Part shown: positions 1-64,000 of the stretch, one piece after another | How the letters are laid out: every line of letters begins with the position of its first letter | How positions within the stretch are numbered: position 1 is the stretch's first letter | Translations under genes and position numbers: made by a program | Assembly (NCBI GenBank): GCA_964372765.1 | Contig: CAYJSE010000002.1 | Location: 15,125-79,124 of the forward strand | Length of the DNA: 64,000 nucleotides | Reading direction: 5' to 3' | Origin: an uncultured Planctomycetia bacterium | GTDB taxonomy: Bacteria > Omnitrophota > Gorgyraeia > 2-02-FULL-51-18 > CAYJSE01 | The notes under the pieces: generated by a model | Told to the model about the DNA's origin: nothing | What the model saw: the letters and a program-made list of their open reading frames with translations, nothing else | Database searches by the model: none

Positions 1-2
1 GG

Positions 3-524
3 TTGTCCAAAAGGGAGCGTTGGATTTTCTACGGCACGGCGCTGGTGGTGGGGATTCTTTTCTCCGATCGTTTTTTGATTGGCCCCGTTCACACGAAACT
101 CGCCGATATGGACCGGCGCATCCGGGATGAGGAAACGTTCGCGCGCGAAAGTCTGCTCATCCTTTTGAAAAAAAAGGAGGTGGTGGCCGAGAGTGAACAG
201 CTGAAAAAATTTATCGTGAAAGCCGGGGATCCCGAACAGGAGATGACAGCGCTTCTTAAGAAAATCGAAGGCCTGGCGCAGGAAGCGACGGTCAGCCTTG
301 TTTACGTGAAGCCAGCCGCCAGCCGCGAAGAGACTTCCGGCGTCAAAAAATACCTCGCGACGCTCGAGTGCGAAGGCCAGATGGACCGGGTGATGAGTTT
401 TTTTTACAGCATCGAAAGCTCGGTCGAGCTTCTGCAGATCGAGCGCTACGCGATACAGTCCAAAACCAAGGAATCGAGCATCGCGCGTTGTGAGGTGACG
501 GTTTCTAAGACGGTGTTGGTGTAG
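3..524 (+). CDS. N-terminally truncated inner-membrane pilus/T2SS assembly protein, PilO/GspM-like (TM helix, coiled coil, C-terminal alpha/beta domain)
   Basis: The ORF runs in from the window edge. It has a hydrophobic N-terminal segment (FYGTALVVGILF) followed by a coiled-coil-like KLADMDRRIRDEE stretch. The architecture resembles PilO/GspM; family assignment is by eye only. Confidence 0.35.
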   Translation: MSKRERWIFYGTALVVGILFSDRFLIGPVHTKLADMDRRIRDEETFARESLLILLKKKEVVAESEQLKKFIVKAGDPEQEMTALLKKIEGLAQEATVSLVYVKPAASREETSGVKKYLATLECEGQMDRVMSFFYSIESSVELLQIERYAIQSKTKESSIARCEVTVSKTVLV

Positions 525-1149
525 CGGGCGAGGATTCTTTGACCGCAAGCCACTCCTCGAGGGCCTGCGCTTTGATGCGGTCTAGCGTTTTTAGTTTTTG
601 AACCTGTTCCTTTGATTTTTCTTTATCGCCCAGCCAGTGATACGCGCTGCCAAGGCCTAAATGCGCGTCCGCGAAATAAGGATTGTGTTCCAGCGCTTTG
701 TAGTAGCATCGGATGGCTTCCTCAAAATTATTTTGCGAAGCTTCCAGCAAACCCAGCTGATACCAGTCGCGAAAACTCGCCGGGTTGATGTCCAGCGCTT
801 TTTTGTAGTTTTCCACGCCTTTATTATAATCGCGGCGGTTCGCATAGATAAGGCCTAGATTATGGTAAACCGTATAACTGGGCTCCCTGGCGGCGGCTTT
901 TTCGGTGTACTCGATGGCTTTGTCAAAATCACCCGCGTTGGCGTAGGTGAGCCCCAGAAGCAAAAGCGCTTTGGGGTTCGAGGGCTTCAGCTTGACGGCT
1001 TTTTTGTACTCCAGAATCGCGTTTTTGAAATCTTTGTCTTGGACATACCGGCTGCCTTTTAAAACGGCCTCCTCAAATTCGCCCGCCGCGGCGAGTGGCG
1101 TGGTGATGATCAGCGCGGTCATCAGAAAAAGCAAGATTTTAGATTTCAT
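505..1149 (-). CDS. secreted tetratricopeptide (TPR) repeat protein
   Basis: Has a signal peptide (MKSKILLFLMTALIITTPLAAA). It carries repeated 34-residue units with the TPR signature (A..Y.KAL..NP... repeated at least 5 times). Confidence 0.75.
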   Translation of the reverse strand: MKSKILLFLMTALIITTPLAAAGEFEEAVLKGSRYVQDKDFKNAILEYKKAVKLKPSNPKALLLLGLTYANAGDFDKAIEYTEKAAAREPSYTVYHNLGLIYANRRDYNKGVENYKKALDINPASFRDWYQLGLLEASQNNFEEAIRCYYKALEHNPYFADAHLGLGSAYHWLGDKEKSKEQVQKLKTLDRIKAQALEEWLAVKESSPATPTPS

Positions 1150-1679
1150 TTTTTGACGGTGATTTTAAGAATTTTTTGATCTTCCCGCGGCCGATCCGAG
1201 GAATCCGTGGGCGTCTGGCTCAGAGCGTGGACCACATCGTATCCGGAAACGACTTCTCCGAAAATGGTATGGCGTTTGTTGAGATGGGGGGTCAGCGCCA
1301 CCGTGATGAAAAACTGGCTGCCGTTGGTGTGAGGGCCGCTATTGGCCATCGCGAGTAATCCAGAACGGTCAAACGCGCGGTTGTTTTGCACCTCGTCCTC
1401 AAAATCCTCGCCCCAGATGGATTCGCCGCCGGAGCCCGTGGCTGTCGGATCGCCGCCCTGAACCATGAAGTCGGGAATGACACGGTGGAAAAGCGTGCCA
1501 TTGTAGTAACCTTTTTCAGCCAAGCGCGTGATGTTTTCGCAAGCTTTTGGGGCTGTGTCGGGGTACAGCTTAATGTCAAACGTGCCTTGAGTGGTTTCAA
1601 AAGTAAGAATGGTATCCGCCTGGGCTATAGAAGCTGTTAATAACGTTGCGAAAACAGCCACCGTTAACAATCGCTGCAT
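1146..1679 (-). CDS. ppiA: periplasmic peptidyl-prolyl cis-trans isomerase, cyclophilin type
   Basis: Signal peptide followed by cyclophilin motifs FHRVIPDFMVQGGDP and LAMANSGPHTNGSQFFIT. There is a 4-nt stop/start overlap with the TPR gene. Confidence 0.9.
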   Translation of the reverse strand: MQRLLTVAVFATLLTASIAQADTILTFETTQGTFDIKLYPDTAPKACENITRLAEKGYYNGTLFHRVIPDFMVQGGDPTATGSGGESIWGEDFEDEVQNNRAFDRSGLLAMANSGPHTNGSQFFITVALTPHLNKRHTIFGEVVSGYDVVHALSQTPTDSSDRPREDQKILKITVKK

Positions 1680-1731
1680 GAATCATTGAATTTACTAAAA
1701 ATTGCTGAGTTTGTCAAATGTCTTGGATTAT

Positions 1732-1906
1732 GACGAACGGGTCCTGCCGCTCGGCAGCCCCAAAAATTCTTGCGTAACTGCGGTTCGCTGCGAATTTTCG
1801 GGGCGCCCCGCCTCGCGTCACCCGTTCGTCATAATCCTCGACTGCACAAACGCCTTCCGAAAGACAATACTCGCCCCGCCGCAGAACCTCGAGTCAAAAT
1901 CAATGG
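1732..1906. repeat. intergenic repeat element copy A (MITE-like; 11-bp terminal inverted repeats GACGAACGGGT/ACCCGTTCGTC, internal GGGGCGCCCC palindrome and CTGCCGCTCGGCAG hairpin, 3' tail ending CGAGTCAAAATCAATGG)
   Basis: A ~75-nt core (CGGGTCCTGCCGCTCGGCAGCCCCAAAAATTCTTGCGTAACTGCGGTTCGCTGC.AATTTTCGGGGCGCCC) recurs almost identically at 7903-7976. The tail 17-mer recurs at 8150-8166. Confidence 0.8.
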
Positions 1907-1907
1907 A

Positions 1908-1936
1908 TTGTAGGATGTCTTACCGGATAGTACAAT
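1908..1936 (+). promoter_or_regulatory. sigma70-like promoter TTGTAG-17-TACAAT abutting the repeat; predicted TSS at or within a few nt of the ATG of the downstream gene (possible leaderless mRNA)
   Basis: The -10 hexamer ends 6 nt before the ATG at 1943. There is no Shine-Dalgarno sequence in between. Confidence 0.35.
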
Positions 1937-1942
1937 ACCATC

Positions 1943-2359
1943 ATGAATCATTGGTATCGGTATTGGGTGTGGGTTTTGGTTGTGTCCTGGTTGGGTGTGG
2001 GCATCGCTTTTGCGGGGGACCCAGCTGATGAGTTGGAGGAGCCACTCGAGTTTAACTACAAGACGGTCACGACGGAACAGGGGCTTGTGTTTCGCGTGCC
2101 GCCGGACATGCCGATCGAGATGAAAAATGGCATGCAGACACCCGTTCCCTATGACGAGTACCTCGCCGCCAAAGTTTCCCGCATGGAGAAGCGTCTGATC
2201 AGCATCGACGAGCGTCTGGCGAAGATAGACGCCAGTCTCGCCAAACTCACCGAGCAAAAAAAGACCGACGAAGCGACCACAGCCTCTGCGTCCGAGGCTC
2301 CACCGGAAGTTCCCAAGCGACGTGTGACCGAGGGCGGACTACTCATTTCGGAGCAGTAA
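1943..2359 (+). CDS. hypothetical secreted/membrane-anchored coiled-coil protein
   Basis: Has a Trp-rich hydrophobic N-terminus (WYRYWVWVLVVSWLGVGIAFA) and a coiled-coil C-terminus. I recognise no family for it. Confidence 0.5.
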   Translation: MNHWYRYWVWVLVVSWLGVGIAFAGDPADELEEPLEFNYKTVTTEQGLVFRVPPDMPIEMKNGMQTPVPYDEYLAAKVSRMEKRLISIDERLAKIDASLAKLTEQKKTDEATTASASEAPPEVPKRRVTEGGLLISEQ

Positions 2360-2652
2360 ATTTATATGAAAGACACTCCAGCTTACATTCAAGAAAAAGT
2401 GTGCGAAATGTTCAGCCGTAAATCGGGCGAGGAGCGTCTTAAAATGGGCTGCTCGATGCACGATTCTTCAAAGAAACTGACGGCCGATTCTCTTGTGAGG
2501 GCTCATGGCGATTCGGCATAAGACCGCCAATGAGTTGGCCGATGAAGAAAAATAAAATTGTATTATTTGCCCTGATGGCTTTGTCGCTCGGCGACGGAGT
2601 TTTGTTTGCCGAGGATAGTGGTAATTTCCAGTCCAGTGAATAATGATAAATG

Positions 2653-2682
2653 TTAGACATTATGTATAACATATGGTATACT
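2653..2682 (+). promoter_or_regulatory. vapBC promoter (TTAGAC ... TATACT) overlapped by operator-like inverted repeats ATGTTA-N11-TAACAT and ACATTATGT
   Basis: A near-consensus -10 TATACT sits 24 nt upstream of the vapB ATG and is preceded by the SD AAGGGGGA. The palindromes are typical of TA autoregulation. Confidence 0.5.
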
Positions 2683-2705
2683 CCTGACAAGGGGGATTGA
2701 ATCCG

Positions 2706-2936
2706 ATGACACAGGTGACTATTCGGCAGCTGACGCATGGTTTCTCAGGTTATCTCAAGGCGGTCAAAAAAGGGGAGAGGATTGTGATTCTTGACCGGCG
2801 AACTCCGGTTGCTGATCTGATTCCGCATAACGAGAATCTTGCTCAGCCTGGCTGGAAACGCCCCATCACCAGAATTAAAGTCAAAGGTTTGAGCATGGCA
2901 GAAACGGTTTCAAAGATGCGAGATGAAGAAAGGTGA
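2706..2936 (+). CDS. vapB: type II antitoxin, Phd/YefM-like (VapB)
   Basis: Small protein whose N-terminus (TQVTIRQLTHGFSGYLKAVKKGERIVILDRRTPVADLIP) matches the Phd/YefM fold pattern. It overlaps the downstream PIN gene by GTGA. The ORF-track start at 2697 is TTG; the ATG at 2706 has a proper RBS. Confidence 0.6.
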   Translation: MTQVTIRQLTHGFSGYLKAVKKGERIVILDRRTPVADLIPHNENLAQPGWKRPITRIKVKGLSMAETVSKMRDEER

Positions 2937-3346
2937 GAGTTTTTATTGATACGTCCTCACTTTTCAAAAAATACATGGATGAGTCCGGCAGTAGTGATTT
3001 TGAGGAGTTGCTGGCCAAGGCATCCGAGATAGCGGTTTCGCCGATTACCTGGATGGAAGTCAATGCCGCCTTGGCGCGTTGTGTCCGAGGTCGTTTGTTG
3101 TCGGCCGAGCAGGCCGGTCAGCTGCGCGTGGAAGCGAAGAGAGATTTCACTTATTTTTTGAAGGTTATATGGAATGAGCACCTCGAAGATAAAACTGTGG
3201 AAATGATCCAAAAGTGTGAGTTGAAAACATTCGATGCGATGCAGTTGGCCTCCGGGATTTTGTCCGAAGCGGAACTTTTTGTAACGTCCGATAAAAAGCT
3301 GTATCAAGAAGCTAAAAAAATGGTTCACCATATTCGTTTTGTTTAA
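2933..3346 (+). CDS. vapC: PIN-domain ribonuclease toxin VapC
   Basis: MRVFIDTSSL (first acidic residue), TWMEVNAAL and FDAMQLA are classic VapC/PIN motifs. It starts at a GTG start 4 nt before the vapB stop. Confidence 0.8.
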   Translation: MRVFIDTSSLFKKYMDESGSSDFEELLAKASEIAVSPITWMEVNAALARCVRGRLLSAEQAGQLRVEAKRDFTYFLKVIWNEHLEDKTVEMIQKCELKTFDAMQLASGILSEAELFVTSDKKLYQEAKKMVHHIRFV

Positions 3347-3565
3347 CCAAACGTAGAATTTATATGAAAAAATTGTTTCTCCAAACATTCGGCTGGCCGT
3401 TGTTCTCCCGGCAGATTCGTCACAACAAGCGTGACGAATCAAAGCGCCGGGACAAGCGAGACTGCGATACTTCAAGTAGCGCTGGCGGGCGGGAGAGAAG
3501 GTTTGATTCTCAAGAGTCACTAATCTTAGGTAATTCTTAACAAAAATATGTTATACTTCTGAAAT

Positions 3566-4267
3566 ATGAGTCCACAAGCAGCGCAAAACGAAATCTATAA
3601 GAACTCTCCTCTAATCGAAGCTGTTTACGAGGTTCGATTTAGTTCTCTTTTATCCATTGAATCCAATCGTGACAAGTTTCACGACAAGATCAAAGATTCG
3701 TTTCCTGATGTAATCATCGGTAAATCGAATCCTGATCCGTATAGCTTTGAAAAACGCGATAAAAGTTGGTCGATTTTACTCTCCCCGACACTTATTGCGG
3801 TTTCTTGTAAAAAATACGAAGGTTTTCAGGCCTACAAAAAAGAATGTCTTAGGCTGCTGTCTATTTTTGGCGAGCTATTCAAAATCGAGAGAATGACAAG
3901 ATCGGGGTTGAGATACGTCAACATTATTCCTTTTACGAGAGAGGCGGGGGTGATTCCGCTCAAAGCTTTCTTGAATGTTGATATAAGCTTACCCAAATCT
4001 ATACCGTCAACATTCAAAACGGCGTCATTTATTTTTGTTTCTCAGTTGGAAAAGGGCAGCATTACTACACGAGTTGAGCCAGTGATGTCACCAGATCAAA
4101 GCCAAGAAGCTCTTATCCTTGATTTTGACTACGCGAAGGATGCCGATTTAAGCTATAAGAATCTTGACGGGTATTTGGAAGAAAGTCATGGGCACACAAA
4201 GGCACTTTTTGAAGGACTTGTTACGGATAGCTATCGAAAAATAATGCGTGGCGAGGTGGTTGCATGA
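3566..4267 (+). CDS. uncharacterised protein resembling the TIGR04255 family of unknown function (N-terminal Y.NSPLIEAVYEVRF and central RSGLRYVN motifs); first gene of a 3-gene coupled module in the low-GC island
   Basis: Family resemblance is from memory of the TIGR04255 signature, not a search. It is strongly AT-rich relative to flanks. It overlaps the next gene by ATGA. Confidence 0.4.
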   Translation: MSPQAAQNEIYKNSPLIEAVYEVRFSSLLSIESNRDKFHDKIKDSFPDVIIGKSNPDPYSFEKRDKSWSILLSPTLIAVSCKKYEGFQAYKKECLRLLSIFGELFKIERMTRSGLRYVNIIPFTREAGVIPLKAFLNVDISLPKSIPSTFKTASFIFVSQLEKGSITTRVEPVMSPDQSQEALILDFDYAKDADLSYKNLDGYLEESHGHTKALFEGLVTDSYRKIMRGEVVA

Positions 4268-4689
4268 GCGGTTTGGCGCTGGAAGAAACCTATAAGTTGG
4301 TCGAAGAAAGAAAAGCTTATTTTCCCAATAACTATAAGGGAGTGGCGCTTGCCATAGGAACTGCCTCTCAAATCAACCAACCCTCGTCATATTTATATTC
4401 GGGGCGGTTTAGCACTGCTCCGTTGATGGAGTTCCAGGCGGAACAGAGGACTTATGTAACCTCAAAGCCTATTCTTGTCAAAGTTTACAGGGAAGATGAC
4501 ATTTTTATTGCTGAGAACGAGAGCCTTGTTTTAAGCGGATCAGGAGCATCGCGTGAGGAAGCCGTTCTGGATTTCGTGAAGCACGTAGATTATTTTTATA
4601 ATTTTTATAAGCGTCAGAATGACAACAATTTGATGGGCGACGCTCTTAGATTAAAAAAGATTTACGCTAATCTTCTTGTTGAGACTTAA
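4264..4689 (+). CDS. HicB-fold (UPF0150/RNase-H-like) protein without obvious DNA-binding domain; putative antitoxin/partner
   Basis: The segment PILVKVYREDDIFIAENESLVLSGSGASREEAVLDFVKHV matches the HicB N-domain pattern (beta-strand, DDG-Y-A, then GeT-EEAL). It is coupled to the next gene by TAATG. Confidence 0.4.
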   Translation: MSGLALEETYKLVEERKAYFPNNYKGVALAIGTASQINQPSSYLYSGRFSTAPLMEFQAEQRTYVTSKPILVKVYREDDIFIAENESLVLSGSGASREEAVLDFVKHVDYFYNFYKRQNDNNLMGDALRLKKIYANLLVET

Positions 4690-4970
4690 TGCAGATCGAA
4701 AAGCGAGATGTTGAATCATCTCTTCCCAAAAAGGGCTTTGAACGGGACGCAAGTAGAGATCATATTTACTTCAATCATCGCTATCAAGGAAAGTACACAG
4801 GCATTTCTACGTATGTATCTCATGGAGCCAAATCCATTGGAGACCCGCTGATTCAGCAGATGAAAAAGCAACTTCACCTTAATAATTCCCACCAAGTTGT
4901 AGACCTGGTTAATTGTCCGATTTCGAGCGAAGAGTATATTCAGATATTGAAGACTAAGGGGCAACTGTAA
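4689..4970 (+). CDS. HicA-like mRNA-interferase toxin homologue with ~28-aa C-terminal extension
   Basis: LPKKGFERDASRDHIYF ... ISTYVSHGAKSIGDPLIQQMKKQLHL follows the HicA pattern GF..(G)SH..(F/Y) ... (V)..H. .k.I..m..ql.L. The HicA pattern is recalled from memory. Confidence 0.45.
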   Translation: MQIEKRDVESSLPKKGFERDASRDHIYFNHRYQGKYTGISTYVSHGAKSIGDPLIQQMKKQLHLNNSHQVVDLVNCPISSEEYIQILKTKGQL

Positions 4971-5038
4971 AATAACCACTCGGTTCTGATTACCCCAGAA
5001 GGCGCAGTTCTCTTAAACACCAAACAGGACAAGGATTT

Positions 5039-6355
5039 ATGCGAAAGTTTTACATTTGCACCTTCGGCTGCCAAATGAATGAGCGGGATTCGGAGGCCGT
5101 GACGGGTCTCTTGCTGGATCGTGGGTACGAGTCGACCCAGGACCCGGAGACCGCGGACTTGCTTCTTTATAATACCTGCAGTGTGCGCGATCACGCGGAG
5201 CAAAAAGTGTTTGGCCGCATGGGAACGTTTGCGAAGCTAAAGGCGCGCAACCCAAAGCTCGTGATCGGGATTTTGGGCTGCATGGCGCAGGAGCACGGAG
5301 ATAATTTTTTTAAAAAAAACCCGGAGATTGATATCGTTTGCGGCACGGGGAATTTAAGCCAGATCGCGGATTTGGTGGAGGAAATTGAATACCGTCGCGC
5401 GCCGGTGGTGGCGATTGATAAATTGGACGACGCGTACGGTCTCGACGGGATTCACTATCGCCGTGACGCGCTGAAGGCGCTGGTGACGATCATGAAGGGC
5501 TGCGACCATCGCTGCACGTACTGTATCGTGCCCTACACGCGCGGCCAGGAGATTTCTAGATCTTCCGAAAGTGTTTTGCGCGAAACCAAAGACTTGGAGC
5601 GGCGTGGATTTAAAGACGTGATGCTTCTCGGGCAAAATGTGAATTCTTACGGCAAGGGGTTGGTGGAGGGGGTTGATTTTTCCGATCTTTTGGACAAAAT
5701 TCAAAACACCGCGCCGGCCATCCCGCGCTTACGGTTTATCACAAGCCACCCCAAGGATGCGCATACGAAACTTTTCCACACGATGCGCGATTTGCCGATG
5801 GTGTGCGAACACCTGCATCTGCCGGTGCAGTCAGGGTCCGACCGGATTTTGAAACGCATGAAGCGCGAGCACACAAGCGAATGGTATCGGGAGCAGGTCG
5901 ACGAGTACAAAGCCGTGGTTCCCGATGGGACGCTCACGACGGACTTTATCGTCGGGTTTCCGGGTGAGACCGAGCAAGATTTTAACGAAACGCTCGCGCT
6001 TGCCGAGCGCATCGAGTTTGACAGCGCGTTTATTTTCAAATATTCGCCTAGGCCGGGCACGCCGGCGTTGAATCTTGAAGACGACGTGCCGGAAACCGAA
6101 AAGGATAGGCGCTTGCAGACACTTCTATCTCTGCAGCGGGCCGTGGGTCTCAAGAAAAACCAGTCTTGGATCGGCAGAGATCTCGAAGTACTTTTTGAGT
6201 CCAAAACCAAAAGAGATGAAAACCGGTATTTCGGCCGCACGCGCGGATTTAAGCGCGTCGTAGTCTCCTCGGCGGAGGATCTGTGTGGAAAATTCCGTCA
6301 TGTGCGGATCACATCCGCGGCGGACGAAACGTTGGTCGGGGAAATTCGTTCTTGA
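5039..6355 (+). CDS. miaB: tRNA-i6A37 methylthiotransferase MiaB (radical SAM, C-terminal TRAM)
   Basis: FYICTFGCQMN, the CxxxCxxC motif (CDHRCTYC) and a TRAM-like C-terminus. Confidence 0.95.
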   Translation: MRKFYICTFGCQMNERDSEAVTGLLLDRGYESTQDPETADLLLYNTCSVRDHAEQKVFGRMGTFAKLKARNPKLVIGILGCMAQEHGDNFFKKNPEIDIVCGTGNLSQIADLVEEIEYRRAPVVAIDKLDDAYGLDGIHYRRDALKALVTIMKGCDHRCTYCIVPYTRGQEISRSSESVLRETKDLERRGFKDVMLLGQNVNSYGKGLVEGVDFSDLLDKIQNTAPAIPRLRFITSHPKDAHTKLFHTMRDLPMVCEHLHLPVQSGSDRILKRMKREHTSEWYREQVDEYKAVVPDGTLTTDFIVGFPGETEQDFNETLALAERIEFDSAFIFKYSPRPGTPALNLEDDVPETEKDRRLQTLLSLQRAVGLKKNQSWIGRDLEVLFESKTKRDENRYFGRTRGFKRVVVSSAEDLCGKFRHVRITSAADETLVGEIRS

Positions 6356-6915
6356 ACCGCGTTCTTTTTTTGATCGTTTGCGTTCTGATTTTGGGTGTGT
6401 CGGTCGCGCATGCCGAAATGAACCGTATCGAGACCAAAAGAGAACGTATGGAGCGCGAGGCGCGCTCCGGATTTTTTTCATCCAATCAAGCGTATGCAAA
6501 AATCCACGAAGATTTTTTGAGGGACGATCATCGGTCCGTTGTTTCCGGGGTGGGTGATTTTTTAAAGCGCGCTCCCAGAGACGCGCGAGCACCTAAGCTG
6601 CAGCGTCTCGCCGAGCTTTCACAATTAAAGTTGAACCCTCCGGCTATTTCGCCGACGCCGACGCCGGCCCTGCGCCAGCGGGCACTCGAAGAGGCGCCGA
6701 TCTTTACCGTGCAGGTGGGAGCGTTTGCGCGTGCGCACAATGCGGAAGCGCTGGCGCGGCGCTTGAAACGACTTGCCTACGACGCGTATGTCGAACCCGA
6801 TGAAGCGGGTGAGCGTCACCGCGTGCGCGTGGGGCATCTGGGTTCCCGCGACGAAGCGCTGGTCCTCGAATCCCGCCTTCGCAAAGAGGGCTACCCTACC
6901 AAGATACATCCATAA
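6352..6915 (+). CDS. SPOR-domain (peptidoglycan-binding) protein with signal peptide
   Basis: A C-terminal SPOR domain (IFTVQVGAFARAHNAEALARRLKRLAYDAYVEP...RHRVRVGHLGSRDEALVLESRLRKEGY). The likely start is the TTG at 6352 (LNRVLFLIVCVLILGVSVAHA signal), overlapping the miaB stop. The ORF-track start at 6283 lies inside miaB. Confidence 0.7.
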   Translation: MNRVLFLIVCVLILGVSVAHAEMNRIETKRERMEREARSGFFSSNQAYAKIHEDFLRDDHRSVVSGVGDFLKRAPRDARAPKLQRLAELSQLKLNPPAISPTPTPALRQRALEEAPIFTVQVGAFARAHNAEALARRLKRLAYDAYVEPDEAGERHRVRVGHLGSRDEALVLESRLRKEGYPTKIHP

Positions 6916-6917
6916 TG

Positions 6918-6954
6918 AATTTTTGGGGCGCCCCGCCCGCTGTCACCCGTCGCC
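6918..6954. repeat. partial copy C of the intergenic repeat (AATTTTTGGGGCGCCCCGCC...GTCACCCGTCGCC right end only)
   Basis: Matches the right-hand 37 nt of copies A and B, including the GGGGCGCCCC palindrome and the right TIR. It creates an in-frame artefactual N-terminal extension of miaA. Confidence 0.65.
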
Positions 6955-6965
6955 ACTCGTTTCCC

Positions 6966-7892
6966 ATGTCCAAGCGCTTTGTCGTGATTGTGGGTCCGAC
7001 AGGATCTGGGAAGACGGCGGTGGCGGTGGAGCTGGCACGGCGCATTCCGGCGGAGATTATCTCCTGCGACTCGATGCAGATTTATCGCGGGATGCCGATC
7101 GCGACTCAAGCGCCTTCTTTAAGAGAGCGAAAAAGTATCCCGTTTCATCTCACGGCTATTCTTCCTCAGGACTCTGAATATAGCGCCGCGCGGTTTCGGG
7201 ACGAGGCCTCGCAATCCATGCGCGAGATTTGGCATCGAAAGAAGGTGCCGCTCGTGGTCGGCGGGACGGGTTTATACTTCAGGGCGCTGTTGGACGGGCT
7301 TTTTGAGAGCCAGAAAGATGCCTCGAAAGATGAAGCGTACCGTAAAAAACTTTTGGCGCTTCACGAAGAAAAGAGTATTCCATTTTTGCATGAAAAGCTG
7401 AAAGCGGTTGATCCGATCGCAGCCGAACGGATTCATCCCAACGACATCCGGCGCATCGTGCGCGCGCTCGAGGTTTACCACAAGACGCGACGACCGATTT
7501 CCGAGCAGCAACCTAAACGAGAGGGCTTGCGCAACAAATTTCCCCACGCGATTTATTTTTTAGAAAGGGATAGGCAGGATTTGTATGAGCGTATTGAAGC
7601 GCGCGTGGATCAGATGTTCCGTAGGGGGTTGCTGCGGGAAGTAAAGGGATTGCTGGAGAAAGATTTAAGCCAGACAGCCGAATGCGCCATCGGCGTGCGC
7701 GAGATTCGCGATTACTTGGAAGGAAAAGTGGACCTCCAGCGGACAAAGGAGCTCTTAAAACAGCACACGCGCAACTACGCCAAACGCCAGATCTCCTGGT
7801 TTCGCCACGAAAAGGGCGTGACCCACATTCCCGTCGCGCCTACCGAAAAACCAGTCGAAATTGCTGAGAGAATCTTAGGTTTATGTCCATAA
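6966..7892 (+). CDS. miaA: tRNA dimethylallyltransferase MiaA
   Basis: P-loop VVIVGPTGSGKT plus ISCDSMQIYRGMPIATQ. The start is moved to the ATG at 6966 (MSKRFVVIVGPTGSGK); the upstream 17 codons are repeat-derived. Confidence 0.9.
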   Translation: MSKRFVVIVGPTGSGKTAVAVELARRIPAEIISCDSMQIYRGMPIATQAPSLRERKSIPFHLTAILPQDSEYSAARFRDEASQSMREIWHRKKVPLVVGGTGLYFRALLDGLFESQKDASKDEAYRKKLLALHEEKSIPFLHEKLKAVDPIAAERIHPNDIRRIVRALEVYHKTRRPISEQQPKREGLRNKFPHAIYFLERDRQDLYERIEARVDQMFRRGLLREVKGLLEKDLSQTAECAIGVREIRDYLEGKVDLQRTKELLKQHTRNYAKRQISWFRHEKGVTHIPVAPTEKPVEIAERILGLCP

Positions 7893-7899
7893 AATCGTG

Positions 7900-8166
7900 G
7901 GCGACGGGTCCTGCCGCTCGGCAGCCCCAAAAATTCTTGCGTAACTGCGGTTCGCTGCAAATTTTCGGGGCGCCCGCTCCGCCACAGAGCGTCGGCGGAT
8001 TCGTCCCAAAGCTCTGTGGACGGACTTCGCCAGAGCTTTGTGGCGAGCTCGCGTCACCCGTCGCCTCCGCCGAAGGCGGATCCGTCCTACGGCGGAGAAG
8101 GACAGTCCCTCGACAAGCTCGGGATGGTGAGCGAAGTCGAACCAGACCCCGAGTCAAAATCAATGG
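7900..8166. repeat. intergenic repeat element copy B (TIRs GGCGACGGGT/ACCCGTCGCC; carries an extra ~67-bp structured insert with CCACAGAGC...GCTCTGTGG inverted repeat)
   Basis: The core 7903-7976 matches copy A. The tail CGAGTCAAAATCAATGG lies at 8150-8166, immediately upstream of hflX. Confidence 0.8.
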
Positions 8167-8181
8167 GCAAGACCTGCGCTC

Positions 8182-9426
8182 ATGAAAGAAAAAGCAATCT
8201 TAGCGACGGTGCAGTTTGATCGGCAGCGCAGTGGGTGGTCGCTGGAGGACAAGGCCGCTGAGCTGTTGAGCCTGTGTGAGTCGGCGGGTCTTTCGGCGCT
8301 TCACAACTTTACTTTTCGTCAGCGTATTCCGACCGCGTCCTTGCTTTTAGGGAAGGGCAAGGTAGAGCTTTTGCAAAAGGCAGTCCGGACCGAGAGAGCG
8401 CAGGTGCTCGTTTTTGATGCGGATCTTTCGCCGAGCCAGCAGAGGAATATCGAGGAAATCGCCGATGTTAAGACCATTGACCGCACTCAGCTTATCCTGG
8501 ACATTTTCGCTCAGCGCGCGAAGTCCAGCGAAGGTAAGCTTCAGGTGGAGTTGGCCCAGCTGCGTTATCTTTTACCGCGATTGTCCGGCCAGGGGATTTA
8601 TCTTTCGCGGCTCGGGGGCGGTATCGGCACGCGCGGACCGGGTGAACAAAAGCTAGAAGTGGACCGTCGCCGCATCCGTGAACGCATCACGAAGCTGTCC
8701 CGCCAACTGCAAGGTCTCCAGCAAAAGCGCCAGTCGGCGCTTGCCAGGAAAAGAGAAATCGAGTTCCCGGTCGTCGCTCTCGTGGGCTACACCAACGCGG
8801 GAAAGTCGAGTCTATTCAACGCACTGACACGCTCGCGCATGGTCGTGAAAGATCAGCTTTTCTCAACACTCGACACCACCACGCGCGGACTGGCGCTGCC
8901 CGATGGGCAGAAGGTGTTGCTCGTCGACACCGTCGGATTTTTAAGCGGGTTACCGCATCACCTGATCGAGTCGTTCAAGGCCACTCTTGAGGAAACGGTG
9001 GAGGCGGATTTGTTGCTGCATGTCATAGACTCGAGCCGCAGCGATTGGCAGGTTTTGGAAAGGGCCGTTCATGAGGTGCTGGCCCAGCTCGGCGCCGATC
9101 CAAAACCGATGATTCGAGTGTTTAATAAAATCGATGTAGGTCGCTCCTACGCCGCCGCCAAAGATGCAGTTTTCGTTTCTGCCCTCACAGGCCAGGGTTT
9201 GGACGCCTTGCTTGGACGTATCGCTGTGGCTTTCTCAGCCCGTCGCCAGAGACGGAAACTCTTTGTCCCCAACACTTCCCTAGGGTTAACCGGCTTCCTA
9301 TATAGGGCCGCCCACGTGGTGACTCGGGAAAACACCCCGGAGGGCGCTTACTTTACCGTGGATATTACCCCTCAAGCGGAGGGTGTCTTCAAGAAGGGGT
9401 TGACAAGGGGTTCCTTGATGTTGTAA
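8182..9426 (+). CDS. hflX: GTPase HflX
   Basis: N-terminal HflX domain, G-domain motifs GYTNAGKSSLFNALT and DTVGF, and NKID. Confidence 0.9.
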   Translation: MKEKAILATVQFDRQRSGWSLEDKAAELLSLCESAGLSALHNFTFRQRIPTASLLLGKGKVELLQKAVRTERAQVLVFDADLSPSQQRNIEEIADVKTIDRTQLILDIFAQRAKSSEGKLQVELAQLRYLLPRLSGQGIYLSRLGGGIGTRGPGEQKLEVDRRRIRERITKLSRQLQGLQQKRQSALARKREIEFPVVALVGYTNAGKSSLFNALTRSRMVVKDQLFSTLDTTTRGLALPDGQKVLLVDTVGFLSGLPHHLIESFKATLEETVEADLLLHVIDSSRSDWQVLERAVHEVLAQLGADPKPMIRVFNKIDVGRSYAAAKDAVFVSALTGQGLDALLGRIAVAFSARRQRRKLFVPNTSLGLTGFLYRAAHVVTRENTPEGAYFTVDITPQAEGVFKKGLTRGSLML

Positions 9427-9433
9427 GCTATGG

Positions 9434-9460
9434 TTAGCACTCAAGACTTTAGAGTGCTAA
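9434..9460 (+). promoter_or_regulatory. CIRCE operator (TTAGCACTC-N9-GAGTGCTAA), HrcA binding site
   Basis: A perfect match to the CIRCE consensus 19 nt upstream of hrcA. It is followed by the SD AAAGGAGAAAG. Confidence 0.95.
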
Positions 9461-9478
9461 CTAAAGGAGAAAGAGGGC

Positions 9479-10303
9479 ATGACCGAGAAACAAAGAGCCC
9501 AGGGTCGTAAGGATCGTGTTTTTGATGTGATCGTTCGCTCCTATATTGATACAGCCGAACCGGTCGGCTCCAAGGCCGTGTGCCAGAGATCCGATTTAGG
9601 CCTTTCTTCGGCTTCGATTCGCAATGTGATGGCCGAGCTGGAGCAGCAGGGTTTTATCCAGCAACCCCACACCTCGGCAGGCCGTGTTCCGACGGATCGG
9701 GGTTACCGCTATTATGTGGATTTTTTGATGGAGCCGGAAGAGCTCTCAGCCGAAGAGATTCGCTGGATCCATGAGGAGCTCGCATGCCAGCGCTCGGTTG
9801 AGGCCATGGCTGAAAAGGCCTCTAAAATCATATCGCGCCTGACGCACAACGCGGCACTCGTGTATTTCCGCAATATGAGGCGCGTGTCGTTTTTAAACTA
9901 TCTATTGGAAGAGCTCGTCGAGGCGCAGAAATTGGATCAGTTCCTCGAAGAGGACGACGAGCTTTTCGTGGAGGGAATCTTTCGGATGTTCGAACAGCCC
10001 GAGTTTCATGACACACGCAAATGGAGACACCTCTTGCAGGCGTTTGATGAGAAAGACGACTTCATCCATATTTTTTCGAAAGAGGAGAGAGGCGAATCCG
10101 ATGCGGTGCGCGTGCAGATCGGCCACGAAAATGAGCTCGAGGATTTGGACGACGTGAGCGTCGTGGCCAAGGATTATTTCGTGCGCGAGACGCCGATTGG
10201 CGGCATCGCGGTGGTGGGGCCGACACGCATGCGGTACGCGAAGATTGTGCCGCTCGTGAACCACATCGCCGGCGCGATCAGCCGGCGCATCCAGGAGTTT
10301 TAG
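9479..10303 (+). CDS. hrcA: heat-inducible transcription repressor HrcA
   Basis: N-terminal winged HTH (YIDTAEPVGSKAV). It sits in a CIRCE-hrcA-grpE-dnaK context. Confidence 0.9.
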   Translation: MTEKQRAQGRKDRVFDVIVRSYIDTAEPVGSKAVCQRSDLGLSSASIRNVMAELEQQGFIQQPHTSAGRVPTDRGYRYYVDFLMEPEELSAEEIRWIHEELACQRSVEAMAEKASKIISRLTHNAALVYFRNMRRVSFLNYLLEELVEAQKLDQFLEEDDELFVEGIFRMFEQPEFHDTRKWRHLLQAFDEKDDFIHIFSKEERGESDAVRVQIGHENELEDLDDVSVVAKDYFVRETPIGGIAVVGPTRMRYAKIVPLVNHIAGAISRRIQEF

Positions 10304-10305
10304 AA

Positions 10306-10803
10306 ATGAGCGATAAAAAACATCCAGCGCCGGAAACAGAAGGCGAGACGGAGTCTCCGGAAGCCCAAAAGGCCCGCGAGCATCAGGACCAGCTCTTGAG
10401 ACTGCGCGCGGATTTTGAAAATACAAAAAAGCGGCTTGAGCGCGAAAAACAGGATGCGATCAAGTTCGCGAATGAACGGCTACTTTTGGAAGTGCTGCCC
10501 GTTGTGGACAATTTTGACCGGGCGATGGACAGTCTGACTCAAGGCCACGACCCGCAGAAAGTGAAGGACGGTTTGAAGATCGCCCAAGACGAACTGCATG
10601 AGATTTTGGAAGCGCATGGTGTGAAGCTGATCGAAAGTTTAGGCCAACAGTTTGATCCCCAGTTTCATGAAGCGGTGGGGACCGTGGAAACCGCGAGTGA
10701 AGACGAGGGGGTTGTGGTGGAGGAAATCCAGAGAGGTTACACGCTGAACGGGCGCTTGATTCGCCCGAGCCGCGTCAAAATTTCCAAGAAAAAGGAGGCT
10801 TGA
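10306..10803 (+). CDS. grpE: nucleotide exchange factor GrpE
   Basis: A coiled-coil N-terminus, [13 protein letters not shown] and the GrpE signature region. Confidence 0.9.
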
Positions 10804-10808
10804 ATCCA

Positions 10809-12719
10809 ATGGCAACGGAGAAAATTATCGGGATTGATTTGGGGACTACCAATTCGTGCGTGGCGGTGATGGAGAGCGGTGAGCCGACGGTGATCGCCAA
10901 CTCCGAAGGCGCGCGTACGACGCCGTCGGTGGTCGGTTTCACGAAAAACGGTGAGCGGCTGGTGGGTCAGGCGGCGAAGCGCCAGGCGATCACCAACCCT
11001 GAAAACACGATCTTTTCGATCAAGCGCTTTATGGGGCGCCGGCACGAAGAGGTTCTGGCCGAGGAAAAGCTCGTGCCCTACAAGATTACGGAAGGATCCG
11101 GAGGCGATCTACGCGTGAAGGCCGGAGGCAAGGAGTGGGCGCCGCCGGAGATTTCGGCCGTGATCCTGCAGAAAATGAAGCAGACCGCCGAGGATTATCT
11201 CGGGCAAAAGGTGACCAAGGCTGTGATCACGGTGCCGGCGTACTTCAACGACGCCCAGCGCCAGGCCACGAAAGACGCCGGCAAAATCGCGGGGCTTGAA
11301 GTGCTGCGTATTATCAATGAGCCCACCGCGGCGGCGCTGGCTTATGGCCTCGATAAAAAGAAAAATGAAAAGATCGCCGTGTATGACTTGGGCGGCGGCA
11401 CGTTTGACGTTTCGATCCTAGAAATTGGGGACGGTGTGTTTGAAGTGCGCTCCACGAACGGCGATACGCATTTGGGCGGCGATGATTTTGACCAGAAGAT
11501 CATGGACTGGCTCGCCGATGAATTTAAAAAGGAAAGCGGCATTGATCTTCGCAAAGACCGCATGGCGCTTCAGCGCCTGAAGGAGGGAGCGGAGAAGGCC
11601 AAGTGCGAGCTGTCCAGCAATCAGCAGACCGAGATCAATCTGCCGTTTATCACGGCGGATGCGAGCGGGCCAAAGCATCTCACGATGACCTTGACGCGCG
11701 CGAAGTTGGAACAGCTCGTGGACGGGCTTGTCCAGCGAACCATCGAGCCGTGCAAGCGCGCTCTGGCGGACGCCAAGCTTAAGCCCGAGGATATCAACGA
11801 GGTGGTGCTTGTCGGTGGTCAGACGCGCATGCCGAAGGTCCAGGAAATCGTGCAGCAGCTATTTAAAAAAGAGCCGCACAGGGGTGTGAATCCGGATGAG
11901 GTAGTGGCCGTGGGCGCCGCGATCCAGGGCGGTGTGTTGGCAGGCGATGTAAAAGACGTGCTGTTACTCGATGTGACACCGCTGTCGCTCGGTATCGAGA
12001 CGCTGGGCGGCGTGTGCACCAAGCTCATCGAGCGCAACACGACGATTCCGACCAAAAAAAGCCAGACTTTCTCAACGGCAGCGGATGGACAGACGGCTGT
12101 GTCGATCCATGTATTGCAGGGAGAGCGCGAGATGGCTGAGGACAATCGCACGCTCGGCCGATTTGATCTCGTGGGTATTCCGCCGGCGCCGCGCGGCATT
12201 CCGCAGATTGAGGTGACGTTTGACATCGACGCCAATGGCATCACGCACGTGTCGGCGAAAGACTTAGGTACCGGCAAAGAGCAAAAGATCCGTATTGAGT
12301 CTTCGAGCGGCTTGGCGAAAGACGAGGTCGAGAAGATGACCAAAGACGCCACCGCGCATGCCGAGGACGATAAAAAGAAGCGCGAGCTCGTCGAAGCGCA
12401 TAACCGACTCGACAACCTTGTCTACACGGCGGAGAAGTCGCTTAAAGAACTGGGCGATAAAGTGTCCGCCGAAGACAAGGAAAAAGTCGAGGCCGCCGTG
12501 AAAGAAGCGCGCGAAGCGCTGAGCGGCAAGGATCTCGCGGCGATTAAAAAAGCCGAAGAGAACCTGACCAAGGCCTCCTACAAAATCGCCGAAGAGATGT
12601 ACAAAAATGCCGGCGCCAAGGCGCAAGCCGGTGCAGCCGGACAAGAGGCTCCGAAATCCGAAGGCAAGGACAAAGATGATGTGGTGGATGCGGAGTACAA
12701 GGTTGAAGACGATAAATAG
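10809..12719 (+). CDS. dnaK: chaperone DnaK (Hsp70)
   Basis: [24 protein letters not shown] and an EEVD-less acidic C-terminus. The start is set to the ATG at 10809, 10 nt after the SD AAAAAGGAGG. Confidence 0.97.
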
Positions 12720-12814
12720 GGCGGCGGGTGATTCACCCTAACACCCCAGATCCCATTCGGGACGCAAGGCGTGTCGGTCAAGAAAGGGCTGACTTCAATC
12801 ATTGGTTAGTATAG

Positions 12815-12830
12815 CCATATTTTTATATGG
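12815..12830 (+). promoter_or_regulatory. operator-like palindrome CCATAT-TTTT-ATATGG upstream of brnTA, followed by a -10 TATACT (12851-12856)
   Basis: A perfect 6+6 inverted repeat lies ~30 nt upstream of the brnT ATG. This is typical of autoregulated type II TA promoters. Confidence 0.4.
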
Positions 12831-12863
12831 TAAAAAAGCCATACATCGTGTATACTTGCATTG

Positions 12864-13148
12864 ATGGTTGACTTTGAGTGGGACGCCAAGAAGGATGCGG
12901 AAAATCAGGCTAAGCATGGCGTCTCGTTTGAGGTGGCGCAATACGCTTTCTCAGACCCTTATCGTGTTATTGCGCACGATTTAGAACACAGCAAAGAAGA
13001 GAGCCGGTTTTACTGTTTCGGGAAGGTGGGGGACGGTATCCTAACAATCCGTTTTACTTATCGAAATGGTGCGATTCGGATACTCGGGGCCGGATATTGG
13101 AGGAAGGGCAGGAGGGCTTATGAAGCACAAAATAAAATACACGGATGA
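12864..13148 (+). CDS. brnT: BrnT-family ribonuclease toxin (DUF497)
   Basis: VDFEWDAKKDAENQAKHGVSFEVAQYAFSDPYRV matches the BrnT signature (FEWD..K...N..KHG.SFEEA...F.DP). Confidence 0.75.
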   Translation: MVDFEWDAKKDAENQAKHGVSFEVAQYAFSDPYRVIAHDLEHSKEESRFYCFGKVGDGILTIRFTYRNGAIRILGAGYWRKGRRAYEAQNKIHG

Positions 13149-13353
13149 ACCGATGGGGAAGCTAAAGGTGATTAAGGATTTTTTGCCTCCGCCGGAGGAA
13201 CTCGTTTTTAAAGAAGAGCCGGTGAAGGTTACGATGGTGTTGAGCAAGTCCAGCGTTCAGTTCTTCAAAAAGACAGCGCGCAAATATCATGCGCCATACC
13301 AGAAAATTATCCGATCACTACTCGACACCTACGCGGCTCATTATGCCGTGTAG
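13120..13353 (+). CDS. brnA: BrnA-family antitoxin (RHH-type)
   Basis: The C-terminal KVTMVLSKSSVQFFKKTARKYHAPYQKIIRSLLDTY matches the BrnA pattern. A strong SD GGAGGAAGGG precedes the ATG at 13120. The gene overlaps the brnT 3' end. Confidence 0.65.
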   Translation: MKHKIKYTDEPMGKLKVIKDFLPPPEELVFKEEPVKVTMVLSKSSVQFFKKTARKYHAPYQKIIRSLLDTYAAHYAV

Positions 13354-13404
13354 ATCTAGAAAGCTTGGGAGATGTCTTCTGCCAGAGAGTTAATCTAAGG
13401 CGAT

Positions 13405-14517
13405 ATGTCAAAGAAAGACTATTACGAATTGTTGGGGGTGGCGAAGTCGACGGGGGAGGATGAGCTAAAAAAAGCTTATCGCAAGAAGGCGCTGGAGCTG
13501 CATCCCGACCGCAATCCCGGAGACAAGAAGGCCGAGGAGAAGTTTAAGGAAGTCACCGAGGCCTATCAAGTTTTAGCGGATCCCAAGAAGCGGCAGGTTT
13601 ACGACCAGTACGGCCATGAAGGCCTGGCCGGTGGCGGGTTTCAGGGAGCCGGAGACTTCACGGGCTTCGGCGACGTGTTTACGGATATCTTTGAGGATTT
13701 TTTCGGCGCTTCGGGCGGGGGCCGGCGCCGCATGCGTCCTCAAGCCGGCCGCGATTTGCAGCACGATTTGAAGATTTCCTTCGCAGAAGCCGTGTTTGGC
13801 TGCAAAAAAAACTTTACGATTCGTCGGGAAGAGTGCTGCCAGGAGTGTAAGGGCGACGGCGCTAAGCCCGGCACCTCGCACTCCACCTGCCCCAAGTGTC
13901 GCGGCACGGGGCAGATTCTCGCCTCCAGCGGTTTTTTCAGCATCGCGCGCACTTGTGACCGCTGTCGAGGCGCCGGTAGTTTTATCGCGCATCCGTGCAC
14001 CGTTTGTCATGGCGAAGGACGCGTGCTGGCCGATCGCAAGATGGATATCAAGATTCCGGCGGGTGTGGATACGGGTTCGCGCCTTCGGATGACCGGAGAG
14101 GGCGAGGCCGGATCCCGCGGCGGCCCGCGCGGTGATCTCTATGTCGATATTCATGCGGAGCCGCATGCGATTTTTACGCGTCAAGGGACGACGATACTGT
14201 GCGAGATGCCCGTTAGCTTTACCCAGGCCGCGCTCGGCGCCGAAATGGAGGTGCCCACACTGACGGGACCGGTGACTTTAAAAGTTCCCGCCGGAACCCA
14301 AAGCGGTAAAGTTTTTAAGTTGAAGGGCAAAGGCAGCGCGTCTTTAAACGGGCACGGGATCGGGGACGAAGAGGTGAGGATTTTGGTCGAGATCCCGACG
14401 CACTTGTCCGAGAAACAAAAAGAGCTCTTGAAGCAGTTTGCGTTGGACTCCGGCGAAAAAGTTCACCCGATTCAGTCTGGTTTTATGAAGAAAGTAAAAG
14501 AGTTATTTAACAAGTAG
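13405..14517 (+). CDS. dnaJ: co-chaperone DnaJ
   Basis: J-domain with HPDRNPGD, a G/F-rich region and four CxxCxGxG zinc-finger repeats. Confidence 0.95.
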
Positions 14518-14533
14518 TGATAAAATCTCCCGC

Positions 14534-15757
14534 ATGCCTGAAATCAAAGCGTTTCGCGGATGGCGGTATAATGCCGCGCTGATCAAGAATCTCACCAAAG
14601 TTTACGCGCCGCCTTACGACGTTATCTCCAAAAAAGAGCAAGAAGCGCTTTACAAGAAAAATCCTTACAATGTGGTGCGCCTGGAGCTTGGGCAATCCAC
14701 GCCTTACGATCATCCCAAAAATAATATCTACACGCGCGCCGCGGATTTCTTGAAGCGCTGGATCTCGCTTCGCGTGTTGACACAGGATGAGATCCCGGCC
14801 ATTTACGTCTATCGCCAGGATTATGAAAGAGAAGTTCGCGTCGGCTTTTTGGCCGCGATGAAGCTGGACGATCGCTGGGTGATGAAGCATGAAAACACGC
14901 TGGTCGCGCCCAAAAAAGACCGCCTGGAGCTGATCAAAAATGTCCGGACAAACTTGAGCCCCATTTTTGGTTTATTCGAAGACAAAAAAGGCTCTGTCCA
15001 GAGGTTTTTAAAATCGGCGATGGAGTTTCCCCCGGCGGTGGACGTCACGATGGATCGAATACGGCATCGCCTCTATTTGGAGCAAAGGCCCGATCAGATT
15101 GCCGCGATTTGCCGCGCCATCAAAAATCTGCCGATGTTGATCGCCGACGGCCACCACCGGTTTGAAGTTGCCTGTCAGTATCGGCAATGGATGCAGAATG
15201 GGGCAGGCGCCCAGGCGCCCTGGAACTACGCGATGGTGTATTTTTCGGACTACGCGCACAATCCGTTCACGATTTGGCCGACACATCGGTTGGTGAATAT
15301 CGGAAAACGGAATGTCGCGCAAATTTTAAAAACGCGCGGGGTTTTGCGTAAAGTTTCTAATCTAAAATCCGTTTTGTCCGCATTGAAAAAATCATATTCA
15401 TTTGGAGTCTATACAAAAAAGGACGGATTTTTCATTTTTACGCTGGATAAAAAATTTTATTCTCAGATCAAAAAAAATCCGGTCGACATTCTGGACGTTG
15501 CGGTGTTGCACAGCCTGCTTTTAAAGCCATGTTTTGGCATTGAAAAAATTGAAAAATCGAAGCAGATTGATTTTACGCGCAGTGCCGAAGAAGCGGTTGC
15601 CCGCGTGAAAAAAGGCGAGTTTCAAGCCGCGTTTTTCTTAAAGGCAACTTCGCTCGACGAAATGGTCCGAGCGTCGAAGGCGGGTCTTAAGATGCCGCAG
15701 AAATCCACGTATTTTTACCCGAAGCTGCTCTCGGGACTTGTGTTTCACAAACATTAA
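14534..15757 (+). CDS. DUF1015 family protein (function unknown)
   Basis: The MPEIKAFRGWRYN start and ~400-aa length are consistent with DUF1015. The assignment is from memory. Confidence 0.5.
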   Translation: MPEIKAFRGWRYNAALIKNLTKVYAPPYDVISKKEQEALYKKNPYNVVRLELGQSTPYDHPKNNIYTRAADFLKRWISLRVLTQDEIPAIYVYRQDYEREVRVGFLAAMKLDDRWVMKHENTLVAPKKDRLELIKNVRTNLSPIFGLFEDKKGSVQRFLKSAMEFPPAVDVTMDRIRHRLYLEQRPDQIAAICRAIKNLPMLIADGHHRFEVACQYRQWMQNGAGAQAPWNYAMVYFSDYAHNPFTIWPTHRLVNIGKRNVAQILKTRGVLRKVSNLKSVLSALKKSYSFGVYTKKDGFFIFTLDKKFYSQIKKNPVDILDVAVLHSLLLKPCFGIEKIEKSKQIDFTRSAEEAVARVKKGEFQAAFFLKATSLDEMVRASKAGLKMPQKSTYFYPKLLSGLVFHKH

Positions 15758-16456
15758 ATGCTGAAGTCCCTCTCCATCACATTTCCCTGCTACAACGAGG
15801 CGGCCAATGTTGGTTCTATGATCGAACAGGCCATTGAGCTGGGCGAAAAGTATCAGCTCGACTATGAAGTGGTGGTGGTGGACGACGGCTCGAAAGACGA
15901 CTCCGCGCGGATTGTGCGTGAGTGGTGCGGGAAAAATCAGCGGGTGGTGCTGGTCCAGCATCCACACAATCAGGGCTACGGCGCCGCGGTCCGGACCGCG
16001 CTGAAGAGCGCGAAGAAAGAGTTTGTGTTTTTCACCGATGGAGACAATCAGTTCCGGCCCTCCGACATCGAAAAGCTTTTTTCTAAAATGTCGGACGCGG
16101 ACATTGTGGTCGGCTACCGGATCTCCCGTCAGGATAAATCCTACCGGCGCGTGAACGGATTTTTATGGACGTGGTTGAGCCGCGTTCTTTTCGGCCTGCC
16201 GGTGCGTGATGTGGACTGCGCGTTCAAGCTTTTTCCGCGAAAGGCGCTGGAAAATCTGGAACCCAAGGCCAATCACCTGCTGATCCACGCCGAAATCCTA
16301 GCTCGCTTGAAGCGCCGGGGTTATACGATCACCGAGGTGGGGATCCCGCATTACCCCCGCACCGCGGGTCAAGCGACGGCCACGCGGCCCGCCGCGCTTT
16401 TTAAATCAGTTTTAGAACTTGTGAAATTATACTGGAGCATTGCGACAAGCGCATAG
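15758..16456 (+). CDS. family 2 glycosyltransferase (dolichyl/polyprenyl-phosphate sugar transferase-like)
   Basis: SITFPCYNEAANV, DDGSKDDS and a TDGD (DxD-like) motif. Confidence 0.8.
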   Translation: MLKSLSITFPCYNEAANVGSMIEQAIELGEKYQLDYEVVVVDDGSKDDSARIVREWCGKNQRVVLVQHPHNQGYGAAVRTALKSAKKEFVFFTDGDNQFRPSDIEKLFSKMSDADIVVGYRISRQDKSYRRVNGFLWTWLSRVLFGLPVRDVDCAFKLFPRKALENLEPKANHLLIHAEILARLKRRGYTITEVGIPHYPRTAGQATATRPAALFKSVLELVKLYWSIATSA

Positions 16457-16477
16457 CTGTGCTAGAATCCACACTTT

Positions 16478-17326
16478 ATGGCGACTTTCAATCCTAGAAA
16501 CCGCGTTAGTACACTGCGCATTTTAAGGCGCCGCGAGATTCCGGAAGGCCTTTGGACCAAGTGCGACGAGTGCGGCGAGATCATCTACAACAAGACGCTC
16601 GAAGAAGATTTTAAGGTCTGTCCCAAGTGCGAGTACCATTTTACGCTTTCGGCGCCCGAGCGTATCCTGCAGCTCATGGATGAGGGTAGTTTTAAGGAGA
16701 TGGATAAGGGGTTGTGCGCCAAAGACCCGATCCACTTCCGAGGTCCCAAATCCTATCCGGCTAAATTAAAGGAAGACCAGGCGGCCACGGGCCTTGTGGA
16801 TGCCGTCGTGACTGGGGAGGGCCTGATGAACCAGCGTCACGTGGTGCTGGGCGTTACGGATTCCCGTTTTATCATGGGTTCGATGGGTTCGGTGGTGGGT
16901 GAAAGGATCACACGCGCGATCGAGTGCGCGACGGCTAAAAAAATACCGCTCGTGATCGTTTCGGGTTCCGGCGGCGGCGCGCGTATGTACGAAGGGATGT
17001 TTTCACTGATGCAGATGGCCAAAACGTCGGCGGCGCTTGCGAAACATCATGAAGCTGGGCAGTTATTTATTTCTGTGCTCAGCAACCCGACGATGGCCGG
17101 CGTTTTGGCGAGCTTCGCGTCCCTTGGGGACATTATTTTGGCCGAACCACGGGCGCTGATCGGGTTTACCGGCCCCCGAGTAATCGAGCAGACGATCCGC
17201 CAGAAACTTCCGGACGGATTTCAAACATCAGAATTTCTTCTGGAACACGGCATGATTGACCGTATCGTGCACCGCCGGCAGCTCAAAAACACACTGTCGC
17301 AAATCATGGACTATCCGAGCCGTTAA
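16478..17326 (+). CDS. accD: acetyl-CoA carboxylase carboxyltransferase beta subunit AccD
   Basis: N-terminal zinc ribbon (CDECGEIIY...CPKCEYH) and the carboxyltransferase domain (GSMGSVVGE). Confidence 0.9.
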   Translation: MATFNPRNRVSTLRILRRREIPEGLWTKCDECGEIIYNKTLEEDFKVCPKCEYHFTLSAPERILQLMDEGSFKEMDKGLCAKDPIHFRGPKSYPAKLKEDQAATGLVDAVVTGEGLMNQRHVVLGVTDSRFIMGSMGSVVGERITRAIECATAKKIPLVIVSGSGGGARMYEGMFSLMQMAKTSAALAKHHEAGQLFISVLSNPTMAGVLASFASLGDIILAEPRALIGFTGPRVIEQTIRQKLPDGFQTSEFLLEHGMIDRIVHRRQLKNTLSQIMDYPSR

Positions 17327-18432
17327 TGGCCCAAGTCAGTCTCGTCAACGTCTGCAAAACCTATTCGGGCAATATTCAGGCCGTGATCGACGCGAATCTC
17401 GGTATTGAGCGCGGAGAATTCATGGTGCTGGTCGGCCCGTCGGGCTGCGGCAAGACCACGTTGCTGCGCGCGATCGCGGGGTTGGAGGAAGTGACAACCG
17501 GCAAGATTTATATCGGCAACAAGATCGTCAACGACATCCCTCCCAAAGACCGCGACATCGCGATGGTGTTTCAAAATTACGCGCTGTATCCCCACATGAC
17601 TGTATTTCAGAATATGGCGTTTGGTTTGAAACTGCGCAAGTACCCCAAGCATGAAATCCAATCGCGCGTGACGGACGCCGCGGAGATTCTCGGTATTCGT
17701 CAGCTCCTAGACCGCAAGCCCAAGGAACTCTCAGGGGGCCAGCGGCAGCGCGTGGCGCTCGGTCGCGCGATCGTGCGCAAGCCGCTGGTATTTTTATTTG
17801 ACGAACCTTTAAGTAATCTCGACGCGAAGATGCGCGTCCAGATGAGAACCGAGATCAAGAAGCTTCATCACCGCCTGCAGACGACGATGATCTATGTGAC
17901 GCATGACCAGACCGAGGCGATGACGCTCGGGGACCGCATCGTGGTCTTGAAGGACGGTGTGATCCAGCAAGTGGCGGATCCTTTGACGCTTTACAATTAC
18001 CCGACCAACAAATTTGTGGCGAGCTTTATCGGCAGTCCGCCGATGAATTTCCTGAACGGCCGCGTGGTTCGTATCGAGAATCGTTTTTATTTTCAAAATG
18101 GCGGGTTTCGCACGCGCATTAGCGACGCCGCTAAACAGAAAATAGCCGCTTTCGAGAATAAGGAAGTCATATTCGGGATTCGTCCCGAGGACATCTACGA
18201 CAAGCTGTTCGCCTCGGAAGCGTCGCCGGAGAACACGGTGCGCGCCGCCTGCGAAGTGGTGGAGCCGATGGGCGCCGAGGCGTACCTGTATCTTCGCTCG
18301 GGCACAAACAGCACGTTTGTCGCGAGAGTTTCCGGCAATATTCATCCGGACGTCAATCAGGAGCTGGATTTAGTGTTTGACATGGGCAAAGCCCATTATT
18401 TCGAGCCTTCAACCGAGAAGTCCATCCTTTAG
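17326..18432 (+). CDS. sugar-type ABC transporter ATP-binding protein (MalK/UgpC family), orphan (no adjacent permease/SBP)
   Basis: Walker A GPSGCGKTT, the ABC signature LSGGQRQR, Walker B LFDEPLSNLD and a C-terminal MalK-like regulatory domain. Confidence 0.85.
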   Translation: MAQVSLVNVCKTYSGNIQAVIDANLGIERGEFMVLVGPSGCGKTTLLRAIAGLEEVTTGKIYIGNKIVNDIPPKDRDIAMVFQNYALYPHMTVFQNMAFGLKLRKYPKHEIQSRVTDAAEILGIRQLLDRKPKELSGGQRQRVALGRAIVRKPLVFLFDEPLSNLDAKMRVQMRTEIKKLHHRLQTTMIYVTHDQTEAMTLGDRIVVLKDGVIQQVADPLTLYNYPTNKFVASFIGSPPMNFLNGRVVRIENRFYFQNGGFRTRISDAAKQKIAAFENKEVIFGIRPEDIYDKLFASEASPENTVRAACEVVEPMGAEAYLYLRSGTNSTFVARVSGNIHPDVNQELDLVFDMGKAHYFEPSTEKSIL

Positions 18433-18449
18433 TCTCCGGGAGGTGTCTT

Positions 18450-19862
18450 TTGCCGCCGCTGTTGCTGCCGTTCATCGCTTTTTTTCTATGGCTTTTTGCC
18501 GTTTTTTCCTACGTACCGGCATTAAAATTGGATATTTCTTTAACGCTCCAAACAGTTTGGGCGCTTTTTTTTATTTCCGATCTCGTTGTCATTCTCGCGT
18601 GGGCTTTTTCGGGGCCGCTCGCGACGGCGCTCTTGACGGCCGTATTTTCGCTCGCGACGTTGTACATGGCGCTGGTCTTGAAAGACGCGACGTATTTGCT
18701 GCAGATTTTGTTTTACGCCGGTGTCTACACAATCACGTTCACGTACCTGCAGGATGTGCGGAATCGCGCGCAAAACCAGGAGGTCAAACGTGAACGACTG
18801 ACCGAGGATCTCAATGCCACGCGTGAGGACATCGTCAAAAAGGGCCTGTTGGAAGAAGCGCTGCAAAAAAAACTGCGGCGGTTTTCGGATCTGCAGAGGT
18901 TTTCGGAAGATTTGAAAGAGATTCATCGTTTGGATGACGCCTACGAAAAACTCGTGAACCAGGCTTACACGATGCTTGGCAAAGCCGAAAGCGCCGCGCT
19001 GTATCGGGTGGACGAAAGCCGCCAGGATTTGGCGCTCGTCGCGAGCAAAAAAAAGGACGCCGCGAGCGCGATCAAGGAAAAAGAGGGAAGCGTGTTTGAC
19101 CGCTGGGCGATGAGACACTCGCACGCGGTGTTGGTCGAAGACGCGCGCAGTGATTTTCGTTTTTCGATCGACGCGGCGCGCGCGGATGTTTTGCGCTCAC
19201 TTTGTTCGTCGCCGCTTTTGACGGAAAAAAGGGTGCTGGGTATCCTGCGCGTCAGCTCCTCGAAACCGCAGAGCTTCAGCGCCGACGACTTGAGGCTTCT
19301 GGATATCTTGTCGGACTTGGGCGCCGTGGCGCTGCGCAATATTTCGCTTTACGACGAGATGGCGGAGCTCGCGGTGCGGGACAGCCTCACGGGTTTTTAT
19401 GTGCACCGTCATTTTCAAACCGAACTCGCCGATCAGGTGCGCCGCGCCTTAACGGCGGGAGAGCGTTTTTCTCTGTGTCTTTTGGACATCGATCACTTTA
19501 AGCGCTACAACGATCAGTACGGACATCCGGCCGGGGATCTCCTTTTAAAAAACATTTCGATGCTTGTGCGTGAATATTTAAGACCCGTGGATATCGCCGC
19601 GCGGTACGGCGGCGAGGAGTTTGCGCTCGTTGTGCCGCAGGTGGAGCCCAAGGAAGCGCTGGCGCTGGCCGAAAAAATCCGTAAAGGCGTCGAGCAAAAC
19701 GAGTTTATTTTGAGACGGGATTTGACGCGCGTGACGGTTTCGATTGGCGTGGCTCATTTTCCGCGGGACGGCCGGTCCAAGGAAGAGCTTTTGTGGACCG
19801 TGGACAAGAACCTCTACAAGGCGAAAAGTCTGGGGCGCAATCGCGTATGTGGCAGCAGCTAA
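18450..19862 (+). CDS. membrane-anchored GAF-GGDEF diguanylate cyclase
   Basis: N-terminal TM helices, a GAF-like middle region and a GGDEF domain with RYGGEEF. Confidence 0.85.
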   Translation: MPPLLLPFIAFFLWLFAVFSYVPALKLDISLTLQTVWALFFISDLVVILAWAFSGPLATALLTAVFSLATLYMALVLKDATYLLQILFYAGVYTITFTYLQDVRNRAQNQEVKRERLTEDLNATREDIVKKGLLEEALQKKLRRFSDLQRFSEDLKEIHRLDDAYEKLVNQAYTMLGKAESAALYRVDESRQDLALVASKKKDAASAIKEKEGSVFDRWAMRHSHAVLVEDARSDFRFSIDAARADVLRSLCSSPLLTEKRVLGILRVSSSKPQSFSADDLRLLDILSDLGAVALRNISLYDEMAELAVRDSLTGFYVHRHFQTELADQVRRALTAGERFSLCLLDIDHFKRYNDQYGHPAGDLLLKNISMLVREYLRPVDIAARYGGEEFALVVPQVEPKEALALAEKIRKGVEQNEFILRRDLTRVTVSIGVAHFPRDGRSKEELLWTVDKNLYKAKSLGRNRVCGSS

Positions 19863-21166
19863 CGTTAAGCGCGCTTTGGTTCGTAGCTTTGTTTTTAAGC
19901 GGGTTTTCTAAAAGAAAAACACTGCGTCTATCGGTCGCGGCGCTGGGAGTCGCGGCCGCGGCGTATTTTTTCTTTCTACCTTACGTGGATCCTTGGGCGT
20001 GGGCTTATTATTTGATATTTTCGACGCTCGTATTTATCGCGGGTTCCCGATTCCGCCGGTGGGCGTTTTCGGGAATTTTTTCGTTGGAACACCGCGTGCA
20101 GTCTCTTTCGAAGAGTCTGAGGCAGGAAAAAGAGACCTTTGAGGAAAAAACGCGCAGCACCGAGTTCGTCGATCGTGAAGCCTCGAGAATCGCGCGCATT
20201 TACGAAAAGTCCAAACAGATGTCCGAGAGTCTGGACCCGTTTGAAACATTTTTGGTGTTTGGCGAGGCGCTGTATCAGCATTTTCAGTTTCAGGAGATCA
20301 AACTGGTGATCTTTGAAGAGTCCGCCAAGCGTTTCGGCGCGCAGTTTTGCTACAGCTTGAACCACGGGATATTCCGGGATCTCTATGACCGGGGCGTGAT
20401 CCTTAAAGATCGTGACAAAGTGAAGTCCCAGGTGTTTCCGTTCGATGAGAGGCTCTTTGAGGAACTCGCGAAGACCATGGAGCCTGTCTTTCAGGAGTCG
20501 CCGCCCGTTCTGGCGTATCCGGCGCTCGTGGGCAACCAGATCTTCGGAGCGCTGTTGGTGATGGGAGTGGCGCTAAGGGACGTACCGCTTTTTTCGATTC
20601 TTTCACAGCGGTTTATCGCTGAATTGAAGCGCGTGAAGCTGTATCAGAATATTCAAGAGATGGCGATCACGGATGGATTGACCGAGGTGTATGTGCGCCG
20701 GCATCTCGATACGCGTTTGCAGGATGAGGTGGCGCGCAGTCATGAGTTTCGGCGCAAGCTCTCCTGCATCATGATCGACGTCGACGATTTTAAGCAGTTC
20801 AATGACCGTTACGGGCATCTCGTGGGGGACGTGGTGTTGCGCGAGGCCGCGAAAACGATCAAGGCCAATATCCGCGAGATCGATGTGGTGGGCCGCTACG
20901 GCGGTGAAGAGTTTTGCGTGGTGTTGCCCGATACGGATGAAAACGGCGCGTTTTTCGTGGCCGAGAGAATCCGCCGCGCGGTGGCTGAAAAGAGTATCAA
21001 GGCCTACGACGAGGTGTTGAGCGTGACGTTGAGCGGCGGGATCGCGACATTTTCAAATCGGCTAAACGACGCAAGCTCGCTCGTGGAGGCGGCCGATTCG
21101 GCGCTGTATCAGGCGAAGCGTCAGGGAAAAAACAGAGTATGTTTATTTACAGTGGGTGGCGCATGA
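19847..21166 (+). CDS. second membrane-anchored GAF-GGDEF diguanylate cyclase (tandem paralogue)
   Basis: RYGGEEFCVVLPD. The start is set to the ATG at 19847 (MWQQLTL), overlapping the upstream stop by 16 nt. Confidence 0.8.
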   Translation: MWQQLTLSALWFVALFLSGFSKRKTLRLSVAALGVAAAAYFFFLPYVDPWAWAYYLIFSTLVFIAGSRFRRWAFSGIFSLEHRVQSLSKSLRQEKETFEEKTRSTEFVDREASRIARIYEKSKQMSESLDPFETFLVFGEALYQHFQFQEIKLVIFEESAKRFGAQFCYSLNHGIFRDLYDRGVILKDRDKVKSQVFPFDERLFEELAKTMEPVFQESPPVLAYPALVGNQIFGALLVMGVALRDVPLFSILSQRFIAELKRVKLYQNIQEMAITDGLTEVYVRRHLDTRLQDEVARSHEFRRKLSCIMIDVDDFKQFNDRYGHLVGDVVLREAAKTIKANIREIDVVGRYGGEEFCVVLPDTDENGAFFVAERIRRAVAEKSIKAYDEVLSVTLSGGIATFSNRLNDASSLVEAADSALYQAKRQGKNRVCLFTVGGA

Positions 21167-22065
21167 AGAAAAAGGTGGCGGTCGGAGTGGACATTGGCGG
21201 CACGAGCGTCAAGCTCGGACTTGTTGATGAAAACGGGAAGGTTTTGGCGCGAGAATCGTTTATCACGAAAAGATATCCGGGGCGCAAACGGCAGCTTGCA
21301 GCGCTTGTGGAGCGTATTTCAGGACTTCGGAGCTGGGCGGGGAAAAAAGGTTACGCGCTTCTCGGCGTCGGTGTCGGGGCTCCGGGGCCCGTGGACGTCG
21401 AGCGGGGTTTTGTCTATTTTTTTCCGAATATTCCGGGTTGGAAAAATACGCCTCTTAAGTTGCTTTTGGAAAAAAGACTGGGTCTTGGCGTCACGGTGGA
21501 CAATGACGCCAATGCGATGGCGTTCGGCGAGTATCGCTTTGGCGCTGGCCGGGGGGCGCGGAATATGATCGCGCTGACGCTCGGCACTGGGATCGGCGGA
21601 GGGCTTGTGATGGATGGAAAGCTGTTTCACGGCCCGAAATTTTCAGCTGTGGAAGTCGGGCATATCGTGATCGATCCCGCAGGTGTCCGCTGTGGCTGCG
21701 GCAATCGCGGATGCGTGGAAACGTTTGTTGGCAGCGGCTATATTTTTCGGAAAATCCGCAGGACGCCCCAACAGGCCGGCTTAGCGGCCCGGAAAGGGGA
21801 TCGGCGCGCTTTGAAGATGTGGAAAGAGGCCGGTGAGGGTCTAGGAACCATGCTGGCGGGCCTCGTCAACGTGCTGAATCCCGAAAGAATCGTGCTCGGC
21901 GGCGGCATCGCGCAGAACGGAAAACTTCTTTTTGAGCCGGTCCGTAAAACGATTCAAAAAAAGGCCTTTTCCATAGCGGCACGTTCTGTTAGAGTAGTGC
22001 CCGCCAAGCTCGGCGTGGACGCCGGTTTGATCGGCGCCGCAGCGCTCATTTTTGGATCCGAATGA
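21163..22065 (+). CDS. ROK-family glucokinase
   Basis: GVDIGGTSVKLGLVD, a CxCGxxGC zinc motif (CGCGNRGCVE) and no HTH domain. Confidence 0.8.
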   Translation: MKKKVAVGVDIGGTSVKLGLVDENGKVLARESFITKRYPGRKRQLAALVERISGLRSWAGKKGYALLGVGVGAPGPVDVERGFVYFFPNIPGWKNTPLKLLLEKRLGLGVTVDNDANAMAFGEYRFGAGRGARNMIALTLGTGIGGGLVMDGKLFHGPKFSAVEVGHIVIDPAGVRCGCGNRGCVETFVGSGYIFRKIRRTPQQAGLAARKGDRRALKMWKEAGEGLGTMLAGLVNVLNPERIVLGGGIAQNGKLLFEPVRKTIQKKAFSIAARSVRVVPAKLGVDAGLIGAAALIFGSE

Positions 22066-24149
22066 CAAGAAGATTTCCTTTTCTACTACTTTTTTTATTT
22101 GTCAGTCTAAATCCCGGGGCTAGTTTTGCCGATGAAAAACCCATCGAGGTTCACGGCGATACGGTGGAGTATTTTCATGAGGAAGGTAAAGTGGTAGGCG
22201 TGGGGCACGTGTCTATTGATTACGAAGATGTGCGGTTGACCGCCGATAAGATTACGGCTTACTTAAACATCAAACAGGCGGTCGCGGAAGGCAATGTGGT
22301 GTTGAACCAGCCGGGAACCGTGATGAAAGGCGAGCAAGCCACCTACGATTTTGCGAAAAAATCAGGCCAAGTTTCAAACCTAACCGCGCAGATTCAACCC
22401 ACCTATTTCGGAAAAGCCGAAACCGTCGAACGCGTCGCCGAAAATCACTACCGTTTCAGCGATGCCTATGTGACCACCTGCTGCAGCGACGCGCCGTTTT
22501 ATAAAATCCAGGCCCGGCAAGTGGATATCTATCCCCAGAACAAAGTGGTGATCAGAAACGCTCTGCTCGTGGTGCGCGGCGTGCCGATTCTTTTTATCCC
22601 GTACTATGTGCAGCCGTATATGGATTTTGACCGCTTCCCGGTGCAGATTGTGCCGGGAAAAAATTCCCAGTGGGGCGCTTTTATCTTAAGCAAGTGGCGG
22701 TATCATTTGATCGACTCGCCGGCGCTTGCCTCAAAAGGCAACGTGTTGGTGGACTACCGCGAAAAGCGCGGGTGGGGCACGGGGTTCGAGAATTTTTACC
22801 GAAGCGAGGCGTTGGGGCGCGGAGCGCTGCGGCTTTACTACGCGGATGACGATAACCCGCCGCTCGATGCCGACAACGACCGCTACCGTGTGCAGTGGCG
22901 CCATCAGATGAAGTTAACGAAAAACACGACGCTCACCGCCGAACACAACAAGCTGAGCGATCGCGATCTTATTAAAGATTTCTTTTTTCGGGAAGAGTAT
23001 GAGCGCGAGGTGTTTCCGGATAACTACCTTTCCATCATCACGGCAAAACCGGAGTACACTTTAAGTATTTTGGACCGGGAGAGAGTCAACGATTTTCAAA
23101 CCGTGGTCGAGCGCAGTCCCGAAATCCGGTTTGATACGCGCAACCGGGGTTTCGCGGACACGCCCTTTTACTGGAGATCCGAGCATCAGTTTTCCAATCT
23201 AAAAAAAGAGTTTGCAGACTCCGGCAGCCAGCTTGATCTTGTGCGGCACGACACGAACCACACGCTGACCTACGCGGGGCGCATCGGGGATCTGGCCGTG
23301 ACGCCGCATATCGGCACGCGTCAGACGATCTATTCGCGCGATGCGCGCGGTGACGAGGCCCAGGTGCGCGGCATCTTTGACGGCGGCGTGGACCTGAGCA
23401 CGCATTTTTTTAGAACCTACGATTTCTCGACGCGCGCGTGGGGGCTCGACTGGAACCGGATCCGCCATGTATTTGCGCCGTCGGCGAGCTACCATTTCCG
23501 TCCCAATCCCACGGTGAGCCGGACAACGCTGCAGGAATTTGACGCGCTGGACGCGCTGGACAAACAGCATTTTATCCGCTTCAGTCTCGACAATAAATTT
23601 CAGACTAAGGAGCACGGCGCCGATGGCTCTCTCCAAACGCGAGAGATCACGCGCGTGATCCCATTTTTTGATATGGATTATCACCAGGATCGCATCCAAA
23701 ATGTGGGGCTAGACGTCGAATTTAGGCCGTACTCATGGATGGGCATCGAGTCGGACGTGGTGTATGACACCGATATCGACGCGGTTACCACGGCTAACGC
23801 GGATTTTTATTTCGATCGCAACAACGTGCGATTTGGGCTGGGACAGCGCTATATTCGCGAATCGAGCAGCCAAACCACGGCCCAGGTGCGCTGGACGGTG
23901 AACCAGGATTTGGCCGTCACGGTTTATGAGCGCTATGAGTTTCATGAGAGCCGGCAGAAAGAGTTTGAAATCGTGCTTTCCAAGACGCTGGACTGCGCCG
24001 TGATGGATCTCACGTACAATCACCGCGAGGGCGAAAACAGCTTCTACGTGGCGTTTCGTCTGAAAGGCTTTACGAAATCCTCCTACGATCTGAACCAATC
24101 CTACAACCGCCCCAAGTTGTCTCCTCGGAGTTCCAGTCTGCGGTCATGA
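22062..24149 (+). CDS. lptD: LPS-assembly outer-membrane protein LptD (OstA family)
   Basis: Signal peptide, an N-terminal OstA/LptA-like beta-jellyroll and a long C-terminal beta-barrel region ending in an aromatic residue. Confidence 0.75.
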   Translation: MTRRFPFLLLFLFVSLNPGASFADEKPIEVHGDTVEYFHEEGKVVGVGHVSIDYEDVRLTADKITAYLNIKQAVAEGNVVLNQPGTVMKGEQATYDFAKKSGQVSNLTAQIQPTYFGKAETVERVAENHYRFSDAYVTTCCSDAPFYKIQARQVDIYPQNKVVIRNALLVVRGVPILFIPYYVQPYMDFDRFPVQIVPGKNSQWGAFILSKWRYHLIDSPALASKGNVLVDYREKRGWGTGFENFYRSEALGRGALRLYYADDDNPPLDADNDRYRVQWRHQMKLTKNTTLTAEHNKLSDRDLIKDFFFREEYEREVFPDNYLSIITAKPEYTLSILDRERVNDFQTVVERSPEIRFDTRNRGFADTPFYWRSEHQFSNLKKEFADSGSQLDLVRHDTNHTLTYAGRIGDLAVTPHIGTRQTIYSRDARGDEAQVRGIFDGGVDLSTHFFRTYDFSTRAWGLDWNRIRHVFAPSASYHFRPNPTVSRTTLQEFDALDALDKQHFIRFSLDNKFQTKEHGADGSLQTREITRVIPFFDMDYHQDRIQNVGLDVEFRPYSWMGIESDVVYDTDIDAVTTANADFYFDRNNVRFGLGQRYIRESSSQTTAQVRWTVNQDLAVTVYERYEFHESRQKEFEIVLSKTLDCAVMDLTYNHREGENSFYVAFRLKGFTKSSYDLNQSYNRPKLSPRSSSLRS

Positions 24150-25441
24150 AGATAGCGGTGGTGGGTTGCGGGTATGTGGGTCTAGTGTCGGGCGCTTGCT
24201 TCGCGAGCCTCGGTCATCGGGTGACTTGCGTGGACGTGGACGCCGAGAAAATAAGACTTCTAAAAAAAGGCGGCATCCCCTTTTACGAGCCGGGTCTCGA
24301 AGAACTCGTTGCCCAGGATTTAAAAGAGAAGCTCATTTCATTTACGACCGATCTCCGGGCCGCGACCCGATCCTCAGACGTTATCTTTATCGCGGTGGGA
24401 ACTCCGCCGCGGCCGAGTGGCGAGGCGGATTTGAGCTACGTCGAAAACGTGGCTGTGACCATCGCGAAAGAAATCCGTTCCTACAAACTCGTGGTGGAAA
24501 AAAGCACGGTGCCCGTGCACACCGGCGAGTGGATCCAAGAGACGCTCGAGCGGCATGTCAAAACGAGAGCTCTTTTTGACGTGGCATCGAACCCTGAATT
24601 TTTAAGGGAAGGCAGTGCCGTGAACGACTTTATGAATCCGGACCGCATCATCTTGGGCGTTGAGTCTAAAAAGGCGAAAGACATCTTGACCGCTCTTTAC
24701 AAGCCGCTTAAAAGCCCGATCGTTGTCACGAACCTGCAAAGCGCCGAGATTATCAAGCACGCTTCTAACTCGTTTTTAGCCACGAAGATTTCATTTATCA
24801 ACGCGATCAGCCGGGTCTGCGACGCGGCCGGCGCCGATGTGGAGGAAGTAGCGCGTGGCATGGGCCTTGATCGGCGCATCGGCCGTGATTTTTTGAACGC
24901 CGGCATCGGTTTTGGCGGTTTTTGTTTTCCGAAAGACCTTGCGGCTTTTGTGCGCATCTCGGAAAAGCTGGGTTATGATTTTGAGCTGCTTCGTGTCGTC
25001 GAGAAGATCAACGAGGATCAGAAGAAAGTATTTTTAACCAAAATTGAACAGGCGATTTGGAATATCCGGTCCAAAACCATCGGTGTTTTGGGGCTTTCGT
25101 TTAAGCCTAATACGGACGATATGCGTTACGCGCCGAGTGTGGACATCATCGAGGCGCTGCAGGCGCACGGCGCTGTCGTGAAGGCGTATGATCCGCACGC
25201 GATGCCCAAGGCCCGGAAGATTCTGAAAGGCGTGCGGTTTTGCAATGGTATAGACGAGACGGCCAAGGGCAGTGACTGCCTCGTGATTTTAACCGAATGG
25301 AACGAGTTTAAGAATATGGATCTATCAAAGGTCAAAAAGCTCCTGCGTCAGCCGGTGATCGTGGACGGTAGAAATATGTACGATCCCCGGGATATGAAGC
25401 GGCTTGGATTCAAATATTTTTCAATCGGAAGACCGGTGTGA
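24146..25441 (+). CDS. ugd: UDP-glucose 6-dehydrogenase family nucleotide-sugar dehydrogenase
   Basis: A Rossmann fold (MKIAVVGCGYVGLVSGA) and the catalytic cysteine region GFGGFCFPKD. Confidence 0.85.
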   Translation: MKIAVVGCGYVGLVSGACFASLGHRVTCVDVDAEKIRLLKKGGIPFYEPGLEELVAQDLKEKLISFTTDLRAATRSSDVIFIAVGTPPRPSGEADLSYVENVAVTIAKEIRSYKLVVEKSTVPVHTGEWIQETLERHVKTRALFDVASNPEFLREGSAVNDFMNPDRIILGVESKKAKDILTALYKPLKSPIVVTNLQSAEIIKHASNSFLATKISFINAISRVCDAAGADVEEVARGMGLDRRIGRDFLNAGIGFGGFCFPKDLAAFVRISEKLGYDFELLRVVEKINEDQKKVFLTKIEQAIWNIRSKTIGVLGLSFKPNTDDMRYAPSVDIIEALQAHGAVVKAYDPHAMPKARKILKGVRFCNGIDETAKGSDCLVILTEWNEFKNMDLSKVKKLLRQPVIVDGRNMYDPRDMKRLGFKYFSIGRPV

Positions 25442-25494
25442 GAAGTGTGGAAATTTGTTGGCGGCTGGGTTAGCATAAGGCCACGATAAAATCT

Positions 25495-27951
25495 ATGTGG
25501 AGACATATGAAGAAATTTTTACGTCAAATGGGCATGGTTTCTGCTATTTTTCTGGTTCAGGGCACAGCGTTGGCGAGCGAAGCGGATCTCAAGATTCCGG
25601 ACCTCCACGAAGGACACTTTAACCTATTTGGGGGACTCACTGGTTTTCAGATCCTGCTCTATGGGGCGGTGGTGATCCTCGGGACAGTAGGTCTGTCTCT
25701 TTACCAGTTTATCGCGATCAAGGCTCTTCCTGCCCATCGATCGATGCTTGATGTGGCGGAAACAATTTTCCAAACCTGCACGACTTATCTGAAGCAGCAG
25801 GCCAAATTTCTCGCGATGCTCTTTGGTATCATTGCCTTGGCGATGGCTTATTACTTTGTGGTGCTCCAGCGTGAGTCCATCACGACTCTGGGACTCGTTC
25901 TGTTTTTTTCTACTGTGGGTATGGCAGGCACAACTCTTGTTGCTTGGTACGGCATCCGTGTCAACACCTACGCCAATGCCAGGACCGCCTTTGCTTCGCT
26001 ACGCGGTGTGCCCTGGGATGTTGTGAATATCCCACTGCGCGCGGGGATGTCCGTAGGACTTTTCTTGATTTCTGTCGAGCTTGTGATGATGGTGATCATA
26101 CTGCTCTTTGTGCCGCGCGATATCGTCGGCTACTGTTTCCTGGGATTTGCCATCGGAGAATCACTTGGAGCGAGTGCTCTGCGTATTGCGGGCGGTATTT
26201 TCACTAAAATCGCCGATATCGGCTCTGATCTTATGAAGATAGTCTTCAAGGTCAAAGAGGATGATCCGCGCAACCCGGGTGTCATCGCCGACTGCGCGGG
26301 CGACAACGCCGGCGACTCCGTGGGACCGACCGCCGACGGTTTTGAGACCTACGGTGTCACGGGCGTGGCGCTCATCTCATTTATCACTCTCGCAGTAAAA
26401 GATCCGACGCTTCAAGCCAAGCTCATCGTCTGGATTTTCGCCATGCGATTCCTAATGGATTTTATGTCAGGCGTTTCCTACTTTATCAACAAGGCCATCT
26501 CCGAGCGCAAATACAAGAATCTAAAGGAGTTTGATTTTGAGGAGCCGCTGACGCGCCTGATCATGATTGCGACGACGCTCTGCATCTCAACCTCTTACGG
26601 AATGTCGTACTTACTCATCGGTGACCTACCCGATCCAACGCTCTGGTGGAAGCTCGCGTCTATTATCACCTGCGGGACCCTAGGAGCTTTTCTTATTCCA
26701 GAGTTTACCAAGGCTTTCACCTCTTCTCACTCCAAGCACGTGCACGAGATCGTGACGGCTTCGCGCGAGGGAGGGGCCTCATTGACGATTCTCTCGGGGA
26801 TCGTGGCGGGTTCCTTCTCGGCCTTCTGGAAAGGTATCCTTATCGCGGGTCTGATGTTCGTGGCTTATCTGATATCGGGGATGGGGCTTCAGAGTATCAT
26901 GCCGCACGCCTCGGTTTTTGCTTTTGGTCTCGTGGCTTACGGCTTTCTTTGTATGGGTCCGGTGAATATCGCTGTGGATTCCTACGGCCCCGTGACGGAC
27001 AACGCCCAATCGATCTTTGAATTATCCCAAACCGAGTCGATCCCTGGGATCGAGAAGGAGATCGAGAAGGATTTCGGTTTCCGCCCAGATTTTAAAACTG
27101 GCAAACACTACCTCGAGGCCAACGACTCCGCCGGCAATACCTTCAAGGCGACAGCGAAGCCCGTTCTCATCGCCACCGCCGTTGCTGGAGCAACGACGAT
27201 GATTTTCTCTATCATTCTTCTTCTGCAGGAGCATCTGCGCGCCGGGGCCGTCGCCGCCGCGGTGGGTGGGCTGCTTCCCGAGAACATCGGGGAGATCCTA
27301 TTGCATGAAAAGCTTTCACTCACGGCGTCGCCGATTCTACTCGGATTCCTCTGCGGCGGGGCGGTAATCTACTGGTTTTGTGGGGCTTCGATTCAGGCCG
27401 TGACTACCGGAGCCTATTCTGCTGTCGAGTACATCAAGAAAAACATGAATCTGAATATGAAGGAAGCCAAACGCGAAGACTCGATCACAGTGGTCCGGAT
27501 TTGCACCGAGTATGCTCAAAAAGGGATGTGGAATATTTTCTTGGGTCTTCTGGCGTTTACGCTGGCCTTCGCGCTATTTGACCCATATTTTTTCATCGCC
27601 TATCTCATGGCCATCGCAGTTTTCGGACTCTTTCAGGCGATGTACATGGCCAACGCGGGCGGATCTTGGGACAACGCGAAAAAACTTGTCGAGGTCGATC
27701 TTGGGGAGAAAAACACTCCTCTTCACGCCGCGACCGTCATCGGCGATACTGTGGGAGATCCCTTCAAAGATACTACTTCCGTGTCACTCAACCCCATCAT
27801 CAAGTTCTCGACCCTCTTTGGCATGCTCGCCGTCGAGATCGCGATCAAGATGAACCCGGCGACGACTCGTATTTTCGGAGCCGTTCTATTCGTCGTAGGG
27901 CTGTTTTTTGTTTGGAAATCCTTCTATCGGATGCGGATTCCGACCGTTTAG
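25495..27951 (+). CDS. hppA: membrane-bound H+/Na+-translocating pyrophosphatase
   Basis: An 818-aa polytopic protein with the GDNAGD and GDTVGDPFKDT acidic motifs characteristic of membrane pyrophosphatases. Confidence 0.8.
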   Translation: MWRHMKKFLRQMGMVSAIFLVQGTALASEADLKIPDLHEGHFNLFGGLTGFQILLYGAVVILGTVGLSLYQFIAIKALPAHRSMLDVAETIFQTCTTYLKQQAKFLAMLFGIIALAMAYYFVVLQRESITTLGLVLFFSTVGMAGTTLVAWYGIRVNTYANARTAFASLRGVPWDVVNIPLRAGMSVGLFLISVELVMMVIILLFVPRDIVGYCFLGFAIGESLGASALRIAGGIFTKIADIGSDLMKIVFKVKEDDPRNPGVIADCAGDNAGDSVGPTADGFETYGVTGVALISFITLAVKDPTLQAKLIVWIFAMRFLMDFMSGVSYFINKAISERKYKNLKEFDFEEPLTRLIMIATTLCISTSYGMSYLLIGDLPDPTLWWKLASIITCGTLGAFLIPEFTKAFTSSHSKHVHEIVTASREGGASLTILSGIVAGSFSAFWKGILIAGLMFVAYLISGMGLQSIMPHASVFAFGLVAYGFLCMGPVNIAVDSYGPVTDNAQSIFELSQTESIPGIEKEIEKDFGFRPDFKTGKHYLEANDSAGNTFKATAKPVLIATAVAGATTMIFSIILLLQEHLRAGAVAAAVGGLLPENIGEILLHEKLSLTASPILLGFLCGGAVIYWFCGASIQAVTTGAYSAVEYIKKNMNLNMKEAKREDSITVVRICTEYAQKGMWNIFLGLLAFTLAFALFDPYFFIAYLMAIAVFGLFQAMYMANAGGSWDNAKKLVEVDLGEKNTPLHAATVIGDTVGDPFKDTTSVSLNPIIKFSTLFGMLAVEIAIKMNPATTRIFGAVLFVVGLFFVWKSFYRMRIPTV

Positions 27952-27985
27952 GCGTCGATCTGAAGAAAAGGAATGAGCTGCTTCT

Positions 27986-28708
27986 ATGAACGATATTAAA
28001 GGCGTGATCTTGGCGGGGGGCTTGGGCAAGCGGCTTCACCCCCTAACGAAGATAACCAATAAGCATCTTTTGCCGATTTACGACAAGCCGATGATCTACT
28101 ATCCGTTGTCGTATCTGGCCGAGGCGGGCATCAAGGATATACTGATCGTGACGGGCGGCAACCACGCGGGTGAATTTTTACGGCTTTTGGGGGACGGTAA
28201 GGAATTTGGGCTCACGCATATCAACTACACCTATCAGGAAGGTGAAGGCGGGATCGCCGAGGCGCTGGGGCTAGCCCGGCATTTTGCGGCGCACAAAAAA
28301 ATCGTGGTGGTGCTGGGCGACAATATTTTAGAGCGGGGCATTCAAAAATACGTGGAACATTTTCGCCGCCAAAAGAGCGGCGCGCGTGTTTTACTTAAAA
28401 AAGTCGAGGACCCGGAGCGCTTTGGAGTGGCGGAGCTGAAAGGCAAAAAGATCGTTTCGATCGAAGAGAAGCCCAAGCGGCCCAAGTCGGACCTGGCCGT
28501 GACGGGCGTTTACATGTATGACGAGCGGGTTTTTGAGATTGTGAAAACGCTCAAACCCTCCCGGCGCGGCGAGCTTGAAATCACCGACGTCAACAACGCT
28601 TACATCGAGCGCGGCGAGCTGGAGTATGACGTGCTGGACGGCTGGTGGACGGATAGCGGCACGTTTGATTCGCTGCTGCGCGCTAATAACCTGATCGCCA
28701 AAAAATGA
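27986..28708 (+). CDS. rmlA: glucose-1-phosphate thymidylyltransferase-like sugar nucleotidyltransferase (short form)
   Basis: GVILAGGLGKRLHPLT and a KPMIYYPL motif. It lies upstream of rmlB/rmlD. Confidence 0.7.
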   Translation: MNDIKGVILAGGLGKRLHPLTKITNKHLLPIYDKPMIYYPLSYLAEAGIKDILIVTGGNHAGEFLRLLGDGKEFGLTHINYTYQEGEGGIAEALGLARHFAAHKKIVVVLGDNILERGIQKYVEHFRRQKSGARVLLKKVEDPERFGVAELKGKKIVSIEEKPKRPKSDLAVTGVYMYDERVFEIVKTLKPSRRGELEITDVNNAYIERGELEYDVLDGWWTDSGTFDSLLRANNLIAKK

Positions 28709-29715
28709 AAGTTCTTATCACAGGGGGAGCCGGCTTCATCGGTTCTTACCTCGTCAAATACTGGCTTAAAATCGATCCCGGCGTGCGGATCGTCAATCTC
28801 GATAAGCTGACCTATTCGGGAGATTTGGGGCGGCTTAAGGAAGTAAAAAATCATCCCCGCTACCAATTCATCCGCGGCGATGTGGCCGACGCGCGCTGTG
28901 TCGAGCGGGCGATGCCCGGATGTGAAGCGGTGGTCCATGTGGCGGCGGAGACGCATGTGGATCGGTCGCTGTTGGACGCGAAAAGCTTTTTTGATTCCAA
29001 TATTCACGGAACCTATGTGCTGCTTGAAGCGGCACGGCGGCACGGGATTCGGAAATTTCTGTTGGTCAGCACCGATGAGGTGTATGGCAGTGTGGAAAAG
29101 GGATTTTCCACGGAAAGCTCACCGCTGGAGCCCACCAGCCCCTACTCGATCTCCAAGACGGCCGGCGACTGGCTAGCGTTTTCTTACGCTCACACCTACG
29201 GACTGCACGCGATGATCACGCGTGGCGGCAACACGTTTGGGCCTTATCAATACCCTGAAAAAGTGATCCCTCTTTTTGTGTCCCAGGCGCTGCAGGACGA
29301 GCCGCTCCCGCTCTACGGCGACGGGCGGCAGGTGCGTAACTGGATTTTTGTGGAGGACCACGTGCAGGCGATCCTGCATGTTTTAAAAAAAGGCAAAAAA
29401 GGAGAGGCCTATAACGTGTCGGGCCGCACCTATTTGAAAAATATCGATTTAACGAAAAAGATTTTGAAGCTGCTCGGCAAACCCGCGTCGCTTGTTCGGC
29501 GCGTTCAGGATAGACCCGGACACGACCGCCGCTACGCGATGAGCTCGGCGAAGCTCCGGGCACTTGGCTGGCGCGAGAGATTTCCGTTTGAAAAGGCACT
29601 GGCCGAAAGCGTGCGTTGGTACTGTGAAAACAAACGCTGGTGGCGGGCCATCAAGGAAAAATCAAAAGATTTCAAAGATTATTACAAAAAATCTTATCAG
29701 CCTAAGATGAGGTAG
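28705..29715 (+). CDS. rmlB: dTDP-glucose 4,6-dehydratase
   Basis: An extended-SDR fold (TGGAGFIGS) and the YSISK catalytic motif, at RmlB length. Confidence 0.8.
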   Translation: MKVLITGGAGFIGSYLVKYWLKIDPGVRIVNLDKLTYSGDLGRLKEVKNHPRYQFIRGDVADARCVERAMPGCEAVVHVAAETHVDRSLLDAKSFFDSNIHGTYVLLEAARRHGIRKFLLVSTDEVYGSVEKGFSTESSPLEPTSPYSISKTAGDWLAFSYAHTYGLHAMITRGGNTFGPYQYPEKVIPLFVSQALQDEPLPLYGDGRQVRNWIFVEDHVQAILHVLKKGKKGEAYNVSGRTYLKNIDLTKKILKLLGKPASLVRRVQDRPGHDRRYAMSSAKLRALGWRERFPFEKALAESVRWYCENKRWWRAIKEKSKDFKDYYKKSYQPKMR

Positions 29716-29720
29716 TCTAT

Positions 29721-30632
29721 TTGCAAGTGTTGGTGACTGGCGCCACCGGTCTTTTGGGCAACGTGTTGGTCAAGCGGTTAAAATCTCGTTACGCGGTGAC
29801 CGGTGTGTCCCTGTCTGGGCGTGGGGATACCGTGGCCTGCGATTTGAAGGATGAGCGCGCGGTCGGGGTGCTTTTCAAGGGTCGCGCGTTTACGGGTGTG
29901 ATTCACGCGGCGGCCTACTCGGACGTGGACGGTTGCGAGCGTGATCCTAAGCGGGCTCATGAGACGAACGCGCTCGGTACGCGGCATCTGGCCGCTGTCT
30001 GCCGGGACCAAAAAGTGCCGTTTATCTATGTCAGTACGGATTATGTGTTTGACGGACACTGCAAAGACGTTTACGATGAGGAGGATACGACCTTTCCGGT
30101 GAATATTTATGGGCTGACCAAACTGGAAGGGGAGCATCATACGAGAGCGTTGGCCTGGCGGAGCGCCATCGTCCGGACGAGCTGGCTTTTTGGCGCGGGC
30201 GTCCAGAGGAACTTTGTCAACGCGATCATCGAGCGTCTCAAGACCGAAAATGTCGTCCGGGTTTTAGCCGATCAGAGGGATTGCCCGACCTACGCGAAAG
30301 ATCTCGCGGAGGCGCTTGAAAAAATTTTAAACGGTTTAATGCGCGCGCGGGGTTCCGCGTCGGAAGCCGGGCGGTGTGAGGTCTACCACTTTTGTAACGG
30401 CGGCGCCACGACACGTTTGGAGATGACGCGGGAGTTGAAAAAACTGCTTGGAAAGCGGGACGTGCGGGTGGAAGAAACGGCTCCGTCGGAGATTCAGGGG
30501 CGCTTGGCCGTGCGACCCGAGCATCCGGTGCTGTCGACGCATCGATTCGAGAAACAGTTTGGAGTCAAACCCAGGCCCTGGCAAGAGGCCTTGAAAGAGT
30601 ATGTAAAGGAGCAGACAGTATGCGCGTTTTAA
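29721..30632 (+). CDS. rmlD: dTDP-4-dehydrorhamnose reductase
   Basis: VLVTGATGLLG, an RmlD-like ~300-aa SDR, adjacent to rmlB. Confidence 0.65.
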   Translation: MQVLVTGATGLLGNVLVKRLKSRYAVTGVSLSGRGDTVACDLKDERAVGVLFKGRAFTGVIHAAAYSDVDGCERDPKRAHETNALGTRHLAAVCRDQKVPFIYVSTDYVFDGHCKDVYDEEDTTFPVNIYGLTKLEGEHHTRALAWRSAIVRTSWLFGAGVQRNFVNAIIERLKTENVVRVLADQRDCPTYAKDLAEALEKILNGLMRARGSASEAGRCEVYHFCNGGATTRLEMTRELKKLLGKRDVRVEETAPSEIQGRLAVRPEHPVLSTHRFEKQFGVKPRPWQEALKEYVKEQTVCAF

Positions 30633-31600
30633 TTACGGGATTAACCGGATTTGTGGGGAGCCATCTCGCGGAGTTTTTACTAAAAATAAAAGGTGTCGAG
30701 GTTCACGGCATCGAGCGCTGGCGGTCCAAAACAGAAAATATCGAAGAGATTAAAAATAAAATCCATCTTTACGAGTGCGATATCCGCGACGCCTCGAGCG
30801 TGCGGCGCATTTTGGAGGAGGCCAAACCGGAGCGCATCTTTCATCTGGCGGCCCAGTCGTTTGTGCCGGCCTCCTGGAATGCGCCGAGCGAGACGCTCAC
30901 GACCAACATCATCGGCGAGCTCAATATTTTCGAGGCGGTGCGTCAGATCGGTATTTGTCCGTTGATACAGATCGCGGGTTCCAGCGAGGAGTATGGCATG
31001 GTGTATCCGAACGAAACGCCCATCGGCGAGGAAAATCCTTTGAGACCGCTCAGCCCCTATGGAGTTTCGAAAGTGGCGCAGGACTTGTTGGCCTACCAGT
31101 ACTATGAAAGCTACAAGCTCGGCGTCGTTCGCACGCGCGCGTTCAACCACACGGGACCGCGTCGCGGCGAAGTATTTGTCACGAGCAATTTTGCGAAGCA
31201 AATCGCGATGATTGAGGCCGAGAAGCAGGAACCCGTGATTTCTGTGGGAAATCTAGAGGCGATTCGAGATTTCACGGATGTGCGCGACATCGTGAAGGCG
31301 TATTGGCTCGCCTTGGAGAAAGGGGACCCGGGGGATGTTTACAATATCGGTTCGGGACGGGGATTCAAGATTAAAGAAGCGCTCAATATTTTATTGAAAA
31401 ATACCCGCGTTTCTATCAAGGTGAAGCAGGATGCTGCGCGTATGCGTCCGAGCGATGTGCCGATTTTGTTGGCGGATTGCGCGAAATTTAAAAAGAAAAC
31501 AGGTTGGGAACCCACCATTCCTTTCGAGACGACGCTTTTGGATCTCTTGAACTACTGGAGAGACAAGATTGCCGCCAAAGCATTTGCAGTCAAAGATTAA
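30620..31600 (+). CDS. GDP-mannose 4,6-dehydratase-like extended SDR (Gmd/Rmd family)
   Basis: ITGLTGFVGSHLAEFLL, YGVSK and RAFNHTGPRRGEVFVT resemble the Gmd region. Substrate is not determinable from sequence. Confidence 0.55.
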   Translation: MRVLITGLTGFVGSHLAEFLLKIKGVEVHGIERWRSKTENIEEIKNKIHLYECDIRDASSVRRILEEAKPERIFHLAAQSFVPASWNAPSETLTTNIIGELNIFEAVRQIGICPLIQIAGSSEEYGMVYPNETPIGEENPLRPLSPYGVSKVAQDLLAYQYYESYKLGVVRTRAFNHTGPRRGEVFVTSNFAKQIAMIEAEKQEPVISVGNLEAIRDFTDVRDIVKAYWLALEKGDPGDVYNIGSGRGFKIKEALNILLKNTRVSIKVKQDAARMRPSDVPILLADCAKFKKKTGWEPTIPFETTLLDLLNYWRDKIAAKAFAVKD

Positions 31601-32867
31601 ATCCAACGCGCTGAAAGTCGGTGTGATCGGCCTGGGGTATGTGGGCCTGCCGCTCGGAGTGTCCTTTGCCGAAAAAGGTCTTTGTGTTACAGGCATTGAT
31701 ATCGACCCGGAGAAGCTCCGAGCGCTTCACGCCGGCCGCTCCTATGTTTTGGATGTGGTTTCCTCTAAGGTTCGGCAGCTTGTCAGGGCGAAGCGCTTAC
31801 GTTTCAGCTCCGATTATCGCGAGGTCCGCGCGCTAGATGCCGTGATCATCTGTGTGCCGACGCCGCTGAGTAAAACCAAGGAACCGGACATCTCGCACAT
31901 CGTGGACGCGGCCCGTGGGATCAAACCCTATCTAAAGAAAGGTCAACTCGTGGTTCTGGAGAGCACCACGTATCCGGGCACTACCGAAGAGGTGATCCAG
32001 CCCATCTTAGAGCAATCAGGTCTCCGGGCGGAGAGGGACTTTTTCCTGGCGTTTTCTCCAGAGCGCGTGGATCCGGGCAACAAGGATTTTGACACGACGT
32101 CCATTCCAAAAATCGTCGGCGGGGTGGGTCCGAAATCCCAAGAAGCGGTTCGCGCGCTGTACGCGACCATCATCCGGGAAGTGGTCGTGGTTTCCTCGCC
32201 GCGCGCCGCCGAAATGGTAAAGCTCCTGGAAAACACGTTTCGCAGTGTCAATATAGGCCTTATCAATGAGATCGCGATTGTTTCGCATCGCCTCGGCATC
32301 GATGTCTGGGAGGTGATCGAGGCGGCCAAGACGAAGCCGTTTGGTTTCATGCCGTTTTATCCGGGACCGGGCTTGGGCGGCCACTGTCTGCCGATCGACC
32401 CTTTATACTTATCGTGGAAGTCGCGCAAGGATCACGGTTTTGAGGCGCGCATGATTGAGCTGGCTTCTGAAATCAACGCCGAAATGCCCGCCTATGTCGT
32501 GGAGCGCGTCGGGCATCTACTCAATGAAAAGGGAAAGCCGCTGAAAGGCTCCTCGATATTGACTTTGGGCGTGGCTTATAAAAAGGACGTGAATGATATC
32601 CGGGAGTCGCCGGCGCTGGAAGTGATGGATGAGCTAAAAAAAGAGGGAGCCAAGGTGACGTATTCGGATCCGTTTGTGCCGGTGTTGGGGCGTGTGAAAT
32701 CCAAAAAATTAACGCCTGTCTTTTTAAAAAAACAGGACTGCGTGGTCATTTTGACGAACCATTCTAGTTTTCCTTACGCGATGGTGGCTCAATACGCGCC
32801 GCTCGTTTTTGACGCGCGTCACGCGATGAAAGCGTTCAAAAAGGACAGGAAGATTCACTTTTTATGA
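31569..32867 (+). CDS. nucleotide-sugar dehydrogenase (UDP-ManNAc/UDP-GlcNAc/UDP-Glc 6-dehydrogenase family)
   Basis: VGVIGLGYVGLPL and the catalytic GLGGHCLPID. The true start is probably a TTG/GTG just after the upstream stop (around 31587-31602), not the overlapping ORF-track start. Confidence 0.8.
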   Translation: MPPKHLQSKIKSNALKVGVIGLGYVGLPLGVSFAEKGLCVTGIDIDPEKLRALHAGRSYVLDVVSSKVRQLVRAKRLRFSSDYREVRALDAVIICVPTPLSKTKEPDISHIVDAARGIKPYLKKGQLVVLESTTYPGTTEEVIQPILEQSGLRAERDFFLAFSPERVDPGNKDFDTTSIPKIVGGVGPKSQEAVRALYATIIREVVVVSSPRAAEMVKLLENTFRSVNIGLINEIAIVSHRLGIDVWEVIEAAKTKPFGFMPFYPGPGLGGHCLPIDPLYLSWKSRKDHGFEARMIELASEINAEMPAYVVERVGHLLNEKGKPLKGSSILTLGVAYKKDVNDIRESPALEVMDELKKEGAKVTYSDPFVPVLGRVKSKKLTPVFLKKQDCVVILTNHSSFPYAMVAQYAPLVFDARHAMKAFKKDRKIHFL

Positions 32868-33808
32868 AAAAGACGTGGGTGGTGACCGGCGGGGCGGGTT
32901 TTATCGGCTCGCATCTGGGCGAGCGTCTCTTGAGCCGCGGACACTGCGTGATGGGCGTGGACAATCTGATCACCGGTTCTTTGCGCAACGTGGAAATTTT
33001 TAGAAACAATCCCCGGTTTCATTTTTTGCGCCAGGATGTTTCCAAGAAACTGAAAGTTTCCGGTCGCGTGCACGGCGTGCTGCATTTTGCGTCGCCGGCC
33101 AGTCCTCCGGACTATCTCAAGTTTCCGCTTGAGACGCTCAAAGTGGGGTCGTTTGGAACCTTTCACGCGCTTGAGCTGGCGCGCACAAAACGCGCGCTCT
33201 TTATGCTGGCCTCCACGAGCGAGGTGTACGGAGATCCGGAAGTCAACCCACAGTCCGAGCAATACTGGGGCCATGTGAATCCGATAGGGCCGCGGTCGGT
33301 GTATGACGAGGCGAAACGTTTTTCGGAAAGTCTCACGATGGCCTACCGGCGTTCTTATCGGCTCAATACGAAAATTATCCGAATCTTCAATACCTACGGT
33401 CCGCGCATGCGCCCGCAGGACGGCCGCGTGATCCCCAATTTTTTGAGCCAGGCATTGCGAAAGGAACCGCTGACGCTCTACGGCGATGGTCGTCAGACGC
33501 GCAGTTACTGTTACATCGATGATTTGATGGATGGCATTGAGAAATATTTAAGTGTCGCATACCCCGGGCCGATCAACCTGGGGAATCCCAATGGAGAATC
33601 GGTGCGGGAGCTGGCTCTCCGGATTTTAAACCTGACAGGATCCAAGAGTGCGCTGGTGCGTCGGGCTCTCCCTGTGGATGACCCCAAACAGCGTTGTCCT
33701 GACATCTCCAGGGCTCGAAAAATATTGGGCTGGCGGCCGCGCGTGCCGCTGGATGAGGGATTGCGTCGGACACTCGAGTATTTTAGGAACGAAATCCGGT
33801 GTCGATAG
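32864..33808 (+). CDS. UDP-glucuronate decarboxylase (UDP-xylose synthase)-like SDR
   Basis: VTGGAGFIGSHL and YDEAKR, at a ~314-aa UXS-like length. It is directly coupled to the dehydrogenase. Confidence 0.65.
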   Translation: MKKTWVVTGGAGFIGSHLGERLLSRGHCVMGVDNLITGSLRNVEIFRNNPRFHFLRQDVSKKLKVSGRVHGVLHFASPASPPDYLKFPLETLKVGSFGTFHALELARTKRALFMLASTSEVYGDPEVNPQSEQYWGHVNPIGPRSVYDEAKRFSESLTMAYRRSYRLNTKIIRIFNTYGPRMRPQDGRVIPNFLSQALRKEPLTLYGDGRQTRSYCYIDDLMDGIEKYLSVAYPGPINLGNPNGESVRELALRILNLTGSKSALVRRALPVDDPKQRCPDISRARKILGWRPRVPLDEGLRRTLEYFRNEIRCR

Positions 33809-34524
33809 AGCTCTCGGTGGTGATCCCGGCCTACAACGAAGAAAGCCGCATCGTCGACAGCATCGAACGGGTATGCGCGTTTTTCGACGCCTCGCATAAG
33901 AACGGTGAAGTGATCGTCTCAAGCGACGGTTCCACCGACCGCACGGATGAGCGCGTCGGGGAGTGGATACGCCGAAACCCGTCAAAACCCGCGCGGCTTT
34001 TAACATCGAAACCCAATACCGGAAAGGGATTTGCGGCGCGACAGGGAATCTTGGCGGCGAACGGGGAATATATTTTGATTACGGATACAGATTTATCCGC
34101 TCCGATCAAGGAGGCGGACAAGCTGATCGGCGCGCTGAAAGAAGGCCGCGATGTTGCGATCGGCTCACGCGCCGTGCGTGAACAGGGCTGCGATGTCCAG
34201 CAGAGCCCCAGGCGGTGGTTCGCGGGACGCGTGTTCAACTGGATCGTGCGATCGACGATGCTGCCCGGTCTTTGGGACACACAGTGCGGTTTCAAATGTT
34301 TCCGGCGCGAGGCGGCCAAAAAGCTGTTTTCGATCCAAAAAGAGGACGGTTTTATCTTTGACGTCGAAATTTTGTTTTTGGCGCGGAGACTTGGGTATAA
34401 AATAAAGGAAGTGCCCGTGATGTGGCGCGAATCGGGGTCCAGCCACGTAAGACTGGCGCGGGATTCAACGGCGATGCTCCGGGCTTTATCCAACATAAAA
34501 AAAAGGAAGTATCCCATTTCATGA
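33799..34524 (+). CDS. family 2 glycosyltransferase (polyprenyl-phosphate glycosyltransferase-like)
   Basis: LSVVIPAYNEESRI and DGSTDRT motifs. Confidence 0.8.
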   Translation: MSIELSVVIPAYNEESRIVDSIERVCAFFDASHKNGEVIVSSDGSTDRTDERVGEWIRRNPSKPARLLTSKPNTGKGFAARQGILAANGEYILITDTDLSAPIKEADKLIGALKEGRDVAIGSRAVREQGCDVQQSPRRWFAGRVFNWIVRSTMLPGLWDTQCGFKCFRREAAKKLFSIQKEDGFIFDVEILFLARRLGYKIKEVPVMWRESGSSHVRLARDSTAMLRALSNIKKRKYPIS

Positions 34525-35066
34525 AATTCACGCGCCTCGAGATTCCGGACGTTGTTTTGATCGAGCCCACGGTGCATGAGGACGCGCGCGGGTTTTTTTA
34601 CGAGAGTTATCGCAAGGATATTTTTGCGAAGCAGGGAATCGTCGACGAATTTGTGCAGGACAATTTCAGCCGTTCACAAAAGGGCACGCTGCGGGGCTTG
34701 CATTTTCAAGCCGAGCCGCGCGCGCAAGGAAAGCTCGTGCATGTGCTGCGCGGAGCTATCTTTGACGTCGCGGTCGATTTAAGGAAAGGCTCGAAAACGC
34801 TTGGGCGAAACGTGAGCCTCGTTTTGAGCTCCGAGAATAAACGGTTTGTGTATATCCCGAAAGGTTTCGCGCACGGGTTTGTGGCGCTGGAAAGCGGCAC
34901 CGAAGTCCATTATAAAACCTCCGACTATTATTCCCCCGAACACGAGCGAGGCATCATCTGGAATGATCCAGATTTGGTTATCGCCTGGCCGAAAATGGAC
35001 CAGCCGTTTTCGCTCTCCAACCGGGATTGGCAGCAGCCGCGTTTCAAAGAAGCGCCGAAGGCGTGA
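34521..35066 (+). CDS. rmlC: dTDP-4-dehydrorhamnose 3,5-epimerase
   Basis: The cupin fold motifs (RGFFYESYRK, RGLHFQ). The start is the ATG at 34521 (MKFTRLEI). Confidence 0.85.
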   Translation: MKFTRLEIPDVVLIEPTVHEDARGFFYESYRKDIFAKQGIVDEFVQDNFSRSQKGTLRGLHFQAEPRAQGKLVHVLRGAIFDVAVDLRKGSKTLGRNVSLVLSSENKRFVYIPKGFAHGFVALESGTEVHYKTSDYYSPEHERGIIWNDPDLVIAWPKMDQPFSLSNRDWQQPRFKEAPKA

Positions 35067-36292
35067 AACATCTAAGCGACGCCGAAAAGTGGAAGCTGCT
35101 GTCGCGCGAAGATTTAAATCAAGCCGCGAGTGTCCTCGGCGCCGAGTCCGAGGAAAAGGCCGCAGATATAGCCGAGGAACTGGGCCTGGCGTACATGGCG
35201 GAGGTGATTTCCAAGCTCGGCAGTGACTCAGCGGCCGAGCTTTTGCGCAATCTTCCGGAAGATTTCCGCGCGCAGATTCTGAGGTCCATCTCGTCGGAGC
35301 GAAGGGCGAGTCTCCAAGAAATCCTCTCTTACCCGGCAGGGTCCGCGGGCGCTTTGATGTCCAAGGAGTTTTTGGCCGTGCCGGAGGAATACACGCTGGC
35401 TGAAACTCTCCGGTACCTGCAGTCTATCTCCGCCGAGCGCCGCGGGAAAGTTTCCTATATCTATGTGGTCGACAAGAACCGACGGCTTTTGGGCGTGATT
35501 CAGATCCGTGATCTTGTATTTTATCCGCATGAAAAGTTTGTCCGTGATGTCATGCGCTCGCCGATTGTGCAGGTCGAAACGGAGATGAGCCAAATGGATG
35601 TGTCGAAACTCTTGGCTCGGCATCGCTACTTGGGGTTGCCCGTCGTCGATACGGCACAGAAACTCGTCGGCGTCGTAAGCGCCGACAGCGTGCTTCAGGC
35701 GATCGAGGAGGAAACCACCGACGATATCGCCAAAATTGTCGGAACCAGCGCCGAAGAGCTCAAAACCCGCTCGGTGTTCAAGATTTTTCGCCTGCGCCTG
35801 CCGTGGCTTTTGGTGAGCATCGCAAGCGGCCTTGTCTGCGCGTATATTTCAGGGGTTTTTCAAAATAATTTTCAAACGATCGCGGCGCTTTTTTTGTTTG
35901 TACCCGTGGTGCTGGGGCTCTCGGAGAGTACGGGCGTGCAGGGCGCCACGATGGTGATGCGTAATCTCGCAACGGGACATGTGGATTTGAAAGACATGTG
36001 GCCGTTGTTTTTCAGGGAACTATCAGTCGGTATCTTGATCGGTATGGTTTGCGGCAGTATTGTGGGACTCACCGCTTTTGTCTGGCAGGGGAGCGAACCC
36101 TTGGGAAGAGCCCTGGCAATATCCATGACCAGCGCCATTTGTATTTCAGCGCTGATCGGCTTGAGTCTGCCGCTTATCTTCCGCAAAATGAAAATGGACC
36201 CCGCGATTGCTTCGGGGCCTATTGTCTTAGCGATCTGCGACTTGCAGACGCTTTTAGTTTACTTCGGGCTATCTAGCCGGATACTTTCCTAA
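35027..36292 (+). CDS. mgtE: magnesium transporter MgtE (N-domain, tandem CBS, TM domain)
   Basis: Tandem CBS domains and an MgtE membrane domain. The real start is likely the GTG near 35064; the ORF-track start overlaps rmlC. Confidence 0.85.
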   Translation: MAAAAFQRSAEGVKHLSDAEKWKLLSREDLNQAASVLGAESEEKAADIAEELGLAYMAEVISKLGSDSAAELLRNLPEDFRAQILRSISSERRASLQEILSYPAGSAGALMSKEFLAVPEEYTLAETLRYLQSISAERRGKVSYIYVVDKNRRLLGVIQIRDLVFYPHEKFVRDVMRSPIVQVETEMSQMDVSKLLARHRYLGLPVVDTAQKLVGVVSADSVLQAIEEETTDDIAKIVGTSAEELKTRSVFKIFRLRLPWLLVSIASGLVCAYISGVFQNNFQTIAALFLFVPVVLGLSESTGVQGATMVMRNLATGHVDLKDMWPLFFRELSVGILIGMVCGSIVGLTAFVWQGSEPLGRALAISMTSAICISALIGLSLPLIFRKMKMDPAIASGPIVLAICDLQTLLVYFGLSSRILS

Positions 36293-36441
36293 ACGTTCGA
36301 TTTTTTATCGTCGACCAGCTTACCGTCTTGCATGTCTTTAGCGATAGCATAGCCGCCGACGGCCCCGCCCGCCAAAAGCAGCGGCGCGCAACCGGAGACA
36401 AAAATCGACGCGATAAGGGATAATATAAAAACGAGTCGCAT
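36289..36441 (-). CDS. unannotated 50-aa lipoprotein with glycine-zipper segment (MRLVFILSLIASIFVSGC|APLLLAGGAVGGYAIAKDMQDGKLVDDKKSNV)
   Basis: An ATG at 36441 opens a frame with a lipobox (VSGC) and a Gly-zipper (AGGAVGGYA). It falls below the ORF-track cutoff and is in a different frame from the listed 36273..36476 ORF. Confidence 0.35.
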   Translation of the reverse strand: MRLVFILSLIASIFVSGCAPLLLAGGAVGGYAIAKDMQDGKLVDDKKSNV

Positions 36442-36501
36442 GGGATCAATTTACTATTTTTATGCTTTACACACAAGCTCTATTTATACATAATTAAAAA
36501 T

Positions 36502-37572
36502 ATGGAATGGTTCGAGTCCGTTAAACAGTCGATTCCGCCGGAGCTTTACGCGCCCGTCGCGTTTTGTGTGTGGGTCGCGTTTTTGTGGGCGGTCAAAGGT
36601 ATCGTCGTCGCGCGTCTCAAGAAATGGGCCAAACAGACGACGGTACGCTGGGACGATGTCTTAATCGATGCGATCGCGTTTCCGGCCAACTTCCTCATCC
36701 TGGCCTCGGGCCTCACGATTTTTACGCGCGTGTTGTCATTGCCTCCCGAAATTGATAAATTTATCCTGATCGCGCTGAAGGGATCTATCATTTTTGCGGT
36801 TGTCTCGTTTTTGGACCGGCTTGCCGTGGGGATTATCCGGGAGTATTCTTCAAAGGCCATTTTCAGCGGCATTTCTCAAGGCGTCACGAAGGGGATTTTA
36901 CGCGCGCTGATCATTGGTGTCGGCGCCTTGATTTTTCTCGACTCCATCGGGATTTCGATCACGCCGATCCTGGCGTCGTTGGGCATCGGGTCGCTCGCGG
37001 TGGCGCTGGCGCTGCAAGACACGCTTTCCAATCTGTTCGCCGGTTTGTACGTGGCTGTGGATCGGCCCGTGCAGGTGGGTAACTTTATCCGGTTGGAAAC
37101 TGGAGAAGAAGGCCTTGTGACGGACGTCGGTTGGCGAAGCACGCGCATCCAAACTCTGCCTGGAAACATCGTGATCATTCCCAACTCCAAACTGATGAGT
37201 AGCGTCATCACAAACTATCATCTTCCGACGAAGGATTTGGCCGTTTTGGTCCAGGTGGGTGTCCACTATGACAGTGATTTAAAAAAAGTGGAAACCGTGA
37301 CCGTAGAGGTCGCGCGGGAAATTATGAAGAAGGTTCCGGGGGGTGTCCCCAGTTTTGAACCGATGGTGCGCTTTCATACGTTCGATGATTCCAGTATTAA
37401 CTTCACGGCTGTTTTGAGGGCGCGGGAGTTTCCGGACAGCCACATCGTCAAGCACGAGTTCATCAAAGCGCTGCACGAGCGTTTCCGGAGGGAAAATATT
37501 GTGATTCCATACCCGATTCGCACGCTCGAAATCGCAAAAGCTGCCGTCTTTTCTGTTAAAAATCAATCATGA
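36502..37572 (+). CDS. MscS-family mechanosensitive channel
   Basis: The pore-lining helix GIGSLAVALALQDTLSNLFAG and a beta-domain. Confidence 0.85.
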   Translation: MEWFESVKQSIPPELYAPVAFCVWVAFLWAVKGIVVARLKKWAKQTTVRWDDVLIDAIAFPANFLILASGLTIFTRVLSLPPEIDKFILIALKGSIIFAVVSFLDRLAVGIIREYSSKAIFSGISQGVTKGILRALIIGVGALIFLDSIGISITPILASLGIGSLAVALALQDTLSNLFAGLYVAVDRPVQVGNFIRLETGEEGLVTDVGWRSTRIQTLPGNIVIIPNSKLMSSVITNYHLPTKDLAVLVQVGVHYDSDLKKVETVTVEVAREIMKKVPGGVPSFEPMVRFHTFDDSSINFTAVLRAREFPDSHIVKHEFIKALHERFRRENIVIPYPIRTLEIAKAAVFSVKNQS

Positions 37573-38204
37573 GTTTTGTTCACTCAATCGAAGCCTGGGT
37601 CGAGCAACTCGCGACCCAGGTGCCGATCGAGCTTTTTTCTTTTGTCGGGGCGTTTTTAGAGGAAGTGATTGCCCCGATCCCGTCACCACTCATTCTAGTC
37701 ACCGCAGGGTCGCTGGCCTTTACCCAAGGGAAAAGCTACGCGTTTTTATGGTGGATCTGTGTCGTGGCCGCGGTAGGAAAGACGCTGGGCTCCTGGCTCA
37801 TCTATTTTATCGCGCAAAAACTGGAAGATCTCTTTGTGAATAAATTCGGGCGCTTTTTTGGCGTCGCGAAGCAAGACATCGAAAAATTGAAAGCACGGTT
37901 TAAGGGCGGATGGAAAGACTTCGCGATCCTGACTTTCTTGCGCGCGACGCCTGTGGTGCCGACTTCGCCGGTGTCGGTGGGTTGTGGGATTTTGAGAATC
38001 AATCTTAAGAGCTATCTTTCGGCAACATTTCTTGGAACGGTGATCCGCAATATTTTCTACGCGTATCTCGGCTATGCGGGGCTCAAGGCCTATGAATCGG
38101 TGCTCGCCGGCTTTGACAAAGTCGAAACGATTTTGCAAATCTTCGCGGTGCTCGCCGTCGCCGGGCTCATCTTTTACTTCTACCGCCAACGCAAAAAACC
38201 CTGA
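37569..38204 (+). CDS. DedA/TVP38-family membrane protein
   Basis: A polytopic ~210-aa protein with DedA-like re-entrant loop region. Confidence 0.6.
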   Translation: MSFVHSIEAWVEQLATQVPIELFSFVGAFLEEVIAPIPSPLILVTAGSLAFTQGKSYAFLWWICVVAAVGKTLGSWLIYFIAQKLEDLFVNKFGRFFGVAKQDIEKLKARFKGGWKDFAILTFLRATPVVPTSPVSVGCGILRINLKSYLSATFLGTVIRNIFYAYLGYAGLKAYESVLAGFDKVETILQIFAVLAVAGLIFYFYRQRKKP

Positions 38205-38277
38205 TTTACGACAAAATGTTAATAGAACGTTAGTCGACCGTAGTAAGTTTTCCTAACTTGTTTATCACAAAAAAGTT

Positions 38278-38309
38278 ACAGAGGGACAGTCCCGGGACTG
38301 TCCCTCTGT
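38278..38309. other. perfect 16+16 bp palindrome ACAGAGGGACAGTCCC|GGGACTGTCCCTCTGT (strong hairpin/cruciform; has a T-run only on the minus strand)
   Basis: Read directly from sequence. AAAAAAGTT lies immediately upstream. This reads as a factor-independent terminator on the minus strand, or a weak/bidirectional one for dedA. Confidence 0.6.
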
Positions 38310-38423
38310 GGGGATTGGGGCTATTTTGACCGCGGCTCTGTTTATTTTTAAAGATTGAGATCATTTTAACGCCCAGAGTTTTATAAACAGGAAATGTTGA
38401 CAACTCCCTGAGATTGCGTTAAC

Positions 38424-38450
38424 CTAATAGTTAGATAATCAAACTATTAG
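38424..38450 (+). promoter_or_regulatory. MarR-type operator candidate CTAATAGTT-N9-AACTATTAG overlapping the marR promoter
   Basis: A perfect 9-bp inverted repeat ending 6 nt before the marR ATG. Confidence 0.55.
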
Positions 38451-38456
38451 ACACCG

Positions 38457-38912
38457 ATGCCTCCTCTTAAAGAATTTAGCCGCCAAGTGGTAGAAGTGCT
38501 GCCGCTTATGTTTCGCGAGTTCGCGAAGCGTGAGGCCAACGAGTTGACGCGTGGCCGCATCAGTTTCCCGCAAATGGTGGCGCTCGACTACGCGTCCACG
38601 CATACCCGCGTCACGATGACCGAGCTTGCGAAGGTCCTTTCCGTCAAAATGAGTTCCGCCACAGTGTTGGTCGACCGCCTGATCCGGGCGGGGCTTTTGG
38701 CCCGCAGTCGCGATCGAGAAGACCGCAGAGTCGTGTGGGTGAATGGCACGTCCAAAGGCAAAAAGGTCATTTCCAAAATCATGCATGAAAAACGGCGCAG
38801 CATCGAAAATATTTTCCGTCCTTTGTCAGTCCATGAACGTGAGCAGTATCTGGTGATTTTGAGAAAGGTGAAGGAAAGTTTGTCGGGGAGCCGGGAGCCG
38901 GGAGTTAGGTGA
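38457..38912 (+). CDS. MarR-family transcriptional regulator
   Basis: A wHTH core (FPQMVALDYA...TMTELAKVLSVKMSSATVLVDRLIRAGLLARSRDREDRRVV). Confidence 0.85.
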   Translation: MPPLKEFSRQVVEVLPLMFREFAKREANELTRGRISFPQMVALDYASTHTRVTMTELAKVLSVKMSSATVLVDRLIRAGLLARSRDREDRRVVWVNGTSKGKKVISKIMHEKRRSIENIFRPLSVHEREQYLVILRKVKESLSGSREPGVR

Positions 38913-40222
38913 TGAAAAGGGGTGTGTTCTGTTTTTTGGTCTTTGTTTTCTATTTTCTCAATGCCGCCCATTCGGAAGAACCGCTTACTCTGTCAAAAGC
39001 TTATGCGCTGGCACTCAAGCGCAGCGAGGACCTTGCGATGAAATCGTGGGAGATCGAGGCCGCTCAAGGGCATTTTTATCAGGCGCTCAGCGTGGTGTTG
39101 CCGAGTGTAAACTACGTGATCACGCGCTCCAAGCAGGATGTGTCTAAAGAGCCGAGTCAATCGTCTTCCGGTTCGGATGGGGCGAGCTCCAGCTCTCTGC
39201 GGCGCACGACGCCCCAGGCGAAATTTGTTTTCAGCCAGCCGATTTTTTCTGGGTTTAAAGAGATAGCGGCGATTCAAGCGGCAGGGGTTGAAAAGTCTCT
39301 AAAGACGCATGAACTTCAAAGGGCCCGCGAACTTTTATGGATGGACGTGACCGATTCTTTTTACACGCTGATGCAGGCCTACGAAGATTTGGGGGTGCTG
39401 GAGCTGGGCCGGCAGGCTCTCGAGGATCGGATGAAAGAACTTGAGTCCCGTGTCAAAATCGGCCGCTCACGTGAGAGCGAACTCGAGCGCTCGAAGGCCA
39501 ACCTCAAGTCCGCCCAAGCGTCGCTTGTGAAAGCGCGCCGCTTAGAAACGGTCGCGCGTGAGCTTTTGGAGTTTTACACAGGGATGGAAGTGACAGGCGA
39601 GCTTCAGGATGACTTTTGGGATAGGGGTCAGTCCTTTCATTCTGACATAACCGACGATGACCAGAATGTCAGAATTAAAGGACTGACCTCTAGGCGGTCG
39701 GACGTGAAAGCCGCCGAAGATGCTTACACGCTGGCCGAGAAAGAAGTCGTGGTGGCGCAATCTGATCTTTTTCCGACCGTGACCCTGGATGGCAATTACT
39801 ACACGAAGCGCGTTGGTTTTCAAAAGGACATCGATTGGGACGTGCTGCTCACCGTAGACATTCCGATTTTTGAGGGCGCGACGACGTACGGCAATATCAA
39901 GGAAGCGCAGGCGTCCCGGGAAATCGCACGCGAGACTGTTTCCAAAACTAAACGTATTGCCGAGCTCGAAGCCAAAAGCGCCGAGGCCGAATGGCGCTCG
40001 TCCATCGAGGAAGAAACCGCGCTTCGCGAAGCGGTCGAGGCCTTGAAGAAAAGCTATGAATCGCAGGTGCTGGAGTATCGCAGCAACTTGGTGAGTAATC
40101 TCGAGGTTCTCGATGCCCAAAAGGAATATCAGGACAAAAGTCTCGAGTGGAACGCCGCGCATTTTGGGATGCGAAAAAATTTCTGGAAATTCCGCGTGGC
40201 AATCGGGAATCTTGAATCATGA
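38909..40222 (+). CDS. TolC-family outer-membrane efflux protein
   Basis: Signal peptide and duplicated OEP repeats, with a coiled-coil rich region. Confidence 0.8.
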   Translation: MMKRGVFCFLVFVFYFLNAAHSEEPLTLSKAYALALKRSEDLAMKSWEIEAAQGHFYQALSVVLPSVNYVITRSKQDVSKEPSQSSSGSDGASSSSLRRTTPQAKFVFSQPIFSGFKEIAAIQAAGVEKSLKTHELQRARELLWMDVTDSFYTLMQAYEDLGVLELGRQALEDRMKELESRVKIGRSRESELERSKANLKSAQASLVKARRLETVARELLEFYTGMEVTGELQDDFWDRGQSFHSDITDDDQNVRIKGLTSRRSDVKAAEDAYTLAEKEVVVAQSDLFPTVTLDGNYYTKRVGFQKDIDWDVLLTVDIPIFEGATTYGNIKEAQASREIARETVSKTKRIAELEAKSAEAEWRSSIEEETALREAVEALKKSYESQVLEYRSNLVSNLEVLDAQKEYQDKSLEWNAAHFGMRKNFWKFRVAIGNLES

Positions 40223-43200
40223 CGCTATCCGACATCTCGATTAAAAATCCTGTTTTTGCCTGGATGCTGATGATCGGCCTCATCTTTTTCGGCTGGATCG
40301 CGTTTACGGATCTGGGGGTGAGTGAAATGCCCGAGGTGGATTTCCCCGTGATTTCCGTAAGAGTAGACTGGGAGGGCGCGGCGCCAGAGGTGATGGAGAG
40401 CGACGTTGTGGATGTTCTGGAAGACGCGGTGATGAGCATCCAAAGCGTTCGCGAAGTGTCCTCAACGACGCGGCAGGGCACGGCGGACGTGACCATCGAA
40501 TTTGAGCTCGAGCGCGATATTGACGCGGCTCTGCAGGATGTGCAGTCCAAAGTGTCCCAGGCCCAACGGCGGCTGCCGGAAGATATCGACCCCCCGACCA
40601 TTTCCAAAGTAAACCCTATCGACAACCCGATTCTCTGGCTGGGACTTGCCAGTAAACGCTCCGTGCGTGACACCATGGCTTATGTGGAAGATCACCTGAA
40701 AGACCATTTTCAGACTATCTCTGGCGTGGGCGACATCACGTTAAGCGGTTTTGTCGAAAGGAATTTACGCATCTGGGTGTCTTTTGAGAAACTCGATCAG
40801 TACCAACTGACGGTCGGGGACATTATGGATGCGGTGCGCGCCAATCACGTGGAGCTTCCTTCCGGACGTATCGAGCAGCCCGATAAGGAAATGAACGTTC
40901 GCACGATGGGGGAAGCGTTGAGTGTCGAAGAATTTGAAAACATCGTGATCTCTAGACGTGGGGGTTGGCCGATTTACAAACCTATTTACATGAAAGATGT
41001 GGTCAAGATCGAGGACGGATTGGCCGATCGACGCCGCGTCTCGCGCGTGCAGGGCGAAGAGTCGATCGGGCTCGGGATCCGCAAACAGCGCGGCGCCAAC
41101 GCCGTGGCCGTGGCGCACGCGGTGAAGGCGCGATTGAAGGAAATCCAAAAAGAGCTTCCGAAAGACATGGATCTCGACATTAATTTTGACAGCACGCGTT
41201 TTGTCGAGGACGCCGTCCGGGAACTTATTTTTACGCTTATTTTATCGGCGCTTTTAACGGCGGCGGTGTGTTGGATATTTTTGGGGTCGTGGAGCTCGAC
41301 GCTAAATGTTCTCTTGGCTATTCCAACCTCGATCGTCGGGACGTTTTTGGTTTTCAAGTTTTTCGGGTTTACGCTCAACACCTTCACGGTGCTGGGGCTG
41401 TCGCTTGCGATCGGCATCGTCGTGGATGACGCGATCATGGTGCTGGAAAATATCGTGCGCTATCGCGAGAAAGGTGCCCCGCGGGTCGAAGCGGCGCGTG
41501 AGGGGGCTCGTCAGATTACATTTGCGGCGATCGCGGCTACGCTAGCGCTCGTGGCGATCTTTTTGCCGGTGGCGTTCATGAAAGGCGTGATCGGGCGGTT
41601 TTTTTATCAGTTTGGCGTGACGATTTCGGGCGCCGTGGCGCTGTCGCTTTTGGAAGCGCTGACACTGACGCCGATGCGCGCGTCACAGTTTTTGGAGGTC
41701 AAAGAACGCGCCACATGGTTCGGGAAAGCGGTGGAACGCGGCTTCCGCATTCTGGCGGGCGCCTATCGCCGGGCACTGGAGCGGGCGCTCAAAACGCGAT
41801 GGATCGTGCTCATCGTGGCGGTCGCGATCTTTGTGGCGTCTTTAAGTTTATTCAAGGTGCTGCGCAAAGAATTTGTGCCGGCCCAGGACCAAAGCATGTT
41901 TTTATGCCGTCTGCAGACGCCGGTGGGATCATCGCTGGATTTCACGAGCGAGCGTTTCCGGCAGGTGGAAAAATTTGTCATGGACTGCCCCGAAGTCAAG
42001 CGCTACTTCGGCGCGATCGGAGGATTTGGCGGGGGTGAGGTCAATACGGGGATGCTGTTTATTTCTCTGAAGGACAAAGAAGACCGCGGTTTACGATCCG
42101 GGCAAAAGCGCCCTTTGAGTCAGCAAGAATTGATCGGAGTTTTTAGAAAGGAATTGAGCAAAGTTTCGGACATGAAGGTGTTTGTGCAGGATCTGTCGAC
42201 GCGCGGATTCACGGCCCAGCGCGGGTTTCCGGTAGAGTTTACGGTGCGTGGACCGGACTGGGACAAGTTGGTAGACCTGTCCCAAGATGTGATGGAAAAG
42301 ATGAAAGAAACGGGACTCATGCTCGATGTGGACACGGATTATCAAGAAGAGGTGACGGAAGTCCAGATACGTCCCAATCGGGCCAAAGCCACCGAATACG
42401 GCGTGGAAATGCAGGAGATCGCCGAGGCCGTCAACGCGCTCGTGGGTGGTCAGCGGGTCGGAAAATACACCAAAGACGGGCGCCGTTATGACATCCGGGT
42501 GCGGCTGGAGGCGTCCCAGCGGACGGATCCGAACGTGATCGAAAATATTTGGATCTGGAATAACCGGGGGGAGCGTGTGCGGCTGTCGGATGTGGCCGAT
42601 ATCCAGATGAAAGATTCGCTGTTAAGCATCACGCGCCGCGGCCGCGAACGCGCGATCGGCGTTTTTGCCAACGTGGCGCCCGGCAAATCTCAGTCCGACG
42701 CGTTGGACGCGGCTCAAAAAATCGCCGATGATATTTTACCCGAGGGCTACCGCGTGGTCTTTAGCGGCAGCGCGAAAGTATTTCGGGAGTCTTTTGGGAG
42801 TCTATTTTTCGCGCTGTGGCTCGGCGTGATCGTGGCGTACATGATTTTGGCGTCGCAATTCAATAGCTACATCCATCCTTTAACGGTGCTGTTGGCGCTG
42901 CCTTTTAGTGTCTCAGGGGCGCTGTTCGCGCTTTTCTTGGCCAATCAGTCGCTCAATATTTACAGCATGATCGGCCTGATTCTGCTGGCAGGCATCGTGA
43001 AAAAAAACTCGATTCTTCTCGTGGAGTTTACCAATCACATCCATGAGCAGGGCAAAAGCGTTCACGAGGCGCTCTTGGAGGCCTGCCCAATTCGTTTACG
43101 GCCCATCTTAATGACATCGATTTCTACGATTGTGGCGGCGCTGCCCCCGGCTTTGGCTTTGGGCCCCGGCGCCGAATCGCGTATCCCGATGGCCGTCGCC

Positions 43201-43302
43201 GTCATTGGGGGTGTCATCGTCTCGACGTTTCTAACGCTCTTTGTGGTTCCGTGCGCGTATGCTATATTAGCGAAGTTTGAAAGAGCGAGGGTTCGCGTAT
43301 GA
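40219..43302 (+). CDS. RND multidrug efflux permease (AcrB/HAE1 family)
   Basis: 1027 aa with 12 TM helices and large periplasmic loops, including the conserved ALSIGIVVDDAIMVLENI region. Confidence 0.9.
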   Translation: MTLSDISIKNPVFAWMLMIGLIFFGWIAFTDLGVSEMPEVDFPVISVRVDWEGAAPEVMESDVVDVLEDAVMSIQSVREVSSTTRQGTADVTIEFELERDIDAALQDVQSKVSQAQRRLPEDIDPPTISKVNPIDNPILWLGLASKRSVRDTMAYVEDHLKDHFQTISGVGDITLSGFVERNLRIWVSFEKLDQYQLTVGDIMDAVRANHVELPSGRIEQPDKEMNVRTMGEALSVEEFENIVISRRGGWPIYKPIYMKDVVKIEDGLADRRRVSRVQGEESIGLGIRKQRGANAVAVAHAVKARLKEIQKELPKDMDLDINFDSTRFVEDAVRELIFTLILSALLTAAVCWIFLGSWSSTLNVLLAIPTSIVGTFLVFKFFGFTLNTFTVLGLSLAIGIVVDDAIMVLENIVRYREKGAPRVEAAREGARQITFAAIAATLALVAIFLPVAFMKGVIGRFFYQFGVTISGAVALSLLEALTLTPMRASQFLEVKERATWFGKAVERGFRILAGAYRRALERALKTRWIVLIVAVAIFVASLSLFKVLRKEFVPAQDQSMFLCRLQTPVGSSLDFTSERFRQVEKFVMDCPEVKRYFGAIGGFGGGEVNTGMLFISLKDKEDRGLRSGQKRPLSQQELIGVFRKELSKVSDMKVFVQDLSTRGFTAQRGFPVEFTVRGPDWDKLVDLSQDVMEKMKETGLMLDVDTDYQEEVTEVQIRPNRAKATEYGVEMQEIAEAVNALVGGQRVGKYTKDGRRYDIRVRLEASQRTDPNVIENIWIWNNRGERVRLSDVADIQMKDSLLSITRRGRERAIGVFANVAPGKSQSDALDAAQKIADDILPEGYRVVFSGSAKVFRESFGSLFFALWLGVIVAYMILASQFNSYIHPLTVLLALPFSVSGALFALFLANQSLNIYSMIGLILLAGIVKKNSILLVEFTNHIHEQGKSVHEALLEACPIRLRPILMTSISTIVAALPPALALGPGAESRIPMAVAVIGGVIVSTFLTLFVVPCAYAILAKFERARVRV

Positions 43303-43889
43303 TGTGCTGTCTCGACATGGAAGGCGTGCTGGTTCCGGAAATCTGGATCGAGGTATCGCGCAAGACAAAAATAAAAGCGCTGGAGATTACCACGCGGGAT
43401 GAGCCGGATTACGATAAGCTCATGCGCTACCGCCTGGCTATTTTAAAGAATAAAAATATCAAGTTGCGGGATATCCAGCGCGTGATCGGCGTTATGTCGC
43501 CGCTACCGGGCGCGAAAAGTTTCTTGAATAAACTGCGGGCTGTCCGGCAGGTGATGGTGCTCTCCGATACCTACTACGAATTTGCGATGCCGCTCATGAA
43601 AAAATTGGGCTATCCGACGCTCTGGTGCAACTGGCTTTCGACGGATAAAAGCGGTTTTATCTCTGGCTATCATCTGCGCCAGCCGAGCGGCAAAGAAAAA
43701 GCCGTCGAGTCCTTAAAAAGAATTGGTTTTAACGTTTGCGCAGCCGGGGATTCGTACAACGATATCGCCATGCTCAAAGCCGCGGATCAAGGCGTCTTAT
43801 TTAACCCACCGGCGAACATCATCCGAGAATTTCCGCAATTTAAAATCGCTAAAAACTACGGCGATTTATTCAAAAAATTGACCCCGTGA
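43299..43889 (+). CDS. thrH: ThrH-type HAD phosphatase (phosphoserine phosphatase/homoserine phosphotransferase)
   Basis: Near-collinear similarity to Pseudomonas ThrH as recalled (CLDMEGVLVPEIWI, TTRDEPDYD, VLSDTYYEF, AAGDSYND, IREFPQF). Confidence 0.75.
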   Translation: MMCCLDMEGVLVPEIWIEVSRKTKIKALEITTRDEPDYDKLMRYRLAILKNKNIKLRDIQRVIGVMSPLPGAKSFLNKLRAVRQVMVLSDTYYEFAMPLMKKLGYPTLWCNWLSTDKSGFISGYHLRQPSGKEKAVESLKRIGFNVCAAGDSYNDIAMLKAADQGVLFNPPANIIREFPQFKIAKNYGDLFKKLTP

Positions 43890-44653
43890 CAACCCTTCTC
43901 TCCTGGAACGTCAACGGTGTTCGCGCCGTTCAGAAAAAAGGTTTTCTCGATTGGCTCCAAAAAGAATCTCCGGATGTTTTGGGTCTTCAGGAGACCAAAG
44001 CCAATCCGGATCAGCTGGATTTCGCGCTTTTAAATCCACCCGGCTATCACACCTATTGGAACTGGGCAAAAAAACTAGGGTACAGCGGCGTGGCGATTTT
44101 TTCCAAAAAGGAGCCGCTGGAAATCAAAAAAGGTTTCGGGATTCCGCGCTTTGATGAGGAGGGTAGAGTCATCGAGGCGCGCTTCAAGGACTTTACGTTT
44201 ATCAATATTTATTTTCCCAACGGTAAAATGGGCCCCGACCGCCTGAAGTACAAAATGGATTTTTACGACGCGGCTCTCGCGTATTTTGAAAAATTAAAGA
44301 AAAAAGGCCAAGCGCTTGTGATCTGCGGCGACTACAACACGGCCCACAAGGAAATCGACCTCGCCCGGCCCAAAGAAAATGAAACTATTTCCGGGTTTTT
44401 GCCCAAAGAGCGCGCCTGGATGGACAAGCTCGTGGCACACGGTTATATGGATACACTACGGCATTTCAGCGGTGAGCCCGGTCAGTACAGCTGGTGGGAC
44501 CTTCGGACAGGCGCGCGCCAAAGAAATATCGGTTGGAGAATCGATTATCATTTTATTACCGAAAGCCTGAAGCCTATGCTCAAGAAAGCCTTCATCTTGC
44601 CCGAAGTGATGGGATCGGATCATTGCCCGGTGGGCGTCGCTCTGAATTTTTAA
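43886..44653 (+). CDS. xth: exodeoxyribonuclease III
   Basis: LLSWNVNGVRA, the ICGDYN and SDHCPV motifs of the EEP/ExoIII family. Confidence 0.9.
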   Translation: MTTLLSWNVNGVRAVQKKGFLDWLQKESPDVLGLQETKANPDQLDFALLNPPGYHTYWNWAKKLGYSGVAIFSKKEPLEIKKGFGIPRFDEEGRVIEARFKDFTFINIYFPNGKMGPDRLKYKMDFYDAALAYFEKLKKKGQALVICGDYNTAHKEIDLARPKENETISGFLPKERAWMDKLVAHGYMDTLRHFSGEPGQYSWWDLRTGARQRNIGWRIDYHFITESLKPMLKKAFILPEVMGSDHCPVGVALNF

Positions 44654-44725
44654 GCTTTAGATATTTTTGCTAATTTTTGCATGAGCCCGTAACATTTTTT
44701 TAACATATTTTTTTATGTATTTTCG

Positions 44726-44756
44726 TTGACAGTCCGGCGGTGTCTGGGGTATGTTA
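44726..44756 (+). promoter_or_regulatory. glnA sigma70 promoter TTGACA-17/18-TATGTT in an AT-rich upstream region
   Basis: A consensus -35 and a good -10. The SD GGAGG lies 8 nt before the ATG. Confidence 0.5.
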
Positions 44757-44801
44757 TCCGCCTCAAGAAAAAATTTAAATTGTTAAATTGGAGGAGTATC
44801 T

Positions 44802-46346
44802 ATGGCACAGCTAACCACGGGGAGGTCCAGGTCCGGCCGCAAGGCACAGGCCGCCTCTAAAAACGGGAGTATCTCGGTGAGCAATACCGCAGCATCCAAG
44901 CTGCACGTCGCAGCGACGGAGGAAGGCGTCAAGAAAGTATGGCGATTGATCCGCGAAAATGACATCAAAATCGTGGATCTCAAGTTCAACGATCTGCCGG
45001 GTCTCTGGCAGCACTTTTCAATCCCTATTCATGAATTGGACGAAGATCATCGCAAGGGTATTTGGGCCGACGGTATAGGGTTTGACGGCTCATCGATCCG
45101 CGGTTTCCAGAAGATTCAAGAGTCGGACATGAACCTTTATCTCGACACCTCGACGGCGGTGGTGGATCCCGCTTGTGACATACCGACCTTAAGCGTGATC
45201 TGCGATATTTTTGATCCGCTGTCGAAAAAGCCGTACAGCCGCGATCCTCGTTTCATCGCTAAAAAGGCCGAAGCGTATCTGAAAAGCACCGGCATCGCGA
45301 CCATCAGCTACTGGGGTCCGGAAGCCGAGTTCTTTGTGTTTGACGGCATCCGCTTTGACCAGACCGAAAATGAGGGTTACTACTTCATTGATTCGGGTGA
45401 GGGTGAGTGGAACTCCGGGCGCGACGAGAGGCCAAATCTGGGTTACAAACCCCGTTTCAAGGAAGGCTATTTTCCGGTGCCGCCGCATGACTCGATGCAG
45501 GATCTGCGCAGTGAGATGATCCTCAAGATGATCGCCGCGGGCATCCCGGTGGAGAAACAGCACCATGAAGTGGCCACGGCAGGTCAAGCGGAAATCGATA
45601 TCCGCTACAGCTCGCTCGTGAAAACAGCCGACAGCATGATGCTGTACAAGTACATTGTGAAAAATGTGGCGAGGAAAAGAGGCAAAGTTGCGACATTTAT
45701 GCCGAAGCCGCTTTTTGGCGACAACGGTTCCGGAATGCACACGCACCAGAGTCTCTTCAAGGACGATCAGGCGCTATTTGCCGATAAAAACGGCTATGCG
45801 GGGATCAGCCAGATGTGCAAATGGTATATCGGCGGTCTCTTGAAGCACGCGGCGTCTATCCTGGCATTTGCGGCGCCGACCACCAACTCCTACAAGCGAT
45901 TGGTGCCGGGCTACGAAGCGCCGGTGAATCTCGTGTATTCGGCTCGCAACCGTTCCGCGGCTTGCCGAATCCCGATGTACACCGAACATGCGCGCGCCAA
46001 ACGCATCGAGTTTCGTCCGCCGGATCCATCCTGCAATCCGTATCTGGCGTTCTCGGCGATGCTGATGGCCGGTCTGGATGGTATCCAGAACCGTATCGAC
46101 CCGGGTCAGCCGCTTGAAAAGAATACCTACGAGCTGAGCGAGGAAGAGTCCGCGAAGATTCGCACCGTGCCCGGTTCGCTGGGAGAATCCCTGAATGCTC
46201 TTGAAAAAGATCACGACTTCCTGTTGAAAGGCGGCGTGTTTACGCAGGACGTGATCGATGTATGGCTCGAGTACAAGCGTCAGGAGATTCCCAAAGTGAG
46301 GCTGCGGCCGCATCCGTACGAATTCTACCTTTACTTTGACATTTAA
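44802..46346 (+). CDS. glnA: glutamine synthetase type I with ~40-aa basic N-terminal extension
   Basis: [12 protein letters not shown], catalytic motifs GSGMHTHQS and the adenylylation-region NLY. The N-terminal extension is in frame behind a good SD. Confidence 0.9.
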
Positions 46347-46364
46347 TCGCGCAAGGTAAAGTGC

Positions 46365-46416
46365 TTTTGCCCCGCCTTTCCGAAGCGGTTTTCACCGTCT
46401 AGGAAAGGCGGGGTTT
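46365..46416 (+). terminator. rho-independent terminator of glnA (CCCCGCCTTTCC...GGAAAGGCGGGG + TTTTTTAT)
   Basis: A 12-bp GC-rich stem followed by a T-run, read directly. Confidence 0.8.
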
Positions 46417-46441
46417 TTTATCATCAGCGCAATCTCTCAGA

Positions 46442-46978
46442 GTGGATACCGCCGTTTTTTATTTTCTAAATCACCTGCCGCATCCTGGATGGGCGGATCA
46501 GATTTCCTTGTGGATAGATGTTTTGGGGGATCGCACGGTCGCTTTCGTGCTGATCGGCCTGTGGTTGGTCGTGAGTGTTTTGCGCCGCCGGTCTCAAAGT
46601 ACGCGGCAAGCGGCTTGCTTTTTAACCGCATTTATCTTGGCCGCTATTTTGGTATATTTCTTAAAAAACGGATTCGACCGCCCGCGGCCGTATCTCGTCT
46701 TGTCGGATGTGTACTATTTGGGGGACACCTCCAGTTACGGATCCTTTCCTTCGGGCCACGCCACGGCATTTGGGGCCTGGGCTTTTTTTACTCAAATTTG
46801 GAATGTTAGAGGAAAGTGGATTTGGCTGGGCGTCGCTTTGGTCGGAGGCGTTTCGCGCGTTTACCAGGGGGTGCATTTCCCTAGCGATGTTTTGGCGGGG
46901 TGGCTGTTGGGCGCCGCGGTTACGTTTTTCGTCAGTATTGCCTATCGGCGTGTATTTGGGTATAATCGGGCTGGTTAA
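46442..46978 (+). CDS. PAP2-family membrane phosphatase
   Basis: The KxxxxxxRP, PSGH and SRxxxxxHxxxD motifs (RPRP, FPSGHAT, YQGVHFPSDV). Confidence 0.8.
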   Translation: MDTAVFYFLNHLPHPGWADQISLWIDVLGDRTVAFVLIGLWLVVSVLRRRSQSTRQAACFLTAFILAAILVYFLKNGFDRPRPYLVLSDVYYLGDTSSYGSFPSGHATAFGAWAFFTQIWNVRGKWIWLGVALVGGVSRVYQGVHFPSDVLAGWLLGAAVTFFVSIAYRRVFGYNRAG

Positions 46979-46999
46979 ATAAACAAAAAGGACCCTTTC

Positions 47000-48232
47000 G
47001 TGTATCGATCACTTTATAAAGATGACTATTTAACAGACCGTGAACGTAAAAACATTATTCTTTTGGATGTAATCCGCCGCAACGGCCCGATCGCAAAGAC
47101 GGACATTTCCCGTATTACCCAATTTAATATTGTGACGGTTTCCAACTACGTGGAGCACTATATCGACCAGAATTTAGTCGTCGAGAAGGGGCTCGACATC
47201 TCGAGCGGCGGCCGTCGGCCGGAGCTGATCGAGTTGAACGCCGAATGGGCGTATCTCGTGGGTCTTGAGATAGCCCCCACGCATATCATCGCGATGGTTT
47301 CAAACCTGGCGCCGATGATCGTCCACAAAGTCAAGGAGAAGCGCCCCGCCGGCCACATGGAGGTGGTGATCACGGAAGCAGTGAAGCTGGTGCGCCGCGT
47401 GATTCAAGAGTCCAAGATTCCCATTGAGAAGATCAAAGGCGTCGGTCTCGGCATGTCGGGTGTGATTGATAAAAGCGCCGGCACCGTGCGTGACACGGAC
47501 GCGCTTCGAGGGAAAACCGTGGGCAATTTCACATCGGCAAAATCGATCCTGGAGAAAGAATTTCGTGTGCCGGTGTCCGTGGGCAACGACGCGAGTCTCG
47601 CAGCGCTGGCCGAGAAAAAATTGAGTCTGCGCATTGACGACGAAAATGTAATTTATTTTTATTCGGATGTGGGCAGTGGCATTATCGCCAACAACGATCT
47701 CTACTGGGGCTCCAGTTGGAGCGCCGGCGAGATTCAGCTTAGTTTCCAAAATAGCAACACCCAAGAGACGCTGCAGTTGGAGCCCTGGGTTTATCAGACG
47801 GACTTTTTTAAATCCAGAGGTTTGGATTTAGGCATGGTGGCCAATGCCCGGAAGGCCATCGAGGGCGGCGCCAAAACGAAGATTATGGATATGGCCGGGA
47901 AGAGTCTCGATAAGATCGATGCCAGCATGATTTACGAAGCGGCTAAAAAGGAAGACGCCGTGGCGATACAGATCGTCGAAGAGGCCTGTTCGCGTCTCGG
48001 GCTGAAGGTGGCTTACTTGACTAACTTTTTCAACCCCGAAGTGGTGGTGCTGGGCGGGGGCGTCGAAAAGGGCGGGGAGCTGGTCCTCAATACGGTGCGG
48101 CGCGTCGTGAAGCAGCTTGTGATGGAAGAAGTTTCCGGAATCGTTAAAATCATCCTTTCACGCCTCGGTGAAGACGCGGTGGCCTACGGCGCCGTGTCGC
48201 TGGTGACTCAAGAGCTGTTTGCGGAGGTGTAA
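47000..48232 (+). CDS. ROK-family transcriptional regulator (N-terminal wHTH + sugar-kinase-like domain)
   Basis: An N-terminal HTH (ILLDVIRRNGPIAKTDISRITQFNIVTV) and a ROK domain. Confidence 0.8.
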   Translation: MYRSLYKDDYLTDRERKNIILLDVIRRNGPIAKTDISRITQFNIVTVSNYVEHYIDQNLVVEKGLDISSGGRRPELIELNAEWAYLVGLEIAPTHIIAMVSNLAPMIVHKVKEKRPAGHMEVVITEAVKLVRRVIQESKIPIEKIKGVGLGMSGVIDKSAGTVRDTDALRGKTVGNFTSAKSILEKEFRVPVSVGNDASLAALAEKKLSLRIDDENVIYFYSDVGSGIIANNDLYWGSSWSAGEIQLSFQNSNTQETLQLEPWVYQTDFFKSRGLDLGMVANARKAIEGGAKTKIMDMAGKSLDKIDASMIYEAAKKEDAVAIQIVEEACSRLGLKVAYLTNFFNPEVVVLGGGVEKGGELVLNTVRRVVKQLVMEEVSGIVKIILSRLGEDAVAYGAVSLVTQELFAEV

Positions 48233-48235
48233 CCC

Positions 48236-49462
48236 TTGCCGGTTGCCACAAGACGTCGCCTTTTAGATCACGCGGAGCTGAACGACCACGAGAAGAAAAA
48301 TCTTCAGATCCTCGACACGATCCGCAAAAAAGGTCCCATCGCGCGCGCTGAAATTTCCCGCCTCATCGGCCTCAATATCGTCACGGTTACGAGCTACGTC
48401 GATCAATACATCCGAAAGGGAGTGATCAAGGAAGTCGGTGTGGATGTTTCGAGCGGCGGCCGGAAGCCCACGCTCGTCGATCTAAATCCCGAAGCGGTGT
48501 ACCTGGTGGGCGTGGGGCTCAACTTTGTGGACATGATCGCCGTGCTCTGCAATCTGAAAGGGGAAATCGTTTATCAGGCCAAAAAGGAAAGGGCGCTTCA
48601 GTCCGGCGAGACGCTCGTGACGTCGCTAATCGAGCTTGTGGACAGTCTGATACGCCAGTCCAAAGTGGATACGGGAAAGATACACGGCATTGGCATCGGC
48701 ATCCCGGGAATTTTTAACCGAGACACCGGCTCCGTGCGATGGCCGGCGGGCCTACTGGACTCGGATCTTTCGATCACGGTTTCCGTTCACAATGTTTTTG
48801 AAGAACGATTTGGCATCCCAACCATCGTGGACAATGACGCCAACACCGCCGTATTTGGGGAAGAGTGGTATTCCAAAGGTTTGGGCGTGGACCACGCGAT
48901 TTACCTGTACTCCGGCAACGGCTGTGGGTTTATGATCAACGGCCAGATCTATCGCGGCATGAACGGCTGCGCGGGGGAGTGGTTATTTAATGTCGAGGAC
49001 GATAACCCTCTGCCGGACGCGGTGGAGGCCTTCAAGGCCGGCATCTGGAACGTGGATCTCGGGGTGGCGCTTCGCGCTCAGAACGCGCAAAAGTCGCATC
49101 CCGATTCAAAGATTTATCCGTTAGTAAAAGGGGATGTTAAAAAAATAACGATCGCGACCGTGGTTCAGGCGGCCGACGAGGGGGATGCCTGGGCCATACA
49201 GCTTTTAAAGGAAGCCGGAAGCCGCTTGGGCCGCAAGGCCGCATTTTTGGTCAATCTTTTTAATCCTGAGATTATCATCGTCGGCGGCGGGATTGAGGTT
49301 GGCGGAGCGTCGCTGATGGACGCGGTGCGGGACGCCGTCAAGCACATGGCTGTTCCCGAGGCCACCGAGAAACTCAAGATTATTCCTTCACAGCTCGGCG
49401 AAAACGCGGTGTCGCTCGGCGCCGCGGCGCTCGTGGCCCAGAATTACTTTATCAGTGTCTAG
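48236..49462 (+). CDS. ROK-family transcriptional regulator, tandem paralogue
   Basis: Same architecture as the upstream gene (ILDTIRKKGPIARAEISRLIGLNIVTV), with a TTG start. Confidence 0.8.
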   Translation: MPVATRRRLLDHAELNDHEKKNLQILDTIRKKGPIARAEISRLIGLNIVTVTSYVDQYIRKGVIKEVGVDVSSGGRKPTLVDLNPEAVYLVGVGLNFVDMIAVLCNLKGEIVYQAKKERALQSGETLVTSLIELVDSLIRQSKVDTGKIHGIGIGIPGIFNRDTGSVRWPAGLLDSDLSITVSVHNVFEERFGIPTIVDNDANTAVFGEEWYSKGLGVDHAIYLYSGNGCGFMINGQIYRGMNGCAGEWLFNVEDDNPLPDAVEAFKAGIWNVDLGVALRAQNAQKSHPDSKIYPLVKGDVKKITIATVVQAADEGDAWAIQLLKEAGSRLGRKAAFLVNLFNPEIIIVGGGIEVGGASLMDAVRDAVKHMAVPEATEKLKIIPSQLGENAVSLGAAALVAQNYFISV

Positions 49463-49835
49463 CCTGACGGAACAGCGCACTTGCATTTTTTGCCAGTCAC
49501 CGTTTGCCGCGAATAAGTATTCTCCGAAACAAAAAGTCTGCTCGAATCCCGAGTGCCAAAAAAAGCGCCAGCTGGAGAGCATGCGTGTCTGGCGGGAGCG
49601 CAACCCCAACTATTTTAAGTATGACGAGTCCAAAGGCGCCGCCTGGATCGAAAATCAGCGTAAACGCTCCCGTGTCTGGCGCCAGAACAATCCAGACAAG
49701 ATCCGTTCTTACCGCCAGGCGCACATGGAGGAGTACCGCGTCTACATGCGCGAGTACATGCGCAAGTACCGCGAGAAGAAAACCCCCGATTCTTCCGCGA
49801 CTCCGCCCACCGAAAATTTACCCACACAGCCTTAA
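49455..49835 (+). CDS. basic C4 zinc-ribbon protein with internal repeat (KRQLESMRVWRERNPNYFKY / KRSRVWRQNNPDKIRSY), function unknown
   Basis: CIFC...CSNPEC, highly basic and Tyr-rich. It overlaps the ROK-2 stop by 8 nt. Confidence 0.5.
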   Translation: MSSLTEQRTCIFCQSPFAANKYSPKQKVCSNPECQKKRQLESMRVWRERNPNYFKYDESKGAAWIENQRKRSRVWRQNNPDKIRSYRQAHMEEYRVYMREYMRKYREKKTPDSSATPPTENLPTQP

Positions 49836-49860
49836 CGTCAACCTAATCTGTCGATTACGG

Positions 49861-49889
49861 TTGACAATGAAAAATAATCTGGCTAATCT
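49861..49889 (+). promoter_or_regulatory. consensus sigma70 promoter TTGACA-17-TAATCT upstream of bioB, flanked by 10-bp direct repeats CTAATCTGTC (49844-49853, 49883-49892)
   Basis: A perfect -35 hexamer with a 17-bp spacer. The direct repeats sit 39 bp apart and bracket the -35. Confidence 0.55.
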
Positions 49890-49975
49890 GTCATTGCGAG
49901 GGCACAAAGTGCCCGAAGCAATCTATGCACATGGATTGCTTCGTCGGTCGCCTGCGGCGACCTCCTCGCAATGAC
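49890..49975 (+). ncRNA. candidate structured leader RNA: 12-bp closing stem GTCATTGCGAGG/CCTCGCAATGAC enclosing three hairpins (GGGCAC-AAA-GTGCCC; GAAGCAATC-N10-GATTGCTTC; GGTCGCC-TGC-GGCGACC)
   Basis: All four helices are perfect Watson-Crick pairs, read directly. The element starts at the predicted TSS and ends 35 nt before the bioB GTG. Confidence 0.35.
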
Positions 49976-50010
49976 GGGATAATAACTATTCCAATGATCA
50001 TGGAGATGCC

Positions 50011-50994
50011 GTGCTGGGTCTAATCCTACGTGTTCGTCAGCACGTCTTAAACGGCCAGCCCGTTTCTTACGACGATGCGTTGGCGCTCACGGCAATTTCG
50101 GGCGTCGAAATCCCCTATCTCGCCGCCGCTGCCAATGAAGTCCGAAAACAGTTTGCGGGCGATACGATCGAATCTTGCGCGCTATCCAATATCAAGAGCG
50201 GCAATTGCAGTGAAGACTGCAAGTTCTGCGCCCAGTCTGGCCACTATAAAACAGACGCTCCTGTTTATCCGCAGATCAGCGTTCAGGAGATCATGGCGCA
50301 GGCCCGCGCGGCCGAGGCGATGGGCGCCACCGAGTTTTGTCTCGTGTCGAGCGGATGGGGCGCTACGAATGAAAATGAATTTGAGGTTGTCTTGGAAGCG
50401 GTGCGCCGCATCTCGACGGAAACCAAGATGTTCGCCGATTGTTCGCTCGGCTTTATGACACCCGAACAATTGGAGCGGCTGAAAGAAGCGGGGCTCTACC
50501 GCAACAACCACAATCTGGAGGCCTCAAAGGGCTATTTTGACAAGGTGTGCGCCACGCACACGCACGAACAGCGCATGCGCCATGTGGAGATGGTGCGGCA
50601 CACTGGGATTCACCCCTGCTCCGGCGGCATCTTGGGAATGGGTGAAACGCCGAAAGACCGCGTGGATTTGGCATTTGAGTTGAAAAAACTTGAGGCGCAT
50701 TGCGTCCCTATCAACATTTTAAATCCGAGAGCCGGCACGCCACTCGGGGATGTCGCGCCGCTGGAGCCCATGGAAATCATAAAGTATATCGCGATCTTTC
50801 GTCTCGTACTTCCCAAGAGCACGATCAAAATCGCCGGCGGTCGGGAGGTCAATTTGCGTGATTTGCAGGCGATGGGGATGCAGGCCGGGGCGAACGGTCT
50901 TATCATCGGCAACTATTTGACGACGATGGGGCGAAATCCCGCGCAGGATATTCAGATGTTGAAGGACTTAGGTTTTGTATTGGCAGCAGCTTGA
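50011..50994 (+). CDS. bioB: biotin synthase BioB (radical SAM)
   Basis: The Cx3Cx2C motif (CSEDCKFC) and YNHNLE-type motifs. It has a GTG start with SD GGAG. Confidence 0.9.
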   Translation: MLGLILRVRQHVLNGQPVSYDDALALTAISGVEIPYLAAAANEVRKQFAGDTIESCALSNIKSGNCSEDCKFCAQSGHYKTDAPVYPQISVQEIMAQARAAEAMGATEFCLVSSGWGATNENEFEVVLEAVRRISTETKMFADCSLGFMTPEQLERLKEAGLYRNNHNLEASKGYFDKVCATHTHEQRMRHVEMVRHTGIHPCSGGILGMGETPKDRVDLAFELKKLEAHCVPINILNPRAGTPLGDVAPLEPMEIIKYIAIFRLVLPKSTIKIAGGREVNLRDLQAMGMQAGANGLIIGNYLTTMGRNPAQDIQMLKDLGFVLAAA

Positions 50995-52083
50995 CGATGA
51001 TTTAAAAGTTTTAAAATCGAAGCGTCTTTACCGAACTCTCCCTAAACTCACATCGGCGATCGATTTTTCTTCCAACAATTATCTGGGTCTTGCCACACAC
51101 CCACGCGTGGTCCGGGCGGCCCAAACCGCCGCTAAAAAGTGGGGAACGGGCAGCGGCGCCTCGAGACTTCTTTCGGGAAATCTAAAAGTTCACTCAAGTT
51201 TAGAAAATGCCCTCGCCCGTTTCAAAAAAGAAGAAGCCGCGACGGTTTTTTCTTCCGGTTATTTGGCCAATTTGGCGGCGGTGACGGCCCTCTTGAACGA
51301 AGAGGACCTCGTGATTCTGGACCGCTTCAGCCACGCCAGTCTTGTCGATGCCGCGAGACTCAGCCGGGCGAAGCTCTGGGTGTACCCGCACAAGAGCTTG
51401 GCTGTGTTAAGAAAACTGCTTGGGAAATCAAAAGGTTTTCGCCGAAAACTGGTTGTGACAGATGCTTACTTCAGTATGGACGGAGACTTGGCCCCGCTCG
51501 GGGATTTGCTCGAAGTTTGCCACGAAAACCGAGCCATGCTGATGATCGACGAAGCGCATTCGACGGGGATTTTCGGCAAAACCGGGCGCGGCGCCACCGA
51601 GCATTTTGGGATTTCGGGCCAGGTGGATGTCGTGATGGGCACTTTGAGCAAGGCGCTCGGCAGCGTCGGGGGATTCGTCGCGGGAAAGCATATTTTAAAA
51701 GAATGCTTGGTCAATCGCGCGCGGACATTCATCTACACGACAGCGCCGAGTCCCGTCACAAGCGCCGCGGCGCTGGAAGCGCTTCGGGTGATCCAAGAAG
51801 AGCCGGGCCTACGCGCCGGTTTGTGGAAAAATATCCGTTTCGTGAGGGAGTGCTTGCGCGGGCTTGGGTTTGATCTATCGGACTCGGAAGGGCCGATTAT
51901 CCCGATCGTGCTGGGCAACACCGCGAAGGTACTCAAACTCTCCGAACGGCTAAAGAAAGAAGGAATCATCGCTCCGGCGATACGGCCTCCCACGGTGCCG
52001 AAAGGCACAGACCGGATTCGTCTGTCCGTCAGCGTGTCACACAGTCAGAGTGATTTAGAAAAATTGATAGGGGTTTTTAAGAA

Positions 52084-52105
<22 letters not shown>
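50975..52105 (+). CDS. bioF: 8-amino-7-oxononanoate synthase BioF
   Basis: A PLP-dependent acyltransferase (SSGYLANL, DEAHSTG, SKALG). Confidence 0.85.
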
Positions 52106-54053
<1,948 letters not shown>

Positions 54054-54065
54054 TAAATTGATCGC

Positions 54066-55166
54066 TTGAAAACGCCTCTCTACGATTTCCACGTTGCCCT
54101 CCAGGGAAAAATCGTCAACTTCGGCGGTTGGGCCTTGCCGGTTTACTATACGAGCATCTTAAATGAACACCGATGGACGCGCGAATCGTGCGGCGTGTTT
54201 GACGTTTCGCATTTGGGGGAGATCCATGTCCAGGGTTCGGGCGCTTTCGATTTTTTGCAGCGGCGGCTGACGAATGACCTGAATAAGCTTGTCGACCGCA
54301 AAATATTGTACAGTCTTCTTTGCGACGAGAAGGGTTTCACACTGGATGATATTTTGATTTATCAAGAAGCCCGCGACGACTATTACCTGATCGTGAACGC
54401 TTCGACGATCGAGAGCGATTTTGAGGCGCTTGCGCGCACCGTGTCCGGAGGCGTTCAGCTCACCAATCATAGCGATCAGACGGCCTGCATCGCGGTTCAG
54501 GGACCTCGTTCCGAAGGGATTTTAGAGACACTTTTCGGTTTTGAACTCAAAACGCTTCGGTATTACTTTTTTAAGCAAGAGACATTTCAAGACAAGCCGG
54601 TCTGGGTTTCACGCAGCGGTTACACCGGAGAGGATGGCTTTGAGATTTTTTGTCCCAGCGCCCAAAGCCCGGCGATCTGGGAGCGGCTCGTGAAAGACGG
54701 CCGACATCTTGGGATTTTGCCATGCGGCCTGGGTTCGCGCAACACGTTGAGGCTAGAGGCGGGAAACATTCTCTACGGCGCGGATTTGGATACGGCTACG
54801 ACGCCGATCGAGGCAGGCCTTTCATGGGCCGTGTCGTTTTCTAAAGGACCTTTTGTGGGACGCGACGCGCTTTTAAAACAAAAGGAGTCGGGCCCTCAAA
54901 AGAAACTCGTCGGTTTTAAAGTGCTCGATAAGCCAATCGCCCGCGAGCATTACCCACTATTAAAGGAAGGTCGGCGCGTGGGCATCGTCACGAGCGGTTC
55001 TTTTGGCCCCACGGCTGGCTGCAACATCGGGCTCGGGTATGTGGAAAAAGGCTTGGCGGCCTACGGGACCGAGATCCAGATCGAAATTCACGGCCGACAC
55101 GTCAAAGCCGAGATTGTCAAACTGCCATTTGTGGCAACCAACCATAAAAAAATAATGAAAGGGTGA
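54066..55166 (+). CDS. gcvT: glycine cleavage system aminomethyltransferase GcvT
   Basis: GcvT N-terminal motifs (LYDFH, GWALPVYY, DVSHLGE). Confidence 0.9.
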   Translation: MKTPLYDFHVALQGKIVNFGGWALPVYYTSILNEHRWTRESCGVFDVSHLGEIHVQGSGAFDFLQRRLTNDLNKLVDRKILYSLLCDEKGFTLDDILIYQEARDDYYLIVNASTIESDFEALARTVSGGVQLTNHSDQTACIAVQGPRSEGILETLFGFELKTLRYYFFKQETFQDKPVWVSRSGYTGEDGFEIFCPSAQSPAIWERLVKDGRHLGILPCGLGSRNTLRLEAGNILYGADLDTATTPIEAGLSWAVSFSKGPFVGRDALLKQKESGPQKKLVGFKVLDKPIAREHYPLLKEGRRVGIVTSGSFGPTAGCNIGLGYVEKGLAAYGTEIQIEIHGRHVKAEIVKLPFVATNHKKIMKG

Positions 55167-55167
55167 A

Positions 55168-55554
55168 ATGGATCTATCCAAATTAAAATACACCGAGACC
55201 CACGAATGGGTGAGCGTGAGTGGCGATCGGGTGACCGTGGGAATCACCGACCATGCCCAAAAAGAAATTTCGGACGTCGTGTTTGTCGAATTGCCCAAAA
55301 CCGACAGAGTCGTGAAGCAAAAGGAAGCGGCGATGGTCATTGAGTCGGTGAAAGCCGCGTTTGACATCTACGCGCCGCTTTCGGGAAAAATCGTGAAGGT
55401 AAACGAGCTATTAAAAAACCGGCCTGAGCTTATCAATCAATCTCCCTACGAAAAAGGATGGCTTTTTGAAATCGAGTGTTCGAATCCGTCCGATCTAGGC
55501 GCGCTTCTCACGCTTGATCAGTACCAAAACGTCAAGTCGGGCGCTCGCCACTAA
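55168..55554 (+). CDS. gcvH: glycine cleavage system H protein GcvH
   Basis: The lipoyl-lysine motif ESVKAAFDIYAPLSG. Confidence 0.9.
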   Translation: MDLSKLKYTETHEWVSVSGDRVTVGITDHAQKEISDVVFVELPKTDRVVKQKEAAMVIESVKAAFDIYAPLSGKIVKVNELLKNRPELINQSPYEKGWLFEIECSNPSDLGALLTLDQYQNVKSGARH

Positions 55555-55557
55555 TTC

Positions 55558-56889
55558 ATGCAGTATATCTCAAACACCCTGGAGGACAAGCAGGCGATGT
55601 TGCGGGCCATGGGTGTCGCGGATTTCGAGGAACTTCTCAAAGCCGTTCCCAAACCCTTGCGAAGCTTTGAGTGGAAAATTCCCGCCGGAGTTTCCGAACT
55701 GGAACTCGTCCGTTTTTTTGAGGAGCTGGGTCGTCACAATCAAAGTTTAAAAGACAGCGCCTGTTTCCTGGGCGCTGGGAACTATGACCATTTTGTCCCG
55801 GCGATTGTGGATCGCCTGGCGCTGCGCGGTGAGTTTATCACGGCGTACACGCCGTATCAGGGCGAGGCGAGCCAGGGCACGTTGCAGAGCATCTACGAAT
55901 ATCAAAGTCTACTGTGCGCGCTCACTGGCATGGATGTGTCCAATGCTTCGATGTACGACGGCGCTTCGAGTCTCGCCGAGGCGGCGCTGCTGGCGCTTCG
56001 TTCCGGTGACCGGAAAAAGATTCTCATTCCAACCACCGTGCATCCGGAATACCGCGCGGTCGTGAAAACCTATGTTTCCAATCTCGACGCGGAGATCGTG
56101 GAGATTCCAAGAAAAGGGGCCACGCTGGATAGTCAGGCCTTGACGGCAAATTTGGATTCCCAGGTTGCGGCTGTGGTGGTTCAACAACCCAACTTTTTTG
56201 GCGCCTTGGAAGACGTAGCGGCTATCGGTGAAGCCGCCAAAAAGGCCGGCGCGCTTTTTATTGTATGTGTGAATCCGATCAGCTTGGGTGTCTTGGCGGC
56301 GCCCGGGGAATATGGCGCCGACATCGCCGTCGGAGAAGGCCAACCGCTCGGCAACGCGATTTCGTTTGGGGGTCCGCACTTCGGATTTTTCTGCGCTAAG
56401 AATGAGCTTCTAAGGAAGATGCCCGGACGCATCGCGGGCATGAGTGTGGATAAACACGGACGCCGCGCGTTTGTGCTGACACTTCAGGCGCGCGAACAGC
56501 ACATCCGCCGCGAGAAGGCCACGTCCAATATCTGCACCAATCAGGCGCTCTGCGCGCTCAAAGCCACGATTTATCTAGCGCTTTTGGGAAAACAGGGGAT
56601 GCGTCGCGTGGGACTTTTAAACGTTGAAAATGCGCATGCCGCGTATGAGCGGCTTTTAAAAATAAAGGGCGTGCGTGAGTTTTCCAAGAAACCGTTTTTC
56701 AACGAGTTTGCGCTGTATGTGGATAAGGACGAATCTTCACTCAAGGCCAGTTTCCGCAAAAATCGTGTCACCGGCCCCTTGGCGCTTAAAAAGTTTTATC
56801 CCGACGCATCGGCGTATCTTTTTGCGGTGACGGAAAACCGCACCCTCGAGGAAATCGAACGACTAGCCAGGGCCATCGAAGAAGCATAG
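55558..56889 (+). CDS. gcvPA: glycine dehydrogenase (decarboxylating) subunit 1 GcvPA
   Basis: Typical N-terminal P-protein subunit; matched on length and context. Confidence 0.85.
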   Translation: MQYISNTLEDKQAMLRAMGVADFEELLKAVPKPLRSFEWKIPAGVSELELVRFFEELGRHNQSLKDSACFLGAGNYDHFVPAIVDRLALRGEFITAYTPYQGEASQGTLQSIYEYQSLLCALTGMDVSNASMYDGASSLAEAALLALRSGDRKKILIPTTVHPEYRAVVKTYVSNLDAEIVEIPRKGATLDSQALTANLDSQVAAVVVQQPNFFGALEDVAAIGEAAKKAGALFIVCVNPISLGVLAAPGEYGADIAVGEGQPLGNAISFGGPHFGFFCAKNELLRKMPGRIAGMSVDKHGRRAFVLTLQAREQHIRREKATSNICTNQALCALKATIYLALLGKQGMRRVGLLNVENAHAAYERLLKIKGVREFSKKPFFNEFALYVDKDESSLKASFRKNRVTGPLALKKFYPDASAYLFAVTENRTLEEIERLARAIEEA

Positions 56890-56891
56890 CC

Positions 56892-58331
56892 ATGAAAACC
56901 ATCTTTGAAAAACATTCTGAAAGTCATGCCTCGGTTCTTCCGAACCCCCGGCAATCGGAAGATAAAATTCTAAATCTTATCCCGTCCCAATACCGGCGCA
57001 AAACCGATCCCGGGCTTTCTTCGCTTTCAGAACTGGACGTGGTACGGCACTTCACAACCCTCTCACGCAAAAACTACTCGGTGGACGGAAATTTTTATCC
57101 CTTAGGTTCCTGCACGATGAAATACAATCCGAAAGTGCTGGACAACATCGCGGCAATGCCGGCATTTTCCCAGCTTCATCCGTATCAACCGGAAGAGGAA
57201 ATACAAGCGGCGCTCGAGGTTTTGTACCGGATGCAATTTTTCTTGTCCGAGATCACCGGCATGGATGAGTTTACGCTGCAACCCGCGGCCGGCGCGCACG
57301 GAGAATTTTGCGGTCTCTTAATCGTCCGCGCGTATCACCATTCCAAAAAAGAGAAAAAGACGAAAGTGCTGGTGCCGGATTCGGCGCACGGCACGAACCC
57401 CGCGTCGGCAGCGCTCTGTGGTTATGACGTCGTCCAGGTCAAAACCGACACGACCGGTCATGTGGACATGGGGGACTTGAGGGCCAAGCTGGACAAAGAG
57501 GTGGCCTGTTTTATGATGACCAATCCCAGCACACTCGGGTTCTTTGAGAAAGATATCCTGGAGATCGCCAAAGCCGTGCACGCCGTGGACGGTCTCGTCT
57601 ACTATGACGGTGCCAACATGAACGCGCTTTTAGGCATCGCGCGGCCGGGCGATATGGGTTTTGACATCGTACATCTCAATCTCCATAAAACATTTGCCGT
57701 GCCGCACGGCTCCGGCGGGCCGGGCTCGGGCCCTGTGGGTGTCAAAAAAAACCTCATTCCGTTTTTACCAAAGCCCCGGATCGTTCAAAAAGACAAGGCG
57801 TACGGCTTGGACGAAAGCTCAGGAATGTCCATCGGCAAACTACGCTCCTTTTACGGAAACTTCGGAGCCGTGATCCGATCCTACGGCTACATTTTGGCGC
57901 TCGGCAAAGAAGGTTTGAAAGCGGTTTCCGAAAACGCGATTCTGAACGCCAACTATTTAAAGACACGGCTCGGGGGCGCTTTTGAGATTCCCTACGGCGG
58001 ATTTTGCATGCATGAGTTTGTGATGTCAGCGGCGCGGCAAAAAGCCAAAGGTGTCAAGGCGCTGGACATCGCCAAGCGGCTTTTGGATTTTGGAATGTAC
58101 GCGCCGACGATTTATTTTCCGCTTGTGGTCGAGGAGGCGATGATGGTGGAGCCGACGGAGACGGAGTCCAAAGAGATGCTCGATATTTTTGTGGACGCGC
58201 TTCTCAAGATCAACGAGGAGATCGAGAAAAATCCTCAAATCGTGCTCGATGCCCCGCACACGACACCGGTGAGCCGCATCGACGAAGTCCGTGCCGCCCG
58301 CCAACCCAATCTCCGCTACAAAGCTTCATGA
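56892..58331 (+). CDS. gcvPB: glycine dehydrogenase (decarboxylating) subunit 2 GcvPB
   Basis: The PLP-lysine region NLHKTFAVPHGSGGPG. Confidence 0.9.
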   Translation: MKTIFEKHSESHASVLPNPRQSEDKILNLIPSQYRRKTDPGLSSLSELDVVRHFTTLSRKNYSVDGNFYPLGSCTMKYNPKVLDNIAAMPAFSQLHPYQPEEEIQAALEVLYRMQFFLSEITGMDEFTLQPAAGAHGEFCGLLIVRAYHHSKKEKKTKVLVPDSAHGTNPASAALCGYDVVQVKTDTTGHVDMGDLRAKLDKEVACFMMTNPSTLGFFEKDILEIAKAVHAVDGLVYYDGANMNALLGIARPGDMGFDIVHLNLHKTFAVPHGSGGPGSGPVGVKKNLIPFLPKPRIVQKDKAYGLDESSGMSIGKLRSFYGNFGAVIRSYGYILALGKEGLKAVSENAILNANYLKTRLGGAFEIPYGGFCMHEFVMSAARQKAKGVKALDIAKRLLDFGMYAPTIYFPLVVEEAMMVEPTETESKEMLDIFVDALLKINEEIEKNPQIVLDAPHTTPVSRIDEVRAARQPNLRYKAS

Positions 58332-58960
58332 AAAAATTAGAGTCGTCTATGATACTTGACAACAACCCGAATGCACATAAGACAAAGTTTAAATTAATTA
58401 TCGATAGTCCACAATCGGCCGAGGAAAATATGGCTGCCGATCGGCGACTTTTGGAAGAGCAGAAGCGCTCGGACGCTTTGCCGGTTTTGCGTTTTTACCA
58501 GTGGGTGCGGCCTTCGGTTTCGATCGGGTATTTTCAGGATCTGGATAAAATCCGCGCTCAGTTCGGTGACTGCTATGAGATCGTCAAGCGTCCGACGGGT
58601 GGGGGGCTCGTGTTTCATGGGGAGGATCTCACGTTTTCGATCGTGGCGAAAGAATCCCATCCTTTGTTTCGCGGCGGCTTAAAGGATTCCTATTTGAAGG
58701 TGAATGAGATTCTTTGGCGCGCTTTGAAGGAAATATTTCCGGGGCTCGATTTTTTTGACTGCAAGAACCTGCCGTCCGGACGCGCTACCCTCGAGCGCGT
58801 CTGCTTCGACCAGCCCGCCTGCTACGATTTAATGCTGGATGGAAAAAAAGTGGTGGGGGCCAGTCAGCGGCGCAGCGGCGGAGCGGCGCTCTATCAATCG
58901 TCTATTTTTCTAAACGCGGACCGGGAGATTCTGGTTTCAAAAATCGTCGCTGAATTTTAA
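58328..58960 (+). CDS. lipoate/octanoate-protein ligase family catalytic domain protein (BPL/LPL)
   Basis: A BPL/LPL core (KRPTGGGLVFHGEDLTFS), immediately downstream of the lipoyl-dependent gcv genes. Confidence 0.6.
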   Translation: MKKLESSMILDNNPNAHKTKFKLIIDSPQSAEENMAADRRLLEEQKRSDALPVLRFYQWVRPSVSIGYFQDLDKIRAQFGDCYEIVKRPTGGGLVFHGEDLTFSIVAKESHPLFRGGLKDSYLKVNEILWRALKEIFPGLDFFDCKNLPSGRATLERVCFDQPACYDLMLDGKKVVGASQRRSGGAALYQSSIFLNADREILVSKIVAEF

Positions 58961-58962
58961 AA

Positions 58963-59118
58963 TCACTGATTTTTATTTTTAGAATACGGTTTTGTTTTTT
59001 CTTTTTTTTCGTAACACTCGGGGCAGTTGTAGAGCGGGCGGGCCAGTGTGCGATCGTAGCCGGTATTGACGACGACGCGGCGCACTTCTTTCGTTTCTTT
59101 CCCGCAGGTGTCGCAGCG
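58963..59118 (-). CDS. 51-aa zinc-ribbon protein (MRCDTCGKETKEV...LYNCPECYEKKE), convergent with gcv operon
   Basis: CxxC...CxxC with a Lys-rich tail. The ORF-track version (87 aa) starts further upstream; the ATG at 59118 gives the zinc-ribbon core. Confidence 0.4.
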   Translation of the reverse strand, partial: RCDTCGKETKEVRRVVVNTGYDRTLARPLYNCPECYEKKEKTKPYSKNKNQ

Positions 59119-59204
59119 CATGGAAACTATGTTACCATAGCGCTTGACTTTGAAAAATAAGAAACGTAAGATGATCGTGGCGATTTTAGCCAAGGAGAAT
59201 GTGA

Positions 59205-59819
59205 ATGATGGAAGGTAACGGCACAACGGCGTTAGCGACGTGGCCTACGAGTCCTTTGGCGACGACCCAACAGCCGCTTTTGGTTCCTAAAAAAATGTTC
59301 TTCACCAAAGGCGCCGGCACGCACAAGCACGAGCTGCGCAGTTTCGAGCTGGCGCTTCGCGACGCGGGCATCGAGAAATGCAACATCGTTCACGTGTCGA
59401 GTATTTTTCCTCCGAGCTGCGAGCTGATTTCCAAAAACGAAGGCATCAAATATATTTACCCCGGCATGATCACGTTTGCCGTCACGGCGCGGCTGTCCTC
59501 CAACGAGGCGCATCGCCTGATCGCGTCCTCGATCGGATGCGCGATCCCGGCTGAGTCGACCACCTACGGATACTTGAGCGAGTACTACGCGTATGGCCAG
59601 ACCGAGAAAGAAGCGGGCGATACGGCCGAAGATTTGGCCGCCGCGATGCTGGCCTCGACGCTCGGTATCGATATCGATGAAGATAAAAGCTGGGACGAGA
59701 AGGAAGAGTTTTACCGCATTTCCGACAAAATCGTCAAGACAACCAACGTCACACAATCGGCGGTCGTCGATAAGGCGGGGTACACCACGGTAGTGGCGGC
59801 TGGTGTTTTCATCTTCTAA
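59205..59819 (+). CDS. pdaD: pyruvoyl-dependent arginine decarboxylase (PvlArgDC/PdaD family)
   Basis: [44 protein letters not shown] matches the PvlArgDC core as recalled, including the Ser-Ser self-cleavage context. Confidence 0.55.
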
Positions 59820-61218
59820 AAAAACCCTCGAAGACTTTCTCTTCCTTTTACCGCTGGCCTTTTTTTATTTTCTTTACGGCTTGGGACGAGGCAGTCTGGC
59901 CAGTTGGGACGAGGGCATCTACGCGACGGTCGCCAAAGAGATCGTTCAGTCCGGCGACTGGCTGCGCCTGACCTACCAAGGCGGTCTTTGGTTCGACAAG
60001 CCGCCGTTGCCTATCTGGGCCACCGCGTTTTTTTACAAGTGGCTGGGTGTGGACGAGTTTTCCACGCGGCTTTTTTCCAGTCTCTGCGGCGCCGGCGCTG
60101 TTTTCACCACGTACTTCATCGGCACGAAACTTTTTAATCGCTGGGTGGGTTTTTTAGGCGCGTCGGTGCTTTTAAGCTCCACGCATTTTTTCCGCTTCGC
60201 GCGTTTTGGCATGATGGACGCGCCGCTGACGTTTTTTCTTTCCTTAAGTCTTTTATTTTTTTGGATGGGACGCGAGAAAAACCGCTATTTTTTATTCTCC
60301 GGTGTGGCGCTCGGTTTGGCGTTTCTCTGCAAGGGCTTCGCCGCTTTTTTTGTTTTACCAGTGGTGTGGATTTACTGTGTCTGGGCTGGGGAGTTTTGGA
60401 TTTTGAACCGGTCCACCTACTGGTTTGGAATCCTGGTTGCGGCGGCGCTGGCGCTTCCCTGGAATCTGTACGAACTTTTCAACTACCGGGATCAGTTTAT
60501 GAGCGGCGTCGTAGTGAAGCATCTATTTTTACGCACGACGCAAGCCCTGGAAGGACACGTCGGGAATTACTATTTCTACATCCGGACCATCATCAATAAA
60601 TACCATCCGTGGATTCTCGTGGGAATCGTTTCGGCGCCGTATTTTCTGTATCGCGCGATCCGTCGCCGAGAAGCGCCGTTTATTTTTTTAAGCTGCTGGA
60701 TGTTCGTGATCTTTGGTATCATCACGCTTGTGCAAACCAAACTGCCCTGGTACGTGATCCCGACGTACCCGGCGCTGTCTGTCAGCGTGGGTTACATCCT
60801 GGCTAAGCTATTCACGGAGCGCTACACGGCTTTTGTGCGAATCGCGTTTGTCGTGACGTACCTCTTGCATGTGCCGTATTCGCGTCTTTACGAGCACGAT
60901 TACAGCCGGCCTCTGAAGGGCATCGCGCCGGTGGTGACGCAAAAGGTGCCCGCGGGGGAGCCGGTGTATCTTTACAATTACCATGAGTCGCCGGCGGCGG
61001 GATTTTATTTTGACCGGAGGATTTCCTATGTCGACGATCCGGCGGCGCTTGAAAAGGAAGCCGGCGCTTACGAGCGGTTTTACCTTTTGGTGCGGGACGA
61101 CGGCTACGACGCCGTGAAGCGCCTCGTCGGGCCGCTCAAATTGACGGAAGAGGGTCGTTTCGAGAACATTCGTTTTTTGATGAAGAAAGGCCGGGCTTCA
61201 TCTATAATGAAGGCCTAA
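59803..61218 (+). CDS. GT39/GT83-type polyprenyl-phosphate-sugar-dependent glycosyltransferase (ArnT/PMT-like)
   Basis: Multi-TM, with an N-terminal DE motif loop (ASWDEGIYA) and FDKPPL. Confidence 0.7.
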
Positions 61219-61228
61219 GGCTCATACA

Positions 61229-61882
61229 ATGAAAAAGAAGCCCCTCCGCAAAAAAATAGGCAAGTCTCCGAAAAAAGCTCTTAAGAGAGCCATTCCAAAG
61301 CGTAAACCCAAGATTAGCAAAGCTTCTCCGCCGCCGAAGAAACCGGCGCTTTCGCTTGAGTTCCGGACGCCCAGGGAGTGGCGCCGCACGGATTTTGGTT
61401 TGCCGGCCGATTACGGCAAAGACCGCCTGACGCTTTTGGTGCGTGACCCCTGGTGGATCTTCGCCTACTGGGAAGTGACGCCGCGCCGTGAGGAAGAGGT
61501 TTGGAATCTGGTGCGCTCCCGGGGTTCGCGGGGCGGGCAAAAGGTGTTGAGAGTTTACGACGTGACGGACGGGGATATTTCAAGATCCCGCCATTTTTTT
61601 GATATCGAGGTTCAGGACTCTTTGGGCAACTGGTATGTGGAAGTGGGCGCGCCCGACCGCGCGTGGGTGGCGGAGATCGGGGTGCGCACGGATCGCGGAT
61701 TTTTCGCGTTTGTGCGGTCCAACGTGGTGCGCACGCCGCGATTTGGCGTGTCGGACGTCGTCGACGAAGAATGGATGATCCCCGACGAGCTATGGCAGAA
61801 GATTTATGGACTCCAGGGTGATTTAAGGAAAGGTTCGAGTCTCCTCGTTCAAAATCTCGCGAGTTCTTCTCGAAACATTTAA
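61229..61882 (+). CDS. DUF4912-domain protein with lysine-rich N-terminus
   Basis: WWIFAYWEV and VEVG core. This family is commonly found next to GH57 glucan branching enzymes. Confidence 0.55.
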   Translation: MKKKPLRKKIGKSPKKALKRAIPKRKPKISKASPPPKKPALSLEFRTPREWRRTDFGLPADYGKDRLTLLVRDPWWIFAYWEVTPRREEEVWNLVRSRGSRGGQKVLRVYDVTDGDISRSRHFFDIEVQDSLGNWYVEVGAPDRAWVAEIGVRTDRGFFAFVRSNVVRTPRFGVSDVVDEEWMIPDELWQKIYGLQGDLRKGSSLLVQNLASSSRNI

Positions 61883-61889
61883 GGAATCC

Positions 61890-63476
61890 ATGGAAAAAGG
61901 CTACCTGTCGATCGTCTTGCACGCGCATCTTCCGTACATCCGTCACCCCGAGCATGAAAAATTTCTTGAGGAAGAGTGGTTCTTTGAGGCGCTCACCGAG
62001 ACCTATATTCCTCTCTTGAAAGCGTTTCAGGCGCTCGTGCGCGACGGCGTGGATTTCCGCGTCACGATGTCGCTAACGCCTACGCTTCTTTCGATGCTCA
62101 CGGATCCTTTTTTGAAACAGCGCTACATCCGGCATTTGGACCACCTGATCGAGCTCTCGCGCCGGGAAATTGAACGCACGCGCGGGGACTCGGAGTTTCA
62201 GAATCTTGCCCAGATGTACCACGATTTATTTTGCGAAGCGCGTTCAATTTTTTGCGACCGTTATGGCACGGATCTTGTGCGGGCGTTTCGGGAGCTGGCG
62301 GACGCGGGGAAGCTGGAGATCATCACGTGCGGCGCCACGCATGGGTTTTTGCCGCTGGTCGAGATTCATGAAGAGGCGTTGCGGGCGCAGGTGCAGGCGG
62401 CGGTCAAAACCCATGAACGCATCCTGGGCCGTCGTCCGCGCGGGATCTGGCTGCCGGAGTGCGGTTACCATCCGCGGCTGGATGCTGTTTTAAAAGAGGC
62501 CGGGATACAGTTTTTTATCGTAGATACGCACGGGATTTTATTTGCCAGCCCACGGCCCAAGTACGGCGTGTTCGCGCCCGTCTACACGAGAAACGGCATC
62601 GCGGCGTTTGGGCGCGATATGGAATCTTCGAAGAGCGTGTGGAGCGCGGAGGAAGGGTATCCGGGGGACACCACGTACCGGGAGTTTTATCGCGACATCG
62701 GGTATGATTTGGACTACGACTACGTGCGTCCTTATCTCAACGGAGATGGCAAGCGCAAAAACACCGGCATTAAATATTACCGCATCACGGGGACCAGCAA
62801 TCACAAAGAACCCTATTCGCCGGAAGCCGCGCGTCAAAGGGCGGCCGAGCACGCCGGGAACTTTATGTTTAACCGTCAAAAGCAGGCGGAGTATCTGTCG
62901 GAATTTTTGGACCGTCCGCCGATCATCGTGTCGCCGTACGACGCGGAACTGTACGGTCACTGGTGGTTTGAGGGGCCGATGTGGCTGGAACAGCTTTTCA
63001 GGAAAATCCATTTTGACCAAGACACGATCAAGACGATCACGCCGATGGGGTATCTCGAGAAAATTCCGCGCAATCAGGTGGTGAATCTATCGATGTCCAG
63101 CTGGGGGTATAAAGGCTACGCCGAGGTGTGGCTCGAGGGTTCCAATGACTGGGTTTACCGGCATCTGCACGCGGCGAGTGAACGGATGATCGAAGCGGCT
63201 AACCGCTACTCTTTTCCGGGAGACCTGGAGCGGAGGGTTTTGAACCAAATGGCGCGTGAGCTTTTGCTCGCCCAATCGAGCGACTGGGTGTTTATCCTGA
63301 AAACCGGCACGCACAAATCGTACGCGGTGAAGCGCACCGTGGATCACGTGGAGCGTTTCACAAAACTTTGGTCGGGTCTCGCCGAGAATCGTATAGACAC
63401 GGATTATTTGGGCGGTGTAGAATCGACGGACAATCTTTTTCCGGATATCGACTACCGAATCTATCAGTCAAAATAA
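61890..63476 (+). CDS. GH57-family 1,4-alpha-glucan branching enzyme
   Basis: YLSIVLHAHLPYIRHPE, and catalytic region motifs of the GH57/DUF1957 family. Confidence 0.8.
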   Translation: MEKGYLSIVLHAHLPYIRHPEHEKFLEEEWFFEALTETYIPLLKAFQALVRDGVDFRVTMSLTPTLLSMLTDPFLKQRYIRHLDHLIELSRREIERTRGDSEFQNLAQMYHDLFCEARSIFCDRYGTDLVRAFRELADAGKLEIITCGATHGFLPLVEIHEEALRAQVQAAVKTHERILGRRPRGIWLPECGYHPRLDAVLKEAGIQFFIVDTHGILFASPRPKYGVFAPVYTRNGIAAFGRDMESSKSVWSAEEGYPGDTTYREFYRDIGYDLDYDYVRPYLNGDGKRKNTGIKYYRITGTSNHKEPYSPEAARQRAAEHAGNFMFNRQKQAEYLSEFLDRPPIIVSPYDAELYGHWWFEGPMWLEQLFRKIHFDQDTIKTITPMGYLEKIPRNQVVNLSMSSWGYKGYAEVWLEGSNDWVYRHLHAASERMIEAANRYSFPGDLERRVLNQMARELLLAQSSDWVFILKTGTHKSYAVKRTVDHVERFTKLWSGLAENRIDTDYLGGVESTDNLFPDIDYRIYQSK

Positions 63477-63490
63477 AAAATGGAGGAAGC

Positions 63491-63811
63491 ATGAAGCGCG
63501 GTAAATTTTTGACATTGGGTCTAGTTTTTTTCGCGGTCGCGTTGACCGGCTGTGCCACCGGACGCAACTACTCCACCGACATTGACGCTTTGAACGGGCG
63601 CATCTCGGCGCTGGAGGGTCAGTTGACTGATAAGAACGCCGAACTTTTGCGTCTCCAAGCCGATATGGGCTCCCAGTCCTCGGAGCTGGACGCCGCGCGC
63701 CGCGACAAAGCGGAACTTCAAGCGCGCCTCGATTCTATGATGTCACAGCTCGAATCCAAGACCCTGCCGAAACCTGCCGCGACCCCTGCCGTCGAATCCG
63801 ATTTGAAGTAA
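63491..63811 (+). CDS. coiled-coil lipoprotein
   Basis: Signal peptide with lipobox LTGC, then a heptad-repeat coiled coil. The start is the ATG at 63491 behind the SD GGAGGAAG. Confidence 0.55.
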   Translation: MKRGKFLTLGLVFFAVALTGCATGRNYSTDIDALNGRISALEGQLTDKNAELLRLQADMGSQSSELDAARRDKAELQARLDSMMSQLESKTLPKPAATPAVESDLK

Positions 63812-64000
63812 TGAAAACCCGGATCGAAAAGGACTCCATCGGCACGCACGAGATCCCGGACGAGGTTTATTACGGGATTCAGACCGTGCGTGCTTTGGAA
63901 AACTTTCCGATCAGCGGTTTAAGGGCCCATCCGCGTTTTATAGATTCGTACATTTACGTCAAAAAGGCGGCCGCGCTGGCGAACGGCCGATTGGGTGTTT
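63811..64000 (+). CDS. aspA: aspartate ammonia-lyase/fumarase class II family, 5' fragment (AspA-like)
   Basis: KDSIGTHEIPDEVYYGIQTVRALENF matches the AspA/FumC N-terminus; YYG..T.RA..NF favours AspA. The gene runs off the window end. Confidence 0.6.
   Translation, partial: MKTRIEKDSIGTHEIPDEVYYGIQTVRALENFPISGLRAHPRFIDSYIYVKKAAALANGRLGV

Follow-up and report, generated by a model that had tools for sequence, protein, structure and literature searches.

Rickettsia palindromic elements (RPEs) are known as selfish DNA in protein-coding genes of Rickettsia. They are non-coding palindromic repeats of about 100 nt in the small genomes of host-dependent bacteria, with no transposase known, and they lie between genes as well as in frame within housekeeping genes, where they add a peptide in a tolerated loop; in all these respects the repeats reported here resemble them. 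ERIC (or IRU) elements of enterobacteria, imperfect palindromes of about 125 nt in transcribed intergenic regions, provide another likeness, as some copies carry internal insertions of about 70 nt and others are truncated, mirroring the three copies (A, B and C) present in the window, i.e. the whole 64-kb stretch of DNA that was analysed. The three repeats are probably copies of a mobile DNA element that is palindromic and non-autonomous, of the MITE or RPE type, most like RPEs and REPIN/ERIC, and apparently constitute a small hairpin-shaped selfish element undescribed so far; no published description of it was found. A preliminary description of this DNA had reported three intergenic repeats, and all the features it described are present; its proposal of a small non-autonomous mobile repeat with inverted termini is strengthened by copies in many genomes and by relatives without the spacers.

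Copy A, located between a cyclophilin gene and the next gene, is a complete element, a near-perfect 113-nt hairpin at 1725-1837 (covariance model R1: 80 bits, E 5.5e-18; all features are on the plus strand unless noted). It folds into one long, imperfect, rod-like hairpin, with −68.2 kcal/mol (z −9.1) as RNA and −36.8 kcal/mol (z −6.9) as DNA. The 5' outer arm GGATTATGACGAAC (1725-1738) pairs perfectly with the 3' outer arm GTTCGTCATAATCC (1824-1837), providing 14 consecutive Watson-Crick pairs beyond GGGT/ACCC, against a family median of 2. Within these arms lie the 5' strand of the family-wide core, C-GGGTCCTGCCGCTCGGCAGCCCC (1738-1761), nearly invariant in 53 full copies elsewhere, an apical hairpin (1762-1799) which differs in length and sequence across the family and shows covariation, and the 3' strand of the core, GGGGCGCCCCGCCTCGCGTCACCC-G (1800-1824), containing the 18-mer by which the family was retrieved. 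The perfect terminal pairing extends over GGATTATGACGAACGGGT (1725-1742) and ACCCGTTCGTCATAATCC (1820-1837); the terminal inverted repeats claimed earlier are present, that of copy A being longer than was claimed, and the perfect arms of A and B span 10-18 bp.

Copy B (7900-8065; 31-33 bits with R1) has complete ends, with outer arms GGCGAC and GTCGCC, and shares the 5' core and apical hairpin of copy A. Its 3' core is interrupted by a nested 73-nt hairpin (7976-8048), which takes the place of four bases (CGCC) and lengthens the copy by a net 69 nt; this bears out the structured insertion previously put at about 67 bp. No homologue of this nested hairpin was detected in the window or in any retrieved locus. 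Copy B is held in a 289-nt spacer between miaA and hflX (7893-8181) that is absent in the nearest available relatives, which are Omnitrophota with HflX 59-62% identical: the two genes are 14 nt apart in locus L091 and overlap by 4 nt on the P0003 contig, and these empty sites, coming from distant relatives (HflX 62% identical), do not amount to strain-level evidence.

Copy C (6917-6954) is a 5'-truncated remnant, scoring only 8.6 bits as a full-length match, that retains the 3' arm of the apical hairpin, the 3' core and the outer arm GTCGCC; its positions 6917-6950 match 1792-1825 of copy A at 85%. It falls within a 50-nt spacer between the stop codon of a SPOR-domain gene (6913-6915) and the miaA start at 6966, whereas in L091 the gene upstream of miaA overlaps the miaA start. 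Since MiaA homology starts only at residue 19 of the long open reading frame, the true start is taken as the ATG at 6966, and copy C is most likely intergenic rather than within miaA. Its earlier characterization as a right-end-only copy therefore stands (only the 3' half is retained), but its placement inside the 5' end of miaA does not.

The core shared by A and B is real, although it measures 72 nt with one mismatch (1737-1808 versus 7904-7975) and not about 75 nt with two. In the window, a 32-nt stretch from it is found twice (0.00 expected by chance), and the 20-mer AATTTTCGGGGCGCCCCGCC three times when up to 3 mismatches are allowed (0.01 expected). On scanning the whole window with the covariance model, filters off, only A (80 bits) and B (31 bits) were significant, and no further copy was found in the other 58 kb. 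The three copies of the window, A and B intergenic and C most likely so, share one orientation within 6.3 kb, next to conserved housekeeping genes in conserved order (miaB, miaA, hflX, hrcA-grpE-dnaK). The downstream 17-mer pointed out previously, CGAGTCAAAATCAATGG, indeed occurs exactly twice (1890-1906 and 8150-8166; 0.26 expected) and can be extended to a 21-mer with one mismatch. The resulting blocks, ACCTCGAGTCAAAATCAATGG (1886-1906), where the A/B similarity stops, and ACCCCGAGTCAAAATCAATGG (8146-8166), 15 nt upstream of the hflX start, may mark where, in this genome, a composite unit ends on the right; they are private to this genome, being absent from all other retrieved loci.

Outside the window, the 18-mer CCCCGCCTCGCGTCACCC pulled the family out of public genomes, and pattern scans located the element at over 60 loci in metagenome-assembled genomes (MAGs); about 55 copies lie on genome contigs of numerous MAGs and 4 on JGI metagenome contigs, and the covariance model gave 65 matches in the retrieved loci. 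The loci are labelled mostly as Saccharibacteria, with Nomura- and Gottesmanbacteria, Omnitrophota, Planctomycetia and more. The element occurs in dozens of uncultivated bacteria of the Saccharibacteria, other CPR groups and Omnitrophota, besides a few further MAGs, and frequently lies in frame within essential genes for proteins. Several MAGs are multi-copy, CAIUMO01 (bin-647) having at least 9 copies in the retrieved loci; in this MAG a larger non-coding repeat of about 375 nt also has inverted ends, roughly 33 bp long, that include the 5' core. Elements coincide with contig ends in bin-647.

Elements range from 85 to 166 nt, with minimal forms of 38 nt. Common to all copies is an almost invariant, asymmetric core of about 45 nt, whose strands, C-GGGTCCTGCCGCTCGG(CAG|TCCG)CCCC and GGG..CCCCGCCTCGCGTCACCC-G, form an irregular helix with fixed mismatches, closed across the family by C-GGGT / ACCC-G. 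It encloses an apical hairpin of 0 to about 90 nt, free in sequence and length while paired, and is itself closed by lineage-specific outer arms. The core is nearly unchanged across phyla, its mismatched bases as conserved as its paired ones, while arms and tips have fully diverged. This conservation is stronger than MITE or REP families commonly show and may reflect a function other than selfish spread; part of it is due to ascertainment, exact 18- to 20-mers of the core having served to retrieve the copies. Neither the CTGCCG-CT-CGGCAG hairpin nor the GGGGCGCCCC palindrome, highlighted earlier as structure, is conserved in that form across the family: the majority of copies have CGGTCCG and GGGTGCTG instead, and when the element is folded the bases concerned pair for the most part between the two arms.

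Pairing itself is strongly maintained. Paired cells account for 92% against 76% in shuffles, double-change cells number 209 against 68 (a value reached by 0 of 500 shuffles), compensatory changes affect 11 of the 23 pairs, and cognate arms pair better than non-cognate ones. The compensatory differences between terminal repeats had been ascribed to selection on pairing. However, in two orthologous decaying copies within a lepA-like gene (L100 and L102), multi-base blocks have changed on both arms together, and such concerted change is accounted for equally well or better by templated events at the DNA level, i.e. quasi-palindrome correction or gene conversion; templated DNA correction, rather than selection, could keep the arms complementary.

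The pairing evidence could also be read as that of a structured RNA acting in cis, as a leader, an intercistronic processing or stability element or a small RNA, with loops that bind a protein or ligand and stems under selection for the RNA fold. The very stable folds, the strong covariation, the conservation of unpaired bases across phyla and the sense orientation of all three window copies to their downstream genes favour it, as does the better fold of the opposite strand, with purine-rich internal loops, in 44 of 53 copies. Nevertheless the variable hairpin shows no strand asymmetry in G-U pairs or energy (17 versus 19), and copies elsewhere lie between genes or in frame inside genes, either way with respect to neighbouring genes and without bias. 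The relatives' orthologous miaA-hflX junction lacks the element, and truncated, minimal, half and decayed copies exist. At the gathering score, Rfam yielded no match in the window and only tRNAs in 16 related loci, and at the element itself searches to E 10 gave only chance-level overlaps with eukaryotic or unrelated families. No terminator-like site or U-tract was found at A or B, although the window has a canonical terminator elsewhere (about 46369-46420). Considering both sides, a cis-acting RNA appears unlikely, and the REP-like regulatory RNA family suggested at first is not borne out.

For a mobile element, the sites of insertion and the enzyme are of interest. Across 50 copies, no target-site duplication was detected as a direct repeat of 3-9 bp at boundary offsets of 0-12 nt; shared 3-mers occur in at most 10% of these copies and 8-9-mers in none, so that the target duplications raised as a check did not appear. 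The flanks are inverted, not direct, and often pair, closing the structure. Apart from a 107-aa frame at 7840-8163 on the minus strand, which lay outside the scan, the predicted open reading frames of at least 90 aa in the window were compared with Pfam at E<=1e-6 or stricter, and none matched a transposase or recombinase family; those overlapping the element had no Pfam match, and there was no Y1_Tnp match in the 64 kb. Within the 8-kb loci around copies elsewhere no recurrent transposase was seen, nor was a cognate autonomous IS found in the window or these loci. As no autonomous partner or mobilising enzyme was found, transposition is deduced from the distribution only.

The lack of target duplication also suits an attC-like site, a folded-strand substrate of a site-specific, structure-specific recombinase marking the boundaries of mobile gene cassettes, as do the conserved basal helix with its fixed unpaired bases, the tip of 0 to about 90 nt and the GTT that often begins the 3' flanks. 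Against this, the RYYYAAC / GTTRRRY consensus is absent by eye and the flanks vary (AC/GT, GC/GC, TC/GA and others), the window has no integrase, copies lie inside genes, and the flanking genes are housekeeping genes conserved in order rather than cassettes. Such a site is thus even less probable than a cis-acting RNA.

The copies within genes raise yet another explanation, an intervening sequence cut out of transcripts at the RNA level and hence tolerated in essential genes. Host genes of in-frame copies include those for ValRS, GluRS, LepA, Dus, an RlmD-like protein, ABC-F and RNase HII, among others; the pairing flanks that close the structure, too, would be in keeping with removal. Intragenic copies are found in either orientation and in more than one reading frame, with the open reading frame kept open. 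However, no full copy judged intragenic broke its frame, in a screen which detects only copies spanned by an open frame. In a LepA-like GTPase of Saccharibacteria, one and the same surface loop holds the element in minus orientation in L085 and in plus orientation in L100 and L102, and is empty in other homologues. In L100 and L102 it reads GPASESAP..GAAPLAVTR and GPVSRSAP..GATPSTATR; older copies thus drift yet stay in frame, which fits translation and not removal. Since, moreover, the 38-nt minimal forms are too small for known self-splicing RNAs and no ribozyme family matched, removal from transcripts is highly improbable. Least credible of all is a local segmental duplication or chance, for although three copies within 6.3 kb, none in the rest of the window and a private 21-mer common to A and B suggest duplication within a 6-kb region, the same core at more than 60 unrelated loci in other organisms rules either out as the full explanation, chance is expected to give at most 0.01, and the relatives lack the miaA-hflX spacer; local gene conversion or short-range hopping among A, B and C is possible.

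A mobile palindromic element is the preferred reading. Insertion polymorphism at the miaA-hflX junction and in the LepA-like loop speaks for it, as do the in-frame copies within genes, the lack of an orientation bias and the truncated or decayed copies; the absence of a target duplication and of an enzyme in the DNA searched, and the single orientation of the three window copies, count against it. On this reading, the following course of events can be proposed. The element would have entered this Omnitrophota genome and inserted at gene boundaries, namely next to the cyclophilin gene and both upstream and downstream of miaA, where L091 has no spacer. Subsequently copy A would have stayed intact, copy B gained its nested hairpin in the 3' core and copy C lost its 5' half. 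The core, probably as a single-stranded DNA hairpin or a cruciform, may serve as the recognition site of an enzyme supplied in trans, which would explain why mismatched bases are conserved like paired ones while the tip is unconstrained; insertion would proceed without target duplication, and templated DNA processes may, at least partly, keep the arms complementary. The effect on the host is probably neutral to mildly disruptive, with a very stable intercistronic mRNA hairpin replacing the tight coupling of miaA and hflX. More tentatively, and with rather doubtful prospects, the core could be the folded-strand substrate of one conserved structure-specific enzyme, a single-stranded DNA transposase or recombinase or a hijacked host factor, common to CPR bacteria and Omnitrophota. 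If true, this would imply a new mobilisation system that works without target duplication, tolerates any tip and colonises essential genes, and movement between phyla of ultra-small, host-dependent bacteria; in a remoter variant, RNA rather than DNA may be the level at which the element is removed or acted upon.

The genome is very compact, and insertions of a selfish element would account for two of its largest intergenic gaps, one of which splits the normally abutting miaA-hflX pair. In-frame copies are seen in core translation genes of Saccharibacteria, and mobile palindromes may therefore be a source of loop insertions in CPR proteins; the element may also mark gene flow between ultra-small bacteria. 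Such repeats call for caution in annotation, as they produce spurious N-terminal extensions (miaA in this case) and spurious ORFs, and their covariation can pass for that of an RNA with a function. Tracing the mobilising enzyme is a tractable problem.

Comparison with known systems places the family near several of them. In integron attC sites, too, a conserved base containing unpaired nucleotides carries a variable terminal structure, and by analogy the function would depend on the folded strand; the present element differs in having no R''/R' consensus, integrase or cassette context. IS-derived MITEs, including Tn3-derived TIMEs, are likewise small and multicopy, with terminal inverted repeats, no transposase ORF, dispersed copies and presence/absence differences between genomes, whereas here no target-site duplication was found, nor a parent IS in the window or the 8-kb loci. 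A likeness of the 5' core to the Tn3 inverted repeat was considered and rejected, since it falls in non-conserved positions and the inner TAAG is absent. REP/REPIN sequences (RAYT, Y1 HUH) and IS200/IS605-derived palindrome-associated elements have in common with it imperfect hairpins, a fold conserved beyond sequence, no target duplication, many copies per genome and a trans-acting enzyme recognising a folded single strand, the last being conjectural for the present element. However, REPs are extragenic and vary in sequence between species, while this family is also intragenic and its core does not vary; moreover, it has no visible conserved GTAG-type 5' tetranucleotide, and no RAYT or TnpA gene in the 64-kb window or near copies. 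ERICs differ in host range, their likeness being one of description, and they are not known to lie inside coding sequences. With RPEs, found in a different host phylum, the likeness is in behaviour, as set by the RPE description, and not in sequence; what distinguishes the present family is an almost invariant asymmetric core across phyla, carrying a tip that ranges from absent to about 90 nt.

Copies A (1725-1837) and B (7900-8065, in the miaA-hflX spacer) share a stretch of 72 nt (1737-1808 and 7904-7975) in which a single base differs, as seen both by direct reading and by a repeat finder, which also recovers the partial copy C (6917-6954, upstream of miaA), of which 6917-6950 is 85% identical to 1792-1825. 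Such repeats are far above chance, with 2 to 3 matches found against 0.00 to 0.26 expected from shuffles. The inverted termini noticed in the preliminary description are longer in copy A than it had stated, forming a perfect outer stem of 18 bp (1725-1742 with 1820-1837), and the copy folds as a single rod-like hairpin, at -68 kcal/mol as RNA (z -9) and -37 kcal/mol as DNA (z -7). Copy B shares the 5' core and apical hairpin (tip) of copy A, with different outer arms (GGCGAC and GTCGCC) that are again perfectly complementary, and its structured insert is a 73-nt nested hairpin (7976-8048) standing in place of four bases of the 3' core. What remains of copy C, beginning directly past the SPOR-domain stop codon, is the 3' arm of the tip together with the 3' core and the GTCGCC arm. 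The earlier placement of this copy within the 5' end of miaA was not borne out: in the long ORF, MiaA homology sets in at residue 19, so that the gene probably starts at ATG 6966, which would leave copy C intergenic.

The block shared downstream of A and B is also real, a common 21-mer with ends at 1906 and 8166. It is private to the window genome when compared with the retrieved loci and marks the end of the A-B similarity, so that the mobile unit in this genome may be a composite of the hairpin, about 60-80 nt and the 21-mer. Neither the 17-mer reported earlier nor copy B's nested hairpin has relatives among the retrieved loci, and the stretch from the hairpin to the 17-mer has no convincing structure (z -2.4 and +0.1). 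Searching the whole window with the covariance model, filters off, gave no further copies; the 5' motif with two mismatches at 31642 and a model match at 31147-31240 (E 0.9), each within an intact sugar-nucleotide (dehydrogenase/epimerase) gene, were dismissed as chance. Other long direct repeats of the window (families D2 and D3) are due to paralogues, namely ROK-family genes in tandem (47000-49462) and sugar-nucleotide epimerase/dehydratase genes (28705-29715 and 32864-33808).

From 3566 to 64000 the plus strand carries all predicted genes but one, and neighbouring genes overlap or are separated by very little; the few gaps longer than 200 nt are at 12720-13065, 36293-36501, 38205-38456 and 58961-59204. 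The gene order is miaB, the SPOR-domain gene, miaA, hflX and then directly hrcA-grpE-dnaK-(small ORF)-dnaJ. The small ORF (13066-13353, 95 aa), past the largest intergenic gap, has a weak match to BrnA antitoxin (E 6e-4) below the Pfam cut-off. No hfq is found between miaA and hflX, either in the window lineage (6966-9426) or in relatives, including L091, the nearest available relative with DNA.

Beyond the window, the family proved to be widespread in other genomes. An exact 20-mer of the 5' core detected four related elements in JGI metagenome contigs, and in one-genome-per-species contigs the 3' 18-mer CCCCGCCTCGCGTCACCC matched 83 places, of which about 55 are true copies and about 28 chance matches in GC-rich DNA such as that of Streptomyces. 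A 5' 24-mer gave no matches in the first scan of the genome collection because most genomes have a CGGTCCG variant. By record title, the majority of true copies belong to Candidatus Saccharibacteria / Saccharimonadales and others to Nomurabacteria, Gottesmanbacteria, Omnitrophota and two Planctomycetia MAGs, the last holding the copies closest to those of the window; one copy each is labelled Eisenbacteria and Gammaproteobacteria, and some of these labels may be binning errors. The window itself belongs to a Candidatus Omnitrophota genome: its HflX is identical to an NCBI protein, and the next-best matches, about 60% identical, are named Omnitrophota. Several MAGs hold multiple copies, with at least nine in CAIUMO01 (bin-647), and the covariance model gives 65 matches in the retrieved loci. 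Searches of the viral contigs of IMG/VR, the plasmids of PLSDB and the phages of INPHARED gave no true copy.

All copies share a 5' core strand, C-GGGTCCTGCCGCTCGG(TCCG or CAG)CCCC, and a 3' core strand, GGG(N)GC(TG)CCCCGCCTCGCGTCACCC-G, which do not form a simple palindrome; they make an irregular helix (GGGT/ACCC, TGC/GCG, GC/GC, GGT/GCC and so on) with fixed pyrimidine-pyrimidine mismatches. The apical hairpin between them is missing from minimal 38-nt forms (e.g. L022, L040, L053 and L067) and can reach about 90 nt; lineages differ in its sequence, with pairing kept. Some lineages have added hairpins, on the 5' strand in L021, L065 and L077 and on the 3' strand in window copy B. The arms outside the core are lineage- or copy-specific, with a median extension of 2 bp, and reach 12-19 bp in a few intergenic copies, copy A among them.

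Pairing is strongly maintained across the family. In an alignment fitted to the covariance model, which favours structure, 92% of cells are paired compared with 76% in shuffles, and 209 cells are changed on both sides compared with 68, a count reached by none of 500 shuffles; pairing falls to 41-54% when the partners are slid. An independent MAFFT / RNAalifold analysis found compensatory changes at 11 of 23 pairs, one core pair occurring as G-C, C-G and A-T. The compensated arm differences between A and B had been read as selection for pairing; the pairing stands, whereas the selection does not follow, as templated DNA events would explain the pattern equally well or better. Orthologous, partly decayed copies within coding sequence of two Saccharibacteria loci (L100 and L102) have multi-base blocks changed jointly on both arms (AGCGAG/CTCGCT against AGTCGAT/ATCGACT). 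Concerted block changes of this kind are produced by strand switching in a quasi-palindrome or by conversion from another copy. Selection on a folded transposition intermediate is possible, and selection for a host RNA function is not needed to explain the arm pairing.

The distribution of copies among genes speaks for selfish DNA. On a crude ORF map, upstream neighbours are 29 plus and 18 minus and downstream neighbours 13 plus and 25 minus, and the element is without orientation bias towards neighbouring genes. Copies lie in frame inside valyl- and glutamyl-tRNA synthetases, a LepA-like GTPase, dihydrouridine synthase, an RlmD-like methyltransferase, an ABC-F ATPase, an RNase HII fusion, a CobW-like GTPase, prephenate dehydrogenase and membrane glycosyltransferases. 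These genic copies occur in both orientations and in more than one reading frame, and conservation therefore acts at the nucleic-acid level and not at the peptide level. One surface loop of the LepA-like protein holds a minus-orientation copy in L085 and a plus-orientation copy in L100/L102 and is empty in other homologues, so that these appear to be independent insertions at one site. In the nearest relatives miaA and hflX are 14 nt apart or overlap by 4 nt, compared with the 289-nt spacer with copy B in the window, and at the upstream junction of miaA the genes overlap in L091, compared with a 50-nt spacer with copy C; this suggests empty sites, in relatives that are distant and short of strain-level proof. 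Decayed and truncated copies are common. Two Saccharibacteria with UvrA 84% identical each have a copy, differing in tip and arms (L011:1222-1307 and L062:2928-3009), in the one intergenic region that precedes a conserved uvrA promoter; this would be a hot spot, or else an old insertion common to both in which the copy was later replaced.

With boundary offsets of up to 12 nt, no target-site duplication was found. Among the predicted window ORFs of at least 90 aa that were scanned, none matched a Pfam family of transposases or recombinases (E<=1e-6 or stricter), and no transposase recurs near other copies, where ABC-transporter ATPases are the only recurrent neighbour family.

The repeats seem to be built as modular mosaics. 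In several Saccharibacteria copies (L009, L013, L019, L077, L088, L100:1705-1755 and L102) the element is directly adjoined on its 5' side by a second conserved module, CCGCTCCCGTCGT-(short hairpin)-CGTAGGTCGCT, and a further module, ..SFSEGSGFPPERG.., is translated and shared by proteins that are otherwise unrelated (the ABC-F of L088 and the LepA-like protein P0143). In bin-647 the copies form part of a larger non-coding composite repeat, about 375 nt long (L037:3279-3655 and other loci), whose inverted ends measure about 33 bp (AAGCCC..TCAC + GGGTCCTGCCGCTC) and which has the full hairpin element at one end only, a parallel to the possible composite unit of the window genome; many of its contigs terminate inside this repeat. 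Separately, lepA (EF4) is apparently split in Saccharibacteria L100:1501-3935, L101 and L102:1501-3058 into an ORF with the N-terminal GTPase and domain II (about 355 aa), a 129-aa ORF without Pfam match and a separate EFG_C + LepA_C ORF. Since the best 120 matches of the N-terminal part are listed at about 280-370 aa, other members of the group may generally have the split as well.

Taken together, the element is probably mobile DNA, and it behaves as selfish DNA and not as a gene-linked RNA. A dedicated RNA function, proposed earlier as a regulatory RNA family, would accommodate the maintained pairing and is improbable: besides the lack of orientation bias and the copies within genes, Rfam gave nothing relevant for both window regions and 16 related loci, at the gathering score or at E up to 10, and the variable hairpin has no strand preference in energy (17 vs 19) and little in G-U pairs (35 vs 22). 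ARAGORN found no tRNA or tmRNA, and a scan gave no terminator at A or B. A canonical intrinsic terminator (46369-46420, a 13-bp GC-rich stem followed by UUUUUU) follows the glutamine synthetase gene and shows that ordinary terminators, from which the repeat copies differ, are in use in this organism. Promoter-like sites occur only on the minus strand beside the start of the cyclophilin gene and, within copy C, at 6946-6919 (9/12, chance level). The remaining confidence is shared by an attC-like element, set against the lack of R boxes, an intervening sequence, and a local duplication, set against the copies in other genomes. An rRNA intervening sequence was rejected, the loci having no rRNA, and so was a resemblance to the Tn3 inverted repeat, as there is neither TAAG nor a 5-bp duplication.

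As mobile DNA, the core would be recognised as a folded strand by a trans-acting enzyme. In favour of this, conservation is as high at unpaired as at paired bases, the element can do without the tip and insertion makes no duplication; REP/RAYT, IS200/IS605 ends and attC sites follow the same logic. Of the proposed MITE-like element, the multicopy and probably mobile repeat stands, on presence/absence differences and both orientations, and the classical MITE does not. A literature search on the sequence itself, or on MITE or palindromic elements in CPR bacteria or Omnitrophota, found nothing relevant, and we file the family among the small palindromic selfish repeats, as one of a known kind not described before in the literature found. 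Unusual are a core almost invariant across phyla, partly an effect of the retrieval method, and the frequency with which, in CPR bacteria, copies sit in frame within essential genes. The family differs from classical MITEs in making no target duplication, from REPs, which are extragenic, in having copies inside genes, and from attC sites in lacking R boxes and an integrase; Rickettsia palindromic elements are closest to it in behaviour, followed by REPIN and ERIC elements.

Follow-up and report, generated by a model that had tools for sequence, protein, structure and literature searches.

A probable composite accessory islet upstream of miaB, with a vapBC module and a HicAB-like three-gene cassette

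Canonical hicAB operons carry the toxin gene first. In the three-component toxin-antitoxin (TA) systems omega-epsilon-zeta and PaaR-PaaA-ParE, a regulator gene comes first and is followed by the antitoxin and toxin genes; the third protein of three-component TA systems is needed for regulation or for antitoxin function. The RNase RnlA needs its TBP1 domain to bind its substrate (PMC8266594). Here we analyse a low-GC stretch upstream of miaB in the window, that is, the whole 64,000-nt stretch of DNA under study. We favour, at a probability of about 0.7, its reading as a composite accessory islet that occupies a variable slot directly upstream of miaB in what looks like an Omnitrophota genome, was built by at least two acquisitions at a recombination hot spot, and combines a vapBC TA module with a HicAB-like trio of genes that includes a TIGR04255-family gene (T4255). 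The islet itself is ordinary.

Base composition and the vapBC module

The stretch from 2360 to 4990 has a GC content of 0.429, against 0.537 in the remainder of the window, and is the minimum among all sliding windows of 2,631 nt (mean 0.532, sd 0.022; about -4.6 sd). The sharp GC drop of the original prediction is thus confirmed as the lowest 2.6-kb stretch in the window (42.9% vs 53.7%), but the flanks, put there at about 58% GC, are in fact at about 53-54%. Codon composition agrees: GC3 of the long ORFs in the window (n=36) is 0.652 +/- 0.029, with a minimum of 0.587, whereas it is 0.494 for vapB, 0.522 for vapC and 0.397, 0.444 and 0.426 for the trio. The dip is not one even block and has two tiers, about 45-48% GC for vapBC and about 41% for the trio; GC of 2360-2705 is 0.434. 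Gene content was also as predicted, with a vapBC pair and a three-gene coupled operon recognized from Pfam domains and overlapping stop and start codons (Table 1). The predicted lack of an integrase and of a tRNA likewise held: no integrase or recombinase domain was found in the ORFs of the stretch with Pfam and NCBIfam profiles, and the entire window contains neither a tRNA nor a tmRNA. No Rfam families were found. Together, the data support a low-GC stretch that is real and foreign.

Table 1. Features of the stretch upstream of miaB and of its flanks (positions in the window).
Feature	Position	Strand	Description
Left flank gene	1943-2359	+	138-aa hypothetical protein; GC3 0.683
Left part of module A	2360-2648	+	Two doubtful genes: 51-aa ORF (2366-2521) and 33-aa signal-peptide-like ORF (2542-2643)
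Module A	2649-3346	+	Predicted canonical vapBC: Phd/YefM-type antitoxin, PIN toxin, palindromic operator over promoter
vapBC promoter	2654-2682	+	TAGACA-17-TATACT with TG extension; overlaps palindromic operator
vapB	2706-2936	+	Phd/YefM-type antitoxin, 76 aa from ATG 2706; mechanical ORF starts at TTG 2697
vapC	2933-3346	+	PIN-domain toxin, 137 aa; GTG start, 4-nt overlap with vapB stop
Decayed miaB duplicate	3345-3395	+	Copy of miaB upstream region and first 10 codons (MKKLFLQTFG...); boundary between modules A and B
Spacer	3396-3519	+	GC 0.553; outside cassette homology
Module B cassette	3520-4979	+	1.46 kb, three translationally coupled genes; GC 0.405; homology unit common to unrelated contigs
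Cassette promoter	3549-3557	+	Extended -10 TGTTATACT
T4255	3566-4267	+	TIGR04255-family protein, 233 aa; predicted two-part TBP-like (helix-grip) fold
HicB-like putative antitoxin	4264-4689	+	141 aa; N-terminal 60 residues disordered, folded domain 64-141
HicA-like putative toxin, divergent	4689-4970	+	93 aa: HicA core 6-63 and conserved ~30-aa C-terminal extension with Cys-Pro motif
Genuine miaB upstream region and 5' end	5016-5070	+	Right-hand repeat copy; nhmmer E 3.3e-6
miaB	5039-6355	+	MiaB matches TIGR01574, 492.7 bits vs cutoff 355

Module A appears to be an ordinary VapBC toxin-antitoxin pair. The toxin scores 50.7 bits with Pfam PIN (PF01850), whose cutoff is 23.6, at an E-value of 3.5e-13. 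Reading of the sequences shows four acidic residues, D6, E42, D101 and D119, that are kept in the homologue of the related locus L002. The antitoxin matches Pfam PhdYeFM_antitox (PF02604; E 1.9e-4) and NCBIfam phd_fam (E 0.011), both under the family cutoffs. Its start is preceded by GGGGGA at 9-10 nt 5' of the ATG, and an identical Logan contig carries the 76-aa gene call. The promoter TTAGAC...TATACT of the original prediction was recovered and is now defined as TAGACA-17-TATACT, with 10 of 12 matches in the promoter scan and an upstream TG. The palindrome is GTTAGACAT-T-ATGTATAAC (2655-2673). In L002, where the vapB and vapC homologues are 63% and 51% identical, the promoter/operator block is kept and the palindrome is perfect (GTTAGACA-TAT-TGTCTAAC). 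Alternatively, the window and L002 may each have captured the same vapBC cassette independently. The antitoxin would bind the PIN RNase toxin and would repress its own promoter via the overlapping palindrome. To the left of vapBC, the two doubtful ORFs matched nothing in Pfam, NCBIfam, PADLOC or PHROG, and a tblastn comparison with all fetched loci was negative.

Assembly of the stretch upstream of miaB

The stretch was compared with nine related Omnitrophota-type loci (MiaB 69-77% identical). The trio is absent upstream of miaB in all nine. Only one of them, the Omnitrophota MAG L002, has vapBC there; its copy occupies the same site, and the promoter/operator and the junction downstream are shared as well. 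This shared site suggests that vapBC is the older part of the stretch and the trio the younger. What lies between miaB and the conserved flank is different in every relative, with differing cargo across L004-L010; the case of the same genes at the same position with similar composition in all relatives was not what we found. Synteny, variable cargo and the occurrence of cassettes 70-82% identical in unrelated contexts all support the horizontal acquisition that had been proposed from composition.

An ancestral region that is merely AT-biased, for example if short TA genes tolerate AT drift, would account for vapBC at the same position in L002 and for its divergence there, which is like that of flanking genes (MiaA 56%, SPOR 48%). 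However, no relative has the trio at this locus, yet it occurs in many unrelated phyla and contexts, and other relatives carry different cargo; we hold this explanation to be highly improbable. For the trio taken separately, absence from the relatives' locus and presence in unrelated contexts refute an ancestral origin.

The original prediction implied a single genomic island of 2.6 kb, acquired in one event. The low-GC tract is indeed continuous, with all genes on one strand. Nevertheless a single event is very unlikely: GC3 falls into two tiers (vapBC 0.49-0.52, trio 0.40-0.44), vapBC and the right junction are common to L002 while the trio is not, homology to unrelated contigs covers 3520-4979 only, and a miaB 5' duplicate separates vapBC from the trio.

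In the composite islet that we prefer, composition and synteny break directly after the stop codon of the 138-aa hypothetical gene on the left flank. Homologues of this gene lie 6-10 kb upstream of miaB in L005 and L007, and in L005, L007 and L008 the homologue is followed by a conserved four-gene block that is missing from the whole window. Inside the stretch, the decayed duplicate at 3345-3395 is detected by an nhmmer profile of miaB 5' copies with an E-value of 5e-8. Its peptide is the N-terminus of MiaB in L010 (MKKLFLQTFG), and a duplicate with the same derived patch (TGGCCRTTGTT) is also found in L002, L006 and L007. The 58-aa ORF at 3364-3540 is a mere read-through of this duplicate. 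The duplicate and the genuine copy at 5016-5070 form a pair of direct repeats that copy the target site. A 13-nt repeat (2359 and 3357) does not reach significance by itself (p about 0.08-0.12). The adjoining spacer holds a perfect 9-bp inverted repeat, ATTCGTCAC (3415-3423) and GTGACGAAT (3431-3439), and aligns with L002 in part only (GAGACTGCGATAC in common).

By nhmmer, miaB 5' copies are found in the window, L002, L006 and L007, four copies being outside the training set. The relatives carry one to five such duplicates each, flanking other cargo that includes another TA pair; in L007 the cargo between the copies is a Gp49/HigB-like and HTH_37 pair. From this recurrence of miaB 5' copies upstream of miaB in the relatives we infer a recombination hot spot. 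The slot before miaB looks like a long-lived site of recombination and insertion, where small addictive cassettes persist.

The three-gene cassette and its predicted products

In blastn searches the cassette is 82% identical to L082-L084 (3520-4979), 78% to L085 (3537-4973) and 70% to L086-L088. The borders of homology are sharp at 3520 and 4979, and the flanks differ in every context. The same trio is present in more than 80 unrelated contigs. Integrases, restriction systems and further TA pairs are among its neighbours: in L085 a PLD-helicase/MmeI-type restriction system, in L086 serine recombinases, in L101 MNT-HEPN pairs with IS21, and in the IMG/VR contig L191 a tyrosine integrase on one side and GmrSD on the other. 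The GC of the cassette is below that of the host locus in 9 of 10 contexts. These observations support a mobile cassette. Linkage to the TIGR04255 gene was counted over loci with enough sequence after it, and holds for the second gene in 69 of 70 loci and for the third in 62 of 64. In two lineages the second and third genes make up a single fused ORF. For the second promoter of the original prediction, TTAACA...TTATACT, the -10 is real and conserved across cassette copies, but TTAACA is not a -35 element because it lies only 9 nt upstream of the -10. The motif TATGYTATAMT is kept with a spacing of 7-8 nt to the start codon in L082, L085 and L086. In the window the -10 ends 8 nt before the ATG with no Shine-Dalgarno sequence, and this spacing suggests that the mRNA is probably leaderless.

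The first gene product matches NCBIfam TIGR04255 with an E-value of 5.8e-32 (111.5 bits against a cutoff of 30), over positions 2-251 of the 252 of the profile. Its AF2 model has a pLDDT of 91.9. Foldseek matched the model to AdoMetDC and TBP with E-values of 3e-5 to 1e-3, at TM-scores of only 0.3-0.44 and high rmsd. A viral structure matches at TM 0.55-0.62. The invariant residues are R24, Y84, G114-L115-R116-Y117, D186, D188 and H208. The R/D/D/H constellation is also compatible with a role as an enzyme, or with a pocket for a small molecule, in place of nucleic-acid binding. Distant TIGR04255 genes carried by plasmids likewise stand first in three-gene operons, ahead of genes for an Xre/CI-type HTH protein and a protein of ~275 aa.

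The second gene starts at an ATGA overlap with the T4255 stop codon. Its product is modelled by AF2 with a pLDDT above 90 for residues 64-141, as a beta3-alpha-beta type domain, and below 50 for residues 27-48. The best Foldseek superposition is with the putative antitoxin 3K6Q (probability 0.96-0.97, rmsd 3.1 Å over 63-68 columns, E 0.3-0.4). The match to HicB (6G26) is weak (probability 0.25-0.33), and E-values for so small a domain are poor (0.3-2). The Pfam antitoxin family PF12910 matches 32 of 112 family members (best E 8e-4). No RHH, HTH or other DNA-binding domain was found in the 112 members, and the model ends in a helix and a strand. No HicB of the PDB was reached by sequence profile.

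The third gene starts at a TAATG overlap with the gene upstream. Its product matches Pfam HicA_toxin (PF07927) with an E-value of 0.0042 and 17.6 bits, below the cutoff of 27, and covers positions 2-57 of 58 of the profile. Of 116 diverse family members, 56 match HicA_toxin, with E-values down to 1e-7, and no second family comes up repeatedly. Residue H25 is near-invariant in two family alignments and aligns by eye with the His of the GSNH motif of E. coli HicA, whose sequence was checked against 6HPB. No HicA of the PDB was reached by sequence profile. The original prediction of two TA-like modules is upheld: vapBC is a clear case, and the final two operon genes read as a divergent HicB/HicA pair. 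Judged from sequence and structural models, the trio appears to be an unannotated three-component variant of HicAB, both widespread and undescribed.

Possible roles of the trio and comparison with known systems

In the mechanism that we propose, the HicB-like protein would sequester the HicA-like RNase. In this antitoxin the usual DNA-binding domain would have disappeared, and a disordered arm would have been added at the N-terminus. T4255 may supply the nucleic-acid- or ligand-binding function that the truncated antitoxin lacks, as a regulator, a sensor or a substrate adaptor.

One narrower possibility is that T4255 autoregulates transcription in a three-component TA, as in omega-epsilon-zeta and PaaR-PaaA-ParE, and replaces the DNA-binding domain missing from the HicB-like protein. 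The order regulator, antitoxin, toxin would match these systems, the middle protein has no RHH or HTH, and a TBP-like saddle is a DNA-binding fold. Moreover, direct repeats TAATCTTAG/TAATTCTTAA lie upstream of the cassette -10 and are kept in L082. This role is nonetheless unlikely. The second protein of the gammaproteobacterial TIGR04255 operons comes with an HTH of its own. In addition, the invariant residues D186, D188 and H208 are acidic or His and do not form a basic DNA-binding surface.

T4255 could otherwise be a dedicated chaperone of the antitoxin's disordered arm, analogous to SecB in TAC systems. The low-confidence arm of 60 residues carries conserved aromatics (Y10, Y24 and F44), and the linkage of the three genes is near-obligate. 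But the fold is not that of SecB, the invariant polar constellation suggests a specific pocket over a chaperone surface, and the second genes of distant TIGR04255 operons are unrelated, so that we consider a chaperone improbable.

The genomic neighbourhood bears on a third alternative, in which the trio serves mainly in anti-phage abortive infection and T4255 senses a phage cue, either nucleic acid or a small molecule, and frees the HicA-like RNase from its HicB-like inhibitor. Besides the restriction systems, GmrSD and the MNT-HEPN pairs noted above, the neighbours of the trio include a Schlafen/AlbA_2 ATPase and HipA. T4255 matches phrog_5464 (E 1.4e-8) and has relatives in phage families, it heads operons with variable downstream pairs, and RnlA, itself an anti-phage RNase, has two TBP-like domains. 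Ordinary TA modules, however, are typically associated with defence genes too. Sequence comparison detected no similarity to RnlA, and RnlA is absent from the top 50 Foldseek matches. The search of defence databases proposed with the original prediction, here in PADLOC-DB 2.0, matched no known defence family: T4255, the middle protein and vapBC all lacked a match at E <= 0.1, and the third protein had a single meaningless one (E 0.022). We consider an anti-phage role possible but less likely than not.

Among known systems, the miaB slot resembles chromosomal cassette arrays and integration hot spots, namely integron cassette arrays and islands with duplicated target-gene ends on their flanks. 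Cargo units are small and often TA pairs, direct repeats separate the units at one chromosomal site, and content varies among relatives. The slot differs in that neither IntI nor another integrase is nearby and no tRNA is involved, and its repeats are duplicated from the leader and 5' end of miaB and do not resemble attC. Module A is like type II VapBC in its PIN domain above the Pfam cutoff, its four acidic residues, the upstream antitoxin gene with a 4-nt overlap and the palindrome over the promoter, from which autoregulation is predicted; no difference is notable except that the antitoxin scores below family cutoffs.

The trio is closest to HicAB (E. coli 6HPB; Burkholderia pseudomallei 6G26). 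Its third protein spans the HicA_toxin profile and has the conserved His, and its second has a small beta-sheet/helix domain resembling HicB-type antitoxins. Unlike in HicAB, the antitoxin gene comes before the toxin gene, both in the window and in every cassette examined. The putative antitoxin lacks a C-terminal RHH/HTH domain and has the disordered 60-aa N-terminal arm, the putative toxin is extended at its C-terminus by 30 conserved residues with Cys-Pro, the pair is preceded by a near-obligate TIGR04255 gene, and current Pfam and NCBIfam cutoffs recognize neither protein of the pair. With three-component TA systems (omega-epsilon-zeta, PaaR-PaaA-ParE and the HigB-HigA-SecB TAC) the trio shares a TA pair with a third co-transcribed protein, the extra gene being first as in the former two. 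T4255 is, however, modelled as TBP-like/helix-grip, whereas omega is an RHH protein, PaaR an HTH protein and the third component of TAC is SecB.

We propose, tentatively and at well below even odds, that the trio represents a new and widespread family of three-component TA or abortive infection systems. The free-standing two-part TBP-like protein would serve a HicA-type RNase as its sensor or as the adaptor for its RNA substrate, in a split RnlA architecture, and TIGR04255 proteins in general would be the shared front-end of several unrelated antitoxin/effector pairs. As in RnlA/LsoA, two TBP-like domains would be tied to an RNase toxin in a TA or defence setting; in RnlA they are fused to a HEPN RNase, whereas in the trio they would form a separate protein beside a HicA-type RNase.

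Composition and gene content of the island

The low-GC island has the lowest GC content of any 2.6-kb sliding window in the stretch (42.9% compared to a mean of 53.2%, approximately 4.6 sd lower), which agrees with the sharp compositional drop of the original prediction. The flanks, described there as ~58% GC, measure 53-54%. GC3 is 0.652 ± 0.029 over 36 long ORFs of the window, none of which falls under 0.587, and all five island genes lie below this value: 0.494 for vapB and 0.522 for vapC, then 0.397, 0.444 and 0.426 for the genes of the downstream cassette. Thus the GC dip is real and two-tiered. As predicted, neither an integrase nor a tRNA accompanies the island: no tRNA or tmRNA gene was found in the whole window, where no Rfam family matched either, and no recombinase domain was found among the island ORFs with Pfam and NCBIfam.

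Positions of features in the window and in the contigs compared with it
Sequence	Feature	Position	Strand
Window	Left flank gene (138-aa hypothetical protein)	1943-2359	+
Window	Low-GC island	2360-4990	
Window	Exact 13-nt repeat	2359 and 3357	
Window	51-aa ORF	2366-2521	+
Window	33-aa ORF	2542-2643	+
Window	vapB	2706-2936	+
Window	vapC	2933-3346	+
Window	Copy of miaB 5' end (nhmmer)	3345-3395	
Window	Small ORF, start	3364	
Window	9-bp inverted repeat	3415-3439	
Window	DNA homology to unrelated contigs	3520-4979	
Window	Extended -10 of the cassette	3549-3557	
Window	First cassette gene (233 aa, TIGR04255)	3566-4267	+
Window	Second cassette gene (141 aa)	4264-4689	+
Window	Third cassette gene (93 aa)	4689-4970	+
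Window	Genuine miaB start (nhmmer)	5016-5070	
Window	miaB	5039-6355	+
L002	Direct repeat of miaB leader and first ten codons	1036-1090	
L010	Direct repeat of miaB leader and first ten codons	2928-3071	
L006	Copy of miaB 5' end (nhmmer)	213-247	
L007	Copies of miaB 5' end (nhmmer)	8122, 8223, 9882	
L007	Repeat units of miaB leader/5' end	7172-7337, 8122-8278, 9882-10029	
L005	Conserved four-gene block	4198-7484	
L007	Conserved four-gene block	424-4259	
L008	Conserved four-gene block	4428-8223	
L089 (Candidatus Scalindua rubra, MAYW01000016)	Fused second and third cassette genes	5708-6430	
L094	Frameshifted HicA-like gene	~6130-6400	
L097 (Thermus brockianus plasmid pTB1)	CopG-VapC pair, TIGR04255 gene, 147-aa gene	2375-4791	
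L191 (IMGVR_UViG_3300007987_001205)	Integrative element	3833-8982	

The first module is an ordinary vapBC, as had been proposed, with a Phd/YefM-like antitoxin gene and a PIN toxin gene (Pfam PIN 50.7 bits, cutoff 23.6). Its predicted AT-rich promoter was located as TAGACA-17-TATACT with a TG extension, and overlaps the palindrome GTTAGACAT-T-ATGTATAAC. The ~290 nt after the flank gene carry two doubtful small ORFs, the second of them signal-peptide-like (MKKNKIVLFALMALSLG...); no relatives of either were detectable, and they may be leftovers of earlier cargo. The second module is indeed a coupled operon of three genes with overlapping stop and start codons. It is followed by miaB, a SPOR-domain gene and miaA.

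The variable slot upstream of miaB

Several Candidatus Omnitrophota MAGs, part of them labelled uncultured Planctomycetia, encode a MiaB that shares 69-77% identity with that of the window. The window proteins were compared by tblastn with nine relative loci. All nine keep miaB, the SPOR gene and miaA in synteny, and the stretch upstream of miaB varies. The vapBC pair is present there in L002 only (63% and 51% identity), where DNA alignment shows that the promoter, the palindrome and the sequence 3' of vapC are also kept. The three-gene operon is missing from 9/9 loci. The original reading of the island as horizontally acquired stands, with corrections to the flank GC and to the second promoter. 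In three relatives (L005, L007 and L008) a conserved block of four genes, one of which encodes a thioredoxin-like 183-aa protein (~70% identical among relatives), separates the left-flank-gene homologue from the variable region. This block was not found anywhere in the 64-kb window. Therefore synteny, too, breaks at position 2360, and the left edge of the island coincides with a deletion or rearrangement. The cargo immediately 5' of miaB is different in each relative: L007 carries a methyltransferase and a Gp49/HigB-like/HTH_37 toxin-antitoxin (TA) pair, and ORF translations inspected by eye gave an IS200/RAYT-like transposase with a nucleotidyltransferase-like protein in L010 and a PilT-like protein in L008. 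The island is an ordinary instance of TA cassettes gathering at a chromosomal hot spot.

The small ORF downstream of vapC starts MKKLFLQTFGWPLF... and duplicates the region upstream of miaB together with the first ten miaB codons; the MiaB of L010 begins MKKLFLQTFGCQMNERD. A Sel1-repeat gene is seen at this place in L002, and the possibility that the ORF is a remnant of such a gene was discarded once its peptide was recognised as the N-terminus of MiaB. An nhmmer profile built from the miaB 5' copies detected the window copy with an E-value of 5e-8, together with the genuine miaB start. It also detected copies outside its training set, in L006 (E 1e-6) and L007 (E ~1e-4), all of them 5' of miaB and oriented alike. 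In several Omnitrophota-type genomes variable cargo is bordered by direct repeats of the miaB 5' end, and the repeated unit reaches ~160 nt in L007 and L010, including a GC-rich segment (CTTCTCGCGCTCCGCGCTCGGCGC). Because a derived patch past the breakpoint (TTCGGCTG/GCCRTTGTT) is common to the copies of the window, L002, L006 and L007, these copies descend from one old duplication. The slot looks like a recombination site of long standing, with direct repeats of the miaB leader/5' end at its bounds and cargo turning over. No integrase was found near it. The repeats could represent either a new kind of cassette-capture site that works without an integrase or a duplication-prone leader element, and they suggest that capture needs neither a tRNA gene nor an integrase resident at the site. 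An integron was not adopted as an explanation because neither IntI nor an attC-like site is present.

Two further repeats were noted. An exact 13-nt repeat, AATTTATATGAAA, would likewise bracket vapBC. Chance alone produces such a repeat in 8-12% of simulations and the nhmmer profile finds no copy at 2359, so that a target-site duplication around vapBC is unproven. A perfect 9-bp inverted repeat (ATTCGTCAC, a 7-nt loop, GTGACGAAT), with no T-run after it, lies in the 55%-GC spacer that separates the cassette from the miaB 5' copy.

Extent, contexts and promoter of the cassette

The three-gene cassette matters more than the island. DNA homology to unrelated contigs is confined to a unit spanning from ~46 nt 5' of the first start codon to ~9 nt 3' of the last stop, with identities of 82% (L082-L084), 78% (L085) and 70% (L086-L088). 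The flanks differ in all contexts compared, and the GC of the cassette is below that of its surroundings in 9/10 of them. The neighbours of the trio include a GH92 gene, a PLD-helicase with an MmeI-type restriction system, and serine recombinases; the trio also lies between archease and RtcB, in the midst of MNT-HEPN pairs and IS21, and close to Fic, HipA and a Schlafen/AlbA_2 ATPase. It is distributed over many phyla. Among 83 loci retrieved with the TIGR04255 profile, and counting those with enough downstream sequence, the second gene is linked to the TIGR04255 gene in 69 of 70 and the third in 62 of 64. A TIGR04255 relative occurs in three IMG/VR viral contigs, two of which carry the full trio. 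One IMG/VR contig, L191, is an integrative element where a distant copy of the trio (TIGR04255 protein 33% identical to that of the window) adjoins a D5-type primase and has a tyrosine integrase and the GmrSD type IV restriction enzyme on either side. This layout resembles the part of a satellite or prophage that carries defence cargo.

The common upstream part of the unit includes an extended -10 element, TGTTATACT, which ends 8 nt before the ATG. The original prediction had paired this -10 with TTAACA; the -10 holds, and TTAACA is not usable as a -35 because it lies just 9 nt away. No Shine-Dalgarno sequence precedes the first ATG, and the -10-to-ATG spacing is kept in the closest cassettes. 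These features of the sequence suggest that the cassette mRNA is leaderless.

The cassette proteins and comparison with known TA systems

The first protein matches TIGR04255 at 111.5 bits (cutoff 30) and no Pfam family. Sequence-profile searches of the PDB gave no relative for it and no meaningful match for any of the three cassette families, and a literature search for TIGR04255 and CHP04255 found no paper in the library covered. Its AlphaFold model (pLDDT 91.9) consists of two beta-alpha-beta(3-4)-alpha halves. Foldseek matched it to AdoMetDC and many TATA-binding proteins (TBPs) with E-values of 3e-5 to 1e-3 and a probability of ~1, at a TM score of only 0.3-0.44; against viral models the best TM was 0.55-0.62, and several matches were giant-virus TBP-like proteins. 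Residues R24, Y84, G114-L115-R116-Y117, D186, D188 and H208 are invariant down to plasmid homologues of 21-25% identity. Such conservation speaks for a specific pocket or an active site. Plasmid and phage databases yielded six distant plasmid matches and one phage match, and in PHROGs a single family matched, annotated as unknown function.

Distant TIGR04255 genes also lead conserved three-gene operons on Acinetobacter, Pseudomonas and Vibrio plasmids (L098, L099 and L100), where the next two genes encode an Xre/CI-type HTH protein (189-226 aa) and an unannotated 273-287-aa protein; these operons may represent a second TIGR04255-associated TA-like system. On the Thermus plasmid (L097) a CopG-VapC pair lies directly 5' of a distant TIGR04255 gene and an unannotated 147-aa gene. 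The order mirrors that of the window, from vapBC to TIGR04255, and is probably a coincidental clustering of TA modules.

The 93-aa protein spans the whole HicA_toxin profile at 17.6 bits, below the cutoff of 27. When diverse members of its family were sampled, 56/116 matched the same profile (best E 1e-7), and no second family recurred. The family comprises ~1,470 clusters at 50% identity; H25 is nearly invariant, and all members share a 30-residue C-terminal extension with a Cys-Pro motif. Comparison of the family with a single E. coli HicA sequence by hhalign was uninformative (probability 0.9%), and plasmid databases gave one weak match (Geminocystis, 35%). The gene is frameshifted inside the core in L094, and in L082-L084 a frameshift costs only the C-terminal extension; in these contigs both upstream genes are intact.

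The HicB-like identity of the 141-aa protein is the weakest link. The protein has no family match of its own and no RHH or HTH domain. The antitoxin N-terminal domain PF12910 is the sole recurrent Pfam family among its relatives (32/112, best E 8e-4). In its model the N-terminal 60 residues are disordered and precede a confident beta-beta-beta-beta-alpha-alpha-beta domain. The best superposition was with a putative antitoxin, 3K6Q (probability 0.96-0.97, rmsd 3.1 Å, 25% identity, poor E of 0.3-0.4), and Foldseek also weakly matched the HicB of 6G26 and dsRBDs. hhalign found no relation between this family and the proteins encoded second in the TIGR04255 operons of Thermus and Acinetobacter. 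In Candidatus Scalindua rubra (L089), and likewise in a further protein, P0438, a single ORF combines the HicB-like and HicA-like genes (240 and 243 aa); these natural antitoxin-toxin fusions could serve to model the complex.

Two of the three proteins lack Pfam, NCBIfam or PADLOC annotation, and the PADLOC check suggested with the original prediction gave no match. Among TA systems of a known kind, the cassette represents a widespread variant with three components and no annotation, and it gives a concrete context to a named protein family lacking an assigned function. It is best read as a HicAB-type pair in which a HicA-like RNase would be sequestered by a HicB-like protein, while the TIGR04255 protein would provide a regulatory, sensing or substrate-binding function; regulator, sensor, adaptor, chaperone and enzyme are all candidate roles. 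Compared to canonical HicAB, the cassette departs in three ways: the gene order is inverted, the antitoxin is without a DNA-binding domain, and the pair is tied to a TIGR04255 protein. It illustrates a way for HicAB-type modules to drop the DNA-binding domain and take on a separate partner. RnlA is the closest precedent for TBP-like domains acting with a TA RNase: substrate binding by RnlA needs its TBP1 domain (PMC8266594).

Follow-up and report, generated by a model that had tools for sequence, protein, structure and literature searches.

The closest described relatives of the locus reported here are the Class 8 hicBA modules, a bioinformatically defined class exemplified by Thermococcus litoralis WP_004069337.1/WP_004069339.1 (Gerdes 2024, mBio, PMC10865869). 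Class 8 modules are bicistronic, with overlapping genes in the order hicB then hicA; the HicB protein is 331–376 aa long and has three domains, two of them extra N-terminal domains, and the HicA protein is about 95 aa long and was modelled with AF2 as a dsRBD followed by two conserved extra C-terminal helices (PMC10865869). The same study raised the question of how hicBA modules that have no DNA-binding domain are controlled. A second point of reference is provided by the toxin-antitoxin-chaperone (TAC) systems, in which a SecB-like chaperone is common to HigBA, MqsRA and HicAB modules, and in which the antitoxin carries an unstructured ChAD extension (Bordes 2016, PMC5105189). A third is Panacea, a hyperpromiscuous antitoxin domain associated with many unrelated toxins (NetFlax; Ernits 2023, PMC10440598); that study makes no mention of tripartite or TIGR04255 modules. 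The TIGR04255 family itself has been listed as uncharacterised and "sporadically distributed" ever since its definition, and we found no paper naming it across 8 million full texts.

We analysed a 64,000-nucleotide stretch of contig CAYJSE010000002.1, hereafter the window. ORF calling identified three same-strand ORFs, g1, g2 and g3, on the plus strand at positions 3566–4970. The features of the locus and its immediate surroundings are:

2697–2936, upstream of g1: Phd/YefM-like ORF (Pfam E 1.9e-4, under the Pfam threshold).
2933–3346, upstream of g1: PIN ORF (Pfam E 3.5e-13).
3566–4267, plus strand: g1, a TIGR04255 family protein of 233 aa; first gene, presumed regulatory or accessory component.
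4253–4267, plus strand: g1/g2 junction, with a Shine-Dalgarno-like GAGGTG motif at 4253–4258 and an ATGA stop-start overlap at 4264–4267, read from the sequence.
4264–4689, plus strand: g2, 141 aa, with a C-terminal HicB-like fold; presumed antitoxin.
4264–4449, plus strand: N-terminal half of g2 (residues 1–62), modelled by AF2 as a helix (residues 3–17) followed by a low-confidence, probably disordered segment with short conserved motifs.
4450–4689, plus strand: C-terminal domain of g2 (residues 63–141), a predicted HicB-like beta-beta-beta-alpha-alpha-beta fold without a DNA-binding domain.
4687–4691, plus strand: g2/g3 junction, a TAATG stop-start overlap read from the sequence.
4689–4970, plus strand: g3, 93 aa, HicA-like; presumed RNase toxin.
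4689–4877, plus strand: g3 core (residues 1–63), a dsRBD-type domain resembling HicA, in which His25 is the presumed catalytic residue; the presumed RNase toxin moiety.
4878–4970, plus strand: C-terminal extension of g3 (residues 64–93), with an invariant Cys76-Pro77 motif; counterpart of the two extra Class 8 HicA helices.

The two stop-start overlaps joining the three ORFs in the initial annotation are confirmed, and the Shine-Dalgarno-like motif ahead of g2 lies within the 3' end of g1. That annotation had also placed the locus in a low-GC setting beside vapBC, and we likewise observed a GC content of 38–44% over positions 3501–5000 versus ~52–58% in the flanks, with the Phd/YefM-like and PIN ORFs upstream. 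In simple scans, neither a promoter ahead of g1 nor a terminator after g3 was detected, and promoter and terminator scans, a repeat search and Rfam over positions 2000–6000 gave nothing above chance. A fourth conserved gene upstream of g1 was considered and rejected, the upstream ORFs of 137–149 aa in the window and at two related loci (L001 and L006) being mutually unrelated.

We assigned g1 to TIGR04255 using the curated NCBIfam cut-off of 30 bits for the whole protein together with full-length coverage of the model. The g1 protein scored 111.5 bits (E 5.8e-32) over profile positions 2–251 of 252, and its relatives at other loci scored 82–150 bits; hence, what had been noted from the sequence as a resemblance is true family membership. 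Sequence and profile searches with g1 gave no match in Pfam, SecB included, nor in PADLOC, PHROGs or PDB sequences. The Glu, Arg, Tyr, Asp and His residues that are invariant in TIGR04255 proteins are more suggestive of an active site or binding pocket than of the surface of a generic chaperone.

The third protein proved to be a HicA relative of a specific kind. Pfam HicA_toxin (PF07927) matched g3 over profile positions 2–57 of 58 (E 0.0042), at 17.6 bits and thus under the gathering threshold of 27 bits; HicA was the sole Pfam match in 14 of 18 close and 13 of 45 diverse g3 relatives, with a best E of 1.1e-5. Alignment of g3 with hhalign to a profile of two HicA sequences gave 55% probability (E 1.2e-4), and alignment to five canonical HicA sequences gave 74% probability (P 2.8e-5, 65 columns), whereas PDB sequence and profile searches with g3 and its alignment gave no homologue and matched no solved HicA chain. 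In hhalign, His25 pairs with the GSNH His of E. coli HicA, and it is kept in 66 of 68 g3 relatives. In the comparison with Class 8, BLASTP aligned residues 3–93 of g3, C-terminal extension included, to the HicA WP_004069339.1 with 34% identity (E 7e-19), and the g3 family HMM matched Class 8 HicA with E 1.8e-27. As judged by this similarity, g3 is a clear homologue of Class 8 HicA and belongs to that family. Within the extension, Cys76 and Leu87 are present in all 68 relatives and Tyr83 in 67 of 68. The earlier description of g3 as a HicA-like protein with a C-terminal extension is thus upheld by the Class 8 homology, with the hhalign comparison as suggestive, but not by the Pfam HicA threshold. 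We also considered g3 as a winged-helix protein and rejected this assignment; the MecI matches have E values of about 0.02–0.03, and only one helix precedes the KGF motif.

We next consider g2, for which structure prediction had been proposed in the initial annotation. The AF2 model gives a C-terminal half with the fold of the HicB N-domain, a partial RNase H-like/dsRBD-like beta-beta-beta-alpha(-beta) domain, and no DNA-binding domain, in agreement with the earlier description of a HicB-like segment lacking RHH or HTH. After this core, only one helix (residues 126–137) and a 3-residue strand remain in the model, and the HTH or RHH of classical HicB (Classes 3 and 4) is absent, with no DNA-binding Pfam match. 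The predicted fold is therefore HicB-like at the level of the model, and this domain presumably neutralises the toxin. The Pfam HicB and HicB-like antitoxin models matched neither g2 nor any of 134 family members; g2 had no match in Pfam, PADLOC or PHROGs and no homologue by PDB sequence or profile searches, and a Foldseek search of the PDB with the g2 model was weak (best E 0.19). A model of g2 made from a shallow alignment (pLDDT 48) was set aside. The N-terminal half had been left without a family assignment, and we arrived at the same position. The first ~50 residues are modelled at low confidence (pLDDT below 50 over residues 34–47, and values of 63–78 elsewhere in the first 30 residues) and are probably disordered. 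This half evolves faster than any other part of the module (mean pairwise distance 0.83), and among close orthologues P21, Y24, G32-T33-A34, F49, P53 and F57 are invariant. We propose that it contacts g1.

Taken against Class 8, the g2-g3 core shares the ~95-aa toxin type with a dsRBD core and an extra C-terminal part that includes the Cys-Pro motif, the hicB-hicA gene order with a gene overlap, and a HicB-fold domain that lies C-terminally in the upstream protein (HMM E 3e-16) and is not accompanied by a DNA-binding domain. Positions 62–133 of the g2 HMM match residues 262–333 of Class 8 HicB, indicating by profile similarity that only the C-terminal domain of g2 is homologous. By contrast, g2 is only 141 aa long, and the operon has three genes, with a separate TIGR04255 gene ahead of the pair. 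The module had initially been called a candidate undescribed one; its g2-g3 core matches Class 8 hicBA, and the separate TIGR04255 gene is new. With respect to canonical HicAB (E. coli K-12 hicA/hicB), the likeness lies in the dsRBD-type toxin pattern with an aligned His and in an antitoxin with a partial RNase H-like/dsRBD-like beta-beta-beta-alpha fold. The differences are the reversed gene order, the extra upstream gene, the position of g3 under the Pfam threshold and its 30-residue tail, and the C-terminal HTH or RHH that HicB has and g2 does not. A further comparison is with the Swol_0700-type antitoxins (PDB 3k6q; PF12910, PHD_like): all matches are under the Pfam threshold, g2 of the window has none, and the N-terminal halves do not match.

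To assess the association of the three genes, we gathered 68 genome loci through relatives of g1, 67 of which extend past g1 and can be evaluated. A g2 homologue lies directly downstream of g1 in 67/67 of these loci, and a g3 homologue follows g2 in 66/67, one of the 66 being frameshifted; in the remaining locus g3 is reduced to a 20-codon remnant. The order and strand of the trio are constant across phyla that include Planctomycetota, Nitrospirota, Omnitrophota, Elusimicrobiota and Acidobacteriota. Overlaps of 4 nt or 1 nt between g1 and g2 recur in related loci, and the spacing of g2 and g3 varies there between a 13-nt overlap and a 4-nt gap. The g1-g2-g3 arrangement is far from chance, and the suggestion that TIGR04255 genes might recurrently adjoin HicA/HicB-like genes in other genomes has a strongly positive answer.

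These observations bear directly on the simplest alternative, in which g2 and g3 form an ordinary two-gene hicBA pair and g1 is an unrelated neighbour carried along on the island. Class 8 hicBA does without a TIGR04255 gene, as does the core pair on the Geminocystis plasmid pGM3709_06 (a 356-aa HicB and a 95-aa HicA), and when we tried to read the N-terminus of Class 8 HicB as a fused TIGR04255 protein, hhalign gave a probability of ≤2%, so that g1 has no detectable similarity to that part of HicB. However, each evaluable locus with a short g2 (about 140 aa) has a g1 that overlaps it by 1 or 4 nt, in many phyla and with unrelated flanks. The distances of g1 also co-vary with those of g2 after control for g3. 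In an exploratory mirror-tree analysis, in which the pairs are non-independent, partial correlations of pairwise distances were 0.41 for the g2 N-terminal half with g1, 0.48 for the g2 C-terminal domain with g3, 0.54 for the g2 C-terminal domain with g1 and 0.13 for g1 with g3, and –0.10 for the g2 N-terminal half with the g3 core. Distances of g2 thus co-vary with both partners, suggesting, within the limits of an exploratory analysis of non-independent pairs, that g2 acts as a bridge. TIGR04255 genes are likewise found upstream of other toxin pairs, and we regard the two-gene explanation as highly improbable. A g2-g3 fusion in Ca. Scalindua rubra (L019) was rejected as Rosetta-stone evidence; it is a single case, arises from a change of reading frame within the final codons of g2, and could reflect misassembly.

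The other TIGR04255 cassettes were observed at 80 metagenome and 9 genome loci, where a TIGR04255 gene is followed by a variable middle ORF and then by a third ORF. The third ORFs include PIN proteins (12 members, best E 1.5e-15), PemK/MazF (E 2.1e-13), HEPN (E 7.8e-7) and members of a large, frequent family of no recognised kind (172–227 aa, with QGD and SQxCD motifs). Other TIGR04255 subfamilies therefore lead similar three-gene layouts in which the third gene is exchanged among known toxin families, and the association of TIGR04255 is broader than HicA, extending to PIN, MazF and HEPN third genes. The pairing of one conserved element with many unrelated toxins recalls Panacea; however, Panacea is a domain fused in the antitoxin of two-gene systems, whereas TIGR04255 stands as a protein of its own in systems of three genes. 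There is, in our estimate, about an even chance that TIGR04255 marks a large and so far unrecognised class of toxin-antitoxin or defence modules with three components. One conserved protein, be it a sensor, a dedicated chaperone or an enzyme, would then govern adaptor-toxin pairs of many unrelated kinds: HicA-type, PIN, MazF and HEPN, plus at least one toxin family that would be new. The HicA branch would be the one found in the window.

The distribution of the trio is patchy, mobile and low in GC. Its surroundings feature serine recombinases, an MmeI-type methyltransferase accompanied by a PLD-helicase, and a toxin-antitoxin/defence island. In two loci (L031 and L032) g1 and g2 are intact and g3 is deleted or frameshifted, respectively; loss of g3 with retention of g2 fits the toxin decay that is typical of toxin-antitoxin loci. 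These patterns, together with the retention in 66/68 relatives of the His that aligns with the catalytic one of HicA and the classic PIN, MazF and HEPN toxins at the g3 position of sister modules, argue against a non-toxic RNA-binding or RNA-processing complex in which g3 would be a catalytically inert dsRBD-like RNA binder. Such a complex would be in keeping with the score of g3 under the Pfam HicA threshold, with the position of the trio between the RNA repair genes archease and RtcB at two loci (L013 and L014), and with a locus (L087) in which g2 is deleted and g3 intact. The last case sits uneasily with strong toxicity of g3, although the g3 start codon is GTG at this locus and another copy might act in trans. 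Overall, we consider an RNA-processing complex very unlikely.

Our preferred explanation, which we hold to be probable, is that the locus is a mobile, translationally coupled tripartite module of the toxin-antitoxin type, most likely a phage defence or addiction cassette. The tripartite reading of the initial annotation is supported. In this scheme, g3 would be an RNA-cleaving toxin of the Class 8 HicA type, with a dsRBD-like core and a catalytic His, and g2 would be the antitoxin and adaptor, its HicB-fold C-terminal domain binding and masking g3 and a flexible N-terminal extension taking the place of a DNA-binding domain. Through that extension, g1 may regulate g2 at the level of its stability, folding or release, in a manner resembling the control of antitoxins by SecB-like chaperones in TAC; alternatively, g1 may serve as a trigger sensor. 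In either role, g1 would be a reusable hub placed ahead of differing middle-protein/toxin pairs (PIN, MazF, HEPN and the further family). We infer the toxicity of g3, its neutralisation by g2, the contact between g1 and g2, the activity of g1 and the role in defence from these comparisons only. For a third component that serves several toxin-antitoxin families, TAC provides a precedent (PMC5105189). Both arrangements have three genes, a third component common to several toxin-antitoxin families (here HicA-like, PIN, MazF and HEPN) and an antitoxin with an extra segment, the unstructured ChAD in TAC and the probably disordered N-terminal half of g2 here. By contrast, the extra component here is TIGR04255 rather than SecB and is encoded first rather than last, the antitoxin extension lies at the N-terminus and not at the C-terminus, and chaperone activity is hypothetical.

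A related possibility, which we rate as rather unlikely, is that g1 is no chaperone but an abortive-infection sensor that would free the toxin from g2 in response to a phage cue or small molecule, the module serving defence and not addiction. This possibility overlaps our preferred explanation, and the sole difference is what g1 does. Defence systems usually pair a conserved first gene with effectors that can be exchanged, the invariant polar residues of TIGR04255 suggest a binding pocket, and restriction, toxin-antitoxin and recombinase genes adjoin the trio. Similarly, a TIGR04255 trio occupies the lysis-terminase moron slot of a Pantoea prophage, a lone gene for the g2 C-terminal domain is flanked by terminase-like genes on a short contig, as would be expected of a phage decoy, and the g2 model has a full-length match in a Siphoviridae protein (E 1.8e-6). 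However, no PADLOC model was matched, and viral-contig scans returned almost no relatives. Scans with g2 and with the phage-borne g2-like protein found nothing, and a scan with a TIGR04255 alignment returned a single distant locus; phage records searched by tblastn with TIGR04255 proteins, and E. coli genomes searched by blastn with the DNA of the Pantoea trio, likewise yielded nothing. PADLOC-DB v2.0.0 gave no meaningful match for g1, g2 or g3, the sole match being that of g3 to a Type I specificity subunit (E 0.022). Hence, the profile searches that had been proposed for the three proteins bore out TIGR04255 for g1, but brought g3 to neither the Pfam HicA threshold nor a PADLOC system.

The placement of TIGR04255 first in three-gene cassettes that end in a HicA-type, PIN, MazF or HEPN toxin gives this family a testable role. 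If confirmed, TIGR04255 would be a second, and much more varied, shared third component of toxin-antitoxin systems after the SecB-type TAC chaperones. With regard to the control of hicBA modules that have no DNA-binding domain, a separate protein may supply that control in the TIGR04255 branch. At about 1.4 kb the cassettes are short, and they are self-contained, which makes toxicity, neutralisation and phage-challenge assays simple.

The initial annotation's three same-strand ORFs, joined by ATGA and TAATG overlaps, were confirmed from the window sequence, which contains the following features (g1, g2 and g3 are the three consecutive genes under study):

2697-2936: ORF of 79 aa, Phd/YefM-like antitoxin (Pfam E 1.9e-4, under threshold)
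2933-3346: ORF of 137 aa, PIN domain (VapC) (Pfam E 3.5e-13)
3566-4267: g1, ORF of 233 aa, same strand as g2 and g3
4253-4258: GAGGTG motif, 5 bases ahead of the g2 start
4264-4267: ATGA overlap of g1 and g2, read from the sequence
4264-4689: g2, ORF of 141 aa, same strand as g1 and g3
4687-4691: TAATG overlap of g2 and g3, read from the sequence
4689-4970: g3, ORF of 93 aa, same strand as g1 and g2

The proposed location in a low-GC island beside vapBC also holds, with a GC content of 38-44% at 3501-5000 compared to roughly 52-58% on either side, and the Phd/YefM-like and PIN ORFs lying 5' of the trio. Housekeeping genes begin 3' of the trio, with a 438-aa radical-SAM (UPF0004 family) enzyme from 5039, a label taken from the annotation of an identical contig. 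The Phd/YefM-like and PIN ORFs overlap, forming a canonical two-gene pair just 5' of g1 (2697-3346; GC 44-48%), and a promoter-like site precedes this pair at 2654-2682.

We observed a match of g1 to NCBIfam TIGR04255 over the entire model (111.5 bits; cut-off 30), bearing out the family resemblance noted from the sequence. There was no match to g1 in Pfam or PADLOC, and only a partial match, to a PHROG of unknown function, in PHROGs; searches of PDB sequences with the single sequence or two family profiles found no solved structure. TIGR04255 has a set of invariant polar residues, namely Glu-x3-Glu-x-Arg close to the N-terminus, a central Arg-Tyr-x-Asn/Asp, Asp-x-Asp and a late His, that would be in keeping with a ligand pocket or an active site. 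A full-text literature search found no paper naming TIGR04255 or its InterPro aliases, nor is the family treated in the NetFlax study, which dealt with toxin-antitoxin partner swapping.

We next consider conservation of the trio. A large protein collection contains about 17-27 close relatives for each of g2 and g3, and every sufficiently long contig carrying these relatives has the same trio. A genome scan seeded with the g1 alignment yielded 79 loci, whose ORFs were searched with HMMs of the three proteins. At 68 of these, g1 is at least ~33% identical to the window g1, and 67 of the 68 extend beyond g1. TIGR04255 genes recurrently adjoin HicA/HicB-like genes at these loci: g2 lies immediately 3' of g1 in 67/67, usually with a 4-nt or 1-nt overlap, and g3 follows g2 in 66/67. 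The hosts include Planctomycetota, Nitrospirota, Omnitrophota, Elusimicrobiota, Zixibacteria, Acidobacteriota, Desulfobacterota, Actinomycetota and Spirochaetota, among others. The flanks vary between loci, with frequent mobile or defence genes: resolvases at some loci, an MmeI-type methyltransferase with a PLD-helicase, a methyltransferase-Mrr fusion with a PLD nuclease, and an island with ParE, MazE, Fic, HipBA, an SNF2-SWIM pair and a Schlafen-type ATPase.

Some loci are decayed or rearranged. All that is left of g3 at locus L031 is a 20-codon remnant, and g3 is frameshifted at L032. At L087 (4007-4547), a deletion starts near g1 codon 50 and ends near g2 codon 105, leaving g3 intact (GTG start); a toxin-type gene without its antitoxin gene was unexpected. 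In Candidatus Scalindua rubra (L019, 4705-5427), g2 and g3 form a single 240-aa ORF because the frame shifts within roughly the final eight codons of g2; this is a natural fusion or else an assembly error. On two metagenome contigs (L013, 4530-9760, and L014), the trio is inserted between genes for archease and an intein-containing RtcB RNA ligase, so that RNA repair genes adjoin a presumed RNase toxin gene. Ordinary small hicBA pairs (HicB-like protein of 66-80 aa plus HicA) lie a few kb from TIGR04255 loci in several genomes (L035 1589-1957, directly 3' of g3; L054 217-632; L086 2627-3009 and 6773-7227), consistent with clustering of toxin-antitoxin genes.

The match of g3 to Pfam HicA_toxin covers the whole model at 17.6 bits, under the 27-bit threshold. 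HicA was nonetheless the sole family matched repeatedly among g3 relatives (14/18 close and 13/45 diverse ones; best E 1.1e-5). Profile searches of PDB sequences with g3 did not reach HicA chains. Alignment with hhalign to canonical HicA, using sequences from E. coli K-12 and loci retrieved in this analysis, gave probabilities of 55% (two sequences) and 74% (five sequences), and aligned g3 His25, kept in 66/68 family members, to the HicA histidine. The C-terminal extension of g3 described in the initial annotation is real and conserved, with Cys76 invariant among the 68 members.

No family match to g2 was seen in Pfam, NCBIfam, PADLOC or PHROGs. Exhaustive profile searching for g2 relatives retrieved 391 cluster representatives (E up to 0.001), mostly of 130-150 aa among the 150 matches listed. 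An AlphaFold2 model built from a 134-sequence alignment has a mean pLDDT of 81.8, with residues 50-140 at 89-96. The predicted fold is HicB-like, with, in order, four strands, two helices (the first one long) and a short strand. Residues 1-50 comprise one helix and then a low-confidence stretch. In a local hhalign comparison with six HicB N-domain sequences, the strand-strand-helix core aligned at 53% probability. We found no match to an HTH or RHH domain in g2, and the model has no space for one. These data agree with the earlier description of a HicB-like C-terminus lacking a DNA-binding module. Pfam PHD_like (PF12910) gave a sub-threshold match to the same region in 52/134 g2 relatives.

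Gerdes (mBio 2024, PMC10865869) sorted HicA contexts into 14 classes. In Class 8, HicA is ~95 aa, with a dsRBD fold to which two conserved C-terminal helices are added; HicB is encoded upstream of and overlapping hicA, with its HicB fold in the C-terminal part; and neither protein has a DNA-binding domain. Using exemplars from Table S1 of that study, g3 shares 34% identity with the HicA WP_004069339.1 across the full length of g3 (BLASTP E 7e-19; g3 family HMM E 1.8e-27), and the g2 family HMM matches residues 262-333 of the exemplar HicB (E 3e-16). We independently found a Class 8-type pair on Geminocystis plasmid pGM3709_06, with overlapping genes for 356 and 95 aa. Based on the exemplar matches and the Geminocystis pair, sequence similarity identifies g3 as a Class 8-type HicA and the g2 C-domain (residues 63-141) as its matching HicB domain. 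The HicA pattern noted initially in g3 is thus upheld by homology and His25, although not by the Pfam score. As a pair, g2-g3 is a short-HicB relative of Class 8 hicBA, the published HicB being 331-376 aa and g2 141 aa. Gerdes described no three-gene form, whereas the module here has three genes, and "TIGR04255" is absent from the text and supplements of that study, one supplement being available in part. Hence, the initial claim of an undescribed module is correct only for its first gene: the g2-g3 core matches a published class, and the obligatory TIGR04255 partner is new. With hhalign, no similarity was seen between TIGR04255 and the first 255 residues of Class 8 HicB (probability ≤2%). The Geminocystis sp. 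NIES-3709 pair spans the origin of the circular record, which explains why the plasmid's gene table lacks the larger of the two genes; a tyrosine recombinase is encoded nearby.

Distant TIGR04255 loci in the genome scan lack g2 and g3, yet have two tightly linked genes 3'. Scanning metagenomes with a broad alignment of TIGR04255 added 80 loci of a 257-aa subfamily. Nearly all complete loci have TIGR04255 followed by a middle ORF of 110-220 aa that overlaps or adjoins it, and after that a third ORF; the middle ORFs form 24 BLAST clusters, with essentially nothing in Pfam, and the third ORFs form 13. The most common third gene behind this subfamily (44/75 loci; L092-L176, e.g. L093 3264-3788 and L092 5135-5767) encodes an unannotated 172-227-aa family with QGD(I/F) and (S/T)Q(S/D)CD motifs and, apart from one weak DUF4411 match, nothing in Pfam; it may be a new toxin family. 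PIN third ORFs comprise one 13-locus cluster and two singletons, with Pfam PIN matched by 12/56 non-redundant third-gene proteins scanned (best E 1.5e-15). One third ORF is PemK/MazF (E 2.1e-13), and one member of a five-locus cluster matches Pfam HEPN (E 7.8e-7). Since the three-gene layout recurs with differing third genes, TIGR04255 is, as judged from these matches, the common first gene of cassettes with exchangeable predicted toxins; its position at the head of cassettes with several classic toxin families is new. A cultured example is in a prophage on the Pantoea sp. Lij88 megaplasmid (L184 3983-5831; NZ_CP118267.1, 170558-172406), where an annotated TIGR04255 gene precedes genes for hypothetical proteins of 189 and 149 aa, between holin/lysozyme (lysis) genes and the small terminase subunit gene. 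The lysis-to-terminase interval is a usual site for phage-carried defence genes. This strain is one in which the module class could be tested.

In an exploratory analysis, we compared pairwise distance matrices for 59 non-redundant trios, using partial correlations that control for the other parts.

Partial correlations between distances of module parts
g2 N-terminal half (residues 1-62) and g1: 0.41
g2 N-terminal half and g3 core (residues 1-63): -0.10
g2 C-domain and g3 core: 0.48
g2 C-domain and g1: 0.54
g1 and g3 core: 0.13

This pattern fits g2 as a bridge linking g1 and g3; the correlations ignore shared ancestry among pairs and are therefore a hint of such a bridge rather than proof. 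The best-supported model is a tripartite toxin-antitoxin-type module in which g3 would cut RNA in the manner of HicA, g2 would use the sheet of its HicB fold to mask g3, as has been modelled for other HicAB classes, and g1 would work on g2, probably via the flexible N-terminal half. The nearest functional precedent for the proposed action of g1 is the toxin-antitoxin-chaperone systems, in which HigA, MqsA or HicB antitoxins have an unstructured extension to which a SecB-like chaperone binds, and this binding decides whether the toxin stays in check (Bordes 2016, PMC5105189). A role for g1 as a sensor in abortive infection fits equally well, matching both the "conserved head, swappable effector" layout of TIGR04255 cassettes and the genomic contexts of the trio loci. 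The initial reading of a tripartite toxin-antitoxin or abortive-infection-type system is supported, and we infer all functions of g1, g2 and g3 from sequence, predicted structure and gene context.

Foldseek aligns the entire g2 model with a Siphoviridae protein of 155 aa (E 1.8e-6), which agrees with conflict with phages. Similarly, a 2.4-kb contig (L181) with neither g1 nor g3 carries a lone 81-aa homologue of the g2 C-domain (821-1066; HMM E 3.5e-33) between a gene with an N-terminal HTH resembling a small terminase subunit and one resembling a large terminase subunit. This lone domain also agrees with conflict with phages, and could be a phage-carried antitoxin decoy.
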